In this document: positions 1 through 64,000 of the stretch, piece by piece
Layout of the letters: each line of letters opens with the position of its first letter
Position numbering within the stretch: position 1 is the stretch's first letter
Assembly (NCBI RefSeq): GCF_018143015.1
Contig: NC_054751.1
Coordinates: 28,513,438-28,577,437, forward strand
Source: Lytechinus variegatus
Lineage: Eukaryota
Length of the DNA stretch: 64,000 nt
Reading direction: 5' to 3'
Notes under the pieces: generated by a model
Databases searched by the model: none
What the model was told of the DNA's origin: nothing
What the model saw: the letters and a program-made list of their open reading frames with translations, nothing else
Translations under genes and position numbers: made by a program

Positions 1-149
1 TATTAAGAAATAAATATTTTCAACCCGGACCATTAGATAAACATGTTCATTCCTAAAACATTAATCTAAATGTCTGAATAAAAAAAAATCAACAACTTTC
101 ACTTCGCTCCCGAGTATAATTATGTGGATGGTGCTCTTCATAAATGAAG

Positions 150-480
150 CGCTAAGTTAATTCGCTCTCACAAGGTTCAGGGGCGCATTGGCGGCGGAAG
201 CCAAAAATTTTAGGAGGGGACAACCAAAAATTTTTGACAAGCAAAAAAAAGAAAAAGGTTCTCAACCCAAAAATCTTAGGGGGGAAGTAGGAAAATAAAT
301 TGACAAGCAAAAAAAAAAAAAAAAGGTCATCAACAACAAATTTAGGGGGGATCGTCCCCCCCTCCTCAAATTTAGGGGGGGACACGACCCCCCCCCCGTC
401 CCCCCGCTTCCGCCGCCTATGCAGGGGCGTAACAGGCGGGAGGGGTGGGGGGCAGGTGGAGTGGGCAAGCTCCCCCCCGG
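150..480. repeat. Tandem repeat of about 65 bp (ttgacaagcaaaaaaaa...ggt..tcaac.caaa..tttagggggg) followed by long poly-C/poly-G tracts
   Basis: Three units visible. Homopolymers of 8-11 nt. The ORFs called here (152..490, 262..468, 300..554, 417..662) are low-complexity artefacts. Confidence 0.6.
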
Positions 481-2275
481 CGGATTTCACTGGGAAAATA
501 AAAAAACGGGAAAAGAGAAAAGGGAGGGAGAAAGAAAGGAAAAGGGGAAGGTAAGGGGAAAAGGAAAGGAGGAAAAGGAAAGGGAAAAGTGAAAAGAAAA
601 CGAAGAGAAATGTTTTTTAATGAAAAAGGAAGGAAAGCGGAAAAGGAACGAAAGAAGAACACTTTAGAAAGAACAAATCATTCTATAATAGGCCTATGTA
701 CTGCAATTGCATAATGGGAAATAAATTAAAAGAGAACAAAGTGGAAAACAATAGCGGGAAACGAAGGTAATATGGCATTAGTCAAAAGCTAAATTGGAAA
801 ATAAAGAAAAGAGACAAGAAAAAAAACCTTTATAACACGACCGGGCTGCTAAAGGTTGAAAGTAAAGAGCGGGAAGAAAGATGGACAGCGTACTATAGTG
901 CTATAAGCTTGCTAAATTTTATGCACATCCTCTTCATCTATAACCTTCAAATGGCTCTATAACGCCCCCCCCCCCCGTGTAGGGACCATTCCTACAGGCG
1001 CGGCGGGGGGGGGGTTCTTGCAGGTTCCACACCCGAGAGGAAATGAAACAAATAATTTCATAGGAAACAACTATCTCTCTCTTAGGCGATCCTTCCACTG
1101 TTTTTTTTTTAAGATTCTCAGTTTAACGTATATGATTAATGGAAACAATGAAATGGAAAAATCTATCACATAATTAGAATTTAGGCACTTTATTTACAGC
1201 TCGCTTGCTACTTGTTACAAATTTCCCCACATTGTTATGTTTTGCCCCCTCAAAATATTTTGTTCATTACGCAACTGGGTTGAATAAATGTGTTGTGTAA
1301 AAGCTATATTATATTACCGCGATTTGATTAAATATAGCGGCAATCTGCGAGGTTTAAATTGCTTTGATATCAAGATGCCAACCGCACTGCATTGCCGTAT
1401 AACGGTTGAATATAATATAAAACAAATATCCCAAAGTCAGATTCTCATGAAAAGGTGATTTTTTTCACACTCGCCAAAAGTTCTACAACCAAGTGCAAAA
1501 AAAGAGGAAAGAAAAGCAAAGAAAATGATTTTATTTACTGAATATAATATAAAAAAAATCCCAAAGTTAGATTCTATGAAAAGGTGATTTTTTCACGCTC
1601 GCTTCGCTCGCTCGGGACTTATATTAAGCAGCTTTTTAGCACATGCGCCATATACTGCGCCCCTCGTTTTTTTTGTACTCTTCACTCAACTGCCGCAAAG
1701 AATCCTGTACACCGTGGCGTATACAGACCACAAAAATAAGGAATGGAAAGAGAGAAGAGTGAAATACACTACAAAAATCCGGTGTTGAGACCAGCCCGGA
1801 ATATATGTCCACAGAGAAGTATTGAAACAACACCAGTTTGGAATCAAACCGATGCTGTTTAATACAAATTGGTGTTGTATAAACACCCATCTGGTGTTAG
1901 ACCAAAATGAAACTGGTGTTGTTTAACACTGCTCTGGTGTGGACATGCATTGATTCTGGTCATGGTGTTAAATCAATACCAAAGTTTAGTTTTTGCAGTA
2001 TATATTATTCTCTGGACATCATGTCAAAATCTATCACAAAGTTGGATTTTTGTATTAAAAATGTCAAAAAAATTTCCTCGCTCGCTTCGCTCACTCGCAA
2101 TTTTTTAAATAAAGATTAATTCTGCCCAATACGCAATAGTTGGCCCACTCAAAATCGTCGCCGCATTACACCATTGCATTACGCCTGTTCATACCATGAT
2201 ATGACCGGGAAATTTTTTGCTCTTGCCCCCCCCCCCCGCACCCTGCCACCGACCCCTGTTACGCCGCTGTCAAGG
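418..2275. mobile_element. Possible 1.9-kb TIR element with G/C-homopolymer-rich termini (gcaggggcgtaacaggcggg...ggggggg at the left; ccccccccccccgcaccctgccaccgacccctgttacgccgctg at the right)
   Basis: Reverse-complement similarity between 418-478 and 2222-2275. Internal dispersed repeats ending (cccaaagt.agattct.atgaaaaggtgatttttt) occur at 1426-1478 and 1556-1608. Confidence 0.3.
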
Positions 2276-2464
2276 TTTGATTAGTGGGATACTTCTCTTG
2301 GTTTACATTGATTAGGTGCTTAAGAATTTCTTTGTTTTTAGGTCTCAATTAAGGTCTCGTTCTAACCAAAAATTCAACTCGGCGCACCCACATTATTATT
2401 ATTATCATTTGAGATCGCGCGCTCACATTCTTCATAAGGCTATAAGGCGTAGTTAAAACACCAT

Positions 2465-2780
2465 GGCCCGTACTTTGAACTCGAGTTTAAATTAAACCCT
2501 CGTTTCAAGTTGTGGTTTAATAAAGAGCCAATTGGAGCACATGCATTCAATTCATTAACTCATTTGACACCCCAATTGTTCACGGTATTGCCTGAGAATG
2601 GTAAATGAAGTATTTTCCATTGTGGTGAAAGCAAAATGAAACAAAATAGTAAACATAAGAATTAAGAAATACATAATATAAACAGAATTTTTGAATTTTT
2701 TACTCCCCATAATTTTAGCACAGAGTTAGACCGTGGTCTAAGTTAAACCTGATTTTAAACCTGAATACGGGCCTATACCG
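2465..2780. mobile_element. Candidate MITE (inverted repeats GGCCCGTACTTTGAACTCGAGTTTAAATTAAACC / GGTTTAAAATCAGGTTTAACTTAGACCAC)
   Basis: Imperfect inverted repeats at about 2465-2510 and about 2735-2780. Confidence 0.3.
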
Positions 2781-3317
2781 CCTTTATATACATTGGACTG
2801 CCCCCCCCAAAAAAAGGGCCTGAAAACACAACAAAATGAGCTTTTATAGCAGTCAATTGGGGGAAATGTGAATAAAAAGTAATGTTCCGTTTCTCCTATC
2901 GACCTTTCGTATCCCTTTCTCGCTCGATCGCCTTTCTCTCCTCGCTGAGGATCTCACAACTTCACAAAAATTGTGCTCCGACCTTCAAAATAATTATGCC
3001 CCCTCAAATCTTAAAGTGTTCCGGCGAGCTTGCCTTCAATGTCTTGTAACGTAACTTTAATTACTAACTATACCCTCCTTTATTTAATAAATTGAGGCAA
3101 AAAATCTTAAGGGTTTTAAAAATTCTTTATTGAGGGTATAGTCAGTGGAGGGATGATCAAAATATTGTGATCAAATAAATAAATAAAAAGAACACCAAGC
3201 TGGTATATAAACAATTACCTACTAGTATATGAAATATTTTTAGTCTAGGTTAATCAGTCATAGTGGCTGAAGTTTTAGACGACAGATATCACTCTCGGGT
3301 CTTTTTATCAAAGTGGA

Positions 3318-3395
3318 GACAATAGCAGAGTTGGGATTCCACAACCTTGCGATTATGAGTCCGATGCTCTAACCACTGGACCACACGGGTCGTCT
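3318..3395 (-). mobile_element. tRNA-derived SINE head or tRNA pseudogene (minus strand GTGGTCCAGTGGTTAGAGCATCGGACTCATAATCGCAAGGTTGTGGAATCCCAAC; CAT anticodon-like loop)
   Basis: D-arm, anticodon loop CTCATAA and a degraded T-arm are present. The acceptor stem does not pair, so this is not a functional tRNA. Confidence 0.45.
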
Positions 3396-5774
3396 AAAAT
3401 AAAAAAATATATATATGAAGTATTATGTTGCACACTTTCCATATTAATGGATAAAATATATTTTTCATTGTTAAGTGGCAGAAAAGAAAAAAGGAGGCCT
3501 ACAATTCCGAAAACATTGGCAAACAAATAAAAGGAGGATATTAGAAAAACCGGACCCTGGTCTTTAAATTGGTGGATCATCTATCACCCCCTCTAGCTCC
3601 CTGGTCATCCGCATGGGTAGGAAATGGGATTGGATAATTGCATTTCATTTCAAATAGGCACTGAAAAAGGTGTGAGCGGGGTGAGATTAGGCCGGACAAT
3701 TGTATTTTTAATCAGCGCAATTTTACTCTAGATATGCCTGCGAATGTTTGTCGACCCTTCACTGCCAAGAATTCTTATTAAAGCCCCCCCCCCCTTCCCC
3801 ACTTAATCTCCTTCCCCGCCCTGGGGAGGGGGGGGGCGATTCGAAAGAGATCAACAGCAAAAAAAGCCTGCGAGCGCGAGCTAGCGAGCGCGGCGAGAGA
3901 GCGCATATCGAGCCGAGATTATCGGCTGCGCATGCGCACTTACTCAAATATCTTCAGCGCCATTTTCAATATTCGCAAAATTTGTTTGTAAACAAGCCGC
4001 AAGTATTTGTCCTTATATAGGCCTAAGTCTATTGAATACATTTTCTTAAGGTAAGTTTTTTTTTAGCTATGTACTAAATTTGTGATTGTTTGGAATGTGC
4101 GCCCGATTTGTTATAGGCATAGTTAACATAACGTAACCATTTGCAGTTTCTTCTAAAAAAGTTCTAGCTACTGGAATCTACTTCAGTCCCACCTACTGTA
4201 AATTCTGTGACTGTTATTTAGATTAAAACAAAGTGAAATTCAAAGCTAAGACAGTCCGGACAAAAGAAACATAATTAAAATCATCATGCTCTGGGTTTTG
4301 TTGACATACATGCATCATATATTATATCACAAATAAGGCATGCCACAAATAATTATGATCGTTTCATTTATTTTAATATTGTTTGAGAGTAATTTGTAAT
4401 TATTTTCATTGAGCTGAGGAGCCTGAGCGAGCATGTTCTTGTCCACTCACACAACATGCGAGGTTAGTAATACTAACCTCGCACAACGCATGTGGTTTCA
4501 TAGTGGACTTTGACGTTTTCATTCATCACACGAATGTGAGGGAATGAAAAACGCCCACTCACACATTGTACGAGGTTAGTATGTACTAACCTCGTACAAT
4601 AGACCGTGTTTGACCCTGGATTTCGAAGTAGTCGGCAAACATCGCTTCATTGCTGAAGTAATATTTGCCGAAGCTCCTTCTCGCTACGCACCGGGGCTCT
4701 TGCCGGTAAGTAGCAAGAGTTTGTTGAATATAAAATAATAATAAAATAATAATCCGATAAAAAAAAAGCACATTTTGCTTACCTCGGCCTCGAAAACGAA
4801 AGTGACTTCGCTTGTCTCTTCCACGGAAATACAAGGAAGCCCGTTGGTGGCGCTAATAATTTCACAACCTTGATTCAGCTCCTCGGTAATTTTATAACTG
4901 TATCTAAATTCTTTGAATGCGCAATCCTCATGATTAATTTACTAATTATGGGCACCAATTAATGAAATGCCTTCAAAAAACATAATTAATGATTATTATT
5001 GGTGATGATAACACTCATTTGCATTAATTTAAAAAGATGACTGATAAAAAAAAATGAAAATAATATACGTGCCTGGAAAGAAACCAGCAGTACAAGCTTT
5101 GACGAACGTCAATAATACGTATACGGTGTACCAAAGTCTATACAATGAAAAGATTGGACACTTCACGGACTTTGCGTAATGCCTTGCGTCGATATGCGTG
5201 TAAAATAGTGTAGGTGCCTATTCTTTCCCTTGTCGTGTCTTTGATATGAATATAAATCGCGCGCCCTCTTCAGGAGAAAATTGATATCAACGCTGACTGA
5301 TTTCTATCTCCGTAAAATCTTCACTAAAGATCAAGAAAATATACATATTTTTAGAAAGAAACTTCAAGGAGAAGTCACGGAAGGATCTAAATGATTCGGT
5401 AAGTGTCATAGCAGGATGTGGAATGTTTATTTAAACATAATATTTTATGTGGGCAAAAGCCCACTGTATTTTCGAAGTGTAGTGGTGTGTCGCGTGCGTA
5501 TGACTGATAATCCTTCACTCGCGAGACGATATGAACCCATGGGTGAAAAACGCCAAACGTTCAGTATTTCTCCACTAGGCCCTATCGTATTAGGTGGTCT
5601 GTCTGTCTATGACAGATCACCTCTTAATTTCGTCAGAATTTTCTTATTATTTATTTATTTATTTTTACGGATTTTCTTGTCGCCAAGTTATCTCAAAATG
5701 GACTTGGTCAATTTCATTGAATTTCATGTCATCTATAGGATCTGTCATGGACACGTGCAGAGAAGTTTTTCAAG

Positions 5775-6400
5775 GTCATCAGGTCATGATGACGTCATCT
5801 AGGCGCCATTTTGTAAAATCACATTATCAATCATATCTCCATTATCAATTATCAAAAATCAATCAAATTATTATCACATCAACTTCAGGTCAAGGGTCAT
5901 CAGGTCATGTCATCAAAGGTCACCTGGAGGTCACGACGCGCGCGTCAAAATTTAAAAATGCTCAAAATCACTTTTTGACCAAACGAGAGTACGTTTCAGG
6001 TCATTCTAAGCATTTCAAAAATTTGCGCGCGCGCGCTTCCGCGCGTAACGCCTCAACGCAATCCAGAAACACCTTTTTTTTTACATCTTTGCATTGATAA
6101 TAAAATTTTGAACAATTTGATACCTTGATCAACCTTCTACGACCATTAATGACGAAATTAACACCCCTTGAAGTTTGCAGCACGTGTGCGCGCGAGCTCT
6201 CACTATAGGCCATATATGGGCAAAAACATGCCTCTTGAAAATTCACTGTAGCTCTTTAAATAGTCCATTGACCCCCCATTTTTTTTTCATATATCGATAG
6301 AGTATGAGTTGTAGATTCGATTTCATGTCATCAATGTCCCTAAATTATATCATGACGTCATCAAAATGGCGCCTAAACTAAAAATTTCATTTTTTCAAAA
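5775..6400. mobile_element. Candidate TIR element whose termini carry CRE-like palindromes (atgatgacgtcatctaggcgccattttg ... caaaatggcgcctaaac...atgacgtcatca)
   Basis: Inverted GCGCCATTTT / AAAATGGCGCC plus TGACGTCA at both ends. Internal GC-rich tgcgcgcgcgcgcttccgcgcg. Confidence 0.35.
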
Positions 6401-6849
6401 ATGACGTCATCAAATTTATGGAAATTCGGTTGTAACTTCTCAAATATAGATTGTTTTTCGCCCAGATTTCGATATGATGTAGTTTAGAATGTACTCTTTC
6501 TCCTCAGTTATCATGAATTCTCGTTTTGAGAAACGCATCATTGCGTAAAACAGCGATAAAAAGAGGCATGTCATTTTTCCTCATTTTGCGTGTAATCTCT
6601 CTGGGACATGACTTTTTCTCAAAACTAGATTCGACATTCCGCTATTTCGTGAGACATATCTCCATAGTTTCTTGTCAGTTTTCCCTGAGCTTTTAGTATG
6701 TTGTAGCTGAGATTCTTAGCTTTCGGGAGTGTGCCCTCCATTTTTTGATCAGATGCCGGGATCATGCCCGTATTTCGCTTGCAAAATTTGAATTGTAATT
6801 CTCAAAATTGCTTACGTGTAATTTCTATGGGGAATATCGTGGCTCAATG

Positions 6850-7000
6850 GATAACGCATTTGACGTGTTGGTCCGTGTTGGTCCGTGTAGGTCCGTGTTG
6901 CTGACGTGTTGGTCCGTGTTGCTGACGTGTTGGTCCGTGTAGCTGACGTGTAGGTCCGTGTTGGTCCGTGTTGACTACGTGCTCTGCTGGCATGATCCGT
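6850..7000 (+). repeat. Minisatellite, about 22-bp unit (gtgttggtccgtgttgctgac), about 7 copies
   Basis: Visible tandem periodicity. Gives the repetitive ORF HGPTRQQHGPTRQQ. Confidence 0.8.
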
Positions 7001-7541
7001 GTAGATCCGTGTGAAGCTGCCGTGTTGATGCCGTGTTCAGTCATCTGGGGCAAAACTATCCCGGACCTCCCCGGATCATGCCGGCATTGCCGTGTTGATT
7101 CGTGAAGATCTGTGTCTATAAATCATGATGGCGAGAATAAAGACAGACCACCTAATTCGTCCGCATGACGAATTAAATTCTAGTTTTAAAAATTAAATTT
7201 GTCTTAAAAATGATTTGGAAATTGTTTATAAAAGTGTTTTTATCGCTTACCTCCGAGTCTCAACCAGGATACTCCGTTCGATCCGTCCTTAATACTGCGG
7301 TAGAAAGTACGCAAACAACAAGCGAAAAGCAATTTTTCGTATCGAACATTCTCAATTCAAGTCGTCAGCGCATAATAGGAAATTGTACCAAAAATCAACA
7401 GGTTGCATCTCATGTATATACTTATTGGTAAAGTACGCCATCTTTTGACAAGATGATGATGAAAGTGGATTGAACGAGCAAGAAAATAATGCTGGTCGCC
7501 TAGAATGCAGCTAGCTTGCAAGACCGTAAACAAAGGTACGG

Positions 7542-7763
7542 TAGGCACTTAAGAACCAAGTTTGAAAGGACACTCGTAAAATTACGTCACTGTCGCGATG
7601 AATATTCATTAGATCGTGGTCGTGTGTGTTCAATACAAACTCTCTGCATGCATGCACTCAGTGTGTATTGAACACGCACGACCACGATCTAATGAATATT
7701 CATCGGCGAGAGTGACATAATTTTACGAGTATCCTTTCAAACTTGGTTCTTAAGTGCCTACCG
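7542..7763. repeat. About 220-bp near-perfect palindrome (hairpin) centred at about 7652 (ctgcatgcatgcac)
   Basis: Arms ggtaggcacttaagaaccaagtttgaaaggacactcgtaaaattacgtcactgtcgcgatgaatattcattagatcgtggtcgtgtgtgttcaatacaaactct and its reverse complement. Confidence 0.8.
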
Positions 7764-8064
7764 GCTTGGTGAATAATATCGCGCGCCCTCTTGAGACAAA
7801 AATTGATATCCACGCTGAGCAGGAGTTATCTACGTGAAGATCACGAAAAATGCTCTTATTTTATTAAAAAAAACAGCAAAGAGTATTCAACGAACGATCC
7901 ATATGATTCGGTAAGTGTTATAGAACAAGTATAATTCATAGCTATGATGTAAAGTCATAGTTATTTTAGTAAAAATGGTGTGAAAGATTCGCGTGCACCA
8001 GGTGCATATGAATCCTTCACACACGAGACGATTTGAAACCATGAGTGGTTCTTGTCATGCTTGT

Positions 8065-8150
8065 TCAACAATATGATTTTATTAATTTTTTATCAAGCCT
8101 CGGCTCAACAACTTGTTGAGCCGAGGCTTGATAAAAAATTAATAAAATCA
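8065..8150. repeat. About 85-bp perfect palindrome centred at about 8113 (caagcctcggctcaacaacttgttgagccgaggcttg)
   Basis: Read directly: atgattttattaattttttatcaagcctcggctcaacaa|cttgttgagccgaggcttgataaaaaattaataaaatcat. Confidence 0.8.
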
Positions 8151-9289
8151 TAAAATCCAGGCTTCAATCAAAATTTCCAAGACAAGTCTTACTTAGAATT
8201 CTGCAGCCTTTTGCATGATTGTTTTTTTACACTGACAGTGCAGGGGCCGGAATATAAACAGGAAACAATCTAAAACTTTTCTTGAAAAGATATAATAGTC
8301 TAGATTGACTGTAGTAGGAGTAAATTTTTCCCTCAAACGAGAGCTGAGAGTTGTAAATTAAAGTGAGAAATGAGAGATTTTTGCCTTCTTTCATGTTTTT
8401 GGAACAATCTAATGAGCCGACATGTTAGAGTATTGAAGTGCCATCATAATATATCGGACACTTAAAGCATATTATTAGACCAAAACAAAAATACATCATG
8501 AATCACATAAAAATCATGTGTATTTCCGTAGTACAAATGTTGTATATTATTATTAATGTTATAAAAAAAAATAAAAAAAATTATGGTAAGCGGAAATTAT
8601 TGATTTATTCTTCTTCCTCCTTCGTTACCTTCGAAGTTAAGCAGAGAGATCCTGCACAAACCACATTACCAGAAGCTTGTTTTGAGCCAAATATCGGACG
8701 CAGTTTCCAAATATTGGGAGTGTAGTGTTGTGCGCTGCAATCGATTTCGGAGATCTAAATTGCACTCTAGACCCCAAAATAATTGCTTAATTGGTGAGAA
8801 AATAACTTATTTTAGCTGCACATATGCTGATTTTAATTTACTATCAATAATTTTGATAAAGATCTAGAAATAGGTACCAGTAAATAATTATTTACTTACC
8901 AAATGGACCTCTTTTGGCTCTAGACATCGGACGTCTTTGCTCAGCTCATCTGTGTGTTACTGCAGCTGCTGACTTTCTACAGATGCACTACCCTGTATAT
9001 CTATATGCGCTATTGTCGCTTATGAGGTCAATACTGTTATGTTTTGACCTCACTGGTTCTACATGTAGGAGTGCCTGTGGGGCGGGTGCATCAGTGCCAG
9101 TCACTTTACCTTGGTCTGTCCAAATCCAAAAAAAGTACGCCCTAAATCTGATGAGGTTGTACGTTTTGACATTAAGCTATGAAGTGATTTTTAAAATCTG
9201 ACTCTCTTCACAAAATACAAGGCTAGATCAAGATCTATTTTGTTTTTACTTGTTAAGAAAAATGAGGGGAAAAAATCAATTTGAGACGA

Positions 9290-9368
9290 GAATCTACTCC
9301 ACCATATATTGGCGTTTTTGTCTAAAGATGTTAGTTGCACAATGTTGATGGGCTAATCGCTCTGCAAG
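9290..9368 (+). other. NCAPH: Candidate non-coding 5'UTR exon of NCAPH. Its donor ctgcaag|gtaaatg (gt at 9369) would give a 75-bp intron ending at the ttcccag| acceptor (ag at 9442-9443) just before the ATG.
   Basis: The ATG at 9446 sits immediately after a good acceptor, and a consensus donor lies 75 bp upstream. The TSS is not determinable from sequence. Confidence 0.3.
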
Positions 9369-9445
9369 GTAAATGAAACCATTCGTTTTTTTTACATGCT
9401 TATTTAGTTATAAATGCATTCATTTGGAATCTCTACTTCCCAGAA

Positions 9446-9690
9446 ATGTCGAGTACACCTCAAGTGGAGGTTCGGACTCCGGTTAGCCGACTGGCATCCA
9501 CAGCCGGACTGTCATCAGACTACATCTCCCCCACCACCCGGCGGAGACCCATCCCCCTGACCAGCCAGTCTTCTATCCTCTCCAACTTTGCGGAGAATGA
9601 TGACGCTGCAGAAAAGAGGCAACGGAGGCACTCCCGTGTCATGGAGATGCAACGTCACCTCCAGAGTCCCGTCTCCTCCCCATCGGACAG
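9446..9690 (+). CDS. NCAPH: NCAPH exon 1 (start codon). Encodes MSSTPQVEVRTPVSRL...DDAAEKRQRRHSRVMEMQRHLQSPVSSPSDR; ends in phase 2.
   Basis: ATG at 9446 preceded by an acceptor-like ttcccag. Exon ends GACAG|GCAAGT, a consensus GC donor. Similar in length and sequence to the human N-terminus. Confidence 0.75.
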
Positions 9691-9822
9691 GCAAGTATTG
9701 TGAAACCCTTGTGTGTGTTTAATTAAAGGACAAGTCCATCCCCCAAAATTAGTTGATTTTTATAACGGAGAAAAGGGGGGGGGGGTGTTATGCAAAGTAA
9801 GTCGACCTTTATGGCCCGAACT

Positions 9823-10226
9823 CACAAAGGTGGTTTTGAAAACCGGTTGAGTCCATGGTTTATGCAGATTTTCTGTATAAATACGCTTATTTTACCGTAT
9901 ATATTAAAAAATGTCCAATGCTGATGTGTGCTTTTGTCACAGTGCGGCAAATTGACGCCTGTTGCTGTGGTTATCCAGGCTATTTTAATCATGAGTCCAC
10001 TGTTTTTAATTAATGGTCTACTCTTCAGACAGTGGACTCATGAATAAAATAGTGTATCTAACCATGGTAACAGGCATCAATTTGGCGCACTGACAAAAGC
10101 GCGCATCAGAATTGGACAGTTTTTATACACGCGCTTGATACGCTCTAAATTAAGCATAATTTAAACAGGAAATCTGCATAGACCATGGATTCAACCTTTG
10201 CTTTTCAAATCCACCTTTGTGAATTC
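9823..10226. mobile_element. MITE, about 400 bp, TIR GGCCCGAACTCACAAAGGTGG...CCACCTTTGTGAATTC, with an internal palindrome
   Basis: Terminal inverted repeats of 20 bp or more. A second copy is at 29094-29515. About 130 bp downstream of the exon 1 donor. Confidence 0.6.
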
Positions 10227-12118
10227 AGGTCTAATGGTCTGCATAAATAAGTGATCCATCTGTACATTATTTTTTTTGTTTTTTACCCTGTTTGTTATTT
10301 CTTTTCCTCAAGAAAATAAAGATTATGTCACTTCAGATATTGGTTTTAGGATTATGAACCAATGGCAGTATTCTCAAAAGATTAAGAATTAGTGAGATGA
10401 AACATACTTGTCACTTAATCTTTGCTATTAAAGATGACAAGAACTTGTATCCTACATATGAAATAGGAAAATCATCATTTTCTTCGAAATCAGATATAAG
10501 TTATTTCTTTAAACGGAAGTTGACCATTAAACGGAGGCAAATATTAATGTAAGCACAAATCCATGAAAATTTGAGACTAATTTTTTTTAAAGACTTAATA
10601 AGGCTGTGAAATGTCCAAATTACAATATCTTTAATTGAGAGATTTTGGCAATTCTAAAAAAGGACAAAGTGAATCAGATACACTCTGTTTTTTTCTTTGT
10701 TGTCATTCAAATGACAAAAAAGGGAATAAAATCTCTTTATTTTTAAATGAATAATGATATTATATTATCATGTATTTTGATTTTCTCAGAGCAATAATAT
10801 AACCTTTAGCACCCCAAAACAACCTTTTTTTAGGGGGGAGGGGCTGATTGCAATAAAAATGGGGTTAAAAGAGAAAGAATAAAAATTAATGTATTGTTTT
10901 TTTTACGTGGTTTTCCATAGATCTTTATCAGAGAGTTGTATTATGTCCTGATAGACAGATTGGATAGTTTTGATGCAGAGATGTTTAATATTGTCTTGTG
11001 GCCAGTACTATATCATGACTTTATTATTATTTTATTTTGCTTTCTGACCATTAGCCCAACTGAAAGAAAGTAAGACTTCTCATTCCTTTTCTTTGAGTGT
11101 GCCGTGGTCTCTCTGTGTGTTGTCTTGCATTCAACTCTGAATATATCTAGAAATTATGTTTTCCTATTCAAAACCTACTTACAATTATTGTACTTAAATA
11201 GCCTTATACTTAGCCTGGCTTCTTTGATTACTAAATGGCTCCATGTATGTTCATGAAAGGAAACCTTTTATATTTTTTGAAAATTAAGTATTTGTAGCAG
11301 TATACATAAAAATGTTTCAATTTTAGATACCTATACAGGTCTGTTGATTAAAACAGATCTGTAATAAAAATTAATTTCAACAGCTTAATTCAACCTCCTT
11401 TAATAACATTAACTCGAGTTCAGATTTCTGAACCAATTAACTGTCATGAATTTCTTTCGCAGAATGCCCCCATTGTGATAATGTAGTTAATGTTCCCACT
11501 AGCAAGAAAAACTACTAGCTTCTCAATGCACTATGGAGTATTAGTATTCCAACAAGACATTGTATGTAGCCAAATTATGATACCAAGATCAAATGGCAAG
11601 CATAACACAACAGTCACAGTACTAAAGCTGTTTTCTCATTTAATTTTCAAGACTACCAATCCAGTGCAGTTGCCTGAATTACAGACCGCCCAATGTTTAA
11701 AAGCCTGTGAGAGGACAGTCCCCCTGTGTCTAGAGCGTCAGATCTATAATTTTGCATCTTGACATAAACTCCTCAGAATGAACATTTGTAATCATCAATG
11801 TATACTCAGATTGCTTATGATTCATTCAACTTGTATACTAGTAATTGCAAAAGAAGAACTGCCATTTTAAGGCACAATATTAAGACAACTTAGGCAAGAT
11901 ATGTCATCTAAAAAAATAATTCGCAATGTTGATTTATAAACTTTTGTATTGCCGTGTGAAAGTGAAACTTGGCATGATAATATTTGAATTGCAGTGGATA
12001 ATGTTTGTGAGTCTAATTACCTTCACAATGCATGTGGTTTCATTTTTTTACAACCTTAGGGGAAAGATTGCTTCTTGACTATTTTGAATATTTGTAAATC
12101 TGTTTTGGTGCCATACAG

Positions 12119-12203
12119 GAGGAGATCTCTACCCCTTAGTGGCTTATCAACCGGTCAGCTGACTGATCATTATTCAAACTGTATCAAGCTCTCTGCAGAA
12201 AAT
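12119..12203 (+). CDS. NCAPH: NCAPH exon 2 (RRSLPLSGLSTGQLTDHYSNCIKLSAEN)
   Basis: Acceptor catacag| and donor |gtaagt. Matches human ITEHYSTCIKLSTEN. Confidence 0.85.
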
Positions 12204-13239
12204 GTAAGTTCTGGGCCCTGGTGTCAGTGGTGGGTGTTTTGTAAAGCTGTTATGAGAGACTTTACGAACGACTGGTGATCCTTTCTTAGGAACTAAATCA
12301 ATGCCAATGGAAATTTGAAAGAAAGGATTATCACTTTTTCGTAAACTCATTTGTAACTTTATTATCCGTTTTACTAAACTTAATAGGTTTCATGACATTT
12401 GCTCTGGGGACAATTGCTCCACTGCAAATTCTGCTCATTAATGGAATGTCTGCTCAGTTAAAATGCAAAACAGATCGCTTTAGAAAAAGTACAATACCAT
12501 ATTTCATTGATTTACTAAATTCTAAATAAATTTTTCTTTTCATATACCCTTGAAATCAACTCAAATGTTTGCCATTGTTTTAGTCTCCATTTCAATCCAA
12601 TTGATATTTGAATTTTTCATTGTCTAATATTCATCACTTTTTAATATTGCATTTCTTTTTTCGTTCTATTTTATTATATTTAATGAATTTTTATGTACAA
12701 ATTTATTTATCATCTATGTACATTGTAAATTGTAATTGTTTGTTTTTATCCATGACTTGTGAACGTTTTATTGCAAACATGTTAATTTCAGCCTTCTGGC
12801 TTTGTAACATGTATTGTTTTTTATACGAAATAAACCATGATTGAATTGAATTGAATTGAATCCCTGGATTTAACACTACGCCCAATCCTCATCCTAACAT
12901 AAGACCCTATTGCAACCCTAACCCTATATCTTTTATGAAATAAAGACCGGAGCAACTGTCGCCGCAGCAAATGTCTTGTCACCGTTTAATATGTCATATT
13001 AGGGTATTTGATTATTGCTATCAGATTTGGTATCCCGATATTTTAAAGCTGTGAAAATAGTCTTTAAATCATCTTGCATGAATAATTGTCCAGCACACAT
13101 TCAACAAGACAAGTATGGATGGGATTTCAGTGGCTCTATTTGATACTGGAAAGCATCTTGTACATTTAACATGTCCCATTGCATATATCTGTACAAGTCT
13201 GTTTAAATATGTGTGATGATATTTCTTTGTTGTTCGTAG

Positions 13240-13332
13240 AAAATCAATTCCAAAAATGCTTTTGGGCTCCACCTGATTGACTACATGGCAGAGCTTCTGA
13301 AATCAAAGAAAGGAGAGATGACAAACTTTCAG
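13240..13332 (+). CDS. NCAPH: NCAPH exon 3 ([31 protein letters not shown])
   Basis: Acceptor ttcgtag| and donor |gtcagt. Strong match to human [27 protein letters not shown]. Confidence 0.9.
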
Positions 13333-13344
13333 GTCAGTACTACC

Positions 13345-13760
13345 TTTTACTGGTAAATTGCCAATTCGTCTACCGCCAACTCGTCCACTCACCATATGGT
13401 CTACCTTCATTTTAGTCTAATGCTGTATGTCCAACAACATTTTGTCTGTCAACCTTTTGGTCCAATGACCATTTGGTCCAATAATCACTTTGTCTAATCA
13501 CCAGTTCATCTATGACCATTTCGTCCAATGACCAGTTGGTCTAATACCCATCTTCTTTTCATTTATTTTGCACAATCTTAACACTTAGTCCACTTAGACC
13601 AAATGGTATGTGGACTAAATGGCTATTGGACCAGCTGGTTATTAGAAGGAATGGTATTAGACTAAATGAAAGTAGACCATATGGTGAGTGGACGAACTGA
13701 TGGTAGACCAAATGATATTAGACGAGTTGGCAATTGGACGAATTGGCATTAGACGAATCG
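13345..13760. repeat. Large imperfect foldback (hairpin) element starting 13 bp after the exon 3 donor, with internal ggtccaatgaccatttggtc repeats
   Basis: Left arm aattgccaattcgtctaccgccaactcgtccactcaccatatggtctacc is reverse-complemented at 13680-13760. Confidence 0.6.
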
Positions 13761-13808
13761 GAAATAAACCCCTTCTACTATTGATTTGTCCTCCAATACT
13801 TGATATAT

Positions 13809-14025
13809 GGCAGTGTAATGGTCTAGTGGTTATGACTCATCTTTAAATCAAAGGGGGCATGAGTTCAAATCCAAGCCATGTTGTGTTTTCCTTCAGCAAG
13901 AAATTTACTCACATAGTGCGACACTCAACCCAGGCAAGGTGAATGGGTACCCAGCAGGATTAATTTTGTGAATGCACTGAGCGCTGGAAGGCAGATCGAA
14001 CTAAAGTTGGGGTCTTTATTTGAAA
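13809..14025 (+). mobile_element. tRNA-derived SINE, full-length copy (tRNA-like head GGCAGTGTAATGGTCTAGTGGTTATGA...GAGTTCAAATCC; body ttccttcagcaagaaa...gtgaatgggtaccc)
   Basis: Head with D- and T-arm-like boxes but no pairing acceptor stem. The same family occurs at 30578-30800 (-), 38168-38335 (-) and 57195-57340 (+). Confidence 0.6.
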
Positions 14026-15249
14026 AAATAAAATGATAGCGAGTCTCGGAATAGATTATTTCTAGAAAGACGGCGCTATTTGACTGGCGCTATCAAAACC
14101 AGGTTGATGTCGGCCATTAGCGAAATTGAGGGGTTTTTTTGGTATGGTTTTAAAGGGTAGTTTGTCCTGTTTCATTTGGTACGAAGTGTATTGAAAATCG
14201 GATTTCCGGTAACAAAGTTATGATTCATTATTGATAATAAGGTTGCGGATAAAACAACAGATATTCGCAATTAAAGTTTTGACTCACTCGCCATAACTGT
14301 TTCAGACAACATCCTCCCATTAACTCCTTAGCAACGCAATCATAAGTTTCTCACATCTTTCCAAAAATTGAGCTGGGCCATATATATACTTCAATTAATA
14401 AAAAAAAATGAAATCAGTTTGATTTTAATTATCAAAAATATGAATGATTTTAACAAAATAAAACAAGAGAAAATATGGGGAAAAAAGAAAAAAAGTGAAG
14501 ACATGTCTTCAGCTAAGTTTTCACACATTCATAGTTAAATGTTATGGAAAATGTAAATATCATCTGAAAGTTGAGGAAGTTCCTCTTTCCACACATCATA
14601 ATCTCAATTTGAACCATGAGGTCAAATTTGGACCTTTTGGGGTGATTTGCAGGGAATAGTATCCTCCGACATCCGCCTGGTTTAGTTGGAGCCATATAAA
14701 TATATATAAATGCCTATTATTATAACTAGCAGCAATTACCCGTGGCAGCACAGGGGGTAGGAGTCATTTTTCTTTATCAAAGTGTGTGGGGGGAGGGGAG
14801 GGGGTGACATTCTTGTATGTACAGCTAGACTGCCTATTTACACTGAAAGCCGAGCAGTTTATTGATGAAATATATTTAGACAACTGATTTATAGCAGACT
14901 TCTCTTTCAATATAGATAGGAGGTTCAATTAAGTTAAGCATCTTGGGTTGAACTGGAGGAAGAACTTCAATAATCATTACAGAGTGAAATCCAAATCTAA
15001 CTAAAAAATGGAAAAATGTATTAGAACACGGTGTATTCAGTAAGCAGTCAAGAGGCAATTATTGTGATATAGAAATGTTATGATTACATGTATTGGGTCG
15101 GAAATAAATATGTAAGTACATTGCACATGTACCTTACAATGCACATTAGACTGCAGATGTTTGTACTTTTTAAATTAAAGGTTGCTCAATCATATATAAG
15201 TATAGCAGGATGTCGAAAAGAAGTGAGAGTGAGAGAAAGGGGGGGGGGG

Positions 15250-15500
15250 GTGATAAAATGAGTGAGACAGAAACAGTGGTGGGAAAAATGAGTCAGACAG
15301 ACAGTGAGGAAAATGAGAGACAGAGAATGGGAAAAATGAGAGACAGAGGGGAAAATGAATGACAGAGAGACAGAGGGGAAAATGAATGAGAGAGAGAGAT
15401 AGTGGGGAAAATGAGTGAGACAGTGGGAAAATCAGAGAGAGAGATGAAGAGAGAGATAGAGAAATTAAAGAATACAAAAGAGCGAGATAGAGAGAGAGAG
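15250..15500. repeat. Imperfect purine-rich tandem repeat (gggaaaatgagtgagacagag units)
   Basis: Repeating gaaaatga.tgagacaga units. A poly-G run at 15240-15250 precedes it. Confidence 0.7.
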
Positions 15501-17221
15501 AAAAGGTTTTAGATGTTAATTGTGATAAAAAGATAAGATTTGTATGGCTTACATGGGCATTTTAATTTTTTTTTAGAGGTTTTAGATATCTTTTTTTTAC
15601 TGGTGTATCAAATAATTATGCATTGAAATAATTGATAAAAATCTTAGAAAGTACACTGTAAATGTAGTATGGAATTATTGTGTCTTTTAAAAGTTATATG
15701 GGCATCTTCACTGATTATAATTTCATTCAAATAAATAACAATATTGATACGTGTATGTTAGATTATGTCTTTTTTCAGAAAAATATGTTAATTAAAGGCA
15801 AGATATGCTACAACAGTATACAGATGAAAAGATCATAATATTTGAGATGGCATAATGCATAAGGTCCCGTATGTCTGTTATACACGGTATTGGCTGTTGA
15901 AGCGATAAACCATTTTTACACTGAATTATTCATATCTACATTTTTAATAAACATCTACATATGTACAACAGAGTTTTGTAGAATACATGTCAAACAAAAT
16001 ATGTGTAGCAAAAAAATGCCAGTGTTGCCAATTTGCAGAAGAAAATCTGATCAAATTTGCCTTTATTTAAATAAAAGGGTTAATAGCAAATCTATTTAAG
16101 ACAATTTTAATTTTGGGTTTTGGAACTTAGCACTGAGTTGATTATCTGACTCAACCAAACAACTTCATCATATGTTGGAATTTAGATTTACTGCGGCATC
16201 AATCATTCAATATAAATATTACATTTTACGTCAAAATACTAACCATGCACTGTTCAACTGTGTACAACAGAGCACTGGCACAGTTTGATTTTGGAGCGTT
16301 GAGTAGCAGGTAGCCCAATCTGTTAAAATATAGGATTAAATACAAAGGATGTGTTAATGAAACTGGGCAGAAACATTAGATGTAGACCCTCACCCCCCAG
16401 CAATCCCCCAGTCAACACTTGTTTTCAAAAAGCCAAGTCAGTCAGTTCTGTGTGACAACTGCTCACAATTTGTACGGTAACCACTGAGGACATCGGCCGA
16501 TTACGGTATGTTTACGTTTCAGCAGCGCTACACACATGCAGCCAGCGCATGAGTGTAAGTACGTACCGTATACCGTGCTTTGTATTTCGCTGACCCGAGA
16601 GAGGTAAAAGGGACTGGGAATTTCGAAGCTATACTCAGGGCGGCGAAAAGGAATGCCAAAAAGTTACGAATTGTAAAAAAACTTTAAATAATGCGACCAA
16701 AATACCACGAACAACCCCCCTCATGACAATCTGTGAACAATTTAACCATGTTTAGAAAAAATTCCAGCTCGATTGAGTGGAAAACCACAGAGAAAAGCTG
16801 CTTCAAACAAACGGAAGGACACACAAGATTAGCCAAATTATAGTAAGGATGCTTGTCAGTGTCCCTAGCAATTGACCATGATGGGCCATTTCTGCTCACA
16901 CTTACAAAGGTCTGAAGAGAATACAAGATTATCTTTGGATTGATAGAGTGTGTTTTGCCTGCTGCATTGTGGGAGTCATAGTGAGTATAAGTACGTTCAT
17001 GAACATGAAGAAGGCTCTCAGACTGATCTGATATCAAAATCTGATCTGTCGCTCAGAAATAGATTTTGAGAAAAGAACAATGGGTCTGGATTAACAAAAG
17101 AAACAACTATGAATATCATTCAATTATCTACAAAATAAATACAACTTATTTTTAAACATGGGAAAATATAGTTCTTTGCTTGATATTAAAATGATGTTTC
17201 CTAACTGTTTTCTGTTATTAG

Positions 17222-17336
17222 GTTGCGAGTTGCACCCTCGATGCCAGCGCTAAGATCTATGCAGGCAGAGTGGATGCTATTCACGCTGAGACATACAAGA
17301 TGCTGGGAGGACTCGGACATGACAGGCAGAACAAAC
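17222..17336 (+). CDS. NCAPH: NCAPH exon 4 ([38 protein letters not shown]), ends in phase 1
   Basis: Acceptor ttattag| and donor |gtaaga. Matches human [32 protein letters not shown]. Confidence 0.9.
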
Positions 17337-17915
17337 GTAAGAAATAATAATAACGACTAGTTGTTCAGCGCTTGTATCATTGACAGTGATGTGCTCTTGT
17401 GGTGTTGATATTAGGGAGCTTTGTCTTTCTCCTCCATGATAGGAATCTTCTGATTTTAACTGCTGATGGACAGGGAGGGAAGCCCAGGGTCAAGAGAGAG
17501 AATTCTGTGTCATGAGCTTCATTGTGAAATCTGATGCTCCTTATTGTCATATTGACAATCATCTACACAAACCCTACAATAGGGTTGGTCAATTCATTTG
17601 TTCTATTTTTATAGGAATGATATGAAAGGGCTTGTAGATCTATTTTTATACGAAGATTTAATATTTTTGGGACACACGTGTCTTCTAACAATATGGACAA
17701 TGTTTTATTGCACCATTTGCCAGTTGTGAAAAAAAAAAATTAAATTGTAGATATTGTCTGAAAATTAAGAATGGTTGGAAATTGAAGTAAGCTGGTGATA
17801 GTAGGGTCATTCGGGTTACAGGAAACAAACCTTTTTTTTTTATTCGATCTGCTGTTATTTTGGTATTAGTGTCTTGACCCTATTTTCCTTTTTTTCTGTC
17901 TTTCTAATATGATAG

Positions 17916-17977
17916 AATCAGAAGGAGACGCAGAAGGAGAAGGACCGGATGCTAATGACGGGAAAAAGAAGAAAAGA
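17916..17977 (+). CDS. NCAPH: NCAPH exon 5 (QSEGDAEGEGPDANDGKKKKR), acidic/lysine-rich linker
   Basis: Acceptor tatgatag| and donor |gtgagt. Phase fits (1 in, 0 out). Low-complexity region aligns with the human KK..KPKKK stretch. Confidence 0.7.
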
Positions 17978-18849
17978 GTGAGTAGTACTGACTTGCGTCC
18001 ATTGGGACAATGGGGATTTCTCGCAAACCAAAAATAAGGAATAGGTTTGGAGACTTCTCATAGAAAGTATATTATTAATGTTATAATGTAATTTCTTACA
18101 GTTGTTTTAAAGGTAGATCTTATGACAGTGATTGGCTAAGAGCCCAAATGAATATAATTATTATCAATTGCTTATTGACTATGGGGATTTTAGGTGTTGT
18201 TGGAAGGTGGTGTTGAATCCTATTTACTAAAATGAGTGTCATGTTTTACAATTTACACGTAATATCCATATTGGCACACACCAAAACCCCAGGGTGTCGG
18301 GAAATTCAGGATTTCAACTAAGCCTGAGTCATATCGATTATTTTGAAAACCGGTGTTCGACAGCTCTAATTCGATCAAACATCAGTGCATCGAATATTGA
18401 AGGCAGGGAAAATTTAGTCTTGTTTTTGCGTCGATGCGATGCGCTTTGCATATGCACTACGCACTGACGGTATATGCGCTGGCATTGGCCGGGTGAGCGT
18501 TGCACAAGCAGATGACAGCAAAGTTCGTTTGTATTTTCCATGATCACAAAACACAAAAAAAAAGGCCGGGGACCAAAGCAGAATTCTTCCCAAAATATCT
18601 TCAACAATGATATTTGCAGATGAAAACATATAAGTTTAATATGAAACAATAATAAAGACATGAATCACGCTGAGTTGATCCGAATGATTTTCGGTCAACT
18701 AGCATTCGCAGTCCATTCACCAGCCCCGTTTGCAGCTAGCTAGCTAGCTCCGTACACTCACTCTCCCGAAACGACAGGCGTGCTTGACGTCAGCGCCAGC
18801 AAACAAGTGCAATCAACGGAGAGCGCGTAACTTGCCTGAGATTGTGTAG

Positions 18850-19900
18850 TTGGATCCAAAATGAGCTCCAAATAAATTTATGGGAATAAATACGTAATTT
18901 TCTCTGGATGGTCATTTGAATTGCTATTCAATGCTGATATAACGATTGTGAGGAAAGATTGTGGAATATGAGTTATGACGATGTTCGAGAATTAATCCTG
19001 ATAATGACAATCCAGTTTTTTAGACGCAATTGAGCATGCGATCAAAATAAATACGAATGTTTCGAATCGAGCCCTAAATTCATCTAAATTATTACGATTT
19101 AACAAGATTTTATGGTCATACTAAGAATATTGACGATGTCAGCAAAGTATGTTATGTTCATATGGAAGAATTAATACTGGCCTGATTATTTCTATTGTTA
19201 TTCCATCTCTGGACGTCTCCTCCATCCAAGCTCCGAGAAAATAAGCACAATGCGCATGCGTGTTCGATGACGTATGACATATTTTCCCATTCGTGAAATC
19301 AGAGCCCAAAGTTGGGCACAAACTAGCTTCAAATTGATGGAAAAAAATCAAACGCAATTTTCTCTGTTTTGTCATGTAAAATGTTATTATATGGTGATAT
19401 TACGAACTTGAACAGAGTTTTTGCATGTAGACAATGTTCGAGAATCAATCCTGATGTGATGATTATTTTTTTTAGGCAAGTGCACTAGCTCGATGTCAAG
19501 TCGATCGTCATGAGATGTCCGCCATTGAAAATTGAAACGAAATACAAACGTTCACATCAAGCTCTAAATTCATATTAATGATTATCATATGCAAATTATT
19601 GTTAAATATTACGATTAAATAATGTTCTATGGTCATGATATTAATATTGTTCATGAAAGCAAGATTTATTTTACGTTGATCGCGTCAATTTCCGGCCATT
19701 TTCTGGTTTGATTAAAGAACAGTACTGCGCATGCACGATTGATGGCCATGACTTCCATTCATGAATTCATCGTGCATGAATTATCTCGGCACGAGCAGAC
19801 GAGTAAGACTCGAACTATGATCGAAATAAACTTCAAATTAATGGTGAATAGCATCATAATTACTCAATCGGTTTCATTTGGGGGGCAATAGAAATCAAGT
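18850..19900 (+). repeat. Three diverged tandem copies of an approximately 480-bp unit in NCAPH intron 5, each containing GCGCATGCG-type palindromes
   Basis: Shared segments gatgttcgagaat.aatcctgat..., gcgatcaaaataaatacgaatgtttcgaatcgagccctaaattcat, ttctatggtcat.a.taa.tattg. Confidence 0.5.
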
Positions 19901-20164
19901 AAGTAGTAGTAAAGTTGGACATTACTGATATTTTGATGATTGATTGTGTAAACCAAACGGATCGGCCGGCGGCCGGCCGACGTATTTTCTTTTTTTTCGA
20001 TGCACCGATTTTGCAAAATCTGCACCGGTGTTCGATGACATCGATCGAACACCGATTCTAAAATCGATTCGACTTACGCTTAATTTCAACTTGATTTGTT
20101 GTTTACGTTGGTAGTTTTTATTTGAATGAAACTGAATGATGATCAACCTACTTTATTCTTTTAG

Positions 20165-20236
20165 GCCCGTCATTCTAACACAGTGGAGACCAACCTGAAG
20201 AACATCAATGTGACTAAACTGGACCTTGGATTTGAG
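20165..20236 (+). CDS. NCAPH: NCAPH exon 6 (ARHSNTVETNLKNINVTKLDLGFE)
   Basis: Acceptor tcttttag| and donor |gtatgt. Matches human HLHRTIEQNINNLNVSEADRKCEID. Confidence 0.85.
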
Positions 20237-20719
20237 GTATGTGCATCGTTGACCTCAGCATAGGAAATACACACTGGCAACAGGCAATTCCACCCTCACG
20301 GCAGTCAAAATGGCCTTTGAAAAATTTGGAAGGTGGATGCTTTTGGGCAACCATCTTTTGAAAGTTACCCCAAGATCTGCTATGTACAAACAATATTCAA
20401 GAACATTTATAAAATCAATATCCTACATCACCAGTAGCAAAATGAGACATGCTTTTACAGCATGATTGCTCATTGAGCAATAAGAAGAGCCTTTAGAATG
20501 AAATAAATAGCTCCCCAAATTCAGCAATTGCGCCTATGTGGCAAACAAAAATCGCCTGTAAAATAAAAAAAAATCCTTATCCAGGAAAGCCTTTCATCAA
20601 CATTTTCATCTGACAAGTTGTCAGGTCTGACCATTTTCCTTGATAATGATTGGATGAGAGTCACTGTTACCATAGTAACTGTCGGAGCAGTAGCATTGTT
20701 ATTACTTTTGGAGTTTGTT

Positions 20720-21850
20720 TTTATTGTCTCACCTGCGAAGCAAAGTGAGACTATAGGCGCCGCTTTTCCGACGGCGACGGCGGCGGCGTCAACATCAAAT
20801 CTTAACCTGAGGTTAAGTTTTTGAAATGATGTCATAACTTAGAAAGTATATGGACCTAGTTCATGAAACTTGGCCATAAGGTTAATCAAGTATTACTGAA
20901 CATCCTTTTAGAGTTTCATGTCACATGACCAAGGTCAAAGGTCATTTAGGGTCGATGAACTTAGACCATGTTGGAGGAATCAACATCGAAATCTTAACCT
21001 GAGGTTAAGTTTTTGAAATGTCATCATAACTTAGAAAATATATGGACCTAGTTCATGAAACCTGGACATAAGGTTAATCAAGTATCACTAAACATCCTGC
21101 ATGAGTTTCACGTCACATGACCAAGGTCAAAGGTCATTTAGGGTCAATGAACTTTGGCTGAATTGGGGATATCTGTTGAATTCCCATCATAACTTTGAAA
21201 GTTTATGGATCTGATTAATGAAACTTGGACATAATAGTAATCAAGCATCACTGAACATTTTGTGCAAGTTTCAGGTCTCATGATTAAGGTCAAAGGTCAT
21301 TTAGGGTCAATGAACTTTGGCCAAATCAGGGGTATCTGTTGAATTACCATCATAACTTTGAAAGTTTATTGGTCTAGTTCATTGAACTTGGACATTAGAG
21401 TAATCAAGTATCACTGAACATCCTGTGCTCATTTCAGGTCACATGACCAAGGTCAAAGGTCAATGAACTTTGGCCGAATTGGGTGTATCTGTTGAATTAC
21501 CATCATAACTTTGAATGTTTATGGATCTGATTCATGAAACTTGTACATAAGAGTAATCAAGTATCACTGAACATCCTGTGTGAGTTTCAGGTCACATGAT
21601 CAAGGTCAAAGGTCATGTAAGGTCAATGAACTTTGGCCATGTTGGGGTTTTTTGTTGAATAACCATCATATCTCTGTAAGTTTATTGGTCTAGTTCATAA
21701 AAAGTGGTCTAGTTCATTAAACTTGGACATAAGAGTAACCATGTATCACTGAACATCTTGTGCGAGTTAGAGTAGTATTCATAGTCAGCACTGCTGCTAT
21801 ATTGAACTGCGTGATGCAGGTGAGACGGCCAGAGGCATTCCACTTGTTGT
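20720..21850 (+). mobile_element. TIR-bounded non-autonomous element, copy A (TIRs GTCTCACCTGC...GCAGGTGAGAC). Carries about 6 tandem satellite units of 160-190 bp, each with an AGGTCAAAGGTCA motif.
   Basis: Near-identical to copy B at 22395-23510. Internal tandem periodicity shown by repeating ...catgaaacttggacataa...caaggtcaaaggtcatttagggtcaatgaactttggcc... Confidence 0.65.
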
Positions 21851-21970
21851 GATAAGTTGTTAAAATTTTCTGTTCATTTAATTTTGATTAATTATATTAC
21901 AAAAATTTAACAGCTAATTTGATACCCAACATGTCTTTCTCGTACTCTTGTGCTTTTCCCATGCTTACAG

Positions 21971-22166
21971 CCCGACCCACTTTTCCAGCGAACCTCGGCA
22001 GCTTTCGACGAGGGCGGGTCCTTCGGTCTCCTCCTCAACCACCTCCAATGCCGAGACGACGGCTGTGAGCTGCTCCTCGATTCTAATACGATCATCAATA
22101 ACGAGGAGGAACCATCAAAATCAGAGAAAGGCATACAGACCATGGTTGACATGAGTGAAATAACAG
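21971..22166 (+). CDS. NCAPH: NCAPH exon 7 ([36 protein letters not shown]...VDMSEIT), 196 nt, ends in phase 1
   Basis: Acceptor tgcttacag| and donor |gtaatg. Matches human [34 protein letters not shown]. Confidence 0.9.
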
Positions 22167-22394
22167 GTAATGCAAGATTAAAGATAAACACCAGTGGTAG
22201 CAACAACCTCAAAATGAGTTCGAACAGAGTCCAATTAAAATATTACTTAAGTGTTTGTATGTATGAATAAAAAAAATATGTGCCAAATATCTCTGGAAGA
22301 ACATGCGTCATTTCTGAGACATTAGCACAATAAGCACAGAATTCCATCAAATGTCTGGTATTTTCCAAGAAATATTAATAAACAGTCCCACATA

Positions 22395-23510
22395 TGCTTT
22401 TTGTCTCACCTGCGAAGCAAAGTGAGACTATAGGCGCCGCTTTTCCGGCGGCGGCGGCGTCAACATCAAATCTTAACCTGAGGTTAAGTTTTTGAAATGA
22501 TGTCATAACTTAGAAAGTATATGGACCTAGTTAATAAAACTTGGCCATAATGTTAATCAAGTATTACTGAACATCCTATTAGAGTTTCATGTCACATGGC
22601 CAAGGTCAAAGGTCATTTAGGGTCAATGAACTTAGACCATGTTGGAGGAATCAACATCGAAATCTTAACCTGAGGTTAAGTTTTTGAAATGTCATCATAA
22701 CTTAGAAAATATATGGACCTAGTTCATGAAACTTGGACATAAGGTTAATCAAGTATCACTGAACATCCTGCATGAGTTTCATGTCACATGACCAAGGTCA
22801 AAGGTCATTTAGGGTCAATGAACTTTGGCCGAATTGGGGATATCTGTTGAATTCCCATCATAACTTTGAAAGTTTATGGATCTGATTCATGAAACTTGGA
22901 CATAATAATAATCAAGCATCACTGAAAATTCTGTGCAAGTTTCAGGTCTCATGATTAAGGTAAAAGGTCATTTTGGGTCAATGAACTTTGGCCGAATCAG
23001 GGGTATCTGTTGAATTACCATCATAACTTTGAAAGTTTGTTGGTCTAGTTCATTAAACTTGGACATTAGAGTAATCAAGTATCACTGAACATCCTGTGCG
23101 TGTTTCAGGTCACATGACCAAGGTCAAAGGTCAATGAACTTTGGCCGAATTGGGTGTATCTGTTGAATTACCATCATAACTTTGAAAGTTTATGGATCTG
23201 ATTCATGAAACTTGTACATAAGAGTAATCAAGTATCACTGAACATCCTGTTCGAGTTTCAGGTCACATGATCAAGGTCAAAGGTCATGTAAGGTCAATGA
23301 ACTTTGGCCATGTTGGGGTTTTTTGTTGAATAACCATCATATCTCTGTAAGTTTATTGGTCTAGTTCATAAAAAAGGGAAATAAGAGTAACCATGTATCA
23401 CTGAACATCTTGTGCGAGTTAGAGTAGTATTCAAAGTGAGCACTGCAGCTATATTGAACCGCGTGATGCAGGTGAGACGGCCAGAGGCATTCCACTTGAT
23501 TGTGTTAGTC
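22395..23510 (+). mobile_element. Same element family, copy B, in direct orientation with copy A. The two copies flank NCAPH exon 7.
   Basis: Same start (tgtctcacctgcgaagcaaagtgagactataggcgccgc) and same end (gcaggtgagacggccagaggcattccacttg) as copy A. Confidence 0.65.
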
Positions 23511-24623
23511 ATCATCAGAATATGGGTTTTGAGCCAAGATTTTATGATTTCACAAGTTTGCATAACTGTACCAGATCAAGATATATGATACTATGGTGAC
23601 AATTAACCTTGATTTAAAAGACTTTTTCATGAAATAATTGTTTGCTGCAACTACTTCTTTACCTTTATTGCTAAAAAGACTAGATTATATTGGCTATTTT
23701 TGACATTACGAAAATTTCCTGTTTGATTCTCGACCTCACTTCGGACTGCAAACTGCGGTCGCATACCCTGTTTTGCGTTTGCAAATCTCAAACAACTTTT
23801 CCAACCCCGATAAACCCATCTTGGCCAGGTAATCCCCTTGTCTCGATTTCACCACCACGGGCCAGCTAAACGAGCGTTGGGCCAAGGACGAAATGATAAA
23901 CAACAGCTGTGCTATTACGTAAGACTTGTCTGCCTGTAGAAGGATCTTCGGAATGAAATTATTGTATTCGATATTAATCACGTTTTCAAAGGTATATTAC
24001 ATTCAGACATCCAATACTAGTCCATTTTCAATTTCGAACGAAGAAAATCGACCTCGAAATAAGGAAAGTATGCGGAATAAAAATTACGGTATGCTTAGCA
24101 TGCAAGGACCGCGATGCATCCCATCTAGTTTCTGTCCGTACAGCAAGAAAATATGGGATGCATGCCGTTCACTCGCGCAACGATACAGTCTTAACGAAAG
24201 AAAGGAAGGAAGGAAGGAAGAGAGAGAGAAAGAAAGAAAGGAAGAAAAAAGTTTCTATCAACGCGTGTATACATGGAACTCCATGCACTCAACAGAATGC
24301 AATCCATCGTGTGTGGCCCCCTGCTGTGACCGTTGATGCTGGGGTGTATTATCTTTGGACCGAGGTCAAGAAACAGGTGTTTCTATACTTAAATTTCATG
24401 CTTGAGGGCAATAGGGTTTTGAGAAGAGATTTGATGATAAGGGAAACTTGGGGTATACTGCTCTTAAACGCAAAATTTTCATCATGAAGTGTTTAGTATT
24501 GGAAGGCATGATCGCTCCCTTCTGATCTTGGTGACTGTTCACGCGATTACATCAAAAGTTTGAGTGCACATTCCCTACAGCATAAATTACGAGCCTGCAT
24601 AAAAAAAAAATGTCCGAAATGAT

Positions 24624-25660
24624 TACCGTAAGTAACGGTGTATTAACCGCACCTTTTTCTCGGCGGGGTAGAAGCAAAAGTCGGGGGTGCGGTTTATACA
24701 CGGTGACGGGTCTGAGCCAGCCCGCCGTAACACCTCCCGTACATGTACGATGTCTGCCAGTTCACAACACATCGAGTGGCCGGGCGTAGCCGCCCAGGCA
24801 ATGTCGTTTAGAGGGGTATGAGCCGCGGGTAATGGGAAGCGATTATTGCAATATTAATTAAATGTTGTCCATAACAAATGCACCCACCTTCATGACACTA
24901 ATTTTGACTTTATTCTCGATTCAAAGTAGTGAAGTTCCCTGGCTAATTTAAAAGAGACGCCAAGCATACTCGGTAATATTTTGTCACCGCTGAGCGAGAG
25001 TTGAGTGAGCTTAGAGATTGCGTTGTAATGTGGTTATATTGCGACTTAAGCTGGCACTATTCAAAGTCCCGTTTCGCGCCAGCTTGTTTTTTCCTTCCTG
25101 TTTGCTTTTCATAAGATACCATGTAAACCACGCACGAGAGAGACGGCACGAAGCCGTAAAAAACAACTGGAAAAAATGCCAATATCTTTGTTTCTTGAAC
25201 CTTCCTATGATCCCGTATCCAGAATTCATGCTAAGACATCAAATTTCTGAAAGTGATTGTGAGATTGTGATGCAAGAAATGTGAATGTTTCTTCCTCCTA
25301 CGCTGGGAAAGACACAGATCATAATTTGATAAGATGTACTGGCATGACTGGTACTGTATCGTAGTTTGCAATGTAATGGCAGTGCTGTGTGTACACTGTG
25401 ACTGTGAGGTGAGCGAGTGTGTAAGTTGCCAATATTGTCGGGACCATTTTTTCTTTCTAACATTTGTAGATGAATTGATCAAGAACAGCATATTTCTGCA
25501 TACCGCTAATCTCTTTGGATACTTTGAAATCTTAAAAACTTAGATTTTGTTTCTTCGTACCTCAAATATGTATGTAAATGTGAGAAGATTTTTTTTTTTT
25601 TTTAGTCCAAAGTTGGGGGTGCGGTTAATACACGGGTGCGGTTAATACACCGTTACTTAC
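24624..25660. mobile_element. About 1-kb TIR-bounded non-autonomous element (TIR TACCGTAAGTAACGGTGTATTAACCGCACC) in intron 7
   Basis: 30-bp inverted repeats at 24626-24658 and 25623-25655. Internal ORFs of 90 aa or less without recognisable domains. Confidence 0.5.
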
Positions 25661-26059
25661 GGTACTTTGTATTTGATATTTGTGCATGAAAATATTTGCA
25701 CATTATTTAAACATCCATTTTCACATGAGGTTTTACTCCTTCTTTTGCAGATGTCATTTTATAACCTTCTTGATAAATTCCATGCCACTTTGAATTTATC
25801 TTGAGGGTGAAAGAACATAAAACCTTTCAAAAAATAATTTATGAGCATCACCTAGTATTGGTAGATGTAAAATTTCAGATTGACATAGCACCTTGGAGAT
25901 ACATGCCCCATGGATCTTTCTGAGGTAAAATTTGATGTTTTCACTCTTTACTCTCGATCATTCTTTTTCCATATTTTCTGTGAAGTATAAGGAAAACAGT
26001 CTTTCAGGGGCCACCATTTCAATTGCATGTTTCCTTTACACTTTGTTTATTTGCTGTAG

Positions 26060-26148
26060 AAATCTACAATGGAGTGAGTTTAGAGAGCCTGCAGATTTGT
26101 CCGGAGTTTGCTGATTTCAAGTTCACAAACTGGAATGCAGATGGAGAG
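26060..26148 (+). CDS. NCAPH: NCAPH exon 8 (EIYNGVSLESLQICPEFADFKFTNWNADGE)
   Basis: Acceptor tgctgtag| and donor |gtaaga. Matches human DRQICPSLAGFQFTQWDSE. Confidence 0.85.
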
Positions 26149-26309
26149 GTAAGAATGAAGCTTCAAGTTCCCAAGTTCAGGGCCTGTCTAATCTCAACTG
26201 TATGGAAATCCACCCATACCATAATTTTTTTTCTACAGGAAATTTGCACAAGCTCCATAGTAAACAAAGAGAATCACACTGAATCTCCAAGAGAAAGATG
26301 AATGTATGA

Positions 26310-26514
26310 ATATGGGCAATTCCATAAAATAATCAACCTTTTTGTACGTCCGACCCCATTTTTCTCAAGTTGAACTTCACTTCATAAACTAACCAAGTCA
26401 CGGTTGTTTGAGAGCATTACAGACTGTCAAAAGAACAAAAATCAGAGACAGAAATTTCATGAAGGTCCCACATATAGGGGGTCCGACTTACATAATTTAT
26501 GGAATTGCCCATAT
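26310..26514. mobile_element. 205-bp MITE (TIR ATATGGGCAATTCCATAAA...TTATGGAATTGCCCATAT) in intron 8
   Basis: Perfect 18-bp TIRs. Confidence 0.6.
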
Positions 26515-27314
26515 GCATCATATCTACAAAATATTTGAACACACATATAGTTAAGAAGTTGACTTTGCTTGCTTTCCATAGTTGTGATTGATCAAATCAA
26601 TCACAACTCTTTTGACGGGCCCCAGGCCCCAGTAGCTATTGATTGTAGCACTCATTTCTGCAGTTACATTGGTTATTGTGTATGATTGATCAGAAAAACC
26701 ATCCCAAAAATCAACTACAAAGCTTTGTGTTTAGGGGGCCAAGGTTTACTATATCTGACATATATGTAACAGAATTATAAAATTATAATAGTACCATTCT
26801 TAATAGACGCATTACACCTACAGGTCTCTCTGCACGAGGAAAGCAGAAAAAATGGTTTGGATTGTATACTTGAAAATTAAACATTAGATACATGTATACA
26901 TTATAAACATCAACAAATATTAAAACATAGATTAAGCCTAACTTAGTTAAACATTCTGAAAGAGGTAGGTTTATAATTATTCTGCGAGTTGCTCAAGCTG
27001 GGTAATATTTTGTAAGGTCGGTGGGAGAGAATTCCATTGTGCTGGTGCACTTTTCTGGAAAGCCCGATCCCTATAGCAGACCATTTTGAAGGAGTCGGGT
27101 TTAGTGATTATGATGATGATGAATGAAGGAGGGGAGCCGCTCCCGGGGATGGACAGAAGACATACAATATGAGTATTTTAGGACAAATGAGGCACATTTA
27201 CATAAAAAATGCTCCCAAAATACAGAGGGCGCCAAAATAACCAAGTCCAAGTAGAGGTCACTCAATACAGCATTCAAGACCATGACCTAGACTTCTGATA
27301 AAATGTGCCATTAA

Positions 27315-28048
27315 CCCTATCTAGGCCGGGGGGGGCCTCGGAGGCCCCCCCCTCAACGAATCGCGCGATAATTTCGCCGTGCGAAATTTTTTGACCGCGG
27401 CGCTCGCTGACTTTTTACTTTCAAGTCTTGCGCAACTTTTGAGACCAACTTTGCGTCACCCGGGTATGTGGTTCCAAAATTACGCAACATTATATAAGTG
27501 CATGTCGGACCAAAAATTGCTCAAAAACGTGATTTCGTGTACAAAGTCAATGCAAATTGTGTTTTAAACCAAAATTCATAAATGTATGATCATTTTTAGT
27601 TTTGTTGGTCTAAATGTATTTATTTTATGCTTTTTATGATCACAGAAGAGTCCCCAACAAATTTCATTGAAAAAACAATGAAAAACAAAAGGTCAAAAAA
27701 CAAAGAAATACATAAGAAATTGCAAAAAACAATATAATACATAAGAAAATGATTTGATATCGCAATTTTTTCATCTACACTTGCTAAAAACACCACAAAG
27801 AGTTTGTATACCAAAAATTAGTACATTTGGAGCTTTATTCAGGGAGTTAGAGGTAAAAGTATGATTTCGCATACTAATTACGCATAAATTAGCATAATCA
27901 CTTAATAGCAATTCGCATGAAATAAATTGCTATACAATCTTGTAGATTATGTCCCAGGCAAACCGCGTGCCAATTTTCGGCGCGGTCGACGGCCTAGGAG
28001 GCCCCCCCCGGCATTATGAACTCCCAAAATACCCCGGCCTAGATAGGG
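27315..28048. mobile_element. piggyBac-like non-autonomous element (MITE), 734 bp, with TIRs CCCTATCTAGGCCGG...CCGGCCTAGATAGGG and flanking TTAA at both ends
   Basis: Perfect 15-bp or longer TIRs beginning CCCT. TTAA at 27311-27314 and 28049-28052 is the piggyBac target duplication. No transposase ORF. Lies in NCAPH intron 8. Confidence 0.7.
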
Positions 28049-28109
28049 TTAAGTAAGAGACTACTACTAATTTATTTCATCTCATTGTTTTTCCTTTCGT
28101 TTATCACAG

Positions 28110-28351
28110 GAGGGTGTCACTTCCATGATCAGCAAGATGGCCGCAGACAGCAAACAAGCCTTCGACGTCCACGCAATCCCCGAACCTCTGGAAGAAGAGC
28201 CCGCAGATCACATGGGTATGGGAGCAGACCATTTTGAAGGAGGGGGCTTTAGTGATGATGATGATGACGGAGGGGAGCGGTTAGACCAGCCCTCGATGTT
28301 TCACTCGGATAATTCCGATGCCACCATCATGATAGGTCGTTCAGCGTCAAG
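28110..28351 (+). CDS. NCAPH: NCAPH exon 9 (EGVTSMISKMAADSKQAFDVHAIPEPLEEEPADH...FSDDDDDGGERLDQPSMFHSDNSDATIMIGRSAS), acidic region, ends in phase 2
   Basis: Acceptor tatcacag| and donor caag|gtaagg. Open for 242 nt. Corresponds to the human acidic DESDCGDFPDGSLGDDFDANDEPD region. Confidence 0.8.
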
Positions 28352-28892
28352 GTAAGGATTCCTCACTTTGCGCTTGTAACAATGGTCAATCTCCTGCTCT
28401 ATGCAGTGATTAATCTGAATGAGACTGAGCCATGTGTCTGCAGACTGGAGTCTATATGGAAAACATGTGTTATAGCGGAATCATTTAGTCTGCAATGGTT
28501 CAAAGATAAAGGAACATCATTGCAGCACCTCTATGTCATGGTAGATCTATATCTGATTCATGTACATAAATCTAATTCTATGAAACCATGACGTCTAAGC
28601 TGAAAAAGAATCGCACTGAATACCACCAACACAGATGAGCAGACGAACCATTGAGAGGCTTTGAATTGATACGGTGCTTGACTTCGGACTCTGTTGCCAC
28701 TGTTTAATTTGATTATCAAACTTTATTGGTGCAGTAATTCTCCATCTATAGGATGCAAGTACTTTTTCAGCAAGAAAAGGAAGTATTTTTTATGATTTTA
28801 ATCAAGGACCATTCTCGATGATGTGTCACACAATTGATAATAAATGATTATTGTAATGGAAAGCATTTTAATGATAACTTCTCTTTGTTCAG

Positions 28893-29029
28893 TTCTGTAT
28901 CAGTCAACACTGGAGGGAAACTCTGCTTACAGCTTTCACTGGAACCCTCCGAGTATTCATACTTCAACCTGGATGTCCTCAATACGTGGGCAGGTCCGCA
29001 GCACTGGAAACTCAAACCTAAATCTAAAG
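28893..29029 (+). CDS. NCAPH: NCAPH exon 10 (SSVSVNTGGKLCLQLSLEPSEYSYFNLDVLNTWAGPQHWKLKPKSK)
   Basis: Acceptor ttgttcag| and donor |gtaact. Strong match to human [30 protein letters not shown]. Confidence 0.9.
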
Positions 29030-29093
29030 GTAACTCGTTGATTTCTGATCTTGTCAAACCTTTCTATAACGGCCATCCACATGGAACATATTG

Positions 29094-29515
29094 GCCCGAA
29101 TTCACAAAGGTGGTTCTGAAAAGCATCGGGTGAACCCATGGTTTATGCAGAAAGGAAGAAATTCCTTGATTGCTTTGAGCGCCTAGGCAGCCCAGCTAAA
29201 GCCGGGGTAATAATAATAGCAGGGCCCACTGGGAGAAAAGTTTTCGAAACTGAAGTGGCTTCCCTGGGTAAATATACCTATATTATTATTATTATGCAGA
29301 TTTTCTGTATGAATTATGCTTATTTACCATGTATATTAAAATAAAATGTCCAATGCTGATGTACGCCAAATGGTGCGCTGTTTTATTCATGAGTCTACTG
29401 TTTGAAGAGTGGACTCATTAATTTAAATTAGTGGACTCATGAATAAAATAGCGTGGATAACCACGGCAACAGGCGTCAATTTGGCGCACAGTAACAAAAG
29501 TGCACCAGCATTGGA
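29094..29515. mobile_element. Second copy of the same MITE, carrying a nested SINE-tail fragment insertion (29150-29290) flanked by duplicated tatgcag
   Basis: Same 5' TIR (ggcccgaattcacaaaggtgg) and same internal palindrome as copy 1. The insert matches the SINE tail ctaaagccggggtaataataa. The right TIR is missing. About 65 bp downstream of the exon 10 donor. Confidence 0.55.
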
Positions 29516-29755
29516 ATTTTTAAATGTACGTGGTAAATAAAAGTAATTTTACTTTGAGGGTCAAATGAGCTGATACTATTTGTATGAACCTCTACTGTCA
29601 GAGATTTATGTCTCAATTGGCTATCCATAGTTAAACCACATTTTAGACTGGAATTATGAAATCTGACCTCAGAATACAGGCCATTATTTGTAATGACCTT
29701 GCATCTTGTTTGCGAGAAGAGATTTGTTTTATGATTTGCCTCATTTTATTTTTAG

Positions 29756-29865
29756 ATCCTGCTACATCCGAGGAAGGCACCAAGAAGGCAGCCTCGAAGA
29801 AGCCTGTATTCAGATTGAATTACGATGAAGATATTGACTTTGATAAATTCTTTGGCGAAAGCAAG
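29756..29865 (+). CDS. NCAPH: NCAPH exon 11 ([37 protein letters not shown])
   Basis: Acceptor tatttttag| and donor |gtaagt. Matches human KKDFEIDFEDDIDFDVYFRKTK. Confidence 0.9.
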
Positions 29866-30124
29866 GTAAGTCTTGCTCCATTGTTCCGTGCAGAAAGTTC
29901 AGTTTTGTGGATTAATGATTTATTCTCGCAGGTGTCTTCTACCGAAGTCACTCAACAGTCATCATGCACTGATTATGATGTAGGACTTGAGGTTTTGCTT
30001 GTCAAATTTGAAAAAAAGAATCATCTAATTTTTTTTCAAGTAACTGATATCTCAATGATATGATTTAATAGAGGGTGGATCTTTTAACTTTGGAGATCAA
30101 TGAGTAACATATTTCTGTCTTTAC

Positions 30125-30285
30125 AGGGTATCCAGCCCATCAGGGAAAATTATTTCACTTTTTTTTATAGTCAGGGAAAATCAAGGAATTTGATGAAATA
30201 ATACCTAAAATCAGAGAAAAATGCCTCAAATGAGGCAAAAATCAGGGAACTTTGTTTTCTTGAAAAGCTTGGAACCCTGCTTTAA
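30125..30285. mobile_element. Short MITE (TIR GGGT.CCCAGC...GCTGGAACCCTG), 83 bp upstream of exon 12
   Basis: Shares ends and internal aatcagggaa motifs with 32421-32897. Confidence 0.5.
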
Positions 30286-30367
30286 GATCACCCAACAGTT
30301 GGTAATATTTAAAAAATTCTTTTTAATCTTTAGTGCTTGTTTGTGATGTGTAATTCTTTTGATTCAG

Positions 30368-30493
30368 GCTTCCACCACACTCTCTCAGGCTACTCTGAAT
30401 AAATATAATAAGAGTGAGCTCACTCTTCCTGATCAAGATGACGATTACAAACCAACGAGTCTCCTGAAGATGTTCCTCAGGCCAAACTTCATG
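30368..30493 (+). CDS. NCAPH: NCAPH exon 12 (ASTTLSQATLNKYNKSELTLPDQDDDYKPTSLLKMFLRPNFM)
   Basis: Acceptor ttgattcag| and donor |gtgaga. Matches human [45 protein letters not shown]. Confidence 0.85.
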
Positions 30494-30577
30494 GTGAGAA
30501 AACCTTCATTTATAATAATAATGATAACCCTAGGTATATTTACCTAGAGTAGCCACTTCAGTTTTGAAAACTGTTCT

Positions 30578-30800
30578 ACCAGCGGGCCCTGCTATTATTA
30601 TTACCCCGGCTTTAGCTGAGCTGCTTAGGCGCTCAAGCATTCAAGGAATTTCTTCCTACCGGGTACCCATTCACCTCACCTGGTTGAGTGCAGCACAATG
30701 TGGTTGAGTTTCTTGCTGAAGGAAATTACGCCATGGCTGAGATTCGAATCCACGACCCTCTGTTTCAAAGTCACACGACTATTCCACTTGGTTATAATGC
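30578..30800 (-). mobile_element. SINE copy (same family) in intron 12, with tail ...gcgcctaagcagctcagctaaagccggggtaataataatagcagggcc
   Basis: Reverse complement matches 13809-14025 across the head and body. Confidence 0.6.
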
Positions 30801-31426
30801 TCCATTTACTGCTCCTCGTGCTTTTTAAAATCAAGTCCTTGAATATTTTGTTCACTTGCCACCAGTCTTTTTATTAATTCCATGAGGTATGATTGAAAAA
30901 TCAAACCTTTCTTATATGCTTCATAAAGAAAAAGTATGTGCCCCCCCCCCCCCGTTCCAGACTGTGAAATTAAAATGTATCCCCAGTTTTTTGTCATAAT
31001 GTGGTGGTATTTCTCTTTGCGTACCTTGATAATAAAATCTTTAGTTTGAACTTCATTTATAACATATGTGTGATAGGGATATATTGGTTTGAATTTAGAT
31101 GAATAAATGAAACACTGATTGATTTGAATTTGATAATCAAACTTCCTGTAAAGCCTTTCAGTTCTAATTACAACCTTTCATATGATTCTGATGTGCACAT
31201 TTCATGGAATCACTTCTTGGCTAATTTGGCAAAAAAAGAAGGAAAAAAAATTTTACTGAATCCTGCTACTTTTGGTGTTTTTTTAAAAATGAAATAAAAC
31301 ACTGTTCTTTGATTTCCTTCATTGGCTTCCCATACACTCTTGAATAACCTTCAGGAGTCTTCTCATATACAAAATTACACTCATCCTGTCCCTCTAATAT
31401 AAACCGTGGCCCTGGTAAGAAGACCT

Positions 31427-31693
31427 GGGCCCTGTCTTATAAAGAGTTGCAATTGATCCGATCAATCACAACTATGGACAGCCAGCAACGTCAATATCTA
31501 TTATGCATGTTTGTTCAAATATTTTCGAACTATGATGCATATTTGTGAATTCATTGTGCTCTTGAAAGTTCACTGTGTTTCTCTTTGGTTACAAAGGACA
31601 TTGTGCAAATTTCCTGTAGAAAAAATTATGACACTGATGGATTTCCAGAGAGGTACGATTGATTGGATCAATCGTAACTCGTAAGACAGGGCC
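31427..31693. mobile_element. MITE (TIR GGGCCCTGTCTTA.AAGAGTTGCAATTGATCCGATCAATC), followed by an abutting truncated second copy at 31695-31900 whose internal part is inverted
   Basis: Long, nearly perfect TIRs. The same family occurs at 52276-52540, and shorter relatives at 51921-52052 and 57185-57215. Confidence 0.6.
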
Positions 31694-32129
31694 CAGGGCC
31701 CCCATTTTGCAAAGAGCTACGTTTGATCCGATCAACCTCAAGTATATGGAAATCCATTGCTGTCATAATTTTTTCCTCTCGGGAAATTTGCACAATGTCC
31801 TTTGTAAACAAAGATAAGCACACTGAGTTTTCAAGAACACCATGAATTTTTGAATGAATGAACATAATATCTAGAAAATATGTTAACAAAAAGGCTTTTA
31901 ACATGATGTAAGATGGGTTCAGATATGGTTTATTGCTGTAATTTCTCATGCCCTCTGGAACAAGCTCCCAATCCATATCCAAAGTGCTCCCTCTTTTGAA
32001 ATATTCAAATCCTTAATACCTTTTTTTTCTTTACATTAAAGGTTTATTCATATTAGTCAGCCCACTTGCGCACTTTAAAATATCCATATAAAGCACCCAA
32101 TGAATGTTTTTTTTGTTTTTTATTTTCAG

Positions 32130-32237
32130 ATGAAACGTCAGACTACAAACAGCAGCAATGACTCTCTTGATGATGGTATCGATGGCTATGATTACAACAA
32201 CGAGAATGACTGCGCCAACTTTTGTCCAGCTGCTGGG
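32130..32237 (+). CDS. NCAPH: NCAPH exon 13 (MKRQTTNSSNDSLDDGIDGYDYNNENDCANFCPAAG)
   Basis: Acceptor tattttcag| and donor |gtgagt. Matches human [24 protein letters not shown]. Confidence 0.9.
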
Positions 32238-32420
32238 GTGAGTCCAAAAAGCGTAGTATACAAAGACTTCTGGTAAATGATAAAGTCAGTGTTCAACCCG
32301 AGTAAAAGTTGGTTTGAATAAAAACAGGAAAGTCAAGCAAGAGTAACAGTCAAAATAGTTTTCAGGGAAATTTTTGTAAACCCAGCAAATAGATAAGATA
32401 ATAAATAAAACACTTATTAA

Positions 32421-32897
32421 AGGGTTCCCAGCCCATCAGAGAAAATAATTTTACTTTTTTCCAGTCAGGGAAGAATCAGGAAATTTGACCAAAAAATCCT
32501 CAAAATCAGGGGGAAATGCCTCGAATGAGGGAAAGAATCAGGGAATTTTGATTAGCCCTAAAGTTGAAAGCATGGTAGTCAGTCAGACTCTGCTATGCTA
32601 TCTTAAACATAGTGTGTTGTATTTAATGATATAATAGGATTGCCTCGTATCTACCTCTTTCTGTATAAGATGAGGAAAGGATGGCTGTATGGGGAGAAGG
32701 GAGGCCATTACATAGCCTGTGTAATAGTACTAATTAGTTTTGCATTATTGTTTTTATACTGAAAATACATTAATTCACTGCAACAACTTAGAAAACAGGC
32801 AAAATTGGGAATTGGTTTAAATAATTATCAGGGAATTTTTAAACTATAATCAGGGAAAAATCAGGAATTTTTTTTCTTGAAAAGCTGGGAACCCTGT
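32421..32897. mobile_element. Related MITE copy (TIR CAGGGTTCCCAGC), ending 35 bp upstream of exon 14
   Basis: Terminal inverted repeats agggttcccagc...gctgggaaccctg. Internal homology to 30125-30285. Confidence 0.5.
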
Positions 32898-32931
32898 ATT
32901 ATATTCCCATTCTTTGTTTTGTGTTTATCAG

Positions 32932-33117
32932 GGTGGTGATGATGATGACGACGACGACAGCAGCCACGCCCCTGGGAGCATGACCTATGACCTGAGCTCC
33001 ATGGGGGGTTGTGACATGAGTCAGGGATCAGCTGGTAGCCATAGCGGTTTCTTCAATAACAGTGTCTTTGATGCCACGATGCTTCAGGGAGACAAGCTGG
33101 TTGCACAACCCCACAAG
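32932..33117 (+). CDS. NCAPH: NCAPH exon 14 (GGDDDDDDDSSHAPGSMTYDLSSMGGCDMSQGSAGSHSGFFNNSVFDATMLQGDKLVAQPHK)
   Basis: Acceptor tgtttatcag| and donor AAG|gtatgc. Matches human DSDDEDLDDLFVGPVG...NLVAEPQKV. Confidence 0.85.
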
Positions 33118-33700
33118 GTATGCATCTGTCTACTAGTACTACAAGGGGAGGGGGGGTGTGATCTAAATCAGGAATCAGCTGGTAGCCATAGTGTTTCTTC
33201 AATAACAGTGTCTTTGATGCCACGATGCTTCAGGGAGATAAGCTGGTTGCACAATCCCACAAGTTATGCATCAGTCTACTAAGACTACTGGGGAAGGGGG
33301 TGACCTAAATCAGGGATCAGCTGGTAGCCATAGCGGTTTCTTCAATAACAGTGTCTTTGATGCCACGATACTACACAGAGACAGGCTGGTTGCTCAACCC
33401 CACAAGGTATACATCTGTCTACTAATACAACAGGGGAAGGGGGGGTTGTGACCTAAATCAGGGATCAACTGGTAGCCATAGTGGTTTCTTCAATAACTGT
33501 GTCTTTGATGCCACGATACTACACCGAGACAGGCTGGTTGCTCAACCCCACAAGGTATACATCTGTTTACTAATACAACAGGGGAAGGGGGGGTGTGACC
33601 TAAATCAGGGATCAGCTGGTAGCCATATTGGTTTCTTCAATAACTGTCTTTTATGCCACGTTGCTTTAGGGAGACAGGCTGGTTGCTCAACCTCCCAAGG
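33003..33700 (+). repeat. NCAPH: Tandem array (about 5 x 140 bp) formed by duplications of the 3' part of exon 14 plus its donor and the first about 50 nt of intron 14
   Basis: Units start at about 33003 (genuine exon part), 33146, 33284, 33425 and 33561. Units 3 and 4 keep the reading frame GS(A/T)GSHSGFFNN(S/C)VFDATILHRDRLVAQPHK and AAG|GTATAC donors. ORF 33266..33451 reflects this. Confidence 0.8.
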
Positions 33701-34184
33701 TAGGTATTAGGGGGGAGGGGTTATGCATGGCTTCACGCACAACTGGAACATATTCTTACGTGCCAAGCCAGCTACATAGGGATATGTCACACAGCAAAAG
33801 AAATGGTCACCATTTATGCGCAAAGTCATTCTTATCTTGCGTACTGCTTCATGAAACGCCCCCCTGAGGTTTCTTCTGCAGAGACCAAGTGGACCGGTAA
33901 AGTTAAGATATCAATCAGAAAGTCAGTGTCGCCGAAGACTGAAAATGATCTAAATTCCCTTCTTTACATTAAAGCGTTCACAAGATAATCAAATTTTATA
34001 AATTTTTATATTGTTTATGGGTTGGATTAAAACTGGTGGTCTCATTCTGTCTTTCCTTGCATATGACTCATATGTATGAGACTTTAAATGAATTTCCATG
34101 TACAAACTTGCACTGTAGAACAATTCATCTTTTAATATCGCACTCAAAGCATGTCAGGGGATTTTTGAAAATTTGTACAAATCT

Positions 34185-37100
34185 GTGAACACTGCAGTGT
34201 TGTAGTGCCTTGATGCTCGGCCTTGGCCTTAAGGCGCCTTAAGGCCTATTTTTTCAAAGCCTTGGCCTTGAACATTCAAGCCTTGGCCTTGAGAGGGCCT
34301 TGGCCTTGAGGATTTTGAGCCTTGAAATTTCAAGGCATTTTCAAGGCTTTTTCAAGGCATTTTGTATTTTGTACTTTCATTTGTTTTATACAAGTAATTA
34401 TAAATGTTTCAATTGTTCTGTACATTTAATGACACTAAATACTACCAGTCAGCAGAAGCAGTAAGTGTACTTAGCAGTGCCATCAATTGCAATTATCATC
34501 ACATAATTATGTAACAAAGAGAAGTGATGAAAATTAATATTATTTATTGGTAATATGATGTAATCATGACTAATAAGGATAATGACAATATCAATAATAA
34601 TGATAATAATTATGATTAGGATTATAGTCAGTGGCGTAACTACAGGGGGGGAATGGGGGCACGTGCCCCCCCCCCATCGGCTGACTAAAAAAAAGGAGGA
34701 AAAGAGGGAGAAAGGAAGAGAAATGTAGTGGGAAAGAAGACATTTATGTTCATTATAATATGTTATAATTATGTTATGTTACATTACATAAGAAACACTT
34801 CTTTCATATAAATGAAACTTGCTCAGGGCATATGTCTTCATTGTTCCTGGTGCTCCCATTGTCTGTTTACCGAGATATATAATCCTGTTATACTAAAACC
34901 TCCCGTTTTCAAGTCAATAATAATAATAATAATAGAGGATACTTATTAAGCGCATAATAACTGGTCAAGTTCTCTATGCGCTTACCACCAAACATATATA
35001 CACCAAACTACCAAATATATTTGCTCGCACTTCGAGTTATTCTTTTACATGTACAATAGTATGCTTCTTTTTCATGAATACTTTAAGTGATTGTCCCATT
35101 TTAAGGTCTTAATATAAAACATTTCCTGTCCGTGCTTACGTTCGCAGTAGTGGATTTCTGAAAGATGTCTGCTCTCCATCAATTCCTAGAATGAGTCCTT
35201 AAAATGTCCCTTTTTCTGTTTTCTGATCTGAATATCAAAAATTTTCAGCTCGCGCTTTGCGCTCGCATCATTTGGTTAGTTAACTACGTAATGTCTTCTT
35301 GAATTCCTACAAACAAGCCTTAAAATGCCCCTCTTCAGATCTGAATTTCCTAAATTTTCAGCTCGCGCTTCGCGCTCGCAAGGTTTGATTAGTGAGATGG
35401 GTATGTTAATCATGATTACAAGCGCTTAATGTGCATGTTTAGATGTAATTCTAACAAAATCAGCAAGCGCTTATTGGCACTCCCATTAGATGACTACGGT
35501 GAGATGTGTATAATCTTAATAGATAAAAGATTCCTAAAATATAGTCCTTAAAATCTTCCTGTTTGGGGTCAATATTTACAAAAATTTCAGTTTGCGCTTC
35601 GCGCTCTTATTATTTAGCGAGACGGGTACGTATCATGATAACAAAAGATTGATTGTAATGTCCCTTTTTAGGTTTGAATATCAAAAATTTTAAGCTCGCG
35701 CTTCGCGTTCGCATTATTTGACAAGTGAGATACATGTCCGTTTATTGGCACTGTCCTTATAAAAATATCTCTATTAGGTCAGTATACCTGGCAACTGGGC
35801 GCGCTTCGCGCGCTCATAGGCAATTCCAAGTTTTTGCTGGTGCCCCCCAATGCCGTGACCCACGGTACGCCACTGATTATAGTGATTTTATGACAGGAAT
35901 AATTCTGACAGATTTGACTGCAATTTTGACAACAATTTTCATACCTTAAAAATAGCTTACTCTAAAGAATGATAACAAGGTTGATTTCTATTCCATTAGG
36001 TTTTCCTTGTATTATTTTCTTTAACCAACAAGAATGTTTAAGTCTTAATGATATTCTGAAAAGATTCGGTAAACTTAAACACAAACTTCAATTTCGTCAT
36101 TTCCAAATGGGCTATGGCATCAATGGCATGATGAGCCCAACAATTTTGAGGGGCCAAGCATGGCATACAGAGCAAAATTTTAGGTTTCAAAATCAACAAA
36201 TTTTGGATTGTGCTTGCATAAATTATTGTTAAGTAAGGTTCGCATTCAATTTACAAAAAAAATGCTTAGAATGTCTAGTTTTAAGGTCGGAATATTACAA
36301 ATTTTTAAGCTCGCGCTTCACGTTCGTATTATTTGACAAGTGAGATACATGTCCGTTTATTGGCACTGTCCTTATAAAAATATCTCTATTAGGTCAGTAT
36401 ACCTGGCAACTGGGCGCGCTTCGCGCGCTCATAGGCAATTCCAAGTTTTTGCTGGTGCCCCCCAATGCCGTGACCCACGGTACGCCACTGATTATAGTGA
36501 TTTTATGACAGGAATAATTCTGACAGATTTGACTGCAATTTTGACAACAATTTTCATACCTTAAAAATAGCTTACTCTAAAGAATGATAACAAGGTTGAT
36601 TTCTATTCCATTAGGTTTTCCTTGTATTATTTTCTTTGACCAACAAGAATGTTTAAGTCTTAATGATATTCTGAAAAGATTCGGTAAACTTAAACACAAA
36701 CTTCAATTTCGTCATTTCCAAATGGGCTATGGCATCAATGGCATGATGAGCCCAACAATTTTGAGGGGCCAAGCATGGCATACAGAGCAAAATTTTAGGT
36801 TTCAAAATCAACAAATTTTGGATTGTGCTTGCATAAATTATTGTTAAGTAAGGTTCGCATTCAATTTACAAAAAAAAATGCTTAGAATGTCTAGTTTTAA
36901 GGTCGGAATATTACAAATTTTTGAGCTCGCGCTTTGCGCTCGCATTATTTGATTGGTGAGTTATGTATCCTATTTATGAGTCACTAAATGCAGTCCAGAA
37001 CAGCCTCCTTTTCTGGTCAGTAAAAATTTCAGCTTGTGTTTTGTGCTCGCGTTAATTTGTTCAGTAAGATGCACACCTTTTTCATGATTACAAAAACAGC

Positions 37101-37905
37101 TCGAAATATTTAAATTTCATTTCTTATTGCATCTTACATGTATTACAACATCTCGCAAGGATGCCCTTTTAACAGTGATTAGCACCATAATTGACCCAAA
37201 ATCGAGTTTTACAACTTCAAAATTGATTTTTTTTTTCAAAACCACTTGCTCGCTATGCTTTCTATAGCGGGAAATTAAAGCCTAAATCAAAATATATGTC
37301 TTATCAATGAGAAATCACTTAAAAAAGCTTTGCTGAACTGCACCAAAATTCTCATTTTGACTTATACTGTAAGTGCATTTTTGGCTTTGACCTCCCCCCC
37401 CCAAAAAAAAATACATTCTGCCTCCCCTGTCCCAGGTAGAGGAGAAAGACATATGTTGAGAATGGGCATGCCAGGATCAGATCACCTTGGTAATAATTAT
37501 TGCAATGTGAATCGCCTAGAACAATAATTAAATGTACAAAGGTAACTACATATTTATTTTAATTTTATGCCTAAATCTACATGATCTATCATGAAATTAT
37601 TTTCGTTTTAAATGTACAAGGGTCAAAAATTTTGCTCGCTCACACCTTTTATACATGATTTGGTCCTGTGTGTCATGTATGCCGCCTAAGCATTGTTGTC
37701 TATTTTTTTTCTCCATATATTGTACAATTGAAATGCCTTGGCCTTGACCTTGAGGTTTTCAGGCCTTGGCCTTGGCCTTGGGTTTCCATGCCTTGGCCTC
37801 AGCCTTGGTTATTGAAGCCTTGGCCTTGGGTATTAAAGCCTTGGCCTTGGCCTTGGATGTTTGAGCCTTGACTACAACACTGGAACACTGCATACCGAAT
37901 AGCAA
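34185..37905. mobile_element. Composite repeat-rich element with subterminal GCCTTGGCCTTG microsatellite blocks (34205-34335 and 37733-37870). Contains internal arrays of an approximately 100-bp unit carrying ttcagctcgcgcttcgcgctcgca, and a 615-bp tandem duplication.
   Basis: Weak terminal inverted similarity (cactgcagtgttgtagtgcc / ctacaacactggaacactgca). Repeated GC-rich gcgcgcttcgcgcgc motifs. Lies in intron 14. Confidence 0.35.
35690..36919 (+). repeat. Near-perfect tandem duplication (2 x 615 bp). Each copy carries identical ORFs of 74 and 87 aa (MRYMSVYWHCPYKN..., MITRLISIPLGFPC...).
   Basis: ORFs 35725..35949 and 36340..36564 are identical, and 35969..36232 and 36584..36847 differ by one residue. 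Offset 615 bp. Confidence 0.8.
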
Positions 37906-38167
37906 GATCTCAACAAATCTATAACATTGCTTGTTTCCATGGTTTCAAACAAACTTGTTAATCCTACTAAAGGCATTTTACTTGACTGATATGTCAGCTT
38001 GGGCCTGGGGGCAAGGATGGGGGAGGGGGGGTGGGAGGAAAATCCCATGATTGAGTACGTAGTATGCAACAATCTTTCAGAGAGTGTGGAAAATAATAAT
38101 AATAATAATAATAATAATAGGCATTTATATAGCGCCATCTATCTAGAAATATTCTATTCCAAGGCGC

Positions 38168-38335
38168 GATGTTATTATTACCCCGGCTTTAGCTCGAGCT
38201 GCCTTTCAGTGCTCATGCTTTCAAGGAATTAATCCTGCCGGGTTCCCATTCACCTCACCTGGGTTGAGTGCAGCACAGTGTGGATAAATTTCTTGCTGAA
38301 GGAAATTACACCATGGCTGGCCCGATATCATGAAA
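38168..38335 (-). mobile_element. 5'-truncated SINE copy (same family)
   Basis: Shares cccattcacctcacctgggttgagtgcagcaca.tgtgg...ttcttgctgaaggaaattac.ccatggctg with 30578-30800. Confidence 0.55.
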
Positions 38336-38899
38336 GACGAGAATATTTCGAGTTGGCCTTACATTAAAATATTTATAAAAAAAATCAACTCAACAACAAA
38401 TACTTCAGCACATTTAAACAGGAATGAAACCTTAGAATGTATAAAGCATTGTTGTTATTGTTGAGAGAGAGATAAAAAGAGGGGGAAAAAAGAAGAAAGA
38501 TAAGCTTTACCAATGCCAAAAAGTAGGCTATAAAAGCGAATTCCGGTATAGAAATATTTAATGCAGACATTTTGGATGTGTTGGAGGTGATTTACAGGGT
38601 ATCCCAGGGAAAAATGAAACTTGCAATCGTTTGCTACCAAAACCGTACATTTACTTTCGTGAGAAGTGTATGAATGAAAAGATACAGTTATCTTTTTTTT
38701 CATGTAGAACATGTTTTTGTGGAACTTGAATCATTCATTTTTACCCCTTTATTATCATAATTGTTATTGTTATTATTGGTTCGGTGTCAACTGTGCCTTG
38801 GAGGTGGAAAGCAGACTGAATCACTATGACCCACAGGTCTCTCCTTCAGATATGATTGATTTGGGGTAGTGCAGGTGGACCACTACACCGGGGTTTCCC

Positions 38900-39230
38900 C
38901 TACTCTTATATGAATAGTGCAGTGGGTTCTTAATGTGCAAAGGTGGCAACTCTCCTCTAAATGAGGTCTCCATTTAACATCCTATCCAAGGGACATGTTT
39001 CCCACTGTAATATACATGTGACTTGTATCTATGGAACAGGAGGGGGACACGTTAACACACAACGCAGGCTTCAGTTCTCCGCCCAGTGTGGACTCGAACC
39101 CATGAACTTTGGTTCGACAAGCAAATGCTTTGCCTACTTAGCTACAGTCCGACCTCTCTTATCCAGACATGTTGGGACCAGCACCAATCCGGATAAGGGA
39201 TTTATCCGGATCTGGGAGACCCAATATTAA
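38900..39230 (-). mobile_element. tRNA-derived SINE-like repeat (minus strand ...catgggttcgagtccacactgggcgg...). Its tail ccggataagggatttatccgg is mirrored by an inverted relative at 46735-46800.
   Basis: T-arm-like GGGTTCGAGTCCACA box. The inverted homologous segment lies just beyond the LTR element. Confidence 0.35.
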
Positions 39231-39754
39231 ATACAGGCAGCAGCGCTGCCGGCTGCCTCCCCAGGCCACCGGCGGTAGCTACACCATTGTAGTGGGCGCA
39301 CGGTAAAGACAATATTCACTGCAGAGTCAGTGCAAATTATAGGCATTGTTTTTATGGAAATTAAATCGATCGATGGCCAAAACTCTTGGATAATTTACCT
39401 GCTAAAATGACTGAGGTATACATCGAGCATACCTCGAAAGAGAGAAAATGACTCGATGAAACAAAATTTTACAATTAGATCATCCCGGCGGGTATCGCAG
39501 CTTCGCAATGTCAGCTATTGTTACACTGACTGTAGGCTCAAACATGATAGATGGCGCTGTCTGTATTGAGGCATAAAGTTAGCCAGCAAGACGTGTTGTT
39601 TTTCCCGCGAAGCAAAAAGAGAAACGTGATGAAATGTTTGTGCTGCACCTGATTTACTGGAAATTATCATTCCTGAAGTTCTTTTCGTGATTTGGGTGAG
39701 ATATTTACATGAAAAATATGTTTGGTGTAGGGTGACTATTTTGGGAAATATATG

Positions 39755-40648
39755 TGTAGCGGCACAGCTTTGCAAGACGGCCGGTGGCCGCCCACCGTCT
39801 TGCGCTGCCCACGTACAAAAAAAGGACGGGAGTCAAAGAATGACAAGTTCGATGAAGTTAAGTTGTGTATCAGGTTTTATTCTAAATCAAAGTCAAATTA
39901 CATGCTGGATAATAATAAATGTCGCATCTCTGGGCTGGACGACCGACGACAGACAAAAATCAAACCGACATGGCCTACGGCGGCAAAACAAATCGGGAAC
40001 GAAAAACTGCCCCTTGGCAACTAATCACTCCCTTTTTATCCCCTTTTTGGTCAAACACCGCGTGGCGAAAAAGCCTTTCCCCAAATCGACCCTATCACTT
40101 TTGGTGTAATGCGCGAAATTAATCCGCCTATAATGTAAGTATATAAAACGGAACTTAATTATTGTGTACCCCGATTCCAAATTCAAGTTCTTCGGCTTTC
40201 CATTATTCTTCCTACTTACGTAACTCTCTTGACCACTCCCCCAACTACTCTCTCAGTCAATTAATCCTCTTTTGCGACTCTTGTCACTTCAGCCACTCCC
40301 ACTCACAGCTCACTTCCACCAAGGAATTACCAGCACTCCTTGCTTCCACACCTGTTCACATTCTCTCTCTCTCTCTCTCTCTAATCACTGAAGAATGCAA
40401 GCGAGCCGAAGGACATGAATAAGAAGCAAAGTAGTAAATAACTGAAGTTCCAATGGACTTCTATTAGCCCTGAACGCCTAGCAACCCAGTCAGTTTGCCC
40501 TCTTTCACTTCCACATTCCAATCGCTAGCCTGGCCCAGAAAAACTAGCAAACGAAATCAACACCTTTAAGGAATGTAAACAATGGAAGAAGGCGAACGAA
40601 CTTCTTTACCCAAACAAACAAATCTCTATTTTCCATCCCGCTATAACT
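39755..40648 (-). repeat. 3' LTR of the Gypsy-like element (element runs on the minus strand)
   Basis: Near-identical to 45741-46635. Starts TGTAGCGGC on the + strand. The identical six-frame ORFs 39687..40109 and 45701..46096 are artefacts of LTR duplication. Confidence 0.85.
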
Positions 40649-40658
40649 CTCCCCTACT
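40649..40658 (-). promoter_or_regulatory. Polypurine tract (minus strand AGTAGGGGAG) immediately upstream of the 3' LTR
   Basis: Purine run directly abutting the LTR boundary on the element strand. Confidence 0.55.
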
Positions 40659-42864
40659 GAATCGATCTGTTCCATAAGATCGCAAAAAATAAAAAAAGAT
40701 TTGATACTGACGGTCGTCCATCCATGACACTTACAATTTGTCATAAACAATATAAACATTTCAACATCGTTCTATATTTATGCCAAATATTGTTCTTTCA
40801 AAATCTTCCCTTTTTGGCAAATAAATTGCATGTATATACATTGTACCTGTACCTTCTTCAATTAAAAATAGGATTTGGAGAGCTTCCATCAGGGGAATGT
40901 CAACGTATAGGCATTGGGAAGTGGATGACCCAAGCTTCCTGCTGCTTCATCGATGACATCACCCCTTCAAAGATGAACTTTCCAGACCCCTAAAAAATGA
41001 ATTGAAAGGTTTAGTTACAAATTCAACCTCTAAACATCAATTAAACCTTCATTATACCTCTTATGCACAACTAGTTATGTCAAAATACTACAGGTACATA
41101 AACATACACGTACAGTAGTAATAACAGCAATGATACATGTGAAAAGTTATCCATATCCGTATCTGTATCCACCTTACAAAATGAAAACCAACAGCAGTAA
41201 ATCTGGTCATCTTATATATATATAAAAAAAACTATAAATAACCTTAATTAACAAGTGCATGTTTCATGTCCAAAATGATACTAAAAATATCTTTTGCATC
41301 AGCATACTTGTATAATGCCCTAGTAAAAGCGTTTATTAATCAATTGAACATTAATCAATGGATGGGTTGTAATTGTAAACCATGAACAATCAACTTCAGG
41401 CATTATATATCAACCATGAACATGTATCATAAACAGTAAATATTTTGATATTGGACAGCATGCATGCACATGTTAGACCTCGCTCTGCTATGGTTACAAA
41501 TAATGACGCTTATTCTGAAAGTTACTATTATTTTGTGTTATACTTTCAGAATCATAACAGTGTTTTTTTTTTTTTTTTTTATGTACAATTCATCCTTTGC
41601 TTCCAAACAGATGACATAGTGCACCTCTAGGGTAAACCTCCACATTAAAAAGATAAACAATTGTTTTAAAAAATCCCTTTTTTCATTTGTTCAGATTTTA
41701 CAAGTCCTTTTACATGGGCAAAAAATAACTCAAACATTACTTGTTTTCTACCATTTACCAAGACTTTGGGATGATGTCAACACTACCATCAGAGGTGGAT
41801 ATCCCATGCCTCCTCCAGTTCCGTTTGACACCATCCTGCCGTCTGATATGTAGTTTTCCTATAAGGACAAATATAATTACATATTTACAGATTAATTAAT
41901 ATCACAAAATATATTAAATGATCCATGTCGGCAAACCAAACTGGGCCAGTCAATCAATAGAACCAAGCAATCATACATATAACCCATAATCACTGATGTA
42001 CATCATTTATCCCACAATAATAAAAAACTAATTAAATCCAAAAATGTGTCTGACAAAAACTTACTATTCTACGTAGGGTACGTAGGTATAGCTTCTTCCC
42101 CCTCTCTGTTAGATGCACTCCATCTTCCGGCAGGGAACGGTGCTCCCAAACCCAGAACATATCCCTATGTATTTGTATTATGTAGCATTCTTTCAAAGTT
42201 GAGTCACCTTCTCCAAAACTTCTCAATATTTGTTATTTACCACCAATTTCCAAATACATGCTCCTTACCCCACTCCCTACTAATCGTTTCACAAAGCTAT
42301 GTCCAAATAATAAAACTGTCAGTCATAAATAATTGAAGGCGGAGTCCAGCCCAGAGACCCAAGGTAAATTTTTAATTGTTTACTTATTACTTTATTTTTC
42401 CAATACAGACTTAGGTAAGTTGTATGGATTAGAATGAATGCCTTTACTTTGTCTTTAAGATCTCATCTGGACGACACTTGTTCCGCCTCTGGTACGCCCA
42501 CTTGTACGCCCCCATCCGTACTCTGGTTAGACCAGTACTCTCCCCTACTGTTTCTGTAGTTACTCTTTCTGGTACTAAAACATATTCATCCTCAAAATCT
42601 TTTCTAGAATCCTTGTAGCTAGCAATGATTTTCCTTCTCTCATAACCCAAAATCTTCCATATTTTGGTCAACCACATCTGATTCAGAAGGTACTTTCCTT
42701 ACTAGCCTACGATTCACTATCTTTGGATTACCTCCATTAAGGTCGGATACGATAAATATCCTCAGTAAGATTTATCCAATCAACAACATATAATTCATCA
42801 AAATAAACATTCTCCAACTTGTGTCTTTTACTAAAAGCACACTTCTTTAAGTAAACAAGAGATC

Positions 42865-44223
42865 CTATGCCCAGGGGAGGGGACTTGCAGAGATATTTGC
42901 ATCAGCTCGGGCCTTATTCCGGGCTGCTACCTTGTCAGTTCTTTCTTTGGCAACTTTTTGAGCCCTCTCAACCAACTCGGCTTGTTCTTTAACAAAGTCT
43001 TGTTCCCATTCTACATCAGACACACCCAACAAATGATCTAAAGGAATACGCTCTTTCCTACCAAACATAAGAGCAAAAGGGCTGACCCTCGTAGTTTCGT
43101 GGGGGGTGGTATTATACATGTAGACAAGATGAGGCAATAATTCAGGCCATCTACGTCTATCACGCTGATCCAGCGATTTGATTAGGCCAAATAAAGTCCT
43201 ATTGAATCTTTCAGCCTGAGCATTACCCTCAGGATGATATGGTGTTGTACGAGTCTTACGTATACCATAAAGCCTACATAATTCTTTTATCACCTGACCC
43301 TCAAAATTACGTCCCTGATCACTATGAATTCTATTTGGAATTCCATACTTTGTGAACCAGTGCTCTTGTAGAGCTTTAGCTACTGTTGAGGCGTGTTGAT
43401 TTCTACAAGGGATTGCCTGAGCTAATTTCGTATATACATCTGTAATAACAAGTACATCCTCAAATCCTCCCTTACCAGGATCTAACTTAACAAAATCAAT
43501 AGCAATAATTTCCAATGGACTAAATGCCATTAGATGTCTCATTGGGGTTCTTACCCGAGGCTGCATCTCCTTTGCCTTAGCACATTTAATACATCTTTTA
43601 ACATAAAATTTTATATCACGAGCCATGCCAGGCCAATAAACTCTTGACCTAGCTAATTGTTGAGTTTTATTTCTACCTTGATGTCCCCATTCATCATGAC
43701 ATCCAACTAAAATACTCTTACGCAAACACTGTGGGAGTAAAATTTGAAATATATTACCAAATAAAGGATCAAGAACCTTCCTTCCTAATATTCCATCTTT
43801 AACAGTAAAATTAGACCATTGATATAACCATTGTTTCAAACTATCCGGTTCTGAAAAATGTGCGGGAAATTCATCCCCCGGTTTCCAGTGCGCACTCCAC
43901 CGTTCCCACACAAATCTCAGTTCTGGGTCCATTTTCTGCATTTGAATGAATTGTTCAGGTGAAAAGGAAGGAAACAAATTAGAAAAAGTGGGACCTAACA
44001 AATTTTCTTGGTCAGAAACACCAGACTTCGATTGGATTTCATAAAAGGCTTGCTGCAAAGATTGCACAGTTTGTTTCTTTCCAAAATATTTTTGAAGTAG
44101 TTCAATAATACTTTTAGTATCCAATGTCCCCGAAAAACATCTAACTTCTTTACGTGCTGCACCTTCCAAATTTGCTCTGATTATGCCGCACTTTTGGAGT
44201 TTCAGAGATTTGATATTGTTCAC
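42865..44223 (-). CDS. Retrotransposon polyprotein remnant. A gag-like N-terminal part is fused to an integrase with an HHCC zinc finger (CHDEWGH...CIKC) and a DDE catalytic core (AIDFV...HSDQGRNF...PEGNAQAER).
   Basis: 452-aa ORF. The HHCC and D,D(35)E spacing is typical of Ty3/Gypsy and retroviral integrases. No RT or RNase H motifs (YXDD) anywhere in the internal region. Confidence 0.85.
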   Translation of the reverse strand: MNNIKSLKLQKCGIIRANLEGAARKEVRCFSGTLDTKSIIELLQKYFGKKQTVQSLQQAFYEIQSKSGVSDQENLLGPTFSNLFPSFSPEQFIQMQKMDPELRFVWERWSAHWKPGDEFPAHFSEPDSLKQWLYQWSNFTVKDGILGRKVLDPLFGNIFQILLPQCLRKSILVGCHDEWGHQGRNKTQQLARSRVYWPGMARDIKFYVKRCIKCAKAKEMQPRVRTPMRHLMAFSPLEIIAIDFVKLDPGKGGFEDVLVITDVYTKLAQAIPCRNQHASTVAKALQEHWFTKYGIPNRIHSDQGRNFEGQVIKELCRLYGIRKTRTTPYHPEGNAQAERFNRTLFGLIKSLDQRDRRRWPELLPHLVYMYNTTPHETTRVSPFALMFGRKERIPLDHLLGVSDVEWEQDFVKEQAELVERAQKVAKERTDKVAARNKARADANISASPLPWA

Positions 44224-44380
44224 AATAAAGATCTATTTCTTCTAACCATTCGGTAAGGGAAATGCCACCTTGTCCAGAAAATCTCTCAAGTCTGGTACTT
44301 CTATCACTAGGGGTAAACCTACACCTTTGTAATGCTCCGGTTAAACCGGTTACTAAATCTTCAACTAACTTTTCAGCCAT
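44150..44380 (-). CDS. gag-like N-terminal ORF of the LTR element (MAEKLVEDLVTGL...). It overlaps and frameshifts into the integrase ORF.
   Basis: Lies just downstream of the PBS on the minus strand and overlaps the start of the 452-aa ORF. The gag assignment is by position only. Confidence 0.4.
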   Translation of the reverse strand: MAEKLVEDLVTGLTGALQRCRFTPSDRSTRLERFSGQGGISLTEWLEEIDLYCEQYQISETPKVRHNQSKFGRCST

Positions 44381-45715
44381 AATTTTACTATGTATATGTG
44401 AATACTACTGAAAGGAGATGCAACCTCAACTACGATAAACCTTCAGTTATAACACTTATTAAATAGTCTACTATCTAACTCTGGGAGAGAAAGGTAACCA
44501 ATCGAACCAGACGCAGAACCTAGGAAAAAAGACATTTAGTTAAAATTGTGACATGTGTAAGTCCAGATCACAATAAACATTGGGGGTCTGACATAAAGGT
44601 AAGCACAAAAGACTGCAAATTCTATATAGATTTTCTGAAGATGTATTTTCACGTGTTGCCAAAGAACACTATCAAAATCTAGATTTTTACTATTATTCTG
44701 TCTAGTGGTATATTTGCAGAATTTATTTGTGCTATCCCCTTCAGATCCCAATGCACACTAATGCAAAACAGACATAATAACAAACTGCATAGCTACACAC
44801 ATATCTTAACACATCGTCATGTTGAGAAGATAACGAGTTCATATCTTTTCAGATACATTTCAAGCATATCTTATAGTTTGTAATATGAGAGTCTACATTA
44901 AATGTGAATGACTGTTCTGGAAAAATCTTAACAAGGGCTTCATTACATACCAGCGACTCCTGCTGCTTCACTCGCCAAGGCTATCGGCTTCCAAACGACA
45001 GTGCCAGCTTCCACCGTCGAAGATATCGAAGACAGGGTCTACCACACCACGTCGATGACGAAGATGAAGGGCCGTGTCGAAGCGTTGGTTGGAAGAACGA
45101 TGTCTCGGAGCTCCTCGATAGCGTCCAACTCCCCGAGCCGGACTAGCGCCTGCGGCCTTCAGTACCTAACCTCAATCCATCCTCATGAGACGACCAAAGG
45201 AAAAGCAATCGCCCTGCTGAGTTCCTTTACAGCCCCTTCCAAGACGATTCTCGCGCAGTTAAACGACTCCTCTCACCGCAGTGTAATGTGAAATCACCAG
45301 ACTTCGTCGGTACCAACTAATCCGGAGGGTTTTAGTGGAAACCAGCTATGCTACCCCGTCAGGTCTATTTGCAGTGGTTTTCACAGGTCCCTCGACTCCT
45401 CGCTACAATGCAGCCACGCGTGAGTCCCAGGACGAAGGGTTCTTTCTCCTGAGCTCAACGGCACATGTAAGGTCCCAACGTCGAAAACCCGGGCGATGTG
45501 GGGGCTCAATCCAACCCCTGCAGCTGAATTTCTCTCTCCAACGTTGAAGTTAAAATAATATCAATTCACATCCTCGAACAAAAAATAAGCCGGAACCGGT
45601 GACATGAAGTGAAGCTCTCCTTGTTGAATTTATCTCAATGACCGATAAACATTGTGTTTATGCGTAAAACCAGACTGAAGGACTAAAACGTTCCCCGAAC
45701 ATGCTGAAGATGACA

Positions 45716-45737
45716 GTCGACCCCATCCGTACTACCA
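45716..45737 (-). promoter_or_regulatory. Candidate tRNA primer-binding site (minus strand TGGTAGTACGGATGGGGTCGAC), 3 nt from the 5' LTR
   Basis: Starts with TGG (complement of tRNA CCA) at the expected spacing from the LTR end. The cognate tRNA was not identified. Confidence 0.4.
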
Positions 45738-45740
45738 ATT

Positions 45741-46635
45741 TTGTAGCGGCACAGCTTTGCAAGACGGCCGGTGGCCGCCCACCGTCTTGCGCTGCCCACG
45801 TACAAAAAAAGGACGGGAGTCAAAGAATGACAAGTTCGATGAAGTTAAGTTGTGTATCAGGTTTTATTCTAAATCAAAGTCAAATTACATGCTGGATAAT
45901 AATAAATGTCGCATCTCTGGGCTGGACGACCGACGACAGACAAAAATCAAACCGACATGGCCTACGGCGGCAAAACAAATCGGGAACGAAAAACTGCCCC
46001 TTGGCAACTAATCACTCCCTTTTTATCCCCTTTTTGGTCAAACACCGCGTGGCGAAAAAGCCTTTCCCCAAGTCGACCCTATCACTTTTGGTGTAATGCG
46101 CGAAATTAATCCGCCTATAATGTAAGTATATAAAACGGAACTTAATTATTGTGTACCCCGATTCCAAATTCAAGTTCTTCGGCTTTCCATTATTCTTCCT
46201 ACTTACGTAACTCTCTTGACCACTCCCCCAACTACTCTCTCAGTCAATTAATCCTCTTTTGCGACTCTTGTCACTTCAGCCACTCCCACTCACAGCTCAC
46301 TTCCACCAAGGAATTACCAACACTCCTTGCTTCCACACCTGTTCACATTCTCTCTCTCTCTCTCTCTCTAATCACTGAAGAATGCAAGCGAGCCGAAGGA
46401 CATGAATAAGAAGCAAAGTAGTAAATAACTGAAGTTCCAATGGACTTCTATTAGCCCTGAACGCCTAGCAACCCAGTCAGTTTGCCCTCTTTCACTTCCA
46501 CATTCCAATCGCTAGCCTGGCCCAGAAAAACTAGCAAACGAAATCAACACCTTTAAGGAATGTAAACAATGGAAGAAGGCGAACGAACTTCTTTACCCAA
46601 ACAAACAAATCTCTATTTTCCATCCCGCTATAACT
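45741..46635 (-). repeat. 5' LTR of the Gypsy-like element
   Basis: Near-identical to 39755-40648. Differences include G/A at about 40086/46072 and G/A at about 40335/46322. Confidence 0.85.
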
Positions 46636-47246
46636 GTAATCAAAGTGAGTTTACGTATAGGATTTTGTTTAGATTGAAATCTCATTTCCTCACGTACCAG
46701 TACTAGATTTAAAAAAAAAAGAAATCTTGGCAAGTGTGTGTCCGGATAATAGAGAGATCCGGATAAGGGGAGGCCGGATAAGAGAGGTCAGACTGTAATT
46801 AGCTCCCTCTTATTTTATTTATGGTTTCTTGTGGATAATATTGAGCTTATGAACTTTGTTTTTCTGAAAGGAAAGTAAAGTCTGAAAAACATTCTTGAAG
46901 TCGCATATTCCATGTGTTCTTTTTGCTATCTCAGTCATGCATGAATCATAAACATTGAGTTGCACTTTTAATAAAGAAAACTGTATACATTTCATTCATG
47001 AACATTTCATAAAGCAAAGTTATGATTTTTAAAGCAATAGACTGCAATGAATCTCAACCTTTTTTCTGGGACACACTGTCCTAAGGTAATATAGAGTGGC
47101 TTGTCACGATTTGCTTGCCGTCACCTTGTGTGCAGATATTCCTGTTAGCCCATATTTTTCTTTTAATCAACATTAAGTAGATTTAATGAAGCTTACGTAG
47201 GTGGTAGTATCCACGCAACTATCATTGAATTTCTTATCTTCTTCAG

Positions 47247-47351
47247 GTTAACAAGATTGACATACAATACGCCCGCACAGCTAAGAGGATGGATGTTAAA
47301 AAGCTTAAGACGCACATGTGGGGCTTCTTGACGAAGCCAGAATCAGACAAG
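47247..47351 (+). CDS. NCAPH: NCAPH exon 15 ([35 protein letters not shown])
   Basis: Acceptor tcttcag| and donor |gtgagc. Very strong match to human [29 protein letters not shown]. Separated from exon 14 by a 14-kb intron containing the LTR element. Confidence 0.92.
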
Positions 47352-47402
47352 GTGAGCAAACAATTTTACAGAGGTTGTTCAGAATTGTAGTGGTAATTTA
47401 TT

Positions 47403-48354
47403 GTCTCGCCCACCAGAGGTGAAGGCAAGACTTAGGGATCCAAATGTCGTCCATCCGTCACAAACCTGTAATGACACATAACTCCACAACCGTAAGTCGC
47501 TTTTTAACCAAACTTGGATGGTAAATGGACTTTGGGGACCTGCATGTTATGCTGCAGTCGGAGGTCACATGGTAAGGTCAAAGGTCATTTTCAGGTCAAC
47601 ATTAAAGTTTACATGCAAGACTCTCTTATGACACCTAACTCGGCAACCACATGTCGCTTTTCAATCAAACGTGGATGGTAGATGGACTTGGGGGACCTGC
47701 ACATTATGTTGCAGTCGGAGGTCACATGGTAAGGTCAAAGGTCATTTTCAGGTCAACGTTAAAGTTTACGTGCAGGACACCTAACTCCGCAACCGTAAGT
47801 CGCTTTTCAACCAAACTTGGAGGGTAAATGGACTTGGGGGACCTGCATGTTACGCTGCAGTGGGAGGTCACATGATATGATCAAAGGTCATTTTCACGTC
47901 AACGTTAAAGTTTACATGCAAGACTCTCTTATGACACCTAACTCCGCAACCATAAGTCGCTTTTCAACCAAACTTGGATGGTAGATGTACTTAGGGGACC
48001 TGCATGTTATACTGCAGTCGGAGGTCACATGGTAAGGTCAAAGGTCAATTCAGGTCAACATTAAAGTTAACATGCAAGACTCTCTTATGACACCTAACTC
48101 TGCAACCGTAAGTTACTTTTCAACAAAACTTAGATGGTAGATGTACTTAGGCGACCTGCATGTTATGCTGCTGTCGGAGGTCACATGCTAAGGTCAAAGG
48201 TCTTTTTCAGGTCAACATTAAAGTTTACGTGCAAGGCTCTTATGACAAGTGTTATTTCATCCAAGTCATTTCACAATGAAGTTTCATTATAATTCTCTTG
48301 CGTGCCCTCGCAAATCACGATATTTCTGGTTATTTTTCATAAGTGGGCGAGACA
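47403..48354 (+). mobile_element. Related TIR element (GTCTCGCCCAC...GTGGGCGAGAC) containing about 6 tandem units of roughly 150 bp with AAGGTCAAAGGTCA
   Basis: 11-bp TIRs. Internal tandem repeats of ...gacctgcatgttatgctgcagtcggaggtcacatggtaaggtcaaaggtcattttcaggtcaac... Lies in NCAPH intron 15. Confidence 0.6.
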
Positions 48355-48722
48355 CAAAATTGCTTTTGCCTTGTTGCTATTTGTACAGCTATCTTGTATT
48401 GAGCAAACATATGTTGCTTCTTTCTGACAAGATCATCATATAAAGATGCGTATCATATAAAGATGCGTAGTTGTAGTACACACCAAATTCATGATAAAAT
48501 CTGAAAGACCATAGTTAATCATCGTTACATCATTGTAGATCTGGATCTTGTTAAGTTACATGTACATAAACTAAACTTTGTGAAATGAAAGCTATCTTGA
48601 AAAACGACCACACTGAAGATTTCCAGCACAGATAAAGCACATATGCCATGCTTACTCAGATTTCTTCCGGAATCAGGTGGCACATATTTTTCATTTATGC
48701 ATCCAGACGCTGCATCATGTTT

Positions 48723-49000
48723 GTCTCGCCTGCAATGTAGAGCAAGGCTTTAAACATAGGTGCCACTTTTCTGACAGCAGCGACGGCGGTGGCACGGTTG
48801 TCAAAATTGAAATCTTAACAAAGGTTATAATTTTGAAATGTCATCATAACTAAAAAAGTATATGGACCTGTTTCATGAAACTTGGACATAATGGTAATCA
48901 AGTATCACTGAACATCCTTTCCAAGTTTCAGATCACATGACCAAGGTCAAAGGTCAATTAACTTAGACCATGTTGGGGTAATCAACATTGAAATCTTTAG
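48723..49000 (+). mobile_element. Partial third copy of the satellite-carrying TIR element family (begins gtctcgcctgcaatgtagagcaagg)
   Basis: Start resembles the copy A/B start. One satellite unit with ccaaggtcaaaggtcaattaac is present. Confidence 0.45.
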
Positions 49001-49631
49001 CATAGCTTATTAGCTAGGGTAATATAAGCGCACCTTGAGCACCTATCAAGGTGGATATGAGTGCAATGTGAATATCCTTATGTTATTTATATTATATTAT
49101 ATGGCTCAGAATGGAATACCAGAAATATTCCAGGAGTTTGGGAATATTGGCCCTAACTGGGTGGCATATTTCTGGTATTTCATGAAATAAAACCATCCAA
49201 TTTAATTATTATCCTCAATCACACCCCCCCTCAAAAAAAAGAGGGAGAAATTTGATTTAACAAGTCGTACTACTTATCTCGTCACTTCATATGACCAATT
49301 TAGGTCGTTGATGTACTTCATTATGACGTCATTGAACGTAATTGTGATGTATGCTGCGCATCACATTGCTTTCATTGTTGTACTCGTATATTTCACGCAT
49401 TTGCGCATGCGCACTGGACTCTTGAATATGGTCTCATAATCAACGGCAAATTTTGTATACGAGCCTATGGGATATTCGTCGGATTTCGGTCCTTTTAATA
49501 GACATACGCTCTGATATTGCACTGGCTATTGATGCAGACCAAAATACACGTTTTTAATGTATCGCTAAAATGCTCCATATAGATGATAATATTATTTATC
49601 CAATGAGGACATTCTTTTTCTTTGTCTCTAG

Positions 49632-49790
49632 GAGAATGTCTGCAATGAGGCCGATGCGGACAGTGTTGCTGGAACCCAATCGTTTTGTGACATGTATACT
49701 ACCCTCCCTGACAAGCTTAGCAAAACAATGTCGAAGAACCTCAGTATTCCCATTGCGTTTGTGTGTCTTCTTCATCTCTGCAATGAAAAG
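49632..49790 (+). CDS. NCAPH: NCAPH exon 16 ([53 protein letters not shown])
   Basis: Acceptor tgtctctag| and donor |gtatgt. Matches human [21 protein letters not shown]. Confidence 0.9.
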
Positions 49791-49837
49791 GTATGTAGCA
49801 GCTTGATAGGTAATGATCACTTCGTGAAAATGATAAA

Positions 49838-50311
49838 GACCAACAATATCTTTTCTCTCTTTCCATTCTTATGTCCAGAGTCTAAGATTGTCCGTACAGG
49901 CCAATATACTGAATAATAAATGTCTGTAGAGGTCGATGTGATAAATAATAATAAAGATCGAGAATATAACTTTCTCCCTTCTCTCTTTCTATTCTTATTC
50001 CCAGAGACTAGGCAGGTGTTTCTTAAAGCCCTTCGTAAAGTAAAGCATGACTGAAACATGTTCTTAGTTAAGTCAGCTACATAGGGATAAACCATTTAAC
50101 ACAAGAAATGGTCACCAGGCGTATGTTGTCATTAGTTAACCTTTGTGAAATACCTGTCAGGATTATCTGTGCAAGCTGATGTAATAAAAATTGATGAAGA
50201 CCAACAACATGACTTGGCCCCTTCTCTCTTTCTTTCCATTGTTATTTCCAGAGTCTGAGATTGTCTGTCCAGGCCGATAGCTTTGAGGATCTTCTTATCA
50301 CTCAGGATTAA
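49838..50311 (+). repeat. NCAPH: Triplication of the terminal-exon region. Each unit has a polypyrimidine tract, a CCAG|AG acceptor and an exon-like start AG.CT.AG...
   Basis: Candidate acceptors at 49877/49878, 50003/50004 and 50250/50251. Copy 1 would encode SLRLSVQANILNNKCL*, copy 2 RLGRCFLKPFVK*, and copy 3 SLRLSVQADSFEDLLITQD*, which matches the orthologue. Confidence 0.7.
50252..50311 (+). CDS. NCAPH: NCAPH terminal exon 17 (SLRLSVQADSFEDLLITQD*)
   Basis: Acceptor gttatttccag|. Matches the human C-terminus NLKLEGTEDLSDVLVRQGD*. This is the third of three tandem exon-like copies and the one that best matches the orthologue. Stop codon TAA at 50309-50311. Confidence 0.75.
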   Translation, partial: SLRLSVQADSFEDLLITQD

Positions 50312-50469
50312 AAGCCAGCCACGTCAGCCTTTCAACAGTATTTCAGATCCAGTCAAATGAAATAGACCAGGGAGTGTTTCACATAGATTTAAAAGCTTCA
50401 CAACCAACAAGATATTATGACTTGACCAGTTTTTTAAAAGGAGAGTGAAACACGTAACCTTATATAGCC

Positions 50470-51125
50470 CAGGATATTTTGAAATTGCATAGCCCGGGGG
50501 TGGGGGGCAAAAACAGCCCCCCCCCCAGATATTGGCTTTGATCGTGGAATCGCAACGAAAATTGGCACGCACGTCACCCATGATGTAATCTCTGCCATTT
50601 GATTGTCAATTGTACCAAAATTATTCAAAGTTATTTTTGATTAATTGATTATGCCAATTAAAGCAAAAAGTCATAATTTGTTTGTTAATCTTTAAATATT
50701 CCTTCCATCCGCTAGAATTTAGTCTGAACACTTTTTAGGATTATTATCAAATGTATATTAGAAAATGGCAATATAAAAAAAAAATTTCTGTGTGTTTTAG
50801 ACTTTATGTTTTTCATTGTTTTTGCAGTGGAAATCGGCAACTTTATTTCAGTCATAAATAACATGAAATCTTTTGCTTTTAATCAGTAAAAGTAAAAAAA
50901 ATGATGCTTTTATAAATTTTTTACATACAGAATTTGAACTGGATTTGTACATGAATTACGTTTTTGAGCAATTTGGGTCTGACGTGCACTTACAAAACAA
51001 AAGAAAATAGTCATGAAATGTCATGGCGCGATCTTTTTGCATTACAAATTTGTTTTGATAAATATAAAGGGGGCTGTTTTTGCCCTCCCCCTGGCTGGAT
51101 AGGGTTAAAGCTAGTGAATTGTACA
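50470..51125. repeat. Foldback-type inverted repeat pair (gggggcaaaaacagcccccccc ... ggggctgtttttgccctcccc), about 600 bp apart, immediately downstream of the NCAPH stop
   Basis: Inverted segments at 50495-50530 and 51060-51100. Confidence 0.45.
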
Positions 51126-51920
51126 AAAACTAAAAAAGAAACAGATCTTTTAAAAGCTGAGATTTTGTAGATGATGTCAGGGACAACGTGCGTGACAATA
51201 TTCAGCACAATCGACAGCTGAGATCATGAGGGAGGAGGGCTTTATAAACTGGAAATAGCCGAGACTAGTTAGGGTTAATCTTCCCATCCAAAGATGCATC
51301 TGCAGAGGAATCGTCTAATGGGGCATTACAAGAAAACTGATCAATTCGTTCAATTAATCGGTTGCAGCGAACAGGCCGAATTTCTAACTTTGAGGTCGAC
51401 ATCGCACACAGTCGTAGTACTCTAATGAGACTGTGATGCTTCAAAAATGAAGACCACATGTCGTGAATGCACTGTTAACGGACTAAATAATGCAACGAAA
51501 TATGCGGAAAAACTTCTCTCCCACCTGCATTGAACATCATATCTGGGGAGCGTTTAATGAAAGGACTTGTTGGATGTTTTATCCAACAAGTCCTGTTTTA
51601 TCAAACAGTTACTATAGTAACAGTGCTTCTCAACCAATCAGAACCCAGGAAAGTTGTCAGATCTGACAAATTGTCGGACGAAAATATTGATGAAACGCCC
51701 CCCTGGTCGAGCCATGTCGGCCAGCGCTGAATAATCGCATGCATGGAAGTACTAGCATGCTCAAAAGATGTCAACATTCTCCCATGATGCATTGCCAATT
51801 TAGCCTGTCCATTGCAACCGATAGATTGCGCACCGTATTGTGAATCCACCGAAGGTTTAGTTTGGGTCTCAAAATCAATCAAATGCCTGCAATTAGTTGC
51901 AAATTCGCACTTTGATTCCT

Positions 51921-52052
51921 GGGCCCTGTAGCACAAAGCTTAGCAATGATCTTAGAACATTTTTCTTTGATTGATTCCATTAACTACAATGTACAATCAA
52001 TCTTAAAAATCAAGTGTATGGATCAATTGCTAACCTTTGTGTTACAGGACCC
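51921..52052. mobile_element. 132-bp MITE (TIR GGGCCCTGTAGCACAAAG...CTTTGTGTTACAGGACCC)
   Basis: Terminal inverted repeats of about 18 bp. Confidence 0.5.
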
Positions 52053-52275
52053 TGATCTGCTTCTTGCAACAAGAAATTCAATTAAATTCCCATAGCTAAA
52101 ATTGATCTACATGTATCAATTGTAAAATAATTCAACAGAATGTTTGCAAATGATTGCAAAATATTCCATTGCTACTCCCCTTTCACTGTAATTATTCTGC
52201 CCAGACAGCTATCCTTGTATATAGACTAAATTCTAAAAATTCAATTTCCCTTCCTTTATGGCCTTTCATCAATCT

Positions 52276-52540
52276 GGGCCCTGTCTTACAAAGAGTTGTG
52301 ATTGATCCGATCAATCGCAAGTATGGAAAGCAAGCCAAGTCAACATATAAAATGCATGTTTCTTAAAAAAAGATAGGAATGTACATCCATAAATTCATCA
52401 ATTTCTTGACAATTTGGTGTGTTCTCCTTTGTTTACAAAGGCCATTTTGCAAATTTCCTATAGAAAAAGTTATGACACTGATGGATTTCCATAGAGTTGA
52501 GATTTATTGGATCAGTCGCAATTCTCTCTTAGACTCTTGG
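52276..52540. mobile_element. Copy of the GGGCCCTGTCTTACAAAGAGTTG MITE family (right TIR degenerate)
   Basis: 5' end and internal segment (tgcaaatttcct.tagaaaaa.ttatgacactgatggatttcca) match 31427-31693. Confidence 0.5.
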
Positions 52541-53939
52541 TGAGTGTTTAATGAAGCTTTGCATAAGTTAGGAGTAACTTTATGAACAACTGGTGACCAT
52601 TTTCTTGTTGTAAATGGCATACACCAAATTTTTGCAAGTGTTGATATAGTTCATAAGAAAGGGTCACCAGTTCTACAGTCTTTATGAAGCACCCACGGGG
52701 GGGGGGGGGAGTTTCGAAAAGATATAAGTATGTCTTAGAATCGCACTGAAACGCCGACGCATACATGATATGCATGTCATGTCTTTTCTACTGCATGCAA
52801 CTAGACATTTAAGGGCGACTCTAGGTCATACTTAAATCTTTTTTAACACCCCCCTTCCCAGATCTTGTAAGTTTTCGGAAACTGTTATTACTTACAATGG
52901 ATTAGCCCTATCCATCTTGCCGATGTGCAGGTCAAAATTCAAAAATAGATTGGAAATACATTGGAATGCCAGTCAATATCTAAAATATGTATATTGTAAA
53001 AATCCATTTATTTAACAGTATTTGAGAGAAATTGACTTATTTCCATACTTATTGTTTTATATATTTTTACTTATGGTGTATATAAGCTAGAATATTGTGC
53101 CTTGTCATTTTTATATTGTAAATTATGTATTGCTTACCAGTAATGTGGCTCTAGATGGCTCTTTCATGAAAATTAGGGGGGGGGGTCCTAGCAATAAACA
53201 AATCTTCAGGGTCATCAAATTTAGATTTTAAAAAATATATATAAAGGGGGCGGGAGATGGATCGGGAACTTGATTTAATATGAATGAATATATCCAATCG
53301 CAAACAGTCTCAAATTCCGGACTGTATTTTAAGAAATATCTTGTTTAAAAGTACTTCCAAACTTTTGTTCTCTAACCAAGATTTTTACACCCTAATAAAG
53401 TTAAAAACAAAAACAATTTGATAAACAAGCTCGGGTATCACATGATTTGTTGGTAAATGTAAATTATTTCACATCAGTGCTAATTTTGCCATTTCAGTGA
53501 CAAATTCTTTGCCTGTTAATGCCATGATTTATGAACAATCCTTAAGAAAAACAACTGAGTAACAATATTCAGTAAACCTCAATTTGATTTTTTTTTGGGG
53601 GAGGCAAAAGACAAATTAGAGAACTTGGTGTACACCACTGTATAATGAAAGTTATAAGTACTTTGTAAAGATAAGAATTATGTTTTTCAGGAATTTAGAA
53701 TTTTGATTTTCAGCCCAATTTTCATGCTACATGTGGATATGGAATACATAGAATTGTACTGACCTCTGATTCTCTATATGAAATAAAATGTAAATAATAT
53801 AGCATCAATTGATCGATTCTTGTTTTTATTTCAAATTGCCTTCGTTTTTCTTTTTACTCTTATTATGCGATATATTTCTATTTGAGGACTAGTCAGTGAT
53901 TTGAAAGTCTGAATATTACCACTTTTTGAAAGCTTCTTA

Positions 53940-54590
53940 GAAGATATATTTTCTTCATCTCCTTTTCTCTCCATCTTCCCACCTGTCTTCATCTTCTATC
54001 CTCTCTTTCCTTCCTTTATCTTCTATCCTCCATCTTCTTTCATCTCTCTTCATCTTATTTTATCTCTTATCCTCTCTTCATCTTCCTTCATCTCTTTCTT
54101 TATCTTCTATCCTCTCCATCTTTCCATCTTTCTTCCATTTTTCTCCATCTTTTTTCCCTCTCCTCATTTTCCTTCATCTCTTTCCTTTCTTTATCTTCTA
54201 TCCTCTCTTCATTTTCCTTCATCTCTTTCCTTTCTTTATCTTCTATCCTCTCTTCATTTTCCTTCATCTATTCCCTTTCTTTACCTTTTGTCCCTTCATC
54301 TCTTTCCTTTATTTTCAATCCTTTCTTTATCTTCCATTCTCTCTTCATCTCTTTCCTCTCTTTATCTCATCTCTTTTCTTTCTATATCTTTTTTCCTCTC
54401 CATCTTCCTTCATCTCTTTTCTCTATCTCTCATCCTCTTTCTCCCCTCTTTCCGTCTCTCTCTTCATCCTCTATTCTCCTTCCCTTCCTTCTACTTTTTA
54501 TCTTCCTTTGTTTCTTCCTTTCTTCATCTTTCCAACTCTTCCTCTCCTCTCTCCCTCTATCTCTTCTTGTTTTCATCTTCTCTGCCCCCC
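53940..54590. repeat. Pyrimidine-rich (CT) satellite, about 45-50-bp units (ccttcatctctttcctttctttatcttctatcctctcttcatttt)
   Basis: Repeated units read directly. Gives the low-complexity ORF 54288..54629. Confidence 0.75.
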
Positions 54591-57194
54591 AGTGCTCATT
54601 TCAACAATAGACACAAACAAACAAATTGAGGTAGAGACAATGGCATGGTGTTTTACAAGTGTCTGTGTTTAAAAGTGAGAGATCTTCCTGAATATCTTCC
54701 CTCCATCAAAATATATGAGATACTAAACCTAGCTAAAAGAAACCCTACAATCAGAGCAATTTAAATCCTCTTTGCATTTCTATAAACCTAAGAATCAGCA
54801 AGTTTTGTTTGAAAATGGACAATATAAAAATGGTTCCATTTTGAATTGCATGATGATAAAGAGAATGGAAAAAACTAGTGTTGAAATAAATTATGTTTAA
54901 AAGCATGGTCATTGGCATATATTTGGCAAGGAAATACCCAGAATAGTATTACAGAATAACAATCTAATGAATTAATTGAATACTCCTTGTATGCTAGATA
55001 ATTACTACATAAGAGGACATAACAAAAAAGAGCATCTCATTTCTTAGAAAAAAATGGAGCATGAAGTTAAAATGTTTGCTGAAATGTTCATTATAAATAT
55101 TTCATACATGAAATTAAGACGTTAGAGTTCATAATCTTTTTTCTCCCTTCTTTTCTTTCTCCCTCTCTTTCTCTGTACTTGACATAATATGGAAATCAAA
55201 TGTCATTTATATGAATTCATAGTACAATTTGGTTTCATTTTGGATTTCTAAAATTCACATTAAATAATTATTAACATGATCTAATACTCTAAATCAAATC
55301 ATTAAAATGGTTATCATGATTTTTCTCAACATTATAACATCAGTGGCGGCTCTCGTTAATTAACCCTCGTTTTCGTGAAAAAAGGCAATGCACATATATT
55401 CGTAATATACACAATACACAAAGTGCAAACAATTAACCATAAAACTGGAAATCAATGCACACAAATATACATATCAGAATGTCAGGGAGATGTTGATGAA
55501 AATATGCATGATAATCAATTCAACCCTTTAACACATGTGGTATCTTTTTGAAGGGCGATTACAGATATAATTCAATTCAATGAAGGCATTAGTATGAAAT
55601 ATCCACTCAAAGTACATTTGAAAGGGTGTAAGTATTGTCAAAGTCACAAAGATGAAACCAACTCCAGATCAAATTCATATTTATTATTTCCAATGACATG
55701 TGGTCAGTTTCATTGCTATGATTGTACATGTAGCAAATCCAAGGCAGAACCGAGATTGTTTGGACTAGTCCTTCAAAAGATAATGAGTGTGGGTCACTTT
55801 ACTGGGACCAGTTTCATAGAGCTGGTTATTACAAATAATGCACAGCTTAACAGAAGACTGGTACCATTACTTGTCTTGACGGAGATTCCCTGAAATCAGC
55901 CATTATGACTAATGTGGGAGTACATGTCCCTGTAACCGTAATCAAACTCTGACTATATTGAATTTCACCTATGGATGACCGATCAACATGAGAATTTTAA
56001 TCTGCAAAGTTTTGATCTTGACTGGAGCTAATGAGAACTGATCTAGCACCAAAGAAAGGGTCACAAGTCGGGCATTAAGTTGTGAGAAGCATAGAAACAG
56101 CTTTATGAAACCTGCCCCAACGCCCTAACAAATAAGGTGAATACATGTTTGTTTAATACAGTGACGGCAAAGTTTCTTGATAAATCAATCTCATTACAGA
56201 TTTACTTCATGTTTCCCTACGTAAATAGATTTTTTTGTAATTTTCATTTTACTTCTTAGGGATGATAATTGATGATTGTATTGTTTGCAACAAAGTGCAT
56301 CACAATTTGACCAGTACGCAAACCATTACAATATTTTGTGATTTCTACAAAAAGACGATACATTACATCATAAAGCTATGTGAAAATAACTGGAGTCTAT
56401 TGAACACTTCGATCACAATTACACTAATTCAATATGAATGTAAGTTAATTTCACAGAAAACACAAACGGAAATATGAGCTTCAATTCCAAAGAGCACCCA
56501 CTCAGACATTCTGACCATAAAATTCAATAAAGTAATGTTGAGTGTTCTTCATACATAGTTAAGAACTAGGACAAAATGTTCATGCAGTAGGCATCCTTTT
56601 TTCCTTTAAATATCAAATGCAAAAATTGTGGATGTAGCAGATAAGTCTCAATATACTTAATTTCCACATATTTCATTCCAGCTTCAAGTTTAAGAAGGTT
56701 GAAATTTTCAGAACTTGAAAGGCATGAGAATTGTGATAATTCTTAAAACTAACCAGTGTGTTATATATTTGTATTAGTATTACTTGAGATGAATAAGGGA
56801 TTTTTAAAATATCTTTTTATTTCCATTTTTTTTTAGTGAGATCCTCAAAAGAGGTACAGCTCAAACATGATCTAAAATGAGAGCAAAAGTATCCTGATCT
56901 ACATAAGTGTCACAGAAGTGACTTTTCTCCCCAAACATATTCACCTTGGTAAAATATATTCCAGCTCTAAAGTGGATCAACAGTTATCCAGTATTACTGT
57001 TAACAATAATGGTGCATATCAAATAAATATTGCACTCAAATATCACAAGTGATTGGGTGCTTGCCTGACACTTCTTAACCAGAAAGGCAACATTACACTT
57101 AGATGACAGGGAAAGGTGTCATTACTTTGAGCAACCATTGTTGAGAGCTCTTACAAGACAAATCACTTTGGGACCACATAATTCAGGACCCCGT

Positions 57195-57340
57195 CTTACA
57201 AAGAGTTGCCATTGGACTGTGTTCGAATCCCACCATGGCCTAGCGCCCTTTGGCAAGGCGCCAATCCACACTTTGCCACTCTCACCCAGGTGCTAATCGG
57301 GTACCGGTAAGAAACAACCATCATTGTGGTTGGTTTAGCA
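57195..57340 (+). mobile_element. Related SINE copy (ttcgaatcccaccatggc...ctcacccaggtgctaatcgggtaccggtaagaaa)
   Basis: T-arm-like box and body show similarity to the SINE family above. Overlaps the unsupported ORF 57196..57621. Confidence 0.4.
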
Positions 57341-58928
57341 AGTTTCCTCCTGAACTTTGCTTGTGCTGAACGTATACCAACGGATATTCTAACAATAAAG
57401 TCTTTGATACCAATAAGAACTTTGTTATGCCCTCTCATTGTCCGAATGGTAGATTTATTAATGGTGCATGTCATACCGCATTGTTTGACAAAATAAGTTT
57501 GTCTCAAACAAAGCACACTGTCAATAAAAGTGTATGGGTGCAAAATCTCAAGATTATAAACAACATTTTCATTCGGTCCCATCAAGGGGGGGGGTTCTAC
57601 CTCACTGTGACACTGTTTCATTTTTTTGCAAGCTTAAGGTGTACTTGCCATGTACTCGCTCTTGACTTAATTGTGCAACAATCACAAGGTGCAACATGTA
57701 ACTTTTCCTTCTCAATTTTTCCTGAAACCTTTCTTGAAATTAACTGGGTTTCCCATTTTATCTACAGCTTTTTATCTTTCCTTGATTAAAACGATCAAAA
57801 GTATACCGATCATCGCGTGCCGTGGATTTGAATGCGTTACTGTGCAAATGTTGTGCTTTTATCTACATTGCAAAATACACATTAAGAATATTAAAATACC
57901 TACTTAAAGATGTTGATAATTCAATTCAGGTCCACCAATATAAAATGCAGCTTGCTTGATTTGACAAGATCAGACTTCAACTCATGATTCACCGCTTATG
58001 ATAATAAATATGCAAGAAAGAAACTTGTTTTTAGGTCAATAATATCACTTGTCAGTTTGCATATTCACAATATGTGATTGATAAAACTACATGTATGTTC
58101 TTTCAAACTTTAGGCAAGTGTACAAAAATGACTGCAAGTCAACCCATTGTGTAAGTGCATTTTTTCATTTTCACTATAGTCATCAAACACCAAATATCAA
58201 AATAAGTCCAAACAAATAAAGATCACAAATATTCTACCCAAAACATACCACCAAAGATACATATTTGTCACATGGTTACTCTGTCACCTTCTCCCTTGAG
58301 GCGAAGAAGAAAGGTGAACATTATAAAACACAGATTTTCTCTTGTTGAAAACAGCGGAATGATTCATTCATTTGCATTTACACTGAGAAAAATATCACAC
58401 GTTTACCTATATCATTAGATAAAAACACATATTTGTCAAATCATCGTCGATCCACCGAGATAGTGATTTCATTTTCTAATCAATATATCTATACAATTAT
58501 GAGGCACATTCCATTCATTGTACATTTCATCAATCATAATCCAGCAGTCCATTTCACAATATATGAAACATTGTAATAAATTCATTCACACTAGACGTTT
58601 TTCAAAATGCAAGCACAATTTTTCGACCTTAACAAAATCACATTTCATTTCTACCTGTAAGTAAGAATGCGTCCTATGAATAATCTACCCACGATTACTA
58701 CGATTGAGTTGGTTCACTTTATTTCTAACTGTAAATAAGAATGCGTCTTATGAATAGCATACCCACGATTACTACGGTGAGTTGGTTTAAGATTTGCCTA
58801 TCTGTGCACCTGTACAAATAATACAAAATGAGAAAGGCCCCTTATAATAAATCTCTGCGATTGATTGTAGGCCGATATTTACGATTGATCATAAACACCA
58901 TGCTATGCAATCAATCATAGAAATCAGA

Positions 58929-59146
58929 CCAGGGGGTGTTTCACAAAGATTTAAGCATGACTTAAGTCGCACTTAAATGCCGACGCGTACATAATATGCA
59001 ACGCGCGATCTTATTGATAGATACGCATTAGTGCGCGTCCTCATGACACGATCTGACCAATGCGGTCAAGCCTTTCATACCGTACGCAATGCAGTATTTA
59101 AGTGTGACTCTAAGTCATACTTAAATCTTTGGGAAACACCCCCTTG
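58929..59146. mobile_element. 218-bp MITE (TIR CCAGGGGGTGTTTCACAAAGATTTAAG...). A related copy is at 52686-52856 and a fragment at about 50350-50400.
   Basis: About 27-bp TIRs. An internal gacgcgtacataatatgcaacgcgcg segment is shared with 52686-52856. Confidence 0.55.
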
Positions 59147-62100
59147 GAATCAATTGTTAAGAATTATGCTACGGGGCCTGCAGTTCAAATCCAACTTTTC
59201 TTGCATTTAAAATAACCAGTTGCCTTTTTAACTATAAAAAAAAAGAATTGAGTTTAGTCTCCATATGTAAAGGTAAATTGATTTTCTTCCTTTCCAGTTT
59301 CACATGTTCTTCCTCATGAGATCACATACATGTTATACACATATGTCAGTATCAACTTGAAGATAAACAGAATTTACAGAAGTAGTTGAAAAGTATTTAA
59401 ATAATCATTTTGAGTTTTTATACAGTTCTTTCCATGATTTTTAGAAGGATGTCACAATAAAAACGGTTCCCTGCAAATGGTTACTCTTTGAATGCCCTTA
59501 TAATGAACATATAACAGTTGACAGCTGAAATTGTTGAGCTGATAATTTGGCATAGTCCCACATGTGACTACATGTGTGCAGTGCCCATCCACTTAGGAAG
59601 AATGGCGTCGACTTATTATCATTTTGGCAATAACATTGCTTTACAGCAAGCACCAGTAACGGTGCATTCGAGACGGTCATTCAAAATCACTATGATGCAC
59701 CTCCCTCCATCATTCACATTCTTAACCAGAAAGAAATGTTATCTTTTTATCAATGCATACTCCATCATGAGATATTTTCTGGATATTGATTTCCTTTGTG
59801 AATGAATTCTTAAAATATTGAATGCAATGATGGTCTCTTCCAGGAGAAAGTGTGCAGAGAGAGAAGGAAAGAAAACAAAGAGAGAAAGGTGAAATTACAG
59901 ATAGGTCATTACCAAGAGAAAATTGATTGAAAGAGAAACTTCCATTAATGTCTTACGTCAGAGATTACGACAGACAATAGGTTACTTTTTAAAGTCAATA
60001 CAGGCTCAACAGCAAATCACATTTTTCATTAAAAAAAAACACAGGATTGAGGTTATCATAAAAGTGAAAATGATTATAAATAGTCCATGTGAATATCAAT
60101 GTAGCAATACAATCGCAAGAGTAAGCACATGGATTGCACGAGTTGTTTGTGAAAAAAAAAACATTGCACATGATGAACAAAAGTCAAAACACTTCAAAGA
60201 GTTTCACTAAGACAAGGAAATAGTAATGCACAACACAATTATACTACTAATAATGACAATTCTCACACAAACAATGTCTGCTATATAAATTAAGATACAG
60301 TTCACTTCCTTGTGATATTTTTGAGAAACAAATGTAAAGGCGGAAATACACTGAATACCTCTTTATGAAAAGGAATATATGTAAAATATGATCTTTAAAA
60401 TTCATCAAGCATTTGTATTCAAGAATAAAGATTAAGAGTCAGAGAGTAATCAACCCTGGAGAGATTTGATTTCCTCCTGAACTTTTAGAGAAGAAAAGGG
60501 AGAGCGGTCAAACGGTCAGTTTTCACAAGCAAAGAAACAATTTGCAATGGAATGTAAGTCTAAAGGTCAAACACACACCTTACGACTGAGCTGTGATACA
60601 ATTTTGGAAGAAATCTCACATTACCTATTCCCCATAAAAATAATCAAATATAATCTTCCTTTTTGAGGCACAAAATGACTGAGAATGCATTAATATTGAT
60701 ATTTTGGGTAAAGTGACTTTTACTTGGAGTTCAGCGCCTTGAGCATTTAATCAAAATGGAAAAGGCGCTATATATATCATATATATCATTATTCAGTATA
60801 TATTATTATTCAGTCCAAACTGGTTTAAAATGTAACCAATTAGATGATTGCTGACATTGTTATCATTACACATGTTGTACATGTATATCAAACTTCTTTT
60901 TATTCTTATAAAAAGAGTAGTTAATTGTCATAAATATGACCTGAAATACTCTTATGATAATCTAGAATTTGGCCAAGTTAAGATCAAAGTATCAATGTTC
61001 ATATCAAAATGTACATTTCATTTCAAAATTGGGTTGCAGACCAATAATAAGGTGTGTGGTCACTTTAAGAGACAATTGCAAAGTCTACTACCGGTACTTA
61101 TCGATCATGTTTTACCATTTTAAAACAAACAAATCTTCAGTTTTGGAAATGTCGCCAAACCTAAATATGGGACTTAGTTCACATGAAAACTTGTGTTTTG
61201 GCTAGAGATTGGGGTAAGTTTATCGAAGATTTTTATCAGATAGTGGTTTGACAACATTCTTTTCATTAAGCTGAATAAACATGTATATACTCAATTCAAT
61301 GTGAAATGATGCATTTACCAGTGTGTTGGATCGGTTTATCCAAAAGTAAAAATATAAAAAACCAGGATTAGTGGGATGGGATTTGAACCCATCACCTGCT
61401 GCTTAATGCGCAGTTTCTTGGACCATGACAAGATAGAAGCAAATACATGTCCCCCAGTCAAAAATTAAAGCAAACGAAAGTAACTGAAGCATACATGTAC
61501 ATGTGCATAAAACCCTGTATTAAAGACTGGGTTCACGTCCATGATTATGGATATATTATACATTTTTTTAAGTTTAAAAAAGATTCACCATTACACGAAA
61601 CATGATTGGATATGTTGGTACAGTCAAAAACCAACATCTAACCAAGATATTTAGACTATAGAGTGTATCATAAAAAGGAACTTTAAATATGAAACACATC
61701 AGTAACAAAATCAGTAGATAAAATACAAATTGCACATGGCAAATGAGTATCTTGAGACATGATCACGGGGGTAGAAAGACAAGATGATGAGCTGTAAACA
61801 CAATATAATACAATTGCACAGAATAATTCTAACCCGTGATGCATCGTGCAAAACGATTTAAAAATCATACCAAATGTAAAAATAACCAAAATAATATGAC
61901 TTCAGGCCATCAAGATAGAGTCAAGTATAAACTGGGTTGGTGAGTATAATTTCCCAATGAGACTGAAAACTTAGAAGCATAAATATTACACTTTGTGTGG
62001 GCTTAGGGCAAGACTGCAAGACTAATCCCAATTTCAACCAGAGGGCAAATTATACATATAAATAATCATGGTATATTGCACAATGTTCCTAATGAGTACT

Positions 62101-63382
62101 TCAGACGTTCACAAGGTTTCGGCTTTAATAAGATACTGAAACTCTAGTGGACTTATTATTGATTAACTTAAATCACTGAAGTAGAAAATGGCCTGGAGAT
62201 AAAGAATAATGAATGTCCTAGTAATTATATATCTCCATCAATGCTATTTTTGAAATGTTAGTTTTCTAACAGGCCACATATAGACTTTTCAGGGTCTAAG
62301 TTAATAAGCTTTCAATTCTCAAACAGGCAACCATTTTTCCCTGACGTATGTAAATCATATGGAGTGAAAAATAATAAAATGAATTGAAATGAATAATTAT
62401 CACAAACTTCATAATTGCCGATTTAAATGGTGATAGCATATTTCATTGCATTTTCAATTTAGGGAGTTTAATGATTTTTTTCAAACAATTCAATTGTTCA
62501 TTATCAGGAAAAAACAGACACACTTCTCTGGAATTGGAATACAATTTTCAGAAAAACTTTTCTATTTCTGATCATATTTCATATGAAATTCCCAGCATCA
62601 AAGATTAAAGGACAGACGTAACTCTACAGGCGAAGCAAAACTAAAATATTGCTTGCTTCCTTATGAATAAAATATCACAATAGAAAAATGATAACCTGAA
62701 AATTTTAGAAAAAAAACACCAATTCTCTTTAGAAGGAATTGATGGATAGGTGATTGAGTTGATTGATATCCAAAAGTACAGTTTAACTGGCTCAAAAGAA
62801 AAAAAAGCTTCAAGATCGAAACCATTTACAGCGTTACAAAAAAGGATCAATATTGTGAGAAACATAGCATATTTACAATGTAAAAGTGGTCTTAAGCTAT
62901 TAATGCACAGACTATACATACTACACTGTCAACAGCAGCCGGATATAACCAAAAAACAGTGGATACAAATAAATTCAACCTGTGCTACAGAGAAGTGCAT
63001 CATATACACAAACAAATTGCACAAAGTACATGATTTTTTTTCCCATCAAGAAAAAATATATACTCATCTCACATTTTCCGACCAACGGGAAATAATATTG
63101 ATATACCTGGACTGCACTTGTTGATACCTGTATCTACATAAATAAAGGTAGGATTTTGCACTTTCCATCTGAGAGAACCCATACTGTCTGAAACACACCA
63201 AAGTAATAAATAAATAAATACCGATATATTCAATTTTTTGACCACCATTGTGGTACATACAAAGCATGGATGGGCATTCATCCATTTGAATAGAAAACTA
63301 GACTAGAATCTGTACTAGTTAGCAGAAAGGTGTATGGTGATAAATGTGATAGACAAGAGTGATGTGACTCATCAACTTGCAT

Positions 63383-64000
63383 CTAGGCTTTCAAGGCTTT
63401 TTTGGGTTGAGGCCTGTCTTCGCCGTCCTCAGGGGTAGCTCTTCGCTTGGAACGTTGGTCATCCGATTGGTCAGCCTCTTTGCTGGAGGTCGATTCGCCG
63501 GTCATCGAGGAGTGTATGCCATGGTCAGATCCACCAGGACCAAAGGGAGGGTTGTAGAGTGAGCTGTAGAGATGGGCTTCCACAAGGCGATTGATGGCAT
63601 CACTTACGCTAGGCTTTTTGTTGCTGTTGCTTCCGCCTTGCTTTGGATCTTCCATCCGGTAGAACATCCCCGTGGGGTCGATTCCCAGAGCAGCGGGTGG
63701 AGGAGTGTAGATGTTGAAGAAAGGCGAAGAGAACACCGGCTTGTGCAACCACTGGGCCCATTGCTCGGTGAGGGCGAGTTGAGTGTGTGCAGCAAGTGTA
63801 GACTGGGCTTCCTCAAGGCGGTAGCGGTCAGCTTCAGACAGAGACAGGCCTCCTGCAGGCAGGCTGATACCATGGCTTGCCAGAAGAGCAGGTTGAGATT
63901 CCAGTTGTTGCCTGAGGTAGGAGTAGCTATTCTGCAGGGCTTGCTTCTCACTCATGGCTCTAAGCTTCTCCGCAAAGCTCTCATATGGTCGAGCAGAGGC
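63383..64000 (-). CDS. 3'-terminal coding exon of an unidentified gene, running off the window edge. Stop TGA at 63383-63385. Encodes an S/P/G-rich C-terminus preceded by a heptad-like segment (AEKLRAMSEKQALQNSYSYLRQQLESQ).
   Basis: Uninterrupted ORF of at least 618 nt on the minus strand with markedly higher GC and codon structure than the surroundings, reaching the window boundary. No confident family assignment. Confidence 0.6.
   Translation of the reverse strand, partial: ASARPYESFAEKLRAMSEKQALQNSYSYLRQQLESQPALLASHGISLPAGGLSLSEADRYRLEEAQSTLAAHTQLALTEQWAQWLHKPVFSSPFFNIYTPPPAALGIDPTGMFYRMEDPKQGGSNSNKKPSVSDAINRLVEAHLYSSLYNPPFGPGGSDHGIHSSMTGESTSSKEADQSDDQRSKRRATPEDGEDRPQPKKALKA

Follow-up and report, generated by a model that had tools for sequence, protein, structure and literature searches.

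A condensin subunit 2 gene carries in an intron, in antisense orientation, what is very probably an internally deleted, non-autonomous Ty3/Gypsy LTR retrotransposon that was recently mobilised in trans. The copy, which lies in the window (the whole 64-kb stretch of DNA that was analysed), is a genomic parasite of an ordinary kind, a deletion derivative with the LTRs, PBS, polypurine tract (PPT) and Gypsy-type integrase (IN) of Ty3/Gypsy elements, but without their RT-containing pol order and their 4-6 bp TSD. Since it has no protease (PR), RT or RNase H, it is a derivative of its family rather than an autonomous member. Every cis-acting part that retrotransposition requires is kept: both LTRs, the PBS, the leader together with the start of gag, and two PPTs, one internal and one at the 3' LTR. 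The features of the element, read in its own sense from the nearest host exon inward, are as follows.

47229-47366, plus strand: nearest downstream host exon, of condensin subunit 2, with Cnd2 matches
45742-46635, minus strand: 5' LTR, 894 bp, an ungapped match to 39755-40648 with 2 mismatches
45720-45737, minus strand: PBS, TGGTAGTACGGATGGGGT, 18 nt, starting 4 nt past the 5' LTR and unique in the window
44381-45719, minus strand: untranslated leader, from the PBS to the gag ATG, with no Pfam match in the sense frames
44038-44380, minus strand: gag N-terminal remnant, ~113 of ~370 residues, a PNMA-like capsid N-terminus with its ATG at 44380
44037-44038, minus strand: deletion junction, where gag (...QQAFYE) meets the RNase H-IN linker (IQSKSGVSDQE...)
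42865-44223, minus strand: ORF of 452 codons, GTG-opened, comprising gag tail, RNase H-IN linker, integrase zinc domain and DDE core
42398-42882, minus strand: integrase C-terminal domain and pol tail (GIGSLVYLKKCAF...HSNPYNLPKSVL), broken by indels into pieces in three frames
42540-42550, minus strand: second copy of the PPT 11-mer, CAGTAGGGGAG, a candidate central PPT in the integrase C-terminal coding region
42032-42322, minus strand: ORF3 remnant, of a GDSL/SGNH-type hydrolase, from alignment with relatives, indels and tblastn
40660-42031, minus strand: 3' non-coding region, 76-78% identical to its equivalent in L007-L009, with no Pfam match
40649-40659, minus strand: 3' PPT, CAGTAGGGGAG, directly adjoining the 3' LTR and kept in relatives
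39755-40648, minus strand: 3' LTR, 894 bp, an ungapped direct repeat of 45742-46635

Aligned base by base at an offset of 5987, the LTRs are 99.78% identical without a gap. Their two mismatches are both transitions (40085 A/G and 40333 G/A), and the identity breaks off sharply at both ends; such an 894-bp repeat cannot have arisen by chance. The first-pass annotation had put the LTR differences at about 2-3 positions in 0.9 kb, had estimated the internal region at about 5.1 kb (it is 5,093 bp, 40649-45741 on the minus strand) and had seen no matching TSD, and all of this holds: no TSD is found at the element for any plausible LTR boundary. In sense orientation the 5' LTR starts with AGTTATAGCGG and ends with GCCGCTACA; the 3' end is CA, and the start lacks the canonical TG, possibly being TA... 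after 3 extra nucleotides. The same LTR start is found in the relative L007, whose 3' LTR is 82% identical to the window 5' LTR, and the LTRs of L002, L006 and L014 start with TG. Two of the three complete relatives have 4-bp TSDs (L002, GTAA; L014, TTTC), and the third, L006, has none. With no TSD, the window copy may have arrived by something other than simple integrase-mediated insertion, and the identity of its LTRs may not strictly date its arrival.

The 452-codon ORF had been described as an intact-looking gag-integrase fusion. A piece of gag is indeed joined to integrase over that length; the ORF is not intact, opening as it does on GTG, with the gag ATG out of frame and the integrase C-terminal domain, before which it stops, broken. 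The HHCC zinc domain (~43570-43734) and the DDE catalytic core (~43231-43518, both on the minus strand) that were read in it are real: Pfam recognises them as Integrase_H2C2 (PF17921, 68 bits) and rve (PF00665, 49.5 bits), and when relatives are aligned with it, neither the HHCC residues (HDEWGH...CIKC) nor the DDE residues (D243, D302, E338) vary. This integrase has 953 homologs, the named ones being Ty3/Gypsy pol. The gag remnant matches residues 1-113 of L006 gag and 27-139 of L003 gag in tblastn, and the gag proteins of relatives match Pfam PNMA and zf-CCHC. A 1-nt insertion near 44195 (an extra C relative to L001, a +1 frameshift) puts the gag ATG into another frame than that of the ORF, whose first in-frame ATG comes at ~codon 104.

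That PR, RT and RNase H are missing altogether, likewise stated at the first reading, is borne out by two kinds of search. A Pfam scan of the three sense frames of the 5' LTR and internal region, with stops written as X, detects only integrase families, and the antisense (+) frames were covered by tblastn searches with relatives' proteins; in tblastn, the 1380-aa pol of L006 matches over residues 844-1301 only, with nothing for 1-843, and the PR and RT proteins of L003 have no match in the element. Nor are RT or RNase H motifs detected in 40649-42865, the stretch that had been singled out as the place where their discovery would tell against this reading. The ~2.2 kb past the ORF has contents of its own: the broken pol tail, with at least 8 indels (from the indel list against L007 and the tblastn pieces), the second PPT copy and the ORF3 remnant. 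The last of these keeps the FGHS, GEG and DGVH blocks, is short of ~266 bp, the GTND block among them, and contains an in-frame stop. A PDB sequence search with ORF3 gives insignificant matches only, and scanning the full window against Rfam gives no match.

The PPT and the TGG-initiated PBS are in place, as had been proposed. The PBS is perfectly complementary to the 3'-terminal 15 nt of a tRNA-Leu(taa) gene on L106 with CCA added. This match comes from a scan of metagenome data that gave 120 hits, 119 of them due to chance, and the gene is that of L106, not the host's own. Going by its sequence, the PBS can be assigned to the 3' end plus CCA of a eukaryotic tRNA-Leu(UAA). It is identical in L002 and L006 and has a 2-nt variant in L003. 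No tRNA genes were found in the window or in related loci, and no further element copies in the metagenome loci used for the tRNA scan. Leader and PBS together occupy ~1.36 kb, the leader of L006 ~0.97 kb. The PPT 11-mer occurs twice without change in the window, where 0.01 occurrences would be expected. Its internal copy stands at the same place in L001, L002, L006 and L007-L010, and is thus kept even where relatives share only 72% identity, a conservation that could partly reflect coding constraint (a TVGE motif).

The first-pass annotation had recommended a search of the genome for RT-bearing full-length relatives; in other assemblies there are three, L003, L006 and L014, with gag, RT, RNase H and IN. 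Full-length relatives are ~10.7 kb long and encode gag, PR-RT-RH-IN and, as a third ORF, a GDSL/SGNH hydrolase; the RT-RH-IN order is seen in these three and in L005. The hydrolase is a stand-alone ORF of ~190 aa directly downstream of pol, in the env position (L006, L007-L010, L013, L014), with no transmembrane or coiled-coil signature by Pfam; it is intact in L006, L010 and L014, and that of L006 passes the Pfam GDSL thresholds. The closest relatives come from marine (Tara Oceans) metagenome assemblies. L007-L010 match the window element at 91% nucleotide identity through RNase H, IN and ORF3, on contigs that end before RT, and L003 and L006 match it at 62-72%. Two further members, L001 and L002, are independent gag-integrase deletion derivatives. 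The RT-less L002, from a related genome, has identical 909-bp LTRs and a 4-bp TSD, and apart from two deletions it is 99.5% identical to the full-length L006; beside that partner it provides a precedent for a trans-mobilised derivative. L001 is separated from L007 by a dS of 0.01. These two figures indicate that the derivatives are recent and independent, and they eliminate long-term upkeep of IN in an RT-less lineage. Gag-integrase derivatives have thus arisen at least three times independently in the family (the window element, L001 and L002).

Compared with full-length relatives the window element lacks ~3.5 kb, comprising the gag C-terminus, PR, RT and RNase H; the gap opens at ~residue 113 of gag as numbered in L006 (139 in L003) and closes at the RNase H-integrase linker. 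The window junction shows GAAA-type microhomology, and the junctions of the derivatives compared show 3-5 nt of it. An origin of the deletion by splicing, through a reverse-transcribed subgenomic RNA, was considered and rejected, the missing segments having microhomology instead of GT..AG bounds. The junctions of L001 and L002 differ from that of the window element, and a second copy with the QQAFYE/IQSKSG junction was not found among the relatives sampled, a very limited sampling; propagation of the window derivative accordingly gains no support from shared junctions, and this negative evidence is weak.

Five plus-strand segments of the window match Pfam Cnd2, and exons of condensin subunit 2 lie at ~21974-22168, 47229-47366 and 49644-49793. 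Since there are plus-strand exons on both sides of it, the minus-strand element is intronic and antisense, in agreement with its earlier placement in an NCAPH intron (the gene is of NCAPH type). Its position suggests no effect on the host gene, and in this intron it is probably neutral. The best match of the condensin exons, 97% identical in amino acids and 82% in nucleotides, is from another species, and the introns of L012, a related assembly examined for an empty site, do not align to the window.

We infer mobilisation in trans, and a helper in the same genome is presumed. The deletion would have arisen by template switching of reverse transcriptase at the short GAAA microhomology, and intact members in the same genome would then have provided, in trans, the proteins for packaging, reverse transcription and integration of the defective RNA. 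The insertion is likely to be recent, because only 2 of 894 positions differ between the LTRs, and most of the coding damage is likely to be older than the insertion, because it is far above what 0.2% LTR divergence allows; the source copy would already have been non-autonomous. It is on this last point that trans-mobilisation is to be weighed against insertion of a full-length element that suffered its deletion and lesions in place, a decaying autonomous copy. The failure to find the junction in a second copy speaks for decay in place, which is nevertheless quite improbable: the LTR divergence predicts ~5-10 changes in the 5.1-kb interior, and comparison with L007 instead finds two large deletions, the gag frameshift, at least 8 pol-tail indels and a 3' part diverged by 13-15% in substitutions, and L002 demonstrates that an RT-less copy with identical LTRs and a TSD exists. 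A more serious competitor, though still an unlikely one, is a chimera formed by ectopic recombination or gene conversion between two young insertions of the same family, with LTRs that derive from different events. No matching TSD would then be expected and LTR identity would not be datable; the copy would still be a non-autonomous Gypsy derivative. A chimera would account for the want of a TSD at any boundary where two of three complete relatives have clean ones, the family is clearly active, with near-identical copies in related genomes, and L006, full-length and also without a TSD, indicates that such events may be common. Against it, no other element copy or solo LTR is found in the 64-kb window, and the flanks are ordinary-looking intron sequence with nothing positive for rearrangement.

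Two other readings turn on the integrase. It might be functional and under selection in its zinc-plus-core form, in a semi-autonomous element that borrows gag, PR and RT. Its core is free of indels between indel-rich neighbours and has a dN/dS of 0.14 against L007, and three independent derivatives have all retained it. A dN/dS this low is also expected, however, if the divergence accrued mostly in functional, autonomous ancestors, which is how we read it; the IN of L002 differs from that of its full-length partner at 5 of 442 codons, so that intactness there reflects youth, not selection; and the stepwise fall of identity along the window element (97%, 87%, 82%) fits a recombinant mosaic. With no in-frame ATG before ~codon 104, a gag ATG out of frame and a destroyed C-terminal domain, a selected integrase is very hard to credit. 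That the ORF is a host gene domesticated from an integrase, or that the assembly is at fault, deserves practically no credence: an integrase ORF does lie inside a host gene, and Gypsy-integrase-derived host genes are known (there are matches named 'Gypsy retrotransposon integrase-like protein 1'), but the near-identical LTRs, PBS and PPT that flank the ORF effectively refute it, the ORF is truncated, without a proper start and antisense in an intron, and the relatives are ordinary multi-copy elements. The trans-mobilised derivative remains our preferred reading. It is conceivable, as a long shot, that derivatives which keep the 5' end of gag together with the integrase region have repeatedly come about and spread because of a cis requirement for that region, either for its internal PPT or for a truncated zinc-plus-core integrase that prefers its own RNA or cDNA; were that so, they would make up a class of semi-autonomous LTR elements ('gag-N plus IN') and would not be random decay products.

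Internally deleted non-autonomous LTR elements are familiar as LARD-type derivatives, as Dasheng/RIRE2 in plants and as ETn/MusD in the mouse. Trans-mobilised derivatives share with the window element near-identical LTRs, a PBS and PPT, loss of RT and the need for an autonomous relative, and TelKA2n, like it, keeps the 5' portion of gag. Most described derivatives have lost all of pol, whereas the window element keeps an open integrase zinc-plus-core frame; it differs from them also in having no TSD and an autonomous partner that is presumed. Ty1 and HIV-1 have two polypurine tracts, the central PPT lying within the integrase coding region, and the second PPT of the window element, a candidate recognised from sequence alone, is likewise in IN coding sequence. 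For the third ORF the nearest parallel is with the Vesta LTR retrotransposons of bdelloid rotifers, whose ORF3 is a GDSL esterase/lipase (Rodriguez, Kenefick and Arkhipova 2017, PMC5408684) and which were the only case of a GDSL-type ORF3 in LTR retrotransposons found in a limited literature search; CR1, L2 and RTEX LINEs have an esterase ORF1 (PMC3905857). Vesta and the window family both place a GDSL/SGNH ORF3 past pol, a likeness of architecture; in contrast to Vesta, the window family belongs to another host group and has a PNMA-like gag, and the ORF3 of the window copy is a broken remnant. As a clean, datable non-autonomous Gypsy derivative, the window element matters little beyond annotation; it shows its family to be active now or recently in the host genome, and the GDSL/SGNH ORF3 and repeated gag-integrase derivatives of that family may interest transposon specialists.

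The window copy is an ordinary non-autonomous Ty3/Gypsy derivative, and the first-pass interpretation of it was essentially right. Its coding strand is the minus strand (element coordinates e = 46636 - w, where w is the window position). A direct-repeat search of 38000-48500 finds a single long repeat pair, offset by 5987, and base-by-base comparison of 39755-40648 with 45742-46635 confirms the near-identity of the LTRs: 894 bp align without gaps and with two mismatches, both transitions (40085 A/G and 40333 G/A). Similarity drops off abruptly just beyond both repeat ends. No further copies or solo LTRs of the element lie within the 64-kb window. The boundary features are:

46635 to 45742 (sense orientation), minus strand: 5' LTR, with 3' end ...GCCGCTACA, then AAAT, then TGGTAGTACGGATGGGGT
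Directly before the 3' LTR in sense orientation, minus strand: ...GATTCAGTAGGGGAG

The flanks read ...CTTTGATTAC upstream and CATATATTTC... downstream. That they hold no matching target-site duplication (TSD), as originally reported, is upheld for every boundary tried within 4 nt. This is the chief anomaly of the element; it may have come about by chance, through aberrant integration or through recombination between two copies. Immediately before the 5' LTR stands AGT, the 3 nt expected between polypurine tract (PPT) and LTR start by analogy with the related elements L002 and L003; the chance of this match is 1 in 64.

The 452-codon ORF (42865-44223, minus strand) matches Pfam Integrase_H2C2 (68 bits) and rve (49.5 bits) and no other family. 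Scanned at E up to 1 with stops replaced by X, the three sense frames of the 5' LTR and internal region yield integrase families only. With the proteins of L003, a full-length relative (GCA_014845345.1), tblastn against both strands of the whole window finds no protease, reverse transcriptase (RT) or RNase H; only gag residues 27-139, the RNase H-integrase (IN) linker and IN match. Of the 1380-aa pol of L006, residues 844-1301 alone match the window copy. The claim that protease, RT and RNase H are entirely missing therefore stands.

The 452-aa gag-integrase fusion described in the first-pass annotation is real as to its gag piece and its HHCC/DDE region; it is less intact than it looked, having a frameshift, a GTG start and a broken C-terminus. 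The gag ATG is at 44380 (MAEKLVEDLV...), and residues 1-113 of the 374 of L006 gag are matched by tblastn. One surplus C near 44195 (window ACTCCAAAAG, L001 ACTCAAAAG) shifts the frame, so translation from this ATG does not enter the 452-codon ORF, whose first codon is GTG. The gag sequence ...QQAFYE runs straight into the RNase H-IN linker IQSKSGVSDQE... at 44038/44037, with about 3.5 kb lost relative to L003. No indels interrupt the zinc domain or the DDE core, which share 96-98% identity with L007, a marine metagenome relative; starting at e3754, at least 8 indels follow, and one feature is broken up:

Minus strand: integrase C-terminal domain and pol tail (GIGSLVYLKKCAF...HSNPYNLPKSVL), scattered across three frames

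Beyond the IN core, identity to L007 drops to 85-93%, and in the LTR it is down to 82%, which suggests a mosaic ancestry. The IN cores differ at 23 synonymous and 13 non-synonymous positions, and this dN/dS of 0.14 fits divergence built up in functional ancestors.

Among 953 homologs obtained in a protein search, those with names are Ty3/Gypsy pol of fish, echinoderms, cnidarians and molluscs, and the nearest are unnamed ENA-assembly proteins (P0001, 96%; P0002, 67%). The full family architecture was read from the contigs of the closest homologs and their cluster mates. The L006 element is 10,680 bp long with LTRs of 913 bp, a 374-aa gag (PNMA, zf-CCHC), a 1380-aa pol (RVT_1, RT_RNaseH, Integrase_H2C2, rve) and a third ORF of 188 aa; L003 and L014 are also full-length. 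Restoring the ~3.5-kb and third-ORF deletions brings the window copy to about 10.6 kb, matching L006. L007-L010, from four marine metagenome assemblies (Tara Oceans among them), are 91% identical to the window copy at the nucleotide level in the IN region; in them IN is preceded by an RNase H domain and followed by the same third ORF. In the stretch separating RNase H from IN, L007-L010 and L001 carry a stop and frameshift (FVWER*; L007:600-680, L001:780-860) where the window copy reads through. A 475-aa IN product (P0121) recurs unchanged on contigs from four separate marine metagenome assemblies, which makes this defective form widespread.

L002 is RT-less but complete as an element: its 6.2 kb are bounded by identical 909-bp LTRs with TG...CA ends and by a 4-bp TSD, GTAA. 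L006 derives from the same assembly, and L002 is 99.5% identical to it apart from two deletions (L006 7464-10693 and about 12541-13951), with 5 of 442 IN codons differing. A third derivative, L001 (dS 0.01 relative to L007), has gag ...ANLEGAAR fused to the RNase H tail. The joins of the gag N-terminal part to the RNase H tail or IN linker are:

L001:439-700
L002:9063-9700
Window 44037/44038

All three differ, with short microhomologies at each. An old RT-less lineage is rejected, the deletions being independent, and so is splicing, there being no GT..AG at the three junctions. Differing microhomology junctions of this kind point to independent template-switch or microhomology deletions, and three breakpoints imply that such gag-IN derivatives formed independently at least three times. 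The window copy's gag, protease, RT and complete IN are all beyond its coding capacity, while its LTRs are 99.8% identical; internal damage so much greater than an LTR divergence of 0.2% would permit implies that the source RNA was already defective. Such an RNA would have been packaged, reverse transcribed and integrated in trans by intact family members. We infer that trans-mobilisation of this kind is the best explanation, with L002/L006 as a worked precedent.

The 18-nt primer-binding site (PBS) occurs once in the window. L002 and L006 share it exactly, though the rest of their LTRs and leaders cannot be aligned to the window copy's; the L003 version differs by 2 nt. Scanning metagenomes for its complement produced 120 loci, almost all of them chance matches; at L106 (JAAUXV010160147.1) the match coincides precisely with the final 15 nt of an 83-nt tRNA-Leu(UAA) gene of eukaryote type, whose 3' end plus CCA matches the PBS at 18/18. 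The PPT is present twice:

40649-40659 and 42540-42550, minus strand: PPT 11-mer CAGTAGGGGAG, two exact copies in the window (0.01 expected)

Both copies are kept in L001, L007-L010, L002 and L006, some relatives being only 72% identical. The inner one sits within the integrase C-terminal coding region and is a plausible candidate central PPT.

Placement of the element antisense in an intron of a condensin-type gene is borne out by five plus-strand segments matching Pfam Cnd2 and by the exon positions, which put it in the intron immediately upstream of the YARTAKR exon:

About 21974-22168, plus strand: host exon, DPLFQRTSAAFDEGG
About 47229-47366, plus strand: host exon (YARTAKR exon)
About 49644-49793, plus strand: host exon, AFVCLLHLCNEK

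Downstream, in the next intron, the YARTAKR exon is adjoined by a tandem array (47471-48247) in which a 157-bp unit is repeated about 5 times with 85% matches. Paired weak tblastn matches reveal a direct duplication (35916-36110 and 36531-36725, about 615 bp apart; paired ORF segments 35722-36229 and 36337-36844), probably a local repeat or another transposon fragment. At 53913-54669 all three plus frames are open across about 700 bp, and composition in the bin 54001-55000 is strongly skewed (GC skew -0.58, AT skew -0.35), suggesting a low-complexity or simple-repeat block. A tRNA search and Rfam scan found no tRNA genes or Rfam families in the window.

The first-pass annotation overlooked the second PPT copy and a remnant of the third ORF (ORF3). 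In relatives ORF3 lies just after pol and is predicted to encode a GDSL/SGNH-type hydrolase of about 190 aa:

L006:12525-13091, L010:1911-2525 and L014:9001-9600: ORF3
42032-42322, minus strand: ORF3 remnant in the window, lacking about 266 bp that include the GTND block, with an in-frame stop

The L006 ORF3 scores 34.5 bits against Lipase_GDSL_2 (Pfam threshold 32.9) and 31.4 bits against Lipase_GDSL (threshold 23.6); its conserved blocks are FGHS, GEGG, GTNDL and DGVH. A profile search of 5.8 billion proteins finds only 36 homologs, unnamed and of about 190 aa. Two of three contexts examined adjoin Gypsy pol genes: in L013 the homolog follows a Gypsy IN gene, in L014 (35% identity) a complete gag-pol, and L015 has no obvious pol upstream. 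Directly upstream of the L013 Gypsy IN and GDSL ORFs is a Bel/Pao-type element (369-6342; DUF1759, RVT_1, Pao_retrotransp, DUF5641), which could be a nested or adjacent insertion. GDSL esterase ORF3s have been described in the Vesta LTR-retrotransposon families of bdelloid rotifers (PMC5408684), and esterase ORF1s in CR1, L2 and RTEX LINEs (PMC3905857); the architecture is therefore already known.

What the first reader, a model, noticed from the sequence alone, without database searches (positions are those of the whole stretch)
49838..50311. Triplicated terminal exon region with three competing acceptors
Three tandem units each carry a pyrimidine tract plus a CCAG|AG acceptor. The first, 88 bp after the exon 16 donor, would give C-terminus SLRLSVQANILNNKCL*. 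The second would give RLGRCFLKPFVK*. Only the third gives the orthologue-like SLRLSVQADSFEDLLITQD*. The proximal copies are either decoys, alternative last exons, or evidence of recent duplication.
Basis: seen in the sequence. Interest (0 to 1): 0.55.

Follow-up and report, generated by a model that had tools for sequence, protein, structure and literature searches.

The report
Repeated splice acceptors, sea-urchin condensin gene
The last intron of the green sea urchin's condensin subunit 2 gene holds an old, decaying tandem repeat that copied the intron's 3' end, leaving three strong-looking splice acceptors, but only the last gives the conserved protein end and is the one in the reference gene models, so this is a real but fairly ordinary array of pseudo-splice sites.

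Summary
The window is Lytechinus variegatus. All 17 coding exons of RefSeq XP_041477580.1 (condensin complex subunit 2, NCAPH/Cnd2) match exactly. Exon 16 is 49632-49790 and exon 17 starts at 50252.

Only acceptor 3 encodes the conserved winged-helix "wing" (invariant D, I and Q from sponge to echinoderm). Both RefSeq isoforms use it.

The array is neither recent nor an artefact. L. pictus has orthologues of all three units (about 90% identity, the same as a neighbouring repeat fragment) plus three more, so six acceptors in all. A strongylocentrotid-like relative and 13 other animal loci have one.

The upstream pseudo-exons are not conserved as coding sequence. Unit 1 lacks the branch-point-like ATATRAC motif that the other units carry. 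Unit 2 looks fully competent on sequence.

Best reading: a splice-site-spanning minisatellite whose upstream acceptors are mostly silent pseudo-sites. It is the 3' counterpart of the human F7 IVS7 donor array. The same gene also has a donor-side array at exon 14.

I could not reach any RNA data, so low-level use of the upstream acceptors is not excluded.

The parts
49632..49790 (+). Coding exon 16 of the condensin complex subunit 2 (NCAPH/Cnd2) gene. It encodes ENVCNEAD...IAFVCLLHLCNEK, which forms helices of the C-terminal winged-helix domain.
   Evidence: Exact match to residues 658-710 of XP_041477580.1. Pfam PF05786 Cnd2, E 2.4e-15. AF2 model helices H53-63, H66-71 and H74-88.
49791..49796 (+). 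Authentic 5' splice site of the last intron (AAG|GTATGT, phase 0).
   Evidence: Sequence. Donor matrix score 4.99, percentile 99.1. The intron position is the same in all 36 related loci.
49791..49921 (+). Unit 1. An 88-nt intron-like part (pyrimidine tract 49849-49876, AG 49877-49878) is followed by a pseudo-exon from 49879, whose reading frame runs on past the unit end to the TAG stop at 49927-49929. It lacks the ATATRAC branch-point-like motif of the other units.
   Evidence: Acceptor score 6.62. There is a 12-nt gap at the motif in both Lv u1 and its L. pictus orthologue. Branch-point scan. Orthologue in L. pictus at 26355-26482, 89.8% and 82.5% identity.
49915..49955 (+). Two AATAAA hexamers (49915, 49950) just downstream of acceptor 1. 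They could serve as poly(A) signals for a short alternative terminal exon.
   Evidence: Hexamer scan. This is a consensus match only, and no 3'-end data were available.
49922..50044 (+). Unit 2. Head GTCTGTAGAGGTCGATG, an A-rich segment, a TATAAC branch-point-like motif (A at 49969), a pyrimidine tract, AG at 50003-50004, then a 12-codon pseudo-exon RLGRCFLKPFVK* (50005-50043).
   Evidence: Acceptor score 8.14, rank 9 of 3436. Branch-point scan. Orthologue in L. pictus at 27518-27645, 90.7% and 90.0% identity, with all three codon differences non-synonymous.
50045..50125 (+). Fragment of a dispersed repeat inserted between units 2 and 3. It is also present at window 33737-33825 and at the same place in L. 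pictus.
   Evidence: blastn 76% over 76 nt, E 3.5e-10. Alignment. L. pictus orthologue 89.6% identical.
50164..50251 (+). Unit 3, the intron part leading into the authentic acceptor. It has a CATGAC branch-point-like motif (A at 50212), a pyrimidine tract, AG at 50250-50251 and a 50-nt AG-free zone.
   Evidence: Acceptor score 6.54. L. pictus orthologue 90.1% identical.
50252..50311 (+). Coding exon 17 (SLRLSVQADSFEDLLITQD plus TAA stop). It encodes both beta-strands of the wing of the C-terminal winged-helix domain.
   Evidence: Exact match to residues 711-729 of XP_041477580.1. Invariant L, D, I and Q in the animal alignment. End-to-end alignment with Brn1 C-terminal domains in 6QJ4 and 6QJ2; in yeast Brn1 (6YVU, 7Q2X) the alignment stops two residues short of the end. 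AF2 strands E91-94 and E102-105.
50307..50662 (+). Candidate poly(A) hexamers for the authentic terminal exon: ATTAAA at 50307 (overlapping the stop) and at 50657. There is no AATAAA between 50312 and 52500.
   Evidence: Hexamer scan. These are consensus matches only.
33003..33702 (+). Second splice-site-spanning array in the same gene. It has a 148-bp period and 4.8 copies, each made of the last ~100 nt of exon 14, the donor and ~45 nt of intron. Donor copies lie at 33118 (annotated), 33264 (TT, dead), 33407, 33555 and 33700.
   Evidence: tblastn, TRF, sequence, and the annotated exon end.

Best explanation
The region is a degenerate, intronic, minisatellite-like tandem array in the last intron of the Lytechinus variegatus condensin subunit 2 (NCAPH/Cnd2) gene.

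Origin. It arose when a segment of about 90-130 bp spanning the intron-16/exon-17 boundary was duplicated head to tail. That segment carried the branch-point region, the pyrimidine tract, CAG|AG and the first ~28 nt of exon 17. A dispersed-repeat fragment later landed between units 2 and 3. In such an array only the last copy is contiguous with the rest of exon 17, so only acceptor 3 (50251/50252) yields the complete winged-helix wing.

Age. The array was already present in the common ancestor of L. variegatus and L. pictus. Its copy number has since changed (3 versus 6).

How it most likely works (inferred). The upstream acceptors are pseudo-sites that are not used, or only rarely used.
- Unit 1 is handicapped because it has lost the branch-point-like motif and sits only 88 nt from the donor.
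- Unit 2 is competent on sequence. It is bypassed because the terminal exon is defined from its downstream end (exon-17 sequence and the poly(A) site) to the nearest acceptor.
- This is the same 'exon-proximal site wins' outcome that was shown experimentally for the donor copies of the human F7 IVS7 minisatellite. It is also the outcome annotated for the exon-14 donor array in this same gene.

Shown: the anatomy, the homology of the units, the orthology of the C-terminus, cross-species presence, the lack of coding conservation in the pseudo-exons, and use of acceptor 3 in the reference models. Inferred: silence of acceptors 1 and 2, and the exon-definition mechanism.
For: - The units are homologous and local only.
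- The window encodes XP_041477580.1 exactly, with exon 17 at 50252.
- The 90%-identity cluster of that protein holds only RefSeq isoforms X1 and X2. They differ near exon 1/2 and share the acceptor-3 C-terminus.
- The L. pictus RefSeq protein (four accessions) has the same C-terminus.
- The L. pictus last intron has six acceptor units, and the last one is the annotated acceptor.
- Orthologous identity is 89.8-90.7% for the unit intron parts, 90.0% for the u2 pseudo-exon and 82.5% for the u1 pseudo-exon. The neighbouring repeat fragment is 89.6%. Exons 16 and 17 are 94.3% and 93.3%.
- Exon 17 differences are 4 of 4 synonymous. u2 pseudo-exon differences are 3 of 3 non-synonymous. The u1 tail and stop are not conserved.
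- A strongylocentrotid-like locus (L002), another echinoid (L001) and 12 more distant animal loci each have a single acceptor, with no duplicate.
- The terminal exon encodes both wing strands, with residues invariant across animals and aligned with Brn1.
- Unit 1 and its L. pictus orthologue lack the ATATRAC motif found 35-39 nt upstream of the AG in every other unit.
- Precedent for silent repeated pseudo-sites: the F7 IVS7 VNTR (PMC1557585).
Against: - No RNA-level data could be examined. Absence of annotated isoforms is only indirect evidence of silence.
- Acceptors 1 and 2 score as well as or better than the authentic one (6.6 and 8.1 versus 6.5 bits), and above the median of the gene's 16 real acceptors.
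- Unit 2 has a good TATAAC branch-point candidate and the best pyrimidine tract.
- Two AATAAA hexamers follow acceptor 1, and the next pyrimidine tract could serve as a U-rich downstream element, so a short alternative terminal exon is physically plausible.
- From my own recollection of classic duplicated-site experiments (Reed and Maniatis 1986; not checked here), the site proximal to the donor tends to be favoured. That would predict use of acceptor 1.
- The first 28 nt of the u1 pseudo-exon are closer to exon 17 (4 differences) than the 5' half of the u1 intron part is to the matching stretch of u3 (15 of 45 aligned positions differ). Three of those four differences are synonymous. This is not significant, but it is compatible with some constraint or with gene conversion.
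Confidence: 0.7

Rival explanations
1. The upstream acceptors are really used at an appreciable level as alternative last exons, whether as functional isoforms or as tolerated noise. The products would be kleisin variants that keep wing strand 1 but lose strand 2 (acceptor 1), or that lose the whole wing (acceptor 2). The stop codons lie in the last exon, so these mRNAs would escape nonsense-mediated decay.
For: - Acceptor scores equal or exceed the authentic one.
- The AG-free zones are 38-50 nt, and plausible branch points exist for u2 and, less well, for u1.
- AATAAA hexamers lie at 49915 and 49950.
- The upstream pseudo-acceptors that have L. pictus orthologues (u1 and u2) keep their YAG and pyrimidine tracts in both species.
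- The u1 pseudo-exon keeps SLRLSVQ in both species.
Against: - No such isoform is among the RefSeq models of either species held in the collection.
- The alternative peptides are not conserved. u2 has 3 of 3 non-synonymous differences. The u1 tail differs, and in L. pictus it reads on into a transposon insertion without the L. variegatus stop.
- The alternative ends lack D101, I104 and Q106, which are invariant from sponge to echinoderm.
- The units evolve at the same rate as an adjacent repeat fragment.
Confidence: 0.18
2. The array has a regulatory role. The upstream units would act as decoy 3' splice sites that bind U2AF and U2, slow or tune removal of the last intron (intron retention or unproductive splicing), and so set the level of condensin I kleisin.
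For: - Strong acceptor signals persist in three (L. variegatus) and six (L. pictus) units, despite 12-35% divergence between units.
- A second splice-site array sits in the same gene.
- That decoy exons are a known class is my own recollection; I did not check it in the literature here.
Against: - Copy number is not conserved (3 versus 6).
- Orthologous divergence equals the neutral proxy.
- The array is absent from a strongylocentrotid-like relative and from the other animal loci examined.
- The RNA fold of the region is unremarkable, z = -0.06.
- There is no expression evidence.
Confidence: 0.07
3. The triplication is an assembly artefact or a private polymorphic insertion in the sequenced individual.
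For: Tandem repeats are prone to mis-assembly. I saw only one assembly of L. variegatus.
Against: - An independent assembly of a different species (L. pictus, GCA_037042905.1) has orthologues of all three units in the same order, with the same intervening repeat fragment, at about 90% identity.
- The units differ by 12-35%, far more than allelic or collapsed-haplotype differences.
Confidence: 0.02
4. The three sites are chance matches in a pyrimidine-rich intron, or copies of a dispersed element that happens to carry an acceptor-like end.
For: CT-rich low-complexity sequence aligns easily. A true dispersed-repeat fragment does lie between units 2 and 3.
Against: - Homology extends through A-rich and exon-like parts outside the pyrimidine tract, with E values of 1e-13 to 7e-6.
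- No other copy exists in 64 kb on either strand.
- The units include sequence homologous to exon 17 coding sequence.
Confidence: 0.01

Closest known systems
Human F7 intron 7 37-bp VNTR spanning the exon 7 donor (Borensztajn et al. 2006, PMC1557585)
   Same: - A minisatellite whose units span an exon-intron boundary, so the authentic splice site is accompanied by a row of consensus-quality pseudo-sites.
- Copy number is variable.
- The site adjacent to the exon is the one used.
- The exon-14 array in this same gene (33003-33702) and the exon-16 array in locus L001 are direct donor-side counterparts.
   Different: - The flagged array is on the acceptor side (branch point, pyrimidine tract, AG), not the donor side.
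- The units are longer (about 90-130 bp), much more diverged (65-88% identical) and interrupted by a repeat fragment.
- Silence of the pseudo-sites is shown experimentally for F7. Here it is only inferred from annotation.
Tandem duplication across an intron-exon boundary creating a new intron (potato RdRp, Ma et al. 2016, PMC4974935; Rogers-type intron-gain model)
   Same: The duplicated segment crosses the intron/exon boundary. Branch site, pyrimidine tract and 3' splice site are inherited in each copy.
   Different: - In potato the upstream acceptor is used, and a new intron is spliced from a donor in the short exonic piece of the upstream copy.
- Here the reference models skip the upstream copies entirely.
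- Including the pseudo-exons would give a premature stop (AAA T + AG... = TAG, read directly from the sequence).
Alternative last exons / intronic polyadenylation
   Same: Acceptor 1 is followed by its own stop codon and by AATAAA hexamers, which is the layout of a composite alternative terminal exon.
   Different: There is no annotated isoform, no conservation of the alternative peptide or stop between congeners, and no 3'-end data.
NAGNAG and other closely spaced tandem acceptors
   Same: Several acceptors compete for one donor.
   Different: Spacing here is 126 and 247 nt, and each unit has its own branch-point region and pyrimidine tract. NAGNAG-type sites share one tract and differ by 3-18 nt. 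The outcome here would be a replaced C-terminus, not a single-residue indel.
Decoy (non-productive) splice sites or decoy exons that promote intron retention
   Same: Strong splice-site-like sequences lie inside an intron and are not joined into the main mRNA.
   Different: A regulatory effect has not been shown here. Copy number and sequence evolve as if neutral.

Membership tests
Condensin complex subunit 2 gene (NCAPH / Cnd2 / Barren, kleisin gamma) | Match to Pfam PF05786 above the gathering score | tested here: met
   56.7 bits against a cut-off of 29.8, E 2.4e-15, for the last 71 residues alone, covering profile positions 704-764 of 764.
Condensin complex subunit 2 gene (NCAPH / Cnd2 / Barren, kleisin gamma) | Identity to an annotated orthologue over the full length | tested here: met
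   All 17 coding exons of L. variegatus XP_041477580.1 are found as exact peptide matches in order on the + strand, 9446-50308.
Condensin complex subunit 2 gene (NCAPH / Cnd2 / Barren, kleisin gamma) | C-terminal winged-helix domain ending in a beta-hairpin wing | tested here: met
   AF2 model with mean pLDDT 77: helices followed by strands E91-94 and E102-105, both encoded by exon 17. The C-terminus aligns with Brn1 C-terminal domains 6QJ4, 6QJ2 and 6YVU. Only acceptor 3 provides it.
Splice-site-spanning minisatellite with pseudo-splice sites (F7 IVS7 type) | Head-to-tail copies of a unit that includes an exon-intron boundary | tested here: met
   Three units, each with a pyrimidine tract, CAG|AG and an exon-17-like stretch of about 28 nt. 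L. pictus has six, and TRF detects a 177-bp double unit there at 85% matches. The window array is too degenerate for TRF.
Splice-site-spanning minisatellite with pseudo-splice sites (F7 IVS7 type) | Pseudo-sites match the splice consensus as well as the authentic site | tested here: met
   Scores of 6.6 and 8.1 against 6.5 bits for the authentic site. The gene's real acceptors have a median of 4.9. The matrix is generic, with frequencies set from memory.
Splice-site-spanning minisatellite with pseudo-splice sites (F7 IVS7 type) | Copy-number variation | tested here: met
   Three units in L. variegatus against six in L. pictus. Variation within a species was not testable.
Splice-site-spanning minisatellite with pseudo-splice sites (F7 IVS7 type) | Pseudo-sites silent in normal transcripts | tested here: inconclusive
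   Only annotation-level evidence is available. The RefSeq models of both species use the last acceptor, and no other isoform is in the 90% clusters. I found no RNA reads or spliced transcript contigs for these species.
Alternative last exons | Transcripts or annotated isoforms ending in each alternative exon | tested here: not met
   The L. variegatus cluster has two members, both with the acceptor-3 end. L. pictus has one protein under four accessions, with the same end.
Alternative last exons | Alternative exon has its own stop and poly(A) signal | tested here: met
   For u1: TAG at 49927-49929 and AATAAA at 49915 and 49950. These are consensus matches only.
Alternative last exons | Alternative coding sequence conserved in related species | tested here: not met
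   u2: 3 of 3 codon differences are non-synonymous. u1: the tail and stop are not conserved, and in L. pictus a transposon insertion follows at once.
NAGNAG / adjacent tandem acceptors | Acceptors within about 18 nt, sharing one pyrimidine tract | tested here: not met
   Spacings are 126 nt and 247 nt, and each acceptor has its own tract.
Intron gain by tandem duplication (potato RdRp type) | The exon piece of the upstream copy is retained in the mRNA and a new intron is spliced out downstream of it | tested here: not met
   The annotated protein goes straight from ..NEK to SLRLSVQADSF... Including the 43-nt u1 piece would create a TAG at the junction (sequence). The only donor-like sites after the pseudo-exons are weak: GTCTGT at 49922 and GTAAAG at 50040 score below 0, and GTGTTT at 50016 scores 1.7.
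Dispersed repeat / transposable element | Further copies elsewhere in the genome | tested here: not met
   The units have no other hit in the 64-kb window on either strand. Only the 50045-50125 spacer has one, at 33737-33825. The whole genome was not searchable.

The most novel reading that the evidence does not exclude
The acceptor array, together with the donor array at exon 14 of the same gene, could be a maintained regulatory device. The repeated decoy splice sites would titrate splicing factors on the NCAPH pre-mRNA. Depending on developmental stage, they would divert part of the transcripts to a kleisin lacking the Smc4-binding wing, or to retained-intron RNA. This would tune condensin I dosage during the rapid cleavage divisions of the sea-urchin embryo.
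Probability: 0.07. Interest if true: 0.55.

Novelty: new member of a known kind. Interest (0 to 1): 0.3.

Why it matters
The array is a natural acceptor-side counterpart of the F7 donor-site minisatellite. It sits in an essential gene, with two (L. variegatus) or five (L. pictus) consensus-quality pseudo-acceptors upstream of the real one, and a donor-side array lies in the same gene.

If RNA data confirm that only the last acceptor is used, the locus gives a compact test of how a terminal exon's 3' splice site is chosen against stronger upstream competitors (exon definition versus proximity). It also shows that gene predictors must not simply take the first good acceptor.

If the upstream sites are used, the cell makes kleisin molecules without the wing that closes the condensin ring on Smc4. 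That would need explaining.

Either way this is a modest, lineage-restricted feature, not a new kind of system.

Tried and rejected
- **Tandem Repeats Finder on the region.** It found nothing at the array, because the copies are too diverged. Homology had to be shown with sensitive blastn and pairwise alignment.
- **Looking for spliced transcripts or same-species proteins with short C-terminal queries.** The queries returned only read-through ORFs from genomic contigs, or short fragments. Only a roughly full-length concatenated query found the RefSeq proteins.
- **RNA structure that might hide acceptors 1 and 2 or bring the donor to acceptor 3.** The fold of 49771-50290 gave z = -0.06 against shuffles, so I rejected this.
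- **Purifying selection on the u1 pseudo-exon.** Three of four differences from exon 17 are synonymous, and there are 4 of 28 differences against 15 of 45 in the 5' half of the unit's intron part. This is not significant once constraint on the real exon is allowed for, and the tail is not conserved in L. pictus. I rejected it as evidence of function.
- **My first reading of the unit.** I took unit 2 to begin with a copy of the exon-16 tail plus donor (AAT|GTCTGT at 49922). I weakened this after seeing L. pictus. There the orthologous stretch is the exon-17-like part of a preceding unit (TTGTCTGTCCAGGTCGATG). The start of the intron (GTATGTAGCAGCTTGATAG), the head of u2, and exon 17 positions +11 to +28 all resemble one another. 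The register of the unit is therefore ambiguous.
- **Polarising the copy-number change** (loss in L. variegatus or gain in L. pictus). This is undecided. The extra L. pictus units form a 177-bp double repeat with 85% matches, about the same as the between-species divergence, and no closer outgroup was available.
- **Literature search for the sample accessions of L001 and L002.** It found nothing.
- **Metagenome scan.** It gave 34 more distant animal loci. These are useful only as background: every one that includes the terminal exon has a single acceptor.
Full report
**What is in the sequence**

The flagged interval lies at the 3' end of a multi-exon gene on the + strand. The penultimate coding exon ends at 49790 (...CTC TGC AAT GAA AAG|gtatgt, phase 0). 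Downstream there are three pyrimidine tracts, each ending in CCAG|AG. The AGs are at 49877-78, 50003-04 and 50250-51.

The three units are homologous rather than coincidental. Sensitive blastn of the region against the whole window gives:
- u1-u3: 76% over 92 nt, E 9e-13
- u2-u3: 72.5% over 91 nt, E 1e-10
- u1-u2: 75% over 64 nt, E 7e-6

There are no other copies anywhere in the 64 kb. Gapped pairwise alignments give 87.5%, 75.9% and 78.8% identity. Tandem Repeats Finder misses the array because it is diverged and interrupted.

The 50045-50125 stretch between units 2 and 3 is a fragment of a dispersed repeat. It also occurs at 33737-33825.

**Strength of the three acceptors**

I scored acceptors with a generic metazoan 3' splice-site matrix, with frequencies set from my own knowledge, so absolute values are only indicative. 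u1 scores 6.6, u2 8.1 and u3 6.5 bits. These are ranks 21, 9 and 22 among 3436 AGs on this strand. The gene's 16 annotated acceptors range from -0.03 to 10.7, with a median of 4.9. Two further sites this strong within 461 nt are expected by chance with P about 0.011.

Each AG is preceded by a 38-50 nt AG-free zone. Units 2 and 3 have branch-point-like motifs 35-39 nt upstream (TATAAC and CATGAC). Unit 1 has a 12-nt gap exactly there, and its best candidate (AATGAT) is 45 nt upstream and only 42 nt from the donor.

AATAAA hexamers lie at 49915 and 49950, just after acceptor 1. Beyond the authentic stop, the only hexamers before 52500 are ATTAAA at 50307, 50657 and 52081.

The RNA fold of 49771-50290 is no more stable than shuffles (z = -0.06).

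**Identity of the gene and organism**

The last 71 residues match Pfam Cnd2 (PF05786, E 2.4e-15). A full-length query assembled from the window's exons found L. variegatus XP_041477580.1 (condensin complex subunit 2-like isoform X2) as the best hit. All 17 coding exons of that protein occur as exact matches in order, from 9446 to 50308. Exon 16 is 49632-49790 and exon 17 is 50252-50308 plus the stop.

The 90%-identity cluster holds only isoforms X1 and X2. They differ by five residues near the exon 1/2 junction, and both end ...NEKSLRLSVQADSFEDLLITQD. The reference annotation therefore uses acceptor 3 only.

**What the terminal exon encodes**

In an alignment of animal NCAPH C-termini (sponge, coral, priapulid, nemertean, sea spider, lamprey, starfish), the second residue L and the D, I and Q of the ..D(L/F)xIxQ.. 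end are invariant. The acceptor-3 end aligns to the last residue with Chaetomium Brn1 C-terminal domains (6QJ4, 6QJ2) and to within two residues of the end with yeast Brn1 (6YVU, 7Q2X).

An AlphaFold model (pLDDT 77) places two strands, residues 91-94 and 102-105, after the long helix that ends in ..LHLCNEK. Exon 17 therefore encodes the whole beta-hairpin wing of the winged-helix domain. By established knowledge of kleisins, this domain binds the cap of the Smc4 head.

Acceptor 1 would keep strand 1 and replace strand 2. Acceptor 2 would replace both. Because the stops would lie in the last exon, such mRNAs should not be degraded by nonsense-mediated decay (inference).

**Comparative evidence**

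- A contig from a strongylocentrotid-like urchin (L002) has exon 16 92% identical at the protein level and a C-terminus one residue different from S. purpuratus XP_011675879. It has a 370-nt last intron with one acceptor.
- Another echinoid contig (L001) has one acceptor.
- Twelve more distant animal loci that include the terminal exon also lack any duplicate of the acceptor region.
- The intron position is the same in all 36 loci.

The decisive comparison is L. pictus (L037, GCA_037042905.1). Its last intron (26355-27859) contains six acceptor units, with AGs at 26442, 27334, 27428 (TAG), 27510, 27605 and 27859. Their scores are 8.1, 8.1, 4.0, 8.1, 8.1 and 10.5. The intron also carries an insertion of about 800 nt, with a tRNA-like end, after the first unit. 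The last acceptor is the annotated one.

L. variegatus u1, u2, the repeat fragment and u3 have clear orthologues there, in the same order. Identities are:
- Intron parts of the units: 89.8%, 90.7% and 90.1%
- u2 pseudo-exon: 90.0%
- u1 pseudo-exon: 82.5%
- Repeat fragment: 89.6%
- Exon 16: 94.3%
- Exon 17: 93.3%
- Start of the 3' UTR: 94.2%

The pseudo-units therefore evolve like neighbouring non-functional sequence. Exon 17 has four differences, all synonymous. The u2 pseudo-exon has three codon differences, all non-synonymous. The u1 pseudo-exon keeps SLRLSVQ, but its tail and stop are not conserved.

Units within a species differ by 12-35%, against about 10% between species. The array is therefore older than the species split, and its copy number has since changed. 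The extra L. pictus units form a 177-bp double repeat with 85% matches. I cannot say whether L. pictus gained units or L. variegatus lost them.

The independent assembly of a second species also rules out an assembly artefact.

**Unit structure**

Each unit carries an A-rich stretch (..ATAAAGACCRACAATATRAC..), a pyrimidine tract, CAG|AG and about 28 nt homologous to the start of exon 17.

The first ~19 nt of the intron (GTATGTAGCAGCTTGATAG), the head of unit 2 (GTCTGTAGAGGTCGATG) and exon 17 positions +11 to +28 (GTCTGTCCAGGCCGATAG) all resemble one another. In L. pictus the stretch orthologous to the u2 head is the exon-like part of the preceding unit. The array may therefore run right up to the donor, and the register of the unit is ambiguous. 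My earlier idea, that unit 2 starts with a copy of the exon-16 tail and donor, is only one possible reading.

**Mechanism**

What is shown:
- A tandem array that spans the intron-16/exon-17 boundary.
- Only the last copy is joined to the rest of the exon.
- The array is shared by two congeners, with different copy numbers.
- The pseudo-exons show no coding conservation.
- The reference models use the last acceptor.

What is inferred:
- The upstream acceptors are silent or minor.
- Unit 1 is weakened by loss of the branch-point-like motif and by its closeness to the donor.
- Unit 2 is bypassed because the terminal exon is defined from its downstream end to the nearest acceptor.

The precedent is the human F7 intron 7 minisatellite. 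There, functional donor copies do not compete with the exon-adjacent one (PMC1557585). The same gene here has such a donor array at exon 14, with a 148-bp period and 4.8 copies at 33003-33702. Intact GT copies lie at 33407, 33555 and 33700, and the annotated donor is the first, at 33118.

The potato RdRp case (PMC4974935) shows the other possible outcome of a boundary-spanning duplication: use of the upstream acceptor plus a new intron. The annotation here does not support that outcome.

**Against the favoured reading**

- I saw no RNA data.
- Acceptors 1 and 2 are as strong as, or stronger than, acceptor 3.
- Unit 2 looks fully competent.
- AATAAA signals follow acceptor 1.
- Classic duplicated-site experiments favoured donor-proximal acceptors (my recollection, not checked).

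I therefore give 0.70 to silent or near-silent pseudo-sites, 0.18 to appreciable use as non-conserved alternative last exons, 0.07 to a regulatory decoy role, and 0.03 to artefact or chance.

**Verdict**

This is a new example of a known kind of feature, a splice-site-spanning minisatellite with pseudo-sites, here on the acceptor side. Interest is modest (0.3). Public RNA-seq junction counts would settle the open point.

Noticed in passing
window 33003-33702 (exon 14 is 32932-33117): The same gene carries a donor-side array with a 148-bp period and 4.8 copies at 88% matches. Each copy is the last ~100 nt of exon 14, the donor and ~45 nt of intron. GT copies lie at 33118 (annotated), 33407, 33555 and 33700, and one dead copy (TT) lies at 33264. 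L. pictus has only about two degenerate copies without donors (L037 21353-21530).
   Followed up: partly
L001 10040-12445 (ENA ERZ26222911 contig, unidentified echinoid): In the same last intron of the orthologous gene there is a 136-bp, 17.7-copy tandem array of the last ~63 nt of exon 16, the donor and the start of the intron. At least 11 copies keep CLLHLCNEK|GT. The units contain TTAGGG-like runs. The true terminal exon follows at 13248, with a single acceptor.
   Followed up: partly
L028 1095 and 1459: A distant animal Cnd2 locus from a metagenome has two copies of the exon-16 end (CLLHLANDK|GT). This is another independent duplication at this exon-intron boundary.
   Followed up: no
L037 26483-27283: L. 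pictus has an insertion of about 800 nt directly after the first acceptor unit. It ends in a tRNA-like T-arm sequence (gggattcgaaccc), so it is probably a tRNA-derived SINE or a composite element. By eye, ORF translations in the window (for example around 27000-27180 and 30530-30700) appear to belong to the same element.
   Followed up: no
window 42868-44232 (- strand): A 455-aa open reading frame encodes a retroelement integrase (Integrase_H2C2 E 7.5e-19, rve E 5.7e-13). It lies antisense inside the ~14-kb intron between exons 14 and 15.
   Followed up: partly
window 35722-36865: Two adjacent copies of a ~615-bp segment give near-identical ORF peptides at a 615-nt offset (one pair identical, 35722-35946 and 36337-36561; the second pair, 35966-36229 and 36581-36844, differs at one residue). 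This is a very recent tandem duplication inside the long intron.
   Followed up: no
window 53913-54669: About 750 nt is open in all three + frames and encodes S/L/F/P-rich low-complexity repeats (SSLSFLYLLSS...). This is a simple-sequence tandem repeat downstream of the gene.
   Followed up: no
window ~9691 / 12117 (exon 1/2 junction): RefSeq isoforms X1 and X2 of this gene differ by five residues here (SPSDSPTERKRRSLPL versus SPSDRRRSLPL). This is the only annotated alternative splicing of the gene's coding sequence.
   Followed up: no
window 50486-50525: A G-run/C-run motif (gggggtggggggcaaaaacagcccccccccc) matches L001 16226-16264 at 85% on the opposite strand. ORF translations suggest a similar motif near window 51050-51100. 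It is probably part of a short dispersed element in echinoid genomes.
   Followed up: no
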